NCBI GenBank assembly: GCA_964623885.1
Contig: CAZUVM010000142.1
Location: forward strand, 1-27,711
Direction: 5' to 3'
DNA: 27,711 nucleotides
Origin: an uncultured Verrucomicrobiota bacterium
Lineage (GTDB): Bacteria > Verrucomicrobiota > Verrucomicrobiia > Limisphaerales > UBA8199
The notes below the pieces were generated by a model that was given only the letters and a program-made list of their open reading frames with translations, was not told where the DNA came from and searched no databases. This document shows, piece after piece, positions 1-27,711 of this stretch (the stretch's first letter is position 1; each line of letters starts with the position of its first letter). The position numbers and the translations under genes were made by a program.

Positions 1-24
1 GGGCGCATCTTGACGGTACCACCA
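1..24. repeat. Left terminal inverted repeat of the IS
   Basis: 24/24 nt match to the reverse complement of 1365..1388. Confidence 0.85.
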
Positions 25-1113
25 TTACTCAACAAACCAGAGTTCCTCCCAATGTTTGTTTTCGCGCGCTTGCTTGAGGGCGGCAAGGTTTGCCAGTCCC
101 TGGCGTGTCCAAAACTGGCCGCGCCGCTTGAAGCGATTCTGGTGTCCGCTGCAGGCTGACTCCACCGCTCCACTGCCAATGGGCCAACCTCGTTTGGCGA
201 TTTCCTGGTAGTTCATCCGGTCGGCCTGATTGGCAAAATAGTTTTTCTGTTCCCGGACAAGGTTGGCGTTCTTGCCCCGCGGCACGGTTAAGCGCGCGAT
301 CCGGCTCAGACAGGTTTCTTGCTGCCCGTGCCGCAATTCATGCAAACGCTCCTCCACCCATGGCTTGGCCTGCTCTTCTGCATAAAGTGCTCGCCCCAAC
401 TCCCACAGGTGCTCGCTGGCGTGGTAGAAATCCAGCAACTCCTGCGCCTGGGCCCACCGGTCAGCCACGACATTCCAAATCCAAGCCGCTCCGTCGCCAA
501 CGACCAAAATCCACTTGGCCCGACCTAGACCCCGCCGCAGCGCTTCCCAATGGAGTCGTCGCCCCAATTCCACACCTCCTTCTCCTGGCCAAGACACGAC
601 CGCCTTCTCACTCAACACGCCACGGTCGGCAGCCGTGCGTGCTGCCTGGTCCTGAAGATAAAAGACGCCCATCTTCACCTCGTGCCATTCCACCCGCTTT
701 TTCTTGGTCTTTTTCATCCCGAAACCCGGCCCCCGATAGCGCGCCTGCCAGCCATCGAGCATGAAAACCGCCAATTCACTGGCCGCCCGTTGCGGCGTCA
801 GTTCCAGCACCCCACTCTCCAAACGCTTCTGCGTCTGTTCTTCGGCCCGCTGGCCCAGCCGTTGTGCCAGCACATGCAGCGTCGAGTCGTCCACCACACA
901 ACCCCACTTCTGCGCTACAGCCGCTGCCTCGCTATACGATCCTGTCGCCGTCAGCGTAAAGGCCAGCTTGTCCTCCAGCCCTGGGCTCATCTCCTGATGA
1001 GAGGATAAACCCCAAACCTCTCGTATCGGATAGCCCCACTCCTTGCGCTTGGGATCCCACCCATACCAGGCGACCACCTTAACAATGCCTACGTTGCTTC
1101 TTAGCATCAGCAC
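25..1113 (-). CDS. DDE transposase, catalytic portion (362 aa). Probably ISNCY-group (ISKra4/ISAzo13-like), family assignment uncertain
   Basis: The ORF fills the space between the inverted repeats. Motifs ILVVGDGAAWIWN, DFYHASEHLWE and WPIGSGAVES are reminiscent of ISKra4-type DDE transposases (recognised by eye, not searched). Confidence 0.7.
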   Translation of the reverse strand: MLMLRSNVGIVKVVAWYGWDPKRKEWGYPIREVWGLSSHQEMSPGLEDKLAFTLTATGSYSEAAAVAQKWGCVVDDSTLHVLAQRLGQRAEEQTQKRLESGVLELTPQRAASELAVFMLDGWQARYRGPGFGMKKTKKKRVEWHEVKMGVFYLQDQAARTAADRGVLSEKAVVSWPGEGGVELGRRLHWEALRRGLGRAKWILVVGDGAAWIWNVVADRWAQAQELLDFYHASEHLWELGRALYAEEQAKPWVEERLHELRHGQQETCLSRIARLTVPRGKNANLVREQKNYFANQADRMNYQEIAKRGWPIGSGAVESACSGHQNRFKRRGQFWTRQGLANLAALKQARENKHWEELWFVE

Positions 1114-1288
1114 CTGGGCGCGTCGATGCTGCGCCTTTCTTTGGCTGAGGGGGAAAAACCGCGCCCTCGCGCTCGGCCTCCTTTTGCAATCTCTCTTCCA
1201 GTCGTTGCCTCATCCATTCACGACCCTCGGCTTCTACTTCCAGTTCGATCTCTCGCAATGTGCGCCTTCGCCGCGGTTGTTCTGACAT
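1079..1288 (-). CDS. Transposase N-terminal segment (69 aa, Arg/Glu-rich). Probably the 5' part of the same transposase gene, in a different frame
   Basis: Overlaps the downstream ORF by 35 nt. Joining the two frames requires a +1/-2 shift, not a classical -1 programmed frameshift. It is therefore either a frameshift mutation or sequencing error, or an unusual recoding site. Confidence 0.45.
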   Translation of the reverse strand: MSEQPRRRRTLREIELEVEAEGREWMRQRLEERLQKEAEREGAVFPPQPKKGAASTRPGADAKKQRRHC

Positions 1289-1364
1289 GACTACGGTCCT
1301 CCTACGTTGGTGGTTATTGTCTTGTCAGATAAGGAACCGATCATCTGCCACTATCTTACCAAAT

Positions 1365-1388
1365 TGGTGGTACCGTCAAGATGCGCCC
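1365..1388. repeat. Right terminal inverted repeat of the IS
   Basis: TGGTGGTACCGTCAAGATGCGCCC is the exact reverse complement of window positions 1..24. Confidence 0.85.
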
Positions 1389-1649
1389 ATACCAAGATCC
1401 AACGCCTCCCGAAAGCACCAGCGGTTCGAAATCAGATCATCGCGATTGGGCGCGCTACGTCATCGAAATGGATGTGCCCAGTTTGAATCATTGGTTGGAG
1501 GACCCTCTTGTGTCTGATGTGCCGCCTATCAAATTGGGAGCACACTCCGGTGGTCAATGGGGTTGAACTATTGAATTCCGTTCGGAACCACAGCTCAGAG
1601 AAGACTAAACGCACAAGCGTTTCTGGCCGGATCTGAATTTGACTGGTGG

Positions 1650-1862
1650 CTATTTTTTCTCTGGGTTGGAGGCGGCGTTTCCCAGCGTCAGGATGGTCTT
1701 GCCTTCAATCAGCAATTCCATCCTCCGTAACTGCTCCTGCTGCAGGCGCTCGACTGCTTCTGCAATCGTGCCGAAGTGGAATGCCTCCGCCGCGTTTGAC
1801 ACCCAGCGCTTGTTCCCTGCAAAAAACAACCGTGTCTGGCTGTGACGAAGTAACACCTCCAT
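1650..1862 (-). CDS. Hypothetical small protein (70 aa), no family recognised
   Basis: Protein-like amino-acid composition, unlike the Arg/Gly/Pro-rich overlapping plus-strand ORFs. ATG start. Lies 260 bp from the IS right end. Confidence 0.3.
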   Translation of the reverse strand: MEVLLRHSQTRLFFAGNKRWVSNAAEAFHFGTIAEAVERLQQEQLRRMELLIEGKTILTLGNAASNPEKK

Positions 1863-2048
1863 AGTTCTCTAATATCAAAGGTTTGGGTTGCCTTGGCAAA
1901 TGAGGCATTCTCCTAACGTGACAAATTGCTTCTGACACAAACAGATAAGTTGTGCTGCCCGTGCTTGCATCCATCGGTAATTGCTATTTTCCGGTTGCTG
2001 AGGGGATCGCGGTTCAAAGAGAATCAGCCGAACACAGACGAACTTTTT

Positions 2049-2351
2049 ATGTTTTCACACGTAGTCATTTTCTGGACCAAACCCGAAAACCCCACGGCGG
2101 CGGATGAGCTGATTGCCGGCATGCATCGTTATTTGAAGGGCATCCCCGGCGTGCAACAATTTCACGTCGGCAAGATGGTTCGCAGCGAGCGTCCGGTTGT
2201 CGACCAAACCTACCAGGTGGCGCTGAACATTATGTTCCCCGATAAGCAGACTCAGGACGCTTACCAGGTCCATCCCGCGCACGTGGAGTTTGTCGAAAAG
2301 GTCTTCAAGCCCAACTGCGCCAAGGTGGTGGTATACGATTTTGAAGGGTAG
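2049..2351 (+). CDS. Dabb-family stress-responsive alpha/beta-barrel protein (about 100 aa, from internal ATG)
   Basis: MFSHVVIFWTKPE...YQVHPAHVEFVEKVF matches the Dabb (stress responsive A/B barrel) pattern. The upstream part of ORF 1926.. is Cys/Arg-rich and likely non-coding. Confidence 0.75.
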   Translation: MFSHVVIFWTKPENPTAADELIAGMHRYLKGIPGVQQFHVGKMVRSERPVVDQTYQVALNIMFPDKQTQDAYQVHPAHVEFVEKVFKPNCAKVVVYDFEG

Positions 2352-2380
2352 GCTGTGGGTTGCTTGAGCGGTGGCATGCC

Positions 2381-2483
2381 AGCTCCGTAGGAGCGAAGTA
2401 TTCCTAGAAATTGTCGGAAAGGTTGTCATTCGAGCTCCGTAAGAGCGGCATAGTTGAAACGCAGATATTTCGCTACGGAGCTC
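2381..2483. repeat. Three copies of a roughly 16-nt motif GAGCTCCGTA[A/G]GAGCG (2381-2401 direct, 2432-2447 direct, 2465-2483 inverted) in the 5' leader of the GDSL hydrolase gene
   Basis: Read directly from the sequence. The inverted copy can base-pair with either direct copy, giving two mutually exclusive stem-loops of 13-18 bp. Confidence 0.5.
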
Positions 2484-2611
2484 GGCCAGGTTACGTCTCT
2501 TATCGTCGACAGATTCGGTGTTTGATCGCGACCAGGGCAAGGCTGTTGTTGGCAGCAAGGCTGGTGTTTCGGCTTGGCAGATGGGATAATCGAACGAGAC
2601 GGCATTATTCT

Positions 2612-3802
2612 ATGATCCGAAGCGTTCAGGAATCCTTGGCTGCTTTCTGGCGTGGGAGTCGGAATCGGCGAGCGCTCCTGACTGCGGTAGCCGTAATTGC
2701 CGTTGTTGGGATTTGCTTGTCGCCCAACCTGGTCACGGTCGGATGGATGATGGCGGGACTTGCCTTGCTAGTCCTGCTGCTCTGGCTCCCAACGCTCGCC
2801 ACCCGAAACGGTGTATTGTCCATACGGCTCCGTTCGGAGTTCATGCTGTTGATCGCCTCGCTTTGGGTTTGTCTACTGCTGGGCGAAGCGGTGCTGAGGA
2901 TATGCTTTTTTCCCATGTTCCCGCAGCTTGAGGGGCTCGGCTTGTGGGGCGATAGCCTGGGTTATCGATACGACCCGGCGCTAGGCTGGGCGCCGGTTCC
3001 TAACAGTCGCAAAACATTTACTTATCATCGCACTATCAACATCGCTCACAATCGGGATGGCTTTCGCGACCCGGACCCGGTGTCTAATCCACAGCCGGCC
3101 ATGATATTCCTGGGAGATTCTTTTGTCTGGGGCTACGAGGTCGAGGCGTCCGAACGGTTCACGGAAGTCCTGCGCCGTCGTCATCCCGAATGGCGTGTGT
3201 TCAACTTTGGTGTATGCGGGTACAGCACGGACCAGGAATATTTGCTCCTGCAGCAGCATTTCGCCGCGTATCGACCCAAGGTCGTGTTCCTGGTGTTTTG
3301 CACCGAGAACGACGACGTGGGCAACTGCTCCAACATTTGCGGTGATGACTGGTATTTCAAACCGTATTACACGTTGGGCCCCCACGGGCTTGAACTGCGC
3401 GGCGTGCCGGTTCCGCGCTCCGAACGGGTGCTGTTCCTGCAGCATCCCTGGCTATTCAAGCCGTACCTGGTCCGGTTGGGGTTGCGCGCGTGGCACAGGG
3501 TTTTTGACCCGCCGATTATACTCGAAAAGAGCCCCACGCCGGACATCATTGCGGCGCTGAAACGCTTCGTGATTGATCACGGGGCAGCGCTTTACGTAGG
3601 CCTGACGCGCGGTGACCCGGCGTTGGAAAAATCCCTCCGCAGCGCCGACATTCCATATGTGGACCTCAGCACCGATCTGAGATCCAAGGGCGACGAGCAT
3701 TGGACACGTGCTGGGCATGAATTCGTGGCGGACAAAATCGAAGAGTTTTTGGTCGACGCGAAGTTGCTGAAGCCGGCGAAGGTGATTGAGCCGATCCGTT
3801 AA
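2612..3802 (+). CDS. Membrane-anchored SGNH/GDSL-family hydrolase (lipase/esterase-like)
   Basis: Two hydrophobic transmembrane segments, then SGNH blocks IFLGDSFVWGYE (GDS), GVCGYSTDQE (Gly block), CTENDD (GxND) and DEHW (DxxH). Start taken at ATG 2612. The ORF-track start at 2411 is a TTG and its first 67 codons are Arg-rich over the repeat region. Confidence 0.7.
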   Translation: MIRSVQESLAAFWRGSRNRRALLTAVAVIAVVGICLSPNLVTVGWMMAGLALLVLLLWLPTLATRNGVLSIRLRSEFMLLIASLWVCLLLGEAVLRICFFPMFPQLEGLGLWGDSLGYRYDPALGWAPVPNSRKTFTYHRTINIAHNRDGFRDPDPVSNPQPAMIFLGDSFVWGYEVEASERFTEVLRRRHPEWRVFNFGVCGYSTDQEYLLLQQHFAAYRPKVVFLVFCTENDDVGNCSNICGDDWYFKPYYTLGPHGLELRGVPVPRSERVLFLQHPWLFKPYLVRLGLRAWHRVFDPPIILEKSPTPDIIAALKRFVIDHGAALYVGLTRGDPALEKSLRSADIPYVDLSTDLRSKGDEHWTRAGHEFVADKIEEFLVDAKLLKPAKVIEPIR

Positions 3803-3885
3803 TGATGCGAGAGTAGAAACGATTCAATCCTGTCTGCTATTTCAGATTTCGTATTTCAGGATTCGGCTTTAAAATCACTGACTCG

Positions 3886-5046
3886 GTGATGCCTACCGAT
3901 ACTGATTACATGAAGCTGGCGCTGCGCCTGGCGCGTCGCGGTTATGGCTTCACATCACCCAATCCAATGGTGGGCGCGGTGCTGGTAAAGAGCGGGAGAA
4001 TTATCGGTCGCGGCTGGCATCATCGGGCAGGCGAACCGCATGCCGAAATCGAAGCTCTTGGGAATGCGGAACGGAGAGGCCATGGTCCGCAGGGCGCGAC
4101 GTTGTACGTCACGCTGGAACCGTGCTGCACCCACGGCCGCACACCGCCCTGCACTGACGCGATTTTGGCAGCTGGGATCAAGCGTGTCGTCGTAGGAGCC
4201 ACCGATCCCAACCCGCGGCATTACGGTCGTGGCCTTGGGATTCTGAAGCAAGGCGGAGTTACAGTCGTTCACGGCGTTCTGGCTGACGAATGCACCGAAC
4301 TGAATGAGGCTTTCAATCATTGGATCGTAAAGGGAACGCCTTTTGTGACGGTCAAAGCCGCCATGACGCTGGACGGTAAAATTGCCACGGCGACCGGCGA
4401 ATCGAAGTGGATTACTTCGGCAAAAGCCCGCGCTCTTGGGATGCAATTGCGTCTGGGCGCGGATGCAATCCTTGTTGGGATAAACACCATTTTAGCAGAT
4501 GATCCCAGTCTCACGTTCCGCGGTTCCGGGGCAAAGCAACCTCACCTGCGCCGGATTGTTCTGGATTCCGAAGCGCGAACACCATTAAACGCGAAGGTTG
4601 TGTCTGATAAGCTGGCTCCGTTTACAACCGTCGTGACGAGCCGAGAAGCTCCACGCAACCGCATCGCAGTTCTGGCTCGGAAGGTGAATGTTTGGGTGGC
4701 CCCTACGACGGCAAGGCGTTTTTCAGGCAATCCGGGACGTCCGGCAATAGACTTAAGATGGTTGATGTGGAAGTTGGGTGCGGAGGGCGTCACCAACTTG
4801 CTGGTGGAAGGCGGCGGTGAGGTAAACGCCTCGTTCCTATTGCCTGGGCTGGCGCATCGCGTCGTCTTCTTTTACGCTCCGAAAATCCTGGGCGGAAGGG
4901 ATGCCCGCAAGGGCGTGGCTGGCGAAGGTGCGCGGACGCTGGCGGAAATGGTCCCGCTCACGGACGTAGCCTGGCACCGGTTGGGTCCCGACTGGCTGCT
5001 GACGGCGAAATGCGCACAAAGAAAGTCAGGAAGGAAAACCAAATAA
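3886..5046 (+). CDS. ribD: Bifunctional riboflavin biosynthesis protein RibD (pyrimidine deaminase plus reductase)
   Basis: HAEIEAL ... LYVTLEPCCTHGRTPPC zinc-binding cytidine-deaminase motif, followed by a RibD reductase C-terminal domain. GTG/ATG start at 3886/3889. Confidence 0.93.
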   Translation: MMPTDTDYMKLALRLARRGYGFTSPNPMVGAVLVKSGRIIGRGWHHRAGEPHAEIEALGNAERRGHGPQGATLYVTLEPCCTHGRTPPCTDAILAAGIKRVVVGATDPNPRHYGRGLGILKQGGVTVVHGVLADECTELNEAFNHWIVKGTPFVTVKAAMTLDGKIATATGESKWITSAKARALGMQLRLGADAILVGINTILADDPSLTFRGSGAKQPHLRRIVLDSEARTPLNAKVVSDKLAPFTTVVTSREAPRNRIAVLARKVNVWVAPTTARRFSGNPGRPAIDLRWLMWKLGAEGVTNLLVEGGGEVNASFLLPGLAHRVVFFYAPKILGGRDARKGVAGEGARTLAEMVPLTDVAWHRLGPDWLLTAKCAQRKSGRKTK

Positions 5047-5047
5047 C

Positions 5048-5659
5048 ATGTTTACGGGCATTGTGGAGGAGACCGGCACGGTCGAGAAAATCGTGTCAGG
5101 CAAAAAGGCAATCGAACTTACGGTGCGAGCGAAAGTCTGCGGGGGCGGGCTGAAGCTTGGGTCCAGCCTCGCGATTAATGGCTGCTGTCTGACGGTGGTG
5201 AAACTGGCGAAGCGCGGTGCGTTTCGCTTGGCGCGGTTTGATCTGCTCAAGGAGACGTGGCAGCGGACCAACCTGCAATTCGTCAAGCCGGGCTCGCTGG
5301 TCAACCTGGAGCGACCGTTGCGGCCGGACGGCAATCTCGGCGGCCATTTCGTGACCGGCCACATCGATGGTGTTGGGACGATTACGCGCTGGGAGCGACT
5401 CGGAAAAGATCATGTGCTGGATATTGCGGCTCCGGCGGAGGTCATGCGCTATATCGTTTACAAAGGTTCGGTGGCGGTCGACGGCATCAGTTTGACAGTC
5501 GCCGCGGCCCAGACAAAGAGCTTCCGAATCTGGATCATACCGCATACGTATGAGGTCACTGCCTTGAAGGAACGAAAGGTGGGCGATGCGGTGAATCTCG
5601 AGGCGGATCTGCTGGGCAAATACGTGGAGAAATTCGTCCAGGCGCGTGCCCGGCGTTGA
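5048..5659 (+). CDS. ribE: Riboflavin synthase alpha subunit
   Basis: MFTGIVEETGTV N-terminus and an internal duplicated lumazine-binding repeat (GHIDGVGTI). Starts 1 nt after the ribD stop. Confidence 0.93.
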   Translation: MFTGIVEETGTVEKIVSGKKAIELTVRAKVCGGGLKLGSSLAINGCCLTVVKLAKRGAFRLARFDLLKETWQRTNLQFVKPGSLVNLERPLRPDGNLGGHFVTGHIDGVGTITRWERLGKDHVLDIAAPAEVMRYIVYKGSVAVDGISLTVAAAQTKSFRIWIIPHTYEVTALKERKVGDAVNLEADLLGKYVEKFVQARARR

Positions 5660-5673
5660 GACCTGCGAGCGCG

Positions 5674-6096
5674 ATGGAGGCGATCTACAGTCACGACATC
5701 CAGGTGACCGCAGAGATGGTCGACCGCAACGGACATGTCAATAACGTGGCGTACGTCCAGTGGCTGCAGGATGCGGCAGTGGCCCATGCTCGCACTAGTG
5801 GTTGCACGGCGTTGACCATGAAACTGGGCGCCACGTGGGTCGTTCGCACCCATCACATCGAGTACTTGCGTCCGGTGTTTGCCGGTGACTTCATCTCCGT
5901 GCTGACCTGGGTGGCCAATTTCCGCAAGGTCCGATCCCTGCGCAAATACAAGCTGGTCCGGGCTGGTGATAGAACGGTAGTAGCTGAGGCCGAAACCGAT
6001 TGGGTCCTGGTGGATGCCGCGACGGGCAGGCCGAGAGTGATCCCGGAAGAGGTCCAGCAAACGATACCAGTTTTGAGCAAAGAGCCTCAGCTCTGA
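5674..6096 (+). CDS. Hotdog-fold acyl-CoA thioesterase (YbgC/4HBT-like)
   Basis: DRNGHVNNVAYVQWLQDAAVAH motif typical of 4HBT/YbgC thioesterases. ATG lies 15 nt after the ribE stop. An alternative TTG start at 5656 overlaps the ribE stop. Confidence 0.75.
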   Translation: MEAIYSHDIQVTAEMVDRNGHVNNVAYVQWLQDAAVAHARTSGCTALTMKLGATWVVRTHHIEYLRPVFAGDFISVLTWVANFRKVRSLRKYKLVRAGDRTVVAEAETDWVLVDAATGRPRVIPEEVQQTIPVLSKEPQL

Positions 6097-6320
6097 GGTA
6101 TTAAGAGGTCGCGGCATTTGATGATCTCCGAGCGCAAGCCGTTCCCGGCCCGCAGCGCGTGGATGGCTCGATGCGCTCAGAAACGTTGTGATGCTGGTGT
6201 TGCTTCGGCGCTGCCGCGCCGGTACGTCGCGCTTCGTAAATCGTCGCTCCGTGGCTGGCGGGTTGTGCGCGGAGGAATCCGTGCTATGTTCCGCAAACAA
6301 TTAACAACCCATATTACACC

Positions 6321-6926
6321 ATGAAACGACTCTTATTCATATTTTGCTTGAGCGCGTTGGTGAGTCCGCTGTTGCAGGGTGAGGAACTGACCGCCGCCGA
6401 TCGCAAGAAGGCGCTGGAACATTTGGAGAAAACCCGCGCCGGCGTGCTGGCGGCGACCAAGGGCTTGTCGGAGGCGCAGTGGAATTTCAAGCCGGCGCCC
6501 GACCGTTGGTCGGTGGCCGAGGTGACGGAACACATCGCCGCTGCGGAAGATTTCATTATGCAAAATGTCCGCGAGAAAGTGATGAAGGCGCCGCCACGGC
6601 AAGGCACGGAGGACGTCAAGGCGATCGATGAGTTTGTAGTGCAACGCATACCGGATCGGAGCACTAAGGCCAAAGCGCCGGAGCCGTTGCAGCCGACCAA
6701 CCGGTTCGGTTCACCCAAAGCCAGCCTGGATCATTTTAAGGAAAGCCGGGCCAAGACGATCGCGTTTTTGAAAGAAACCAAGGATCTGCGCGACCATGCG
6801 GCGGACAGTCCTCTGGGCAAAAAGTTGGACGGGTATGAGTGGGTGATGTTTGTCAGCGCTCACAGCGAGCGCCACACCAAACAGATTGAAGAAGTAAAAG
6901 CCGACCCGAACTTTCCTAAGAAATAG
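6321..6926 (+). CDS. Secreted DinB/DinB_2-superfamily metal-dependent protein with N-terminal signal peptide
   Basis: Signal peptide MKRLLFIFCLSALVSPLLQG. His-containing motifs VTEHIAAAEDF and SAHSERHTKQIEE resemble the DinB_2 four-helix bundle. Confidence 0.65.
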   Translation: MKRLLFIFCLSALVSPLLQGEELTAADRKKALEHLEKTRAGVLAATKGLSEAQWNFKPAPDRWSVAEVTEHIAAAEDFIMQNVREKVMKAPPRQGTEDVKAIDEFVVQRIPDRSTKAKAPEPLQPTNRFGSPKASLDHFKESRAKTIAFLKETKDLRDHAADSPLGKKLDGYEWVMFVSAHSERHTKQIEEVKADPNFPKK

Positions 6927-6945
6927 GCGCCGCGGGCCTTCTCAG

Positions 6946-6973
6946 ACGAATGGCTCGGCAACGGGCCATTCGT
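6946..6973. terminator. 9-bp stem hairpin (ACGAATGGC / GCCATTCGT, 10-nt loop) between the convergent DinB and small-protein genes. Possible bidirectional terminator
   Basis: Inverted repeat read from the sequence. No clear T-tract on either side. Confidence 0.3.
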
Positions 6974-6994
6974 GGTTCGATGAGCAGGCGCCGA

Positions 6995-7240
6995 CTATTC
7001 GGTCGCTTGCAGTTTTGGATCAAAGAAATGCGGGTCCACCGGTTGCAGGGTGGTATGGCAATCTCCGAGCCAGGCCTGGCCGGTGCTCGTGTCCATGATT
7101 AAAAACTGGGCGCCTGATGCGGTCGCCTGGAACCGGCCGATCTGGCCGCTTCCCGGTAACCCGGCTCCTAAAACCAACATCGAGCCTACCCCCAAACAAA
7201 GTCCCAGAATTGCGCCTGTAAATTGCTCCTTGAGTTTCAT
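6995..7240 (-). CDS. Small secreted hypothetical protein (81 aa from internal ATG) with signal peptide, directly downstream of and co-directional with the CotH giant
   Basis: MKLKEQFTGAILGLCLGVGSMLVLGAGLPG hydrophobic N-terminus, then a 50-aa mature part. The upstream part of ORF 6995..7387 is Pro/Ser/Thr-rich and probably not coding. Confidence 0.4.
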   Translation of the reverse strand: MKLKEQFTGAILGLCLGVGSMLVLGAGLPGSGQIGRFQATASGAQFLIMDTSTGQAWLGDCHTTLQPVDPHFFDPKLQATE

Positions 7241-7393
7241 AAGCAACACAAAATACGGCGAGGATTTGCAGGGTTGAATAGGGTTCATCCCGCTGAAATG
7301 CAGAGGAAAATCAATAGTGCGGCGTGGGGTGGGGACCGGGGTGGTTGAAGGGAGGAACAATGAAAGGGAGTAGCAGAAAGAGGACAAGAAGAG

Positions 7394-10300
7394 CTATGGA
7401 CTGAGGGAAACTTTGAGGCGATAGAAACGGGCAGTGGAGAGTGGATCGAAGAGGGTGACGAGGTTGGTGCCGGTGATGTTGGCGGCGTACGTGGACCAGG
7501 CGTTGCCGAAGGTGTCGAGTTTCTCGACTGTATAGGTGCGCCCCGCGCGCGGAGTGAATTGGAGGATGCAGAAAGAGCCGCTGACCGTGACCGAGTCGAA
7601 GTCGAGGAAATCGAGCCGATTAGTGGGGCTGGTGCCGGCGAGGTATTCCTGCCAATTATTGAATCGATCGCTATCAGGATCACCCAGGGCGCCGTTCGCG
7701 CCGGTGCTATCGAGCGGGTCGAGGCCATTGGCGATTTCCCATTCGTCCGGCAATCCATCGTTGTCAGAGTCCGCGGTCACCGAGGCCGGGTTCAATGCTC
7801 CAGGGTTGGGAGGACCGGCGGTCCAGTTTATAGGATCATCGGCAAAGCCAATGGCGGCGACTCGTTGGAGGGAGTTGCCGGTCGCGTCGGCGTTGGCTGG
7901 CCAGGGTGGAAGAGGTGAATAGTGGACTTCCTCGAGCAGCACGTAAGGTACGAATCCTGCCACAGGCGAAGGCGGGATTTCGGGTTTGTCTGGTTCGAGC
8001 AATTGGACATGGTCGCCTTGGTTGCCAAGATGCCCCTGGTATGGGCCATAAATGGGAGTCGAGGGCGGGAGGCGGTAGCGGTTGGTGAACCAATTGAGGG
8101 AGACGGGATCACCGATGGGATCGAAGCTAACGACGAGGAGATAAGAATGGGGCGGCATGGTGACGCCCAGCGGGAAGGTAAACTGGATACCACCGTCAAG
8201 TCGCCAGGCGTTTGTCGTGTGGAGCGGGTCGTAAAGTGGCGCGGCCTGGCCGCTGAAGTTTCGCAACTCGATGTATTCATCCAAAGTGTCAGTGTCCAGG
8301 CCGAGCTTGGGCGGAGAGTACATGATTTCGTTCAGGATTACCGGACCGACCTTGGGGCCGGCATTGGGAGCGCCCAGTGAATTGGCCTTCTGCAGAACAA
8401 AATGTTCCTTACCGTCGCTTGTAACATAACGGCCGAACGTGACGCCGTTGTGTTGCGCGCCGAATTTAAAGCCGTGTGAATAGCCGGTCAGATTCGTGCC
8501 ATCGCCTGAATAGAGATAGACCTCTTCGCCGAGCGAGCTAAGCGCGAAGGCATTGGAGCCTGTATTGAATTGGGATTCGTCGAACAGCGCAAAGCCGCCG
8601 GCGGCGATAATGGTGTTGGTGGGGATGCGGTATTTAAGTGGTTGTTGGCGGTCGTCGGTGAGGAACCAACCGCCGATCGGGGCGGGATTGGCGGTGGGAT
8701 TGAAGAGTTCGATCGTGTCGGACTGGGGTGGATCGGTGTGAGTGAGGGCTTCGTTAATGAGGATGGCTGGAATGCTGCCAGGAACAGGGTCCGATCCGCC
8801 GGGCGAGCCGTTAATCGCGGTGCTGGGACGCCAGCCTGCAGGATTGGCCCAGGAAGAAAACGGAGCGAATTCATTACGAATGACAAGGGAGAAACCCGGG
8901 CCGTCAGTCGTGGGATAGGTACCGTCATTGTAGGCGAAATCGAGGATGGGTTCGCGCAGCGGGCCTTCGAGGTAAAGTCGTTCTCCGCTATTGTTGAGGC
9001 TGCCGTCGTATTGGCCTGCGACGTTGGTCACGGCGGGGTAACGGGCCTGGAATGCAGCGAGGTTTTTGACGAGGACGACGTATTGTCCGGGGCTGAGGCT
9101 AGTAATGGCGTTGGTGGCGGTGAATGTGAAGTCAATGCCTTTGGTGAAACGGAAGCCCGGGAGTAAAAGCGGTTGAGCGCCGACGTTTTTCAGTTCGATG
9201 AATTCAAAATCGCCAGCGGCGTTCGTCCCCGAAGCCGGCGGAGCAGGATGATACATGATTTCGGTGATGACGAGCGGCGGAGTGGAAACAACATAAGTGG
9301 CGGCGGCAAGACCCGACCACGGGCTGGAGAGAGGCGGGTTGCCGGGCCCAGTAAGATTCTGGTGCGACGGATTCCAGTTGCGCGCGCAAACCCGAGCGTT
9401 GCCGTTGAGTGTGAGTACGAAAGGAGCATTCGCTGCGAGCGCGAATGGGGAGATCGCGCCGCCTGCCAGTCGCGGATCGGAGCCATCCAGCGTATAATAG
9501 GTCGTGGTGCCGGGCTCAGCACGGGGCGCGGAAACCGTGAGGGCGAAGCCTTGAGTAATCACGCCGCCGGCAGAACTGAGAAGAGGCAGGGTGAGGAAAT
9601 TCGTGTCGATAAATTCGAGACGGTATGCGAGCCAGATTCTCATGAAGTCGATCTCGCCCTGGTAAGTGCCGGGGAAACTGTGGGTGAAGGAGGTGTCGGG
9701 CCAACCGCCTGGAACCGACCAAAAGCCTGAGCGTGGGGTGGTATCGGAAGCGCCGGAGCCGGCCCAACGGGTGGACTGGCGAGGTTGCGCTTCGGCTACC
9801 TGGTTGGTGAACATCTCGATAATGGCGAAGAGCGAGTCGGTAGAGAAGGCGTCCTGACGCAGTTGCTGCCAGCGATCAATCCATTTTTGCCAGAAATCAG
9901 GGTCGTAAAACAGGATTGAGTACCACGGGTTAGCGAAAACGCTGCCGGGGTTGAAATAATCGGTGCCGTAATCGGTGCTGGTTGGGGAACCAAGGGGATT
10001 GGAACTCATCCAGGTGCGCGGATTCCAAGGGCGCCAGTCACCGGCGCTGGTGCCCAGAGAACGGTCAAAGTCCCACAGCGGTCCCATCGCGATCCGTTTA
10101 TTGCGGTCTTTAAAGAAATAGGCGCTCAACCGAAGGGCATCGGCATTGAGTGAGAGGACTTCGAGGATGTGATGGTCGATCCACGAATCCACATCGATCC
10201 ATGCGGCATAGCCGGTGACCGGGTCAGCCCAGTTCGGGGAGAAGAGGGAGTTATAGAAATTATTGAAGTAGTCGCTGATATAAGCTTCCTGAAGCGCGCG

Positions 10301-12964
10301 GCCCGAATAGCTGTAATAGTCGGTCATTTTAGGTTCGACGTAAACCATGGACTGGTTGGCCGCATAAAGGGTGCGTTCATCCGGATTGGCGGAATCGTTT
10401 TTCAACATGTAACCGCCGGTGATGGCGGGGTAATTGGTTTCGTTGGGATCGAGCTTGGGGATGTCGACGCGGCCCGGGTCGGCTTTGATCTTTTCTTCGA
10501 GGACATAGGTGCCGTAATAATTGCCGATGGGTGCGGCGGTGTAATAGATAGGGCCACCGTTGTAATTAGTGAACAGCTCGACCATCCGAACGTTGGAGGA
10601 ATAGCGACCGATGCGTCGGCTGAGCTCATGCATGAACGGATTGTGGATGAGCGGTTTGTCGAAATAATCCGGAGCGTAGAAGACCCAATCCGATTCGGCC
10701 GGCAGGCCGAGGAGATCGACTTTGAGGGGTTCATTGAATTCGTCCCAGGTTTCGACCGCATAACTGCTCTGAGGATTATTCTGGGTGGAACGGCCGCGGA
10801 TGTTGAAGCCCATCCGGGCAACGAGATCGGGCGGGTTGGTGAGGCACGCGCGGCCAAATGCGGTGCCGAAGACCATCATGACGCCGACCTGGTCGGCGGT
10901 GGCCGGGGGTTTGCCGGCATTGAAATTGCAGAACAAAAAAAGGGGCGCAGAGGAGGAGAAAGCCGCGGCGCCGGGAGTGAGCTGGACATAGGTGGCGCTA
11001 GCAGGCGGGCCGGGCCAAAAATTGGGCAGCGTGGAAAACGCTCGCGCGCGGACTTGGATATTGGTGGTGATGGAAAGCGGCCCGGAATAAAGCGGGCAGG
11101 ACGCGTTCGGCACGTTAGTAAGCGCAGCGGAGGCGGCATTGGTCACTAGGAAATAGCGAATAACGGCATTGGAACCAGCCAGGCCTAGGGAGAGATTGAA
11201 CGATTGCTGAAATGTGCCACTCGCCCGCGAGAAGCTGACAGCGGGGGCGAAGTTGGCGCCAACGGTGGCATTGGCGGCGCCGGGTGTTGCGTTGGTGAAG
11301 TAGCCTATGATTGAAGGATCAACCCGGTCGCGGCCATACGAGACATCGTCGTATTGCTGGGGATAATTGGCGAAAGTCGAGATAACACTGACGCCGTTGG
11401 AATAGACCAGGCCAAGGAAGTTACCTGCAGCTTTATCGAGTTTGAAATTCGTGTGCAGCGGGGCGGCAGGGTTCGTGCGGTCATTGCCGGACGCCCAAAT
11501 CAACAAGTAGGATTTGCCGGGCATCGTCACTCCTCGCGGGATCTGCCATTTCGTCAGCCGGGTGGGATTGTCAGTAAGATACCACCGACCGATGTCGACG
11601 GCGGAATCGCCGGAATTGAAGAGTTCAAGCCAATCGGAGAAATGACCGTCATCGTCGGCAATCGTGTGGGTGTTGCCAGCCATGAATTCGTTGATACGGA
11701 CGTTGCTCGCGATGGCGGAAGGATCGAGTGTATAGGAGTAGCTGCCACCCGCGAAGCGATTCGAGTTGGCGGTGAGATCGGTAATGCGCTGGCTCGGACT
11801 CCAGGATACCGAAACGAGACCGACAGGTGGCTGGGGAAAGCTGAAAATATAGATATCGGAGCCGTAGGCGGTGACACCAGTGGCAGCGACTCCGGCGATC
11901 AGGAGGTCGGCGGCGCGGACACCCTGGACACCTTCGCTGAAGTCAACTTCGAGCTGGGTGAAGCTCGCCACGGTGCCGGGTTGAGGAAGAATTTGGGAAA
12001 CGACTGGCGCGTTGGTGTCTCGAAGCCGGGGATAGTAAGAAAGATCGAGAGTGAAGCCGAACGTGATATCAGAGCTGCCGGAATTGACCTGGTGTACCTC
12101 GGCGGCTACGACGTTGTCGCCTGCAGTGACGTTAGTGAGGGGAAGATTGAAATACTCGAGGGCAGGATCGTTTACCGTGCGGGTGGCCCATGCATTCCAG
12201 GCGGTATTCGTGACGCCCAGGCGGAAAGCTTCTTGGCCATTGAGATAGAAAGCGGCACCGTCATCGATGACGGTCGTGGCCTGCAGGACAGGATTAACGA
12301 ACTGCGCGATCGACGATGGGACATTGAAATGAGTCCGGAAATAGAAGGTGCAGGCATTGGTGCCGAAAGGCTTCATGTTGAGCACTGTGCCGATTGGCAA
12401 CCCGGCGACGGTGAGGCGATTGGTAGGGCTGCCGTTAAGCCATTTGGCGTCAAAAACCTCAAGACCTGAAAGCCAGCCGAGCTGGGTATCGTTGTAGCCG
12501 ACCTGCATCCAGGAAGTTCCGATATTGGTGCCGGTTTGGTTGTATGCCCACGTGCTGGCAAACGATAGCAGTTGGGTGACCTGCTGCGAGCCGGTGATGC
12601 CGAGGTCAACGGAGAGCACGGCGACCTGGCTGGTGGCGGCGCCGGAGGAGTTGGTAACGGTGGCGACGAAACCCGCGCCGGAGTCGTTGCTCAGAACGGT
12701 GGCGAGAGAATAGGCGCTGGAGGTGGCGCCCGAGAGCCGAGCGCCGTCGCGGTACCATTGAAAAGCCAGAGGAGCGGTACCGCTCGCGCCGACGGCAAAA
12801 GTGACGGAGCTGCCGTAGAAAATGGTCTGACTGGAAGGCTGATTTGTAATCGCCGGCGCGGCGGCCTGGAGCTGAAACGCGGAGGCCAGGAGCAGACCAT
12901 GCAGGAGCAGGGAGGCCGACCGGCGGACCCTGGCCACGGCACGGTTACGGCAAAGGCGCACCAT
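7394..12964 (-). CDS. Giant secreted CotH-family (atypical protein-kinase-like) protein, 1856 aa. Signal peptide, Ig-like domain, jelly-roll, CotH core, Fn3/CHB_HEX_C-like domain, four lamin-tail domains and a C-terminal TSP3-like + FYR module
   Basis: Ig-like PAITNQPSSQTIFYGSSVTF...FQWYRDG (about 12605-12856). CotH core (about 9965-10942) with NIRGRSTQ, VELFTNYNGGPIYYTAAPIGNYYGTYVLEEKIKADP and AMGPLWDFDRSLG. Lamin-tail signatures INEFMAGN...DWLELFNSGDSAVDIGRWYLTD (about 11345-11707), plus ITEIMYHP...FEFIELKN, ILINEALTH...TIELFNP and ILNEIMYSP...EYIELRNF (about 7865-9283). Confidence 0.88.
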   Translation of the reverse strand: MVRLCRNRAVARVRRSASLLLHGLLLASAFQLQAAAPAITNQPSSQTIFYGSSVTFAVGASGTAPLAFQWYRDGARLSGATSSAYSLATVLSNDSGAGFVATVTNSSGAATSQVAVLSVDLGITGSQQVTQLLSFASTWAYNQTGTNIGTSWMQVGYNDTQLGWLSGLEVFDAKWLNGSPTNRLTVAGLPIGTVLNMKPFGTNACTFYFRTHFNVPSSIAQFVNPVLQATTVIDDGAAFYLNGQEAFRLGVTNTAWNAWATRTVNDPALEYFNLPLTNVTAGDNVVAAEVHQVNSGSSDITFGFTLDLSYYPRLRDTNAPVVSQILPQPGTVASFTQLEVDFSEGVQGVRAADLLIAGVAATGVTAYGSDIYIFSFPQPPVGLVSVSWSPSQRITDLTANSNRFAGGSYSYTLDPSAIASNVRINEFMAGNTHTIADDDGHFSDWLELFNSGDSAVDIGRWYLTDNPTRLTKWQIPRGVTMPGKSYLLIWASGNDRTNPAAPLHTNFKLDKAAGNFLGLVYSNGVSVISTFANYPQQYDDVSYGRDRVDPSIIGYFTNATPGAANATVGANFAPAVSFSRASGTFQQSFNLSLGLAGSNAVIRYFLVTNAASAALTNVPNASCPLYSGPLSITTNIQVRARAFSTLPNFWPGPPASATYVQLTPGAAAFSSSAPLFLFCNFNAGKPPATADQVGVMMVFGTAFGRACLTNPPDLVARMGFNIRGRSTQNNPQSSYAVETWDEFNEPLKVDLLGLPAESDWVFYAPDYFDKPLIHNPFMHELSRRIGRYSSNVRMVELFTNYNGGPIYYTAAPIGNYYGTYVLEEKIKADPGRVDIPKLDPNETNYPAITGGYMLKNDSANPDERTLYAANQSMVYVEPKMTDYYSYSGRALQEAYISDYFNNFYNSLFSPNWADPVTGYAAWIDVDSWIDHHILEVLSLNADALRLSAYFFKDRNKRIAMGPLWDFDRSLGTSAGDWRPWNPRTWMSSNPLGSPTSTDYGTDYFNPGSVFANPWYSILFYDPDFWQKWIDRWQQLRQDAFSTDSLFAIIEMFTNQVAEAQPRQSTRWAGSGASDTTPRSGFWSVPGGWPDTSFTHSFPGTYQGEIDFMRIWLAYRLEFIDTNFLTLPLLSSAGGVITQGFALTVSAPRAEPGTTTYYTLDGSDPRLAGGAISPFALAANAPFVLTLNGNARVCARNWNPSHQNLTGPGNPPLSSPWSGLAAATYVVSTPPLVITEIMYHPAPPASGTNAAGDFEFIELKNVGAQPLLLPGFRFTKGIDFTFTATNAITSLSPGQYVVLVKNLAAFQARYPAVTNVAGQYDGSLNNSGERLYLEGPLREPILDFAYNDGTYPTTDGPGFSLVIRNEFAPFSSWANPAGWRPSTAINGSPGGSDPVPGSIPAILINEALTHTDPPQSDTIELFNPTANPAPIGGWFLTDDRQQPLKYRIPTNTIIAAGGFALFDESQFNTGSNAFALSSLGEEVYLYSGDGTNLTGYSHGFKFGAQHNGVTFGRYVTSDGKEHFVLQKANSLGAPNAGPKVGPVILNEIMYSPPKLGLDTDTLDEYIELRNFSGQAAPLYDPLHTTNAWRLDGGIQFTFPLGVTMPPHSYLLVVSFDPIGDPVSLNWFTNRYRLPPSTPIYGPYQGHLGNQGDHVQLLEPDKPEIPPSPVAGFVPYVLLEEVHYSPLPPWPANADATGNSLQRVAAIGFADDPINWTAGPPNPGALNPASVTADSDNDGLPDEWEIANGLDPLDSTGANGALGDPDSDRFNNWQEYLAGTSPTNRLDFLDFDSVTVSGSFCILQFTPRAGRTYTVEKLDTFGNAWSTYAANITGTNLVTLFDPLSTARFYRLKVSLSP
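7397..7771 (-). other. C-terminal 125-aa module of the CotH giant. TSP3-like acidic repeat (DSDNDGLPDEWE...DPDSDRFNNWQEYLAG) plus a beta-rich domain ending RFYRLKVSLSP
   Basis: Same architecture and signature residues as the C-terminus of the 2881-aa protein (17393..17986). Confidence 0.6.
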
Positions 12965-12993
12965 TACCCCCAGCGTAACAGAGCGAGGGAGAC

Positions 12994-13017
12994 TAGTCAG
13001 TAAAAATGTACTGACTA
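12994..13017. promoter_or_regulatory. Perfect 9-6-9 palindrome TAGTCAGTA-aaaatg-TACTGACTA inside a roughly 140-bp AT-rich island immediately upstream of the CotH giant gene. Operator-like site overlapping a candidate promoter
   Basis: Read directly from the sequence. It sits 30-55 nt upstream of the ATG at 12964. The surrounding sequence is far more AT-rich than the genome. Confidence 0.35.
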
Positions 13018-13103
13018 TACTTCAAAATTAGTACTTCTGATTAACTCAACAAACCTTGCTTATTAGGCGAGACACATCGCCAGGCAGCCGGGATTTAGAA
13101 CGA

Positions 13104-13574
13104 TTATCTGGCAACCGGGGCGCTGGTGCGGTCGAGTTCGAGCACGAGAGCTTTGAGAGAGAGTTGGATATCGCGGATGAAAGCAACGAGGGAGACAATC
13201 AGGCAGGCCATGCAGCCGATGAACAGGATCGCGAGCAGCGGCGCGGCTTCAAGATGGAGCATGGCAGAGATGAACAGAACGATAATCAGGATCGAGACCA
13301 GGAGCACGCTCCAAACGGCCATGATGATAGAGAGGCGAATAACGCGCGCGCGACGGTAGATGATGTCGACTTGAGCGGCGAGGCGGGCACGTTCGGCCTC
13401 GTTGGCTTCACGCACCGCACCGCCAAGCTGGCGGGAGCGATCGATGGCGCGACCGAAGCGGTTGGTGAGGGTTAGCAGGAGCAGGCCGACGCCGGATATC
13501 AGGATGACCGGGCCGATGGCGACCTGGAGAACCGGTATGAGTTGGCTGACCGGAGTGGACGGCATAGCGGCCAT
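13104..13574 (-). CDS. DUF2721-like two-TM membrane protein
   Basis: LLLLTLTNRFGRAIDRSRQL after the first TM, coiled region, then a second long TM. This pattern is typical of DUF2721. Start taken at MAAM (13574). The longer ORF (to 13784) is Pro-rich over a purine-rich spacer. Confidence 0.55.
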   Translation of the reverse strand: MAAMPSTPVSQLIPVLQVAIGPVILISGVGLLLLTLTNRFGRAIDRSRQLGGAVREANEAERARLAAQVDIIYRRARVIRLSIIMAVWSVLLVSILIIVLFISAMLHLEAAPLLAILFIGCMACLIVSLVAFIRDIQLSLKALVLELDRTSAPVAR

Positions 13575-13671
13575 AACGGTAGCGCGCTGCGCAACAGGCG
13601 CAATGGGAAAGGGGAAGGAAGCGGGGAAGGGATTGAATCCCGCCGGGGAAGGACCATAATAGGGCAGTGAC

Positions 13672-14436
13672 ATGAGTGAATTGGTTGACTTAAGGCGGAT
13701 ATTGAAGAGCTGGCCGTATGATGCGGAACACGACACGCGTTTGGCGCAGGGGGAGGATGGGCGGGAGATTCTACAGGTGCGCACGCCGCTGGGAGTAGAG
13801 CAATACGAGTTGGATGGGCGCCCGGACGGGGAACGGCCGCACGGTCAGGAATCGGCTCTGGCCTATCATCTGCAGCGCCTGGAAGTCGCGCGAGCAGCGG
13901 GAAAGGAATCGGATTTCGAGCTGGCGCCCAGGGAATGCACTGAACTGTTCCATGAAGGAACACTGTATTATTTCCGCTACGTGCGGTTGTTCCAACTGCA
14001 TGATTGGACGCGGACGCTGCGGGATACCGCCCGAAACCTTCAGGCATTCGATCTGGTCCACCAATATGCGCGCAGGGAAGAGGACCAACAGTACCTGGAG
14101 AAGTGGCGTCCCTATATATTGCGGGTAAACGCGAGCGCAGGGATCATGATGGAGCTGGAGAAGAAGAACTACGACCGGGCACTGCGGCTGGCGGATCAAG
14201 CGATTCGCACGATCGAGGCTTTGCCGGAGATGGACGAGGAATCATTCCAATTCGAACGGGAACGTTCGTTGACGGCATTGAAAGAGCTGGCGGACCAGGT
14301 CAGAAAGAACCGGCCATTATCCGAGTTGGAGCAATTGGAACATCAACTTCGGCGGGCAGTGGAGCGCCAGGAGTTCGAGCGGGCGGCGCAGTTGCGCGAC
14401 AGGATTCGGCTGCTGAGGCAGCAAAATATCTGTTAG
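13672..14436 (+). CDS. Hypothetical protein with C-terminal UVR (UvrB/UvrC-type) motif
   Basis: C-terminal EFERAAQLRDRIRLL matches the UVR helical hairpin. The rest has no recognised family. Divergent from the DUF2721 gene. Confidence 0.55.
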   Translation: MSELVDLRRILKSWPYDAEHDTRLAQGEDGREILQVRTPLGVEQYELDGRPDGERPHGQESALAYHLQRLEVARAAGKESDFELAPRECTELFHEGTLYYFRYVRLFQLHDWTRTLRDTARNLQAFDLVHQYARREEDQQYLEKWRPYILRVNASAGIMMELEKKNYDRALRLADQAIRTIEALPEMDEESFQFERERSLTALKELADQVRKNRPLSELEQLEHQLRRAVERQEFERAAQLRDRIRLLRQQNIC

Positions 14437-14445
14437 AGCCCGCTC

Positions 14446-15006
14446 TTAATTGGAGGACAGGTCCTCGGGCATTTGGGATAAGAGGCGGTACTCCCAACCT
14501 TTTTGGCGCAAGACTTTTTGCCAGAGATCGTCGGGTTTAGTGTCAAAGACGAGCTCGAGTGACGCCGGGTGGGTAATCCAGGCTTTGCGTTTCATTTCGT
14601 CTTCGAGCTGGCCGGGGCTCCAGCCGGCATAGCCCGCGAAAAGTTTAACGCGTTGGGTGGAAGAAAACGATTCGCCGACCTCGATCAGTGTATCCAGGGA
14701 ATGGCTCAGGCTGACGTTCGGGAGGACATTGGCATCGGGGATAAAAGAGTCGGTGAGCAGAAAGCTAAGGGCAGCTGGCTGGACGGGGCCGCCGACGTAC
14801 AGGGGACAGGTTTTGAGGACCTCCGGAAGGTCGGCGACGATCATCTCGCCGGCATTATTGCCCGTCTGGCGGTTCAAAATCAGGCCGAAAGCGCCTTCAG
14901 CATCGTGCTGGCAGATCAGGACGACGGTGCGTTGGAAAAAGGAGCCGCGCAATTGGCCGCTGTCTAAAAGCAGTTGGCCTTTGAGAAACTTTCCGTTCGC
15001 CGGCAT
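14446..15006 (-). CDS. YqgE/AlgH-family protein (UPF0301)
   Basis: VVLICQHDAEGAFGLILNR ... LFAGYAGWSPGQLEDE is the AlgH/YqgE signature. Start at MPANGKF. Confidence 0.75.
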   Translation of the reverse strand: MPANGKFLKGQLLLDSGQLRGSFFQRTVVLICQHDAEGAFGLILNRQTGNNAGEMIVADLPEVLKTCPLYVGGPVQPAALSFLLTDSFIPDANVLPNVSLSHSLDTLIEVGESFSSTQRVKLFAGYAGWSPGQLEDEMKRKAWITHPASLELVFDTKPDDLWQKVLRQKGWEYRLLSQMPEDLSSN

Positions 15007-15130
15007 AGCGCTTTCCTGGTGCAATCTGGATTAAATTTTTGGGCTGTCAAAGCCGAAGGGAGCAAGTTTTGGGAGGCTGATGACTACTGCACGTTAAACA
15101 ATCTTGTAATCTCACGGCCACTGCCTTTTG

Positions 15131-15172
15131 TCTCAAAAAGGAGCGTAGCGGCGGAACTCCCGCCGCTACGCT
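15131..15172 (-). terminator. Rho-independent terminator downstream of the flotillin-like gene. 13-bp GC-rich stem (AGCGTAGCGGCGG / CCGCCGCTACGCT), 5-nt loop, then CCTTTTTGAG on the minus strand
   Basis: Hairpin plus T5 tract read from the sequence, starting about 10 nt after the stop at 15183. Confidence 0.5.
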
Positions 15173-15182
15173 TTGCACTACA

Positions 15183-16982
15183 TTATGACTTTGCCGGCGC
15201 GTGGCCATTACCCTGGCCGCGCAGCATGATACCGAGCAGGCCATCAACCAACCCCGGGTTGGCGCTGGCGCCGCTCACCGACACATCCGGCACGATCCGC
15301 ACGTTGCGTTCCCCCACGATTTGCATGAGCTGCATCATCGTGTAGGGCTGCGCGCCGAGCGACTCGACGCCGGCCTTGTAAGCCTCGGCCTTCGCCGAGC
15401 CTGTGGCGCGGATGGCTTCGGCCTCGCCGTGAGCCCGCAAGCGCACCGCTTCGGCTTCGCCGGTGGCCTGTTTGACCTGCGCGTTGGCGTGGAGCTCGGC
15501 GATATTAACGCCTTGCTCGGCGCCGACGACCTGTTGCTGGATGTCCGCCAGCGAGGTCTGCCGCACGAGCTGCTGCCGCTGCTTTTGCGCGGCCTCCTGC
15601 ATCTCGTAGGTCTTCTTTTGCTCTTCGGCGATCTTTCGATCCGTCTGCGTCTGCATGAGCTGAGCTGGCGGATTGATGTCACCGATCAGCGTGTCGATGG
15701 CCTGCACATCGTAAGCCCCGATGGCTTCACGGATGTGCGCGGCCGCGTCTTCCTGGCGATGGCTGCGCGCGCTCAGGAAGTCCAGGACCGTGTAATCCTG
15801 CGCCGAGTTGCGGAAGTAATTTCCGACAATCGGTTGCAAGACGTGATCGACCAGGTTTTGCATCGACCCGACGCGCGAGATCACCTTCGGCGCATCGAGC
15901 GCGCCGACATGGATGATCTGCGCCACGTCCAGGTTAAACGCGAACCCGTCTTTCGAACGCACGGTAATCGACTGCAACTTCTCGTCGTACTTGTGCGCTT
16001 CGGTTCGCGTCGCCCAGTTCAGGACGATGTTTGTCGTTGGCACCAGCTCAACTTTCATCACGCGGGTATTGATCGGATGTTTACCCGGATACAGAGGCGT
16101 CACCCAGACACCTTTGTGACCTGTTTCCACCAGGTCGCCGTGCTTGAATTCGAGGCCGCTGACGTCGACATGCGCCTTCCCGACAAACGAGATGACCACG
16201 CCGACGTAGCCGATCGGTATCTGCACCATGGGCACCTGCTCCACCTGGACAAACCAGGGATTCAGGTTCCACGTTCCGGACAACAGGATCTGCTCCTGCA
16301 ATCCGCGCCGGCCATCGCCATCCAGGAACGCCTGCGCGTTCTGGAAGTTGTCGTGCCCGGCCACCATCGGCCCGGCAATTTCACCCGAGTCAATGGGCTT
16401 CCCATCCAGGGTGGTCACAATCCCCACCATGTCTGGTTCAACCCGTTGCAGGCGCAATTGCCACAGCTCCATCCCGTGCTGCTCAGCATCGGCCGCGGTA
16501 ATCACCGTGAACAACGCCAGGTTGATCCGGTAAGCGCCCGCGGTGAGAATGCCCAGCTGCCGGCCTTTCTCGCCGCCGTTCGCCAGGAACTTGCGAGCGT
16601 CCTGGTAATTGTCGCAATCAACGACCTTGCCCAGGATGCGTTGCGTCGGAATGGGAGCGCCATCGGCCGCGACCACCAGGGCAATCTCGCCCTGCGGCAC
16701 GACCACGACCGGCATCTTGAGAATCCGGTATTGCCAGCGGAAATAACCGAAGTGCAATCCCGGCGCCAAAGTGTCGGCCTGGTAACCGGCTTCGCCGGCC
16801 AGCGCGATCAAGTGCCCCGGCGGTAGCGAACGCGCGCCGAATTTTTTAATCACGATCCCGACCTGCCGTTCGCGGATTAACACCGCGCCCAGCAAAGTTG
16901 GACTCATTATGAGAAAGAACAACAATAAGAGCATCCCGGTCAGCACCGGGTGCTCCGACATTAAGAGGATCAACATTTTCAT
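15183..16982 (-). CDS. Flotillin-like SPFH/band-7 membrane protein (YqiK/FloA-like)
   Basis: N-terminal transmembrane segment, SPFH domain, then Ala/Glu-rich heptad region (EAEAVRLRAHGEAEAIRATGSAKAEAYKAG) typical of flotillins. Start taken at MKMLILL. The ORF-track start at 17177 adds 65 unlikely residues. Confidence 0.8.
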   Translation of the reverse strand: MKMLILLMSEHPVLTGMLLLLFFLIMSPTLLGAVLIRERQVGIVIKKFGARSLPPGHLIALAGEAGYQADTLAPGLHFGYFRWQYRILKMPVVVVPQGEIALVVAADGAPIPTQRILGKVVDCDNYQDARKFLANGGEKGRQLGILTAGAYRINLALFTVITAADAEQHGMELWQLRLQRVEPDMVGIVTTLDGKPIDSGEIAGPMVAGHDNFQNAQAFLDGDGRRGLQEQILLSGTWNLNPWFVQVEQVPMVQIPIGYVGVVISFVGKAHVDVSGLEFKHGDLVETGHKGVWVTPLYPGKHPINTRVMKVELVPTTNIVLNWATRTEAHKYDEKLQSITVRSKDGFAFNLDVAQIIHVGALDAPKVISRVGSMQNLVDHVLQPIVGNYFRNSAQDYTVLDFLSARSHRQEDAAAHIREAIGAYDVQAIDTLIGDINPPAQLMQTQTDRKIAEEQKKTYEMQEAAQKQRQQLVRQTSLADIQQQVVGAEQGVNIAELHANAQVKQATGEAEAVRLRAHGEAEAIRATGSAKAEAYKAGVESLGAQPYTMMQLMQIVGERNVRIVPDVSVSGASANPGLVDGLLGIMLRGQGNGHAPAKS

Positions 16983-17389
16983 ATCGATCTCCGATGTGGC
17001 ATATGCGCAGAGCGGTATCGCCGCGCGGTGCACAGCGCGTTTTACAACGGGGTGAACATAGAAGTCCGCACTCGCGGGCTCCTGGAGGATCGCCCTTCCC
17101 AATGCCGGCGAGGTTAGCTGACGGGCTCGGTCCAGGAAGTGACCTTGGCGACGATTACTCGCCGCCGTTCGCCCCATCCCCGGAAACTTTTCCGGGGAAT
17201 CTGGGTTCCCCCGCGCTGGCTCTCAGGAAGGAAAGCCAGCTTAGGCTGCTTCAACTGCTGATCGATCAATCTCACAAAAACGGCGGGTGTCAACCTACCT
17301 AAGTGCCTGCCACCTGACGGATTTGGCTCAATCAATGCTGTCTCCAGGAATACGACCCCTCCTCTGAAACATCAACCTGGCTCTTCGCG

Positions 17390-20300
17390 CTACTGGGTTA
17401 GTGCTCGATAGAACTTTCGGTTGGGGTCAGGCGTATCCTGGAAGTACATAGCAGGCGTGGAGCACAAGAAATTGGTGAGCGGGGCCCAATTGAAAAGGTC
17501 GGTGGAGGTCTGCACCTGGTAAGCAAAGCCCGGGACGCCCTCGAGGCTGACAGTGATAGAGTTGCTGCCCATGCTCGCAGACAAAGGCAAGCGCAGCTTC
17601 GGACCTGGGACGACAGACAGCGGGGCGACGCGGTAGAACCGGCGGACCAAATTGGTGCTGACAGAGTCGCTAAGGACCATGGGTATATTGGTGCAGGTGA
17701 ATTTGAGGATGGCTGTCCAATCGGTCAGATTGCTGCTGGCAAGTAACACATAAGAATTGCCGAGATTACCGAGCACAGACAATTGGAAAGCGCCACTCGG
17801 ACCCATTTGGCCGCGGGTGAAGTGCAGCGGGTCGAACACAAGCGGATTCAGCCCGGCACGATATTCTTGCAAGTTGGTGAACCCGTCGCCGTCGGGGTCG
17901 TCGTTTGCGCCATTGTTCGGCGCATTGAGCGAACCGAAATACTGCATTTCCCACGAGTCGGGCAGTCCGTTGTTGTTTCGATCATCAGCCATGGTCGTGC
18001 GGACCAGGAAGATTTGGCCGCCGGTAGTGCGGAAGGCCAGGCCGTCGTTCCCCCAGCGAATGAGGCGGGTGGGCGAGCCGGACACGTTGCTAATCGTTAT
18101 TGAGCTCACCAATTGCAGGTTGGTTATGTCCAAAGCCGAAAGCGTCCAGGTTGGACCACTGCCCGTAAGATAAAAAGCGCGCCAATCGGCTTCATCTGGC
18201 GCAACCAGGCCGCTGTAGGAAACGGTAGTGATATTGGTGCCGGCAAATGGGTCAAAGACTCGACCGCCGGGAGTGAACATCCGGCCTGCGCCATACTTGA
18301 TTTCCCAATCCGGGTACGTGACGACCGTATTGCGCACGTCGGAGAGCAGCGTGGCGCCAGACGCGTCGATGGCGATGTGGCGGAAGCCCGTAGGATACGT
18401 CGAATAGCAATTGGACGAGGATGTCAGCGCGAGGAAATAGTTCTGATTGTATTCGGTCGCACCGACCACGTTCGAGCGCTGCACGCCGTCATCATAAACT
18501 GCGAGCGTCGAGTGGGCCGTCGCCACGACCGCATGCGGATTATCCGGGAGCACGGCGATATCGCTGACATAATCGAAGCGGGTGGGAAATTTGAGGTCCG
18601 CAACGCGGTTGCTGACATCGACCCGCTGAATGGAGCTGTCAGCGTCCAATCCGGCATAAACGTATTGGCCGTTAGCGGAAACGGCGAGCTTGTCCGGCTC
18701 GGTGCTGGTGGGAATCGGAGCATCATAAGCACCGGTCAAAGGATTAAACGAGAGCAGGGAATTACCGAGATCGGCCTGGGCATTGGGGACGCTGGCGAAG
18801 ATCCGATTGGCAGAAGCATCCCAAGCGATATCACTGGTGACCTGCCAAATGACCGTCACCGTATCGGGAGCGGCGGCGCGGCCAACGGAGATGTTAAGCG
18901 TAGCGAGATTGTTGGAAGGATTGGGATCAATGGTGTCGCTGGTGGCGCTGGCGCGCAGCAGGGCAAGGCCGGCATTAATGCCGATGAAGTTGAGATTAAC
19001 CGTAGCGCTGGCCCCGCTGGTGAGATTGCTCAACCAGCAAACCAGGCCCCCCGCTGACTGGGTCCAGGCACCGCTAGTGGGGACAACCGAAGTCAGCAAT
19101 GCGTTATTAGGCAGGGTTTGGGCCAGAACGACATTGGACGCGTCGTTGGGGCCCTGATTCGAAATCCTCAGAGTGCAACTGAAAGTGTTGCTCACCATGG
19201 CAGGCAAGCCGGTATTGATGGCGTTGAGCGCAAGATCGGCTGGCCCACCCGAAGGAATGAGCGAACTGCGGGCGATGGCGATTTGGGTGGAGTTGGCGCG
19301 GAAAGCGAGGCCGTTGGTGCCCCATTGAACCAGCCGGCCGGTGGCGTTTGAGACACCGAGCGTGAAGGTTGTCCCGATTGGGAGGAGTGTCGCCAGATCA
19401 TATGCAACAATCCGGCCGGGGCTGGATTGGAATTGCCAAAACCGACCCGCGGCGGTGCTGCCTGCGACCGGCCCTCCGCCGGTGCCGGGCAGGCCGATCC
19501 CGCGCTCGGGATCAGCAATGCCGCCGCCCGCGAAGACCAACCCACCAGCGAAAGTGAAATGTGCGCCGATGATGGAAGGTGAATAATCCTTGATTGTGGT
19601 GAGCCCGGAGGAGTCCACTTGCATCACCGAGAAATCGGAGGGGCTTAGAGAAAGCATGTTGCCGTAAAGGCGAGTGCCCGATTCGTTCCATTCAACGCTG
19701 TCGCCGCCGCCACCGTTGGTGCGGGCAATGCCGTTGTCGTAAATGAAAAAACCGCGTTCGTACGGACTGATCCCAGGCTCCCACCACCCAGCCGCTACGG
19801 TTGTCGAATTTCCCGGCATGGCCTTGATGTCCAGGACCGAATAGCCCTGATTTGTCCACATCAGATCAATTGTGCGGGCGAGCGTATCGAAGCGATAGAC
19901 GCCGGCGCCGGGTTGCGGCTGGAAGATGGCGTTGGTGCCGTTGTTGGCGGCGTGGATGTAACGGCCGTCGCCAGAGGTGGTGAGTTGCACGAAGCCGGCG
20001 TTGCCGATCGGAACGGCGGGTTCAGACTGATAAAGAAGTGGGTCGGTCGCGATAAGCGTGCCGTTGCTGCTAACGAGCGACCAAAGGCGCCGGGTGATCG
20101 GGCTATAGACAAGATCGGCGGCGTTAATATTCAGCAGATAGACGTTGGGCGGCACAAGGGCGAAAGGCACGCTTTGGCCCGTGATCCCGTTGGAGTCTGA
20201 AACACGCAGACTTACGACTGGCTCAGTGGTGAAGAGGGTAACATTGCCGGTCCATTGGCCGGAGGCGAAAGTGACATTCGTTGGTTGCAGAATAATCGGC

Positions 20301-23300
20301 CCGCCGGAACCGAGCGGGGAAAGGGTGACGGGCCCTCTATAAGCGGTGATCGGGCCATCAAAAATATCCCGGGCAGAAATCGTGACGCTGAAGGGCACGG
20401 TGCTGGTGCGCGGGTTGGAGATCGCGGCGAAGGTGAAATGATCGATTTCATTGTCTAGCAGCAGAACATTCGTGGAAATTGAGGTGAAGCCGGAGGCAGC
20501 CGCAGCGATGCTGATATTTTCCGAGCCGTTGTAGTTTGTGTCATCGATAATAGTCGCCGGGAATGAGACGCTGGTTTGACCGGCTGAAATAGTGGCGGAC
20601 TCCGGAACGAGCAGGCGATTGGTGTCCGATGAGTTCAGAACAAGGGCGAGATTGGTAGTCAGCGTGCCGGAAATCCGGAGCGTATAAGATGTGGGTGTAT
20701 CACCTTCGCTGACCTGAGCCGGGCCGGAGATGCGGAGGAGCGTGTCCTCGTTGTCGGTGACCGATATGAAATTGGTGGCGGGGATAGAATTGGGCAACGA
20801 AGCCGAGACCGCAACCTGGCGCGTGCCGTTTATTTTGTTGTCATCGACAAGGGTGACATTGAAAACCGCGGAGGTGATGCCTGGAGGGAAAATGACCGTG
20901 GGTTGAACGACGACGGATGAATCGCTCGAAGAGAGATTTACGGTGAGATAATAGGAGGCCGGGACGCTGGAGTATAGGTGACCGGCATTGAGCAAAGTGC
21001 CTGCGGTCTCGGCGGCAGTTGATGGCAATGAGAGAGTGAGCGTTGTGGAATTGGTGTCGTCCACCTCGATGTAAGTTGAGCTGCCGACAAGATTCGTTGC
21101 CGTCGCGGAGATTCTCACTGATTGCGGTCCGGTCAACAGGGAATCAGCAATCGCGCTGAAGGAGAAAGTTGCGTTCGTCTGGCCGGCGGGAATGATCACG
21201 CTGCTGGGAACCGACAGGCGAGCAGGCCAGCTCGAGGTTAGCGCGATGCTGCTGGCTTGAGCTAGAAGGATTGGGATGACTACCTGGCCGGTGTAAGAGC
21301 CGCCTTCGTTCACAGCGGCGGGAACGAGGAGCCGGGCATCAATCGGCCGGACATCGAATTTGCCGCTTGCGCCTAAGTGCAGATTGTTGTCGCTGATAGT
21401 GAAGTAAGCATTCGTGGCGACTGGATTGATGGTGACGGTGTTGGACCAAACGCCTGCACTGAAGGTGAGATTGCTCGGACTCACGGGCAGGTTCGTGTAG
21501 CTCTGAGTGAAGACGTTAATCTCATCAAACCAGGCCGCACCGGTGTCGGTATTTTGCAAAGCGATGGCGTTGACGTAAGCGGGCCGGTAAGGGAAGGAGA
21601 CGTTGGTGGCCACAAGGACACCATCCAATAGCATTGTGGCAACGTAGCGTGTCCAGTCCAACTGGAGGTCCACGCGATACCAGCGATTCGACTGGTAAGC
21701 CACACCATAGAATATGTTTCCACCGTAGAGACCAATGCGGCCGTCGCGGCCCATGTAAAAATCCACCGCCGCCGAACCACTGACGCCGGCGAAAAGGCGG
21801 CCACAAAGGGCGTTCGTCTGCGCGGCGCGGGTGTAAAATGAGATCCCTGTGGGGAAGCAGTTCGAGAAGGCCTTAGTGAGCGAATAGTTGTAAATATAGC
21901 TGGAGGAGGCCGATTTGCCCGTGAGTCGCAAACTGTGCAAGCCGGCTGCGGCGAAGTCGGTCACATTCGAACAAAGCAGCCCGGGTGAGGATTGGTTCGT
22001 CCAGCCGGTCAGTAAGCCGTCCTCAAAATCGGCGGCGAAGCGATTGCTGTAGTACTGGTCGGTTTGTGCGGTCAGTAACGGCGAGCCCGAATAGTTGCTG
22101 ACCATGATGCCGAGATAATCAACTGCGGTCACCGTAACGGGGAATGGGCGTCCCGCGAACTGCGGTGTTGGCACAGAGTTAAAAACAAAATGATCAAGCC
22201 GGCCAGCCGCCGCATCATCATCAATAATGGTGCAATCGGCGCGATTGGTACCCAGCGTGGCGTAGGAGGCCGCGGTAAGGATGACGGAGAACGTCCGGTT
22301 TGATTGGAACACGGTATTGCCAAGAACGCCGATTGCGATCGAGAAATTGGTCGAGCCGGCGGGGAGAATTACCGAGGAGTTGGCGGAGACATAATCGTTC
22401 GTGGAATACGCGGTGCCATCCTGCGTGTGGTAAGTCACCACCACGTCATAAATCGCGGGCTTGGAGAGAGTGAGTTGGAAAATGCCATTGGTTATGCCAC
22501 TATCGCCCTCGAGCAGCGAGGTGCCGTAAATCCAGACGACCGGAGGCGGATCATCATCAACAATCGTGCCGATCGCACCCCCAATCGCGATCTGCGCGTT
22601 GACAGGATTAGTCAGCGTGACGCTAAACATGCGATTGGGTTGATTGAGGATGTTGTCGATGGCGAAGACTTTGATGGAAGTATTGGTCGCGCCCGAAGGA
22701 AGGATAACGGTGCCGTTACTGCCAATATAATCACTGCCGTTAGTGGCGGTCCCATCGCTGGTAAAATAGTCCACTGACAATGCCTGGCCACTCGGGCCGG
22801 ACGAGGTGACGCTGAAGACCATACCCGTGGCAGCGGCCGCCGCTTCGGCGCCGATGGCGGAGGAGATCCACAGCAAAGGCAGCTCTATGTGATTCGACAA
22901 TGCCACAGAGTTGTCTGCGGGATTCAGGTCCAACATTGACGATAAAACGCTAAATTGATTGGTAAAATCGCCCGGAATATCGGCACGGCAAACCAGCGTG
23001 GCGGTTAGATTCGAGCCCGTCGGCACCGAGCCGATCGTCCAGTTTATCGCCCCGGCGTTGTTGGAGATACTGCCTTGCAGATTTGTCGCGGAAAGGAACG
23101 TGAGGTTCGGCGGCATGTCATAATGAACGAGCGTGTTCGCCGCGGTTGACGGGCCCCGATTGGTCACGGACAGATTGAATTGGAGTTTCATTCCCGGGCG
23201 CAGCGGCGGCGTTCCCTGCACCTGGGACGATGCCGTCAGCGCCAGATCGGCAACGGCTTGGATGTCCAGCGGGTTGGAAAAACCTTTATGCCCTTCGGTG

Positions 23301-26035
23301 TCGTCAGCGATCAGGACCACATTTGAGGCCCCTTGCAGCGGAGTGATCGTTCCTGTCCACACGCCATTGGCGAAACCGTTCGTCAGCACCGTGGGCGCGA
23401 GCGCCGGATAGGCGATTTGAACGTTGTCCGCGTAAAGAAAGTAATCGTTCGGGATGATGTACCACGGTGCGCCATAAGAGACGATCAAGCTCAAGGTATA
23501 AACCCCGTTGCTTGGCGCCGTAAAAGGCAGCTCGATTCTTCCGCGAGAGCTTTGGCCGCCGCAAAGGTCGGGCATGTTCCAATAGCCATTGGAATTCCCG
23601 ATCCCGAGTGCCGCCTGCGCGCCGACCCAGCAACCGCCTCCTTCCTGCGCGCTGGCCAGGTCCACGCTGAGCGTATAGGTGATACCACCCGCCAACTGGA
23701 CGTTTTGCGAGATGCCATCGGTGCCCGGATTGATGCGCATCCGAAAAGCGCTCGAAAGCCGCCCATCTCCAACCACATCGTAGGGTATCAGCTCGTAAGG
23801 CCCGGGATTATCCCCGTTCGTCAAGGGCGCCCACGGCGCCAGTGTCGGGAGCTCGAAATCGAGGTTGGTGGCGACCACGTTCGTAGTGGAAGTGAGGACC
23901 CGGACCGGGTTCGAGAAATTGGTGACTACATCCCCGAACGCATCACGAGCGGTGATGGTCAGCGGAAAGGCCAAACCCTGCGTCTGCGCGCCCGTGATTG
24001 GCGCGATGTCAAAGTGATGCACGACTCCCGGGAACCCGTCGTCATTGAGGATTGTGCCCGTGGCTTGCCCGACGTTGATGATGGCGTATTGCGCATTGGT
24101 CAGATTGAGCGTGAATGTTTCGTCCGGCTCGGGCACCAGGTCGCCAATCGCTTGCACGATTAGTGTCTTGTTGGTCTCGCCCGGCTGGTAGCTCAGCGTC
24201 CCCGCGATCGGCACGTAATCTGTTCCAGCCTGCGCCGTCTGGTCGCTCGTGAAGTAATCCACGGTGACGCTATCGAATGAGGCGGCAGAGAGGATCACGT
24301 TGTACACGAGATTCACCACTCCGCTGTCCCTTTCGACTACCACTGGCGTCATGGCAGAAATACTGAGCGTCGGCGTGGAATCATCATTGCTGATCGTTCC
24401 TTGCGCCGTCGAACGGGCCATCCACGCCTGCATCGGCTGGCTCAGGTTCAGGTAAAGCGTCTCGTCCGGTTCCAGGACCTGGTCGCCTAATATGGGCACC
24501 TGCACGACCTGGTTGGTGTTGCCCGGCGGAAAAGTCACCGTGCCGGTGATGGCCACATAATCCGGCGTCCCCACACCATAAGCAAAAGATTTTGCCGTGC
24601 CATCGCTGGTGGCGTATTGCACCGTGACGGGGAAAGTGGGCGTGGTGGTCAGCCAAACATTAAAATTCATGAAATTCGTCCCGGAATTGCCCTCCACCAT
24701 CGCTGTATCTGAGACACCTACGCCAGGCACGTCGACTGTTCCGTTCGGATCATAGACTTCGGCATTCGTCATCGAGAACGGATCGCTCTGAGAGGTCATG
24801 CCCCCCGCGATGAGCACCGTCCCGTCAGGCAGCAAACAGGCAGTGTGGTTCTCGCGTTTGGCCGTAAGATTGGCAGTCCACGTGAACGTATCCGTCACCG
24901 GGTCGTAAAGTTCAGCGCTCGACAGGGAATCATATGTGGCACCCCAGGTGCCCTGGCCTCCGGCGATCAGCACCTTCCCGTTCTGGAGCAAGGTGGCTGA
25001 ATGATAAGCCCGCGGCTGCAGGAACATGCTGGCCGGCACCGACGTGGCCGTATTTGTGTCGTAAATGTAGGCCCGACCGTAACCGAAATAGAGGAACTTG
25101 CCGGTGCTGGGCAGGTAGATGCCGTTGTAAGCGCATTGCATGGTGGGCGCCAGGCTGAAGGTCCCTGTGCCCGGATCGAATAGTTCGTTCGTGGTCAACG
25201 CGCCCCCGCACAGCAAAACCGTTCCGTCCGATTGCGGTGTGGCATAGTGCCCGTAGCTGTAAACCAGCATGTCGCCCACCTGTTGAAATGTTTGGGTGGC
25301 GGGGTTGTAGACCTCGGCCGTCTTTGCTCCCGTGGCATTGCCGCCCCCGGCCAGCAACACCAGACCGCTATTGAGCAACGTGGCCGATCCGTCCTCGTGC
25401 ACCCCAATCATCGTTCCCGCCGGCAAGTTAAACGTTCTCGCGGCGACGTCATAGAGGTCCGTAACGTGGCCGAGATGCTGCCCCACCAGCAGTACCTGGT
25501 TATTCGTCATCAGCGTCAACGTCGGGCCCCAATAATAAAGGGCATGGGCGGCGCCAACGCCGAAAAAGCGGGCGGGCGTCACGCTGGTGACCCACAAGGC
25601 TGCATTATTTGTCGCGACCGGGTCACCGGTATCTGAGGAAACGGCGGCGAAATTTGTGAGCGAGCCAAGCGTCGTGGCCTGCAACTCAAAAGTCAGTGTT
25701 GCCGTGGCGCCGAAGGGGAGCGTGCCCAAAGCACTAGTCACGACGCCGCCAGATTGAGTAACGGCACCCTGGCTGGCGGATGCGCCGATGAAACTGGCAT
25801 TGGCAGGCAGGAGATTGGTAACGAGCACATTGGTAGCCGCCATCGGCCCGTAATTATAATTATTATAGACGCTGACAGTGACCTTGAAATATTGGCCGAG
25901 ACTGACCGCCGATGGCGCGCTGCTGAAGGAAAGCTGGAGGTCGGCGGTTTGGGCGGTCATTGGACTCGGCCTGAGGGCGAGAGTCGCCAGGCAAAGCGAG
26001 CACAGACGTGCAAGCATCCCGTTAGGGGTCTTCAT
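17390..26035 (-). CDS. Giant secreted adhesin-like protein, 2881 aa. Signal peptide, DUF11, Kelch-like beta-propeller, at least 4 Calx-beta domains, LamG-like jelly roll, a duplicated [beta-propeller + DUF11] unit, and a C-terminal TSP3-like + 2x FYR module
   Basis: AGGAGA Shine-Dalgarno about 9 nt upstream of the ATG at 26035. Signal peptide MKTPNGMLARLCSLCLATLALRP. DUF11 (TNFAAVSSDTGDPVATNN). Repeated ELYDPxTxTF / GTVLIAGG Kelch-like blades. Calx-beta signatures (VDYFTSDGTA..GSDY..GTV.LPSG.T...I.V..IDD). Two propeller units ending ..LVQWGTNGLAFRAN.. and ..LIRWGNDGLAFRTT.. Confidence 0.88.
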   Translation of the reverse strand: MKTPNGMLARLCSLCLATLALRPSPMTAQTADLQLSFSSAPSAVSLGQYFKVTVSVYNNYNYGPMAATNVLVTNLLPANASFIGASASQGAVTQSGGVVTSALGTLPFGATATLTFELQATTLGSLTNFAAVSSDTGDPVATNNAALWVTSVTPARFFGVGAAHALYYWGPTLTLMTNNQVLLVGQHLGHVTDLYDVAARTFNLPAGTMIGVHEDGSATLLNSGLVLLAGGGNATGAKTAEVYNPATQTFQQVGDMLVYSYGHYATPQSDGTVLLCGGALTTNELFDPGTGTFSLAPTMQCAYNGIYLPSTGKFLYFGYGRAYIYDTNTATSVPASMFLQPRAYHSATLLQNGKVLIAGGQGTWGATYDSLSSAELYDPVTDTFTWTANLTAKRENHTACLLPDGTVLIAGGMTSQSDPFSMTNAEVYDPNGTVDVPGVGVSDTAMVEGNSGTNFMNFNVWLTTTPTFPVTVQYATSDGTAKSFAYGVGTPDYVAITGTVTFPPGNTNQVVQVPILGDQVLEPDETLYLNLSQPMQAWMARSTAQGTISNDDSTPTLSISAMTPVVVERDSGVVNLVYNVILSAASFDSVTVDYFTSDQTAQAGTDYVPIAGTLSYQPGETNKTLIVQAIGDLVPEPDETFTLNLTNAQYAIINVGQATGTILNDDGFPGVVHHFDIAPITGAQTQGLAFPLTITARDAFGDVVTNFSNPVRVLTSTTNVVATNLDFELPTLAPWAPLTNGDNPGPYELIPYDVVGDGRLSSAFRMRINPGTDGISQNVQLAGGITYTLSVDLASAQEGGGCWVGAQAALGIGNSNGYWNMPDLCGGQSSRGRIELPFTAPSNGVYTLSLIVSYGAPWYIIPNDYFLYADNVQIAYPALAPTVLTNGFANGVWTGTITPLQGASNVVLIADDTEGHKGFSNPLDIQAVADLALTASSQVQGTPPLRPGMKLQFNLSVTNRGPSTAANTLVHYDMPPNLTFLSATNLQGSISNNAGAINWTIGSVPTGSNLTATLVCRADIPGDFTNQFSVLSSMLDLNPADNSVALSNHIELPLLWISSAIGAEAAAAATGMVFSVTSSGPSGQALSVDYFTSDGTATNGSDYIGSNGTVILPSGATNTSIKVFAIDNILNQPNRMFSVTLTNPVNAQIAIGGAIGTIVDDDPPPVVWIYGTSLLEGDSGITNGIFQLTLSKPAIYDVVVTYHTQDGTAYSTNDYVSANSSVILPAGSTNFSIAIGVLGNTVFQSNRTFSVILTAASYATLGTNRADCTIIDDDAAAGRLDHFVFNSVPTPQFAGRPFPVTVTAVDYLGIMVSNYSGSPLLTAQTDQYYSNRFAADFEDGLLTGWTNQSSPGLLCSNVTDFAAAGLHSLRLTGKSASSSYIYNYSLTKAFSNCFPTGISFYTRAAQTNALCGRLFAGVSGSAAVDFYMGRDGRIGLYGGNIFYGVAYQSNRWYRVDLQLDWTRYVATMLLDGVLVATNVSFPYRPAYVNAIALQNTDTGAAWFDEINVFTQSYTNLPVSPSNLTFSAGVWSNTVTINPVATNAYFTISDNNLHLGASGKFDVRPIDARLLVPAAVNEGGSYTGQVVIPILLAQASSIALTSSWPARLSVPSSVIIPAGQTNATFSFSAIADSLLTGPQSVRISATATNLVGSSTYIEVDDTNSTTLTLSLPSTAAETAGTLLNAGHLYSSVPASYYLTVNLSSSDSSVVVQPTVIFPPGITSAVFNVTLVDDNKINGTRQVAVSASLPNSIPATNFISVTDNEDTLLRISGPAQVSEGDTPTSYTLRISGTLTTNLALVLNSSDTNRLLVPESATISAGQTSVSFPATIIDDTNYNGSENISIAAAASGFTSISTNVLLLDNEIDHFTFAAISNPRTSTVPFSVTISARDIFDGPITAYRGPVTLSPLGSGGPIILQPTNVTFASGQWTGNVTLFTTEPVVSLRVSDSNGITGQSVPFALVPPNVYLLNINAADLVYSPITRRLWSLVSSNGTLIATDPLLYQSEPAVPIGNAGFVQLTTSGDGRYIHAANNGTNAIFQPQPGAGVYRFDTLARTIDLMWTNQGYSVLDIKAMPGNSTTVAAGWWEPGISPYERGFFIYDNGIARTNGGGGDSVEWNESGTRLYGNMLSLSPSDFSVMQVDSSGLTTIKDYSPSIIGAHFTFAGGLVFAGGGIADPERGIGLPGTGGGPVAGSTAAGRFWQFQSSPGRIVAYDLATLLPIGTTFTLGVSNATGRLVQWGTNGLAFRANSTQIAIARSSLIPSGGPADLALNAINTGLPAMVSNTFSCTLRISNQGPNDASNVVLAQTLPNNALLTSVVPTSGAWTQSAGGLVCWLSNLTSGASATVNLNFIGINAGLALLRASATSDTIDPNPSNNLATLNISVGRAAAPDTVTVIWQVTSDIAWDASANRIFASVPNAQADLGNSLLSFNPLTGAYDAPIPTSTEPDKLAVSANGQYVYAGLDADSSIQRVDVSNRVADLKFPTRFDYVSDIAVLPDNPHAVVATAHSTLAVYDDGVQRSNVVGATEYNQNYFLALTSSSNCYSTYPTGFRHIAIDASGATLLSDVRNTVVTYPDWEIKYGAGRMFTPGGRVFDPFAGTNITTVSYSGLVAPDEADWRAFYLTGSGPTWTLSALDITNLQLVSSITISNVSGSPTRLIRWGNDGLAFRTTGGQIFLVRTTMADDRNNNGLPDSWEMQYFGSLNAPNNGANDDPDGDGFTNLQEYRAGLNPLVFDPLHFTRGQMGPSGAFQLSVLGNLGNSYVLLASSNLTDWTAILKFTCTNIPMVLSDSVSTNLVRRFYRVAPLSVVPGPKLRLPLSASMGSNSITVSLEGVPGFAYQVQTSTDLFNWAPLTNFLCSTPAMYFQDTPDPNRKFYRALTQ
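17393..17986 (-). other. C-terminal 198-aa module of the 2881-aa protein. TSP3-like acidic repeat (NNNGLPDSWE...DDPDGDGFTNLQEYRAG) plus two tandem beta-rich domains, ending RRFYRVAP and RKFYRALTQ respectively
   Basis: Aligns motif-for-motif with the CotH giant C-terminus (7397..7771). Confidence 0.6.
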
Positions 26036-26296
26036 GAGCCAATTCTCCTGACCCGCATGGGTATCCTTGGGACATAACCCAGACAGACTGACTCAATTAC
26101 TTGACCTGAGCAACTGCGGAATCTCGGGGTTGCGTGGGAAGGAAACTAACGCACAAAGCGCATGACCCGACGAACAGACTTGGCGACTCCACGCCGCATC
26201 CCCTCATGGACGAAGCAGAACGCTGCCGCCGCCTCCTCCTCAGCGATGATTTCCACATTTGGCGCCCGCTCTGCCATACTCGCACCTTTTCTTCGC

Positions 26297-26953
26297 TCAA
26301 TTAACCGGCGGGTCGCCGAAGTGCGCTTTCCAGGAGGCGTAGGCAGCTTCGTCCGCAAGTTGCGCCTCGATCGTGGCAGCCAGAGGTTCGAATTTGACCG
26401 TGCCGGAAAAGACGGCGTGGTCGCCGATGCCGCTCTCGATGAGGAATGTTGGCCGCTGATTTACCTGAAGCGCATGAAACTCTGCGGTTGTTTTTTGAGC
26501 CGCGTCGGCGATCTCAGTAGACTTGGCGCTCGCGAGGAGTTTGTCCTCGGATAATCCTCCGGCTTTGGATGCCACCTTCACGGCGACTTCCCATCGGCCG
26601 ACCTTTTGGCCTTCGCGCAGCGCGGCGGTTGCGAGCGCCAGCCGCACACGATCGTCGGTGGCGCCCAGTGCTTTGGCTGCTTGAGCGACGTAATTGGGGA
26701 CGAGATACTGTTTAATCTCGGGCTCGAACCAGCCCGAATTTAGCTTGAATGCAGAGCGCATGGTGGTGCCGCTACGGCGGTAGAACCAATCGCACTGTGC
26801 TTGCGAAACCGGGTAACCTTCCGCCGACATTAGCGCAATTTTCCAATCGAATTCAGCTCGTCCGGCGTAACGCGATTTCAATTCCGCCCAAGCCGGCTCT
26901 GCCCAATAGCACCAGGATGAAATTACTTCGAGGTAATAGGTGACGTGGATCAT
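26297..26953 (-). CDS. DsbA-like thioredoxin-fold protein (FrnE/DSBA-like family)
   Basis: VISSWCYWAEPAW near the N-terminus resembles the DsbA-family thiol motif region, here with a single Cys. Overall length and composition are DsbA-like. Start taken at MIHVTYY. The 27 upstream codons of the ORF are encoded by the long palindrome and are unlikely to be translated. Confidence 0.55.
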   Translation of the reverse strand: MIHVTYYLEVISSWCYWAEPAWAELKSRYAGRAEFDWKIALMSAEGYPVSQAQCDWFYRRSGTTMRSAFKLNSGWFEPEIKQYLVPNYVAQAAKALGATDDRVRLALATAALREGQKVGRWEVAVKVASKAGGLSEDKLLASAKSTEIADAAQKTTAEFHALQVNQRPTFLIESGIGDHAVFSGTVKFEPLAATIEAQLADEAAYASWKAHFGDPPVN

Positions 26954-27002
26954 GTGGTCAAGATGCTGGGTTTGAAAAAGGAAGCCAACTTGAAACCTTG
27001 CG

Positions 27003-27070
27003 CGGAGCGCGGACAGTCCTGTCCGCAGCAACATTCGAACTTTGCTGCGGACAGGACTGTCCGCGCTCCG
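27003..27070. repeat. Near-perfect 68-bp palindrome: 29-bp arm CGGAGCGCGGACAGTCCTGTCCGCAGCAA, central CAttcgaaCT, then the exact reverse-complement arm. Each arm contains the nested palindrome GGACAG-tc-CTGTCC
   Basis: Read directly from the sequence. Only the 2+2 nt flanking the central TTCGAA break perfect dyad symmetry. Located between the mobA-like and dsbA-like genes. Confidence 0.7.
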
Positions 27071-27140
27071 AGGTTTGGTTGCGGTTTTGCCTCGCTCGGT
27101 ATTTCGTGGTCATTTCTTCGTCCCGTATTTCTGCCTCGGA

Positions 27141-27711
27141 TTACGAATTCCCCAGGCTCAGCGCCCTTACATAATCCTCCGGCCGATCGATATCCAAATC
27201 GAGGCCTGCGTCGTCGGACTCAAATAGCACGACTTTCTGGTTTTGCAGAAACTCCTTGAGATTCCCTGCAGGCGATTCCGCTAGTTGTTCGAAGATGCCT
27301 TTAGGCAACACTACAGGATGGCGAGGCTTGCCGGCATGTGCCGGCTGGCAGACTTTGTTCCCTTCATCAACTGCCAACTGCAATAACAGCCGCAAGGTGC
27401 TCATCTGTAGATGCGGCTGGTCTCCTAAAGTGACGACCCAGTGACTGAGGTCCCTTACCCGGCCGTTCCAATTTGCGGCGCACCGGATAGAACTGAACAT
27501 CCCCCGTTCCGGCGCCGGATTGAGCACGCGGTTACTTTCGGGAACGCGGAGACGATTTAACTCATGTGCGATTCTCTTGTCATCTTCGGCACACACCACA
27601 ACAATTTGCCGAGCACCCAGCGTTTTCCATTGTTCCAAAAGGTGTCCAAGCACCGAAGTTTGGCCCCAGGGCAGCAGGAGCTTGGGCTGGCCCATGCGAA
27701 GCGATCGGCCT
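27141..27711 (-). CDS. MobA-like NTP-transferase (molybdenum cofactor guanylyl/cytidylyltransferase family). 5' end runs off the window
   Basis: GRSLRMGQPKLLLPWG matches the MobA GGxSxRMG..K.LL motif. The frame stays open upstream of the Met at 27695 to the window edge. ...DLDIDRPEDY C-terminal region is typical of the family. Confidence 0.6.
   Translation of the reverse strand, partial: GRSLRMGQPKLLLPWGQTSVLGHLLEQWKTLGARQIVVVCAEDDKRIAHELNRLRVPESNRVLNPAPERGMFSSIRCAANWNGRVRDLSHWVVTLGDQPHLQMSTLRLLLQLAVDEGNKVCQPAHAGKPRHPVVLPKGIFEQLAESPAGNLKEFLQNQKVVLFESDDAGLDLDIDRPEDYVRALSLGNS

Follow-up and report, generated by a model that had tools for sequence, protein, structure and literature searches.

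Two giant proteins of a Verrucomicrobiota bacterium share a C-terminal beta domain from a very large, uncurated family, a candidate export or surface-attachment tag

The window analyzed here, a stretch of 27,711 nucleotides from an uncultured Verrucomicrobiota bacterium, encodes two giant proteins on its minus strand, as defined by translation and Pfam. The first, at 7394..12964 (-), is a CotH/LTD protein of 1856 aa with Ig, four LTD, CotH kinase-like and CHB_HEX_C/Fn3_assoc domains, and the second, at 17390..26035 (-), is an adhesin-like protein of 2881 aa with three DUF11 domains, Kelch repeats and four Calx-beta domains. Both N-termini are signal-peptide-like as judged by inspection. The two proteins converge at the opposite end: the original prediction had proposed that they share a tail motif followed by a beta segment ending in FYR, and both are seen in the two translations.

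The CotH tail occupies 7397-7771 exactly, with the codon of the first TSP3 Asp at 7771 and the last codon at 7397. It opens with a TSP3-type acidic calcium-loop pair (aa 1732-1780, 7625..7771 (-), DSDNDGLPDEWE ... DPDSDRFNNWQEY, assigned by Pfam TSP3_bac PF18884 and motif), in which DSDNDGLPDEWE is followed by 18 residues and DPDSDRFNNWQEYLAGTSP, and it continues into a 73-aa beta segment (aa 1784-1856, 7397..7615 (-)) that ends ARFYRLKVSLSP at the stop codon; the latter was delimited by the HMM envelope in the stop-to-stop ORF and aligned with the adhesin copies. In the adhesin, the corresponding pair (aa 2685-2731, 17843..17983 (-), DRNNNGLPDSWE ... DDPDGDGFTNLQEY, again by Pfam TSP3_bac and motif) runs from DRNNNGLPDSWE over 15 residues to DDPDGDGFTNLQEYRAGLNP and is followed by two tandem beta segments. 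The penultimate, 'A-type' copy (aa 2734-2809, 17609..17836 (-), by HMM and alignment) ends RRFYRVAPLSVV, with RRFYRVAP... closing the segment, and the terminal copy (aa 2810-2881, 17393..17608 (-), by HMM and an AF2 model) ends RKFYRALTQ at the stop codon. We refer to these segments as the beta domain.

That the two giants have nothing else in common was borne out as well. BLASTP of the whole CotH/LTD protein against the whole adhesin returned one significant alignment, the tail (CotH aa 1732-1850 against adhesin aa 2685-2803, E=7e-8, 34% identity), with every other segment at E>=0.4, and the only Pfam family common to both cargoes is TSP3_bac, below its cut-off in both tails. The notion of one module in the CotH protein and two in tandem in the adhesin holds only in part: the adhesin has two beta domains and a single TSP3 pair, thus the duplicated unit is the beta domain rather than the module as a whole.

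Judged from sequence, the tail is best described as two separable parts, a TSP3 calcium-loop pair and a beta domain of about 70 aa ending in RFYR. The D-x-D-x-D-G-x-x-D-x-x-E loops of the former resemble the bacterial TSP3 repeat, and the DxDxDG..D..E motif of the 22-residue acidic loop is present in the window tails by inspection, with PF18884 scores at or below the cut-off of 25 (24.7 bits, E=2.2e-5 for the CotH pair; 19.0 bits, E=0.0013 for the adhesin pair). Among relatives of the beta domain the repeat is merely an occasional companion, found ahead of it in 5 of 105 and 12 of 110 proteins (about 5-11%), and the pair is thus no part of a universal tag, at variance with the initial view of acidic repeat and beta domain as one unit. 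We accordingly read it as a separate, already described repeat, which occurs also in Amuc_1099-family and MtsD proteins, and which probably serves here as an optional spacer. A TSP3-A-B cassette like that of the adhesin is also found in relatives P0008, P0011, P0017, P0018, P0022 and P0040; P0017, with the architecture of the adhesin, has a 90% cluster member named 'DUF11 domain-containing protein [Pedosphaera sp.]'.

The domain at the C-terminus of both giants belongs to a family that is very large and has no curated model. Seeded with the three window copies and four close homologues, an HMM search of 1.84 billion proteins recovered 14,740 cluster representatives (E<=1e-3), and the similarity between the CotH and adhesin tails is therefore not a matter of chance. 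This exhaustive profile search was used in place of word-indexed protein searches with the short domain, which gave 5 and 12 matches. The consensus extends over about 70 residues, G..Y.lqaSTnL..W..l....t.....f.D..a.N...RFYRa..P. Searched at E<=10, no Pfam or NCBIfam model covers the beta domain in the three window copies; across 107 family members Pfam gave no match below E=0.007 and no NCBIfam family matched consistently, and a description of the domain was not found in the literature searched.

In the sampled genomes, proteins with the beta domain nearly always finish with it. No more than 6 aa separate the last copy from the C-terminus in 137 of 149 top representatives and in 111 of 113 proteins from another search, and no more than 4 aa separate it from the stop codon in 101 of 105 six-frame ORFs from 79 genomic loci and the window. 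This amounts to about 92-98% over the three samples, as the proposed C-terminal restriction anticipated. The genomes were sampled by a narrow peptide pattern, biased to the ...N[YF]x[RQ]RFYRA subfamily; secondary occurrences in the locus flanks, which were outside this selection, are terminal as well in at least 23 of 26 cases. The geometry of the tail is equally constrained, with 88 of 101 proteins stopping 4-5 residues past FYR and 66 of 101 ending in Pro. Some of the non-terminal exceptions, such as L012, resemble read-through fusions. The domain occurs as one copy or in tandem, two in the adhesin and 2-7 in relatives.

The cargo is very different from one carrier to the next, comprising exported proteins with unrelated extracellular domains: GH31 with malectin, LRR/BspA, LVIVD propellers, CARDB, Laminin_G_3, PPC, fn3, Kelch/Calx-beta/DUF11 and CotH. 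A signal peptide was flagged, by a crude heuristic, in 50 of 78 full-length carriers. The sampled loci derive from Verrucomicrobiota MAGs (Pedosphaera, Limisphaerales and 'subdivision 3'), a phylum range that applies to this sample.

We then turned to the fold. A single-sequence AF2 model of the 202-aa adhesin tail was unusable (pLDDT 31) and was replaced by a model of the terminal adhesin copy built with a 107-sequence alignment, which predicts a six-stranded beta-sandwich at pLDDT 84.3, the last strand being located at residues 66-71 of 72. Its structural neighbors represent the generic Ig/Fn3 fold. Congruent with this, hhalign of the domain alignment against genuine fn3 units, which themselves score E~1e-12 to 1e-13 on PF00041, gave 89% probability and E=2e-6, spanning fn3 columns 11-80 of 100 only, and the beta domain HMM also matches fn3 arrays. 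The Pfam fn3 model itself (PF00041) is not matched at E<=10 by any window copy, nor does it figure among the 25 listed of the 36 Pfam families that the 107 members hit at E<=1. Collectively, the comparison points to a distant, divergent relative of fibronectin type III. The domain stops at the end of the canonical Fn3 F strand, and in the model it thus appears to be devoid of the last (G) strand. It further differs from Fn3 in length (about 70 against about 90 aa), in the number of strands (six predicted against seven including G), in its motifs, STNL..W and RFYRa..P, and in its nearly exclusive C-terminal placement, where fn3 has no preferred position in a protein.

This kinship speaks for a rival reading, which sees in the domain an ordinary Fn3-like unit with a structural or ligand-binding task (stalk, spacer, adhesion or CBM-like) that tends to be added C-terminally to the extracellular multidomain proteins of this lineage, with no role in sorting or anchoring. 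The generic fold and the frequent tandem arrays of 2-7 copies are in agreement with such a role, as is a weak, local resemblance to CBM32/discoidin (E=0.0025 against a PDB profile; 9 of 107 members against F5_F8_type_C_2 at E>=0.0066). Homology to CBM32/F5-F8 type C was nevertheless rejected, as the match covers about 40 residues of a jelly-roll of 130-150 aa, twice the length of the domain, and is equally obtained with genuine fn3 units. Generic domains, however, do not keep to the final 70 residues of unrelated cargo in 92-98% of cases, nor is a fixed stop 4-5 residues past the last strand expected of them. An ordinary Fn3 domain at arbitrary positions had been put forward as the finding that would speak against a tag; the kinship was found, but the subfamily is not placed arbitrarily. 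We consider this rival a serious possibility, if short of probable.

The surroundings of the loci were also searched for machinery. The window contains no gene that would qualify as a peptidase, outer-membrane or secretion candidate, in line with the earlier observation that no processing-enzyme gene is visible there. When 2,246 ORFs of the window and the 79 loci were clustered, no partner family recurred, the commonest neighbor family being found at 8 of 79 loci; such a lack of a local partner also counts in favor of an ordinary Fn3-like domain. Paralogues without the beta domain exist, and in none of them was a known alternative anchor seen in its place. In the same comparison, one divergent copy of the beta domain had been missed by the HMM.

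The best reading, to which we assign about even confidence on the grounds of position and cargo, is that the beta domain may be a shared export or surface-attachment tag. The proposed C-terminal sorting or anchoring tag hence survives through its position and the diversity of its cargo, while the TSP3 pair is not part of it, the domain is apparently Fn3-derived and recurrent machinery did not appear. Following Sec export, the folded C-terminal domain would provide a common handle for one shared partner, through which unrelated cargoes could cross the outer membrane or stay attached to it. Recognition would most likely involve R-F-Y-R, which is conserved, lies on the exposed last strand and in part faces the solvent, along with the tail of a fixed 4-5 residues. 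Tandem copies are frequent and reach seven, and a binding or spacer module therefore fits better than a pure export signal. In a bolder version, which we regard as improbable, the domain would address its carriers to an outer-membrane secretion or display pathway that is as yet undescribed and specific to Verrucomicrobiota (possibly wider PVC). The missing G strand would be supplied in trans by the translocon or anchor through donor-strand complementation on the exposed RFYR strand, a single step by which each cell would tether unrelated enzymes and adhesins by the dozen.

Verrucomicrobiota are abundant polysaccharide degraders of soil and water, and how their giant enzymes and adhesins are transported to the surface is unexplained by the sorting models in the libraries searched. 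More than 14,000 clusters of a domain that is absent from Pfam and NCBIfam and keeps to the final 70 residues of exported proteins otherwise unrelated to each other represent the type of signature that revealed PEP-CTERM/exosortase and the T9SS CTD. Should the tag be real, the surface proteome of the carrier organisms would be definable by sequence alone, novel machinery would be findable by phylogenetic profiling, and a handle for surface display would be at hand. Even if the domain is merely a terminal Fn3 variant, a curated family model is still deserved and would annotate thousands of 'hypothetical' tails.

How does the domain compare to established systems? Membership of a known sorting class (T9SS CTD, PEP-CTERM, LPXTG or GlyGly-CTERM) would explain why the domain sits at the very C-terminus, and its beta-sandwich is similar in size to a T9SS CTD. 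PEP-CTERM, LPXTG and GlyGly-CTERM signals are C-terminal and consist of a short motif that is followed by a transmembrane helix and then by a basic cluster. This combination is not found in the tails, and the three classes were rejected as ...RFYRLKVSLSP and ...RKFYRALTQ, each directly preceding the stop codon, contain no hydrophobic helix and no NCBIfam sorting model matched. Neither TIGR04183/Por_Secre_tail (PF18962) nor any other sorting model was matched by the window copies in Pfam and NCBIfam at E<=10, nor across the 107 members among the Pfam matches listed and in NCBIfam, and T9SS CTD membership was likewise rejected. We judge affiliation with any of these classes very improbable.

The T9SS CTD is nonetheless an instructive parallel. 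The core of that system consists of PorK/L/M/N, Sov and PorU/V, where the PorU sortase removes the CTD and the cargo is attached to anionic LPS. Both are folded beta-sandwiches of about 70-100 aa that close Sec-exported proteins with unrelated cargo domains, and both have many paralogues scattered over the genome with no adjacent machinery. On the other hand, the T9SS CTD is absent among the top structural neighbors listed for the beta domain, its hosts are Bacteroidota/FCB whereas the beta domain loci stem from Verrucomicrobiota MAGs, and tandem copies are frequent in the beta-domain family, unlike in T9SS CTDs. The T9SS CTD moreover has seven strands in a 3+4 arrangement (PMC11285876), against six in the beta domain model.

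A further precedent is CbsA of Xanthomonas oryzae, whose C-terminal FnIII domain binds SecB; efficient export depends on this domain, which the secreted enzyme lacks (PMC9190976). By analogy, and considering that the beta domain is strictly C-terminal on Sec-type exported proteins, it could be an export-assisting domain or intramolecular chaperone that is removed after secretion, comparable also to the PPC pre-peptidase domain. We find this unlikely: such pro-domains do not typically come in tandem or on giant adhesins, the junctions upstream of the beta domain are heterogeneous with no conserved cleavage motif found, and neither PPC (PF04151) nor fn3 was matched by the window copies or, among the matches listed, by the 107 members. 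The likeness to CbsA is that an exported protein ends in an Fn3-type domain; that case however concerns a single proteobacterial enzyme with a canonical FnIII and SecB-dependent transport at the inner membrane, not a genome-wide tag. The handle proposed here for the beta domain would follow the same logic as the T9SS CTD or non-covalent wall-binding repeats, but it is homologous to neither.

The two largest genes of the window, both on the reverse strand, encode a CotH/LTD protein of 1856 aa (7394..12964) and an adhesin of 2881 aa (17390..26035), each with a signal-peptide-like N-terminus as judged by inspection. Their translations end in a like module, as originally predicted. The CotH/LTD tail, which is exactly 7397-7771, leads from DSDNDGLPDEWE over a short linker to DPDSDRFNNWQEYLAGTSP and a beta-rich segment ending ARFYRLKVSLSP at the stop codon, and that of the adhesin from DRNNNGLPDSWE over a linker to DDPDGDGFTNLQEYRAGLNP and two tandem beta segments, with the ends RRFYRVAP... 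and, at the stop codon, RKFYRALTQ. Whole-protein BLASTP returned a single significant alignment, tail to tail (34% identity, E=7e-8), with nothing significant outside the tails (all E>=0.4), and TSP3_bac, below cut-off in each tail, was the only Pfam family matching both proteins. The original observation of a common tail is confirmed, and Pfam shows no further family in common between the two cargoes.

The module is two separate things, an acidic repeat part and a beta part. The acidic parts, each a pair of TSP3 calcium-loop repeats, scored 24.7 and 19 bits with Pfam TSP3_bac (PF18884; cut-off 25) and weakly matched the TSP3 regions of the NCBIfam models Amuc_1099 and MtsD. Such a pair precedes the beta domain, the C-terminal segment of ~70 aa, in only 5 of 105 genomic ORFs and 12 of 110 protein representatives, often in a cassette with two beta domains as in the adhesin. 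Duplication of the module in the adhesin holds for the beta domain and not for the acidic repeat, present as a single TSP3 pair.

An HMM from the three copies of the window plus four close homologues (seven sequences in all) was searched against 1.84 billion cluster representatives, matching 14,740 proteins at E<=1e-3, of which 735 reach E<=1e-10, with the consensus G..Y.lqaSTnL..W..l....t.....f.D..a.N...RFYRa..P. The count is an underestimate, since a divergent terminal copy (...YYLESTTNLSPPVVWST...STFFRYLVQ before the stop) in a 620-aa plus-strand ORF, L017, a paralogue of a carrier, was missed at E<=1e-3. Position was assessed in three samples: top representatives, genomic loci and a second protein search. 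Among 149 top representatives, a set skewed to multi-copy proteins (2-11 copies), 137 have at most 6 residues between the last copy and their end, which typically reads ...RFYRAVxP. The peptide pattern [TA]N[YF]x[RQ]RFYRA, scanned across genomes, hit 79 loci, each taken with up to 10 kb on either side. Six-frame stop-to-stop ORFs from these and the window contained the beta domain in 105 cases (95 single-copy), and in 101 of them no more than 4 residues lie between domain and stop codon. Some 26 of these occurrences, among them every one of the 8 on the opposite strand, are secondary ones in the flanks that the pattern did not select; the domain is terminal in at least 23. The second protein search added 113 new proteins, 111 with a terminal domain. 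Four to five residues follow FYR in 88 of the 101, and proline is last in 66, figures partly due to the subfamily sampled. A rare internal domain, in a 1443-aa plus-strand ORF (L012), suggests a read-through fusion or assembly error rather than a true internal copy, because the 453 residues past ...RFYRAILAS share 60% identity with a 971-aa ORF nearby. The anticipated C-terminal restriction was recovered for the beta domain in all three samples.

The range of cargo is broad. Towards the N-terminus, long carriers consist of unrelated regions (GH31 with malectin, LRR/BspA repeats, LVIVD beta-propellers, CARDB, Laminin_G_3, CBM_4_9, PPC, fn3), the Kelch/Calx-beta/DUF11 architecture of the window adhesin among them, and their source names are uninformative ('hypothetical protein', 'internalin A', 'DUF11 domain-containing protein [Pedosphaera sp.]', 'cadherin-like domain-containing protein [Verrucomicrobiae bacterium]'). 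Nearly all 79 loci, sampled by the narrow scan pattern, stem from Verrucomicrobiota MAGs (Pedosphaera, Limisphaerales, 'subdivision 3'). Nine (L005, L020, L023, L025, L029, L046, L058, L066, L073) have a Verrucomicrobia-type domain in MAGs deposited under the titles 'uncultured Bifidobacteriaceae', 'Klebsiella sp.' or 'Candidatus Saccharibacteria', which probably misname the taxon. Two to three carrier genes often lie <20 kb apart, as in the window (L022, L064, L019, L050). The 1.17 Mb of sampled flanks hold about one extra carrier per 45 kb, hinting at numerous carriers per genome.

Comparison with Pfam and NCBIfam, as had been proposed, left the domain uncovered by any model: the window beta parts gave no match even at E<=10, while 107 diverse members, searched one by one, reached no Pfam family below E=0.007 and no NCBIfam family was matched by more than one member. 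A few high-scoring matches (P0006, P0084, P0085, P0100), rich in internal repeats, proved to be canonical fibronectin type III arrays, which align only to profile positions ~25-71 via ...GY.IEVS.DG..W......T.Y.HTGL..GT.RHYRVSA... and whose units match Pfam fn3 at E~1e-12 to 1e-13. Together with P0103, these are giants with 11-22 near-identical repeats (GY.IEVS.DG.SW...HYRVSAIN). Among relatives in internal repeats, these stand nearest to the beta domain and show its origin. Profile-profile comparison of the family alignment with the fn3 units (89% probability, E=2e-6) covers fn3 columns 11-80 of 100, running to the F strand and leaving the G strand without counterpart. The proposed structure prediction, by AlphaFold2 with a 107-sequence alignment, gave six strands for the last adhesin copy (pLDDT 84.3), the final one at residues 66-71 of 72. 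We conclude that the beta domain belongs to the Fn3 superfamily as a divergent and shortened member outside every curated model. The alternative named in the original prediction, an ordinary Fn3 domain, applies as to derivation, but the domain does not match the fn3 model and is almost always C-terminal. Aggregated, the sequence comparisons show a positionally C-terminal, Fn3-derived family on varied cargo.

The main rival to a tag is an Fn3-like domain with a merely structural or binding role, terminal by happenstance. Against a tag speak the frequent multi-copy arrays, the generic fold and a crude signal-peptide heuristic positive in only 50 of 78 full-length carriers, and paralogues with a known anchor substituted for the beta domain were sought and not found. 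Nor was a machinery gene found in the window or around the 79 loci: clustering of 2,246 ORFs revealed no recurrent neighbour, peptidase and outer-membrane genes included, the commonest family occurring in 8 of 79 loci. The other window genes are housekeeping (UPF0236 transposase-like, Dabb, GDSL-like, thioesterase, DinB, DUF2721, SPFH, DsbA-like, MobA-like), without a peptidase or outer-membrane candidate, congruent with the absence of a processing enzyme noted originally. The UPF0236-family ORF (25-1113, reverse strand) adjoins them at the window edge, and ORFs at 3886-5659 appear riboflavin-gene-like by eye. Directly upstream of the adhesin, on the same strand, a DSBA-like thioredoxin (26297-27034, reverse; Pfam DSBA E=1e-10) may be a disulfide-forming helper for this giant exported protein. 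A 130-aa reverse-strand ORF (6995-7387), beginning 7 nt downstream of the CotH stop codon, has a hydrophobic stretch, GAILGLCLGVGSMLVLGAG, and no Pfam match; it may encode a small partner, in the membrane or secreted, or be no gene at all.

The tag reading is partly supported: position and cargo, as proposed for testing, favor it, narrowed from the predicted module to the beta domain alone, without the acidic repeat, and to an Fn3 derivative. We infer that this domain may act as a shared handle by which a single cellular partner recognizes the cargoes. The same pattern of position and cargo marks T9SS C-terminal domains. Binding through it would serve outer-membrane passage or retention at the surface, and the tandem copies resemble non-covalent anchoring repeats. 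More speculatively, the RFYR strand would be recognized through edge-strand pairing, suggested by a predicted model in which an exposed last strand carries the best-conserved motif at a fixed distance to the free C-terminus, with the G strand apparently missing. As a third possibility, the domain would assist export as a pro-domain, with a precedent in the C-terminal FnIII domain of Xanthomonas CbsA (PMC9190976).

Among known systems, PEP-CTERM, LPXTG and GlyGly-CTERM were rejected since the tail has neither transmembrane helix nor basic cluster. By descent the domain belongs to the Fn3 superfamily, yet the fn3 model does not recognize it and its G strand appears to be absent. A literature search found no description of it. 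The T9SS C-terminal domain would be nearest in manner of working, but the beta domain is not one: no such model in Pfam or NCBIfam matches the window copies or the 107 members, the host phylum differs, the six modeled strands compare with 3+4, seven in all (PMC11285876), and tandem copies are frequent in the beta-domain family.
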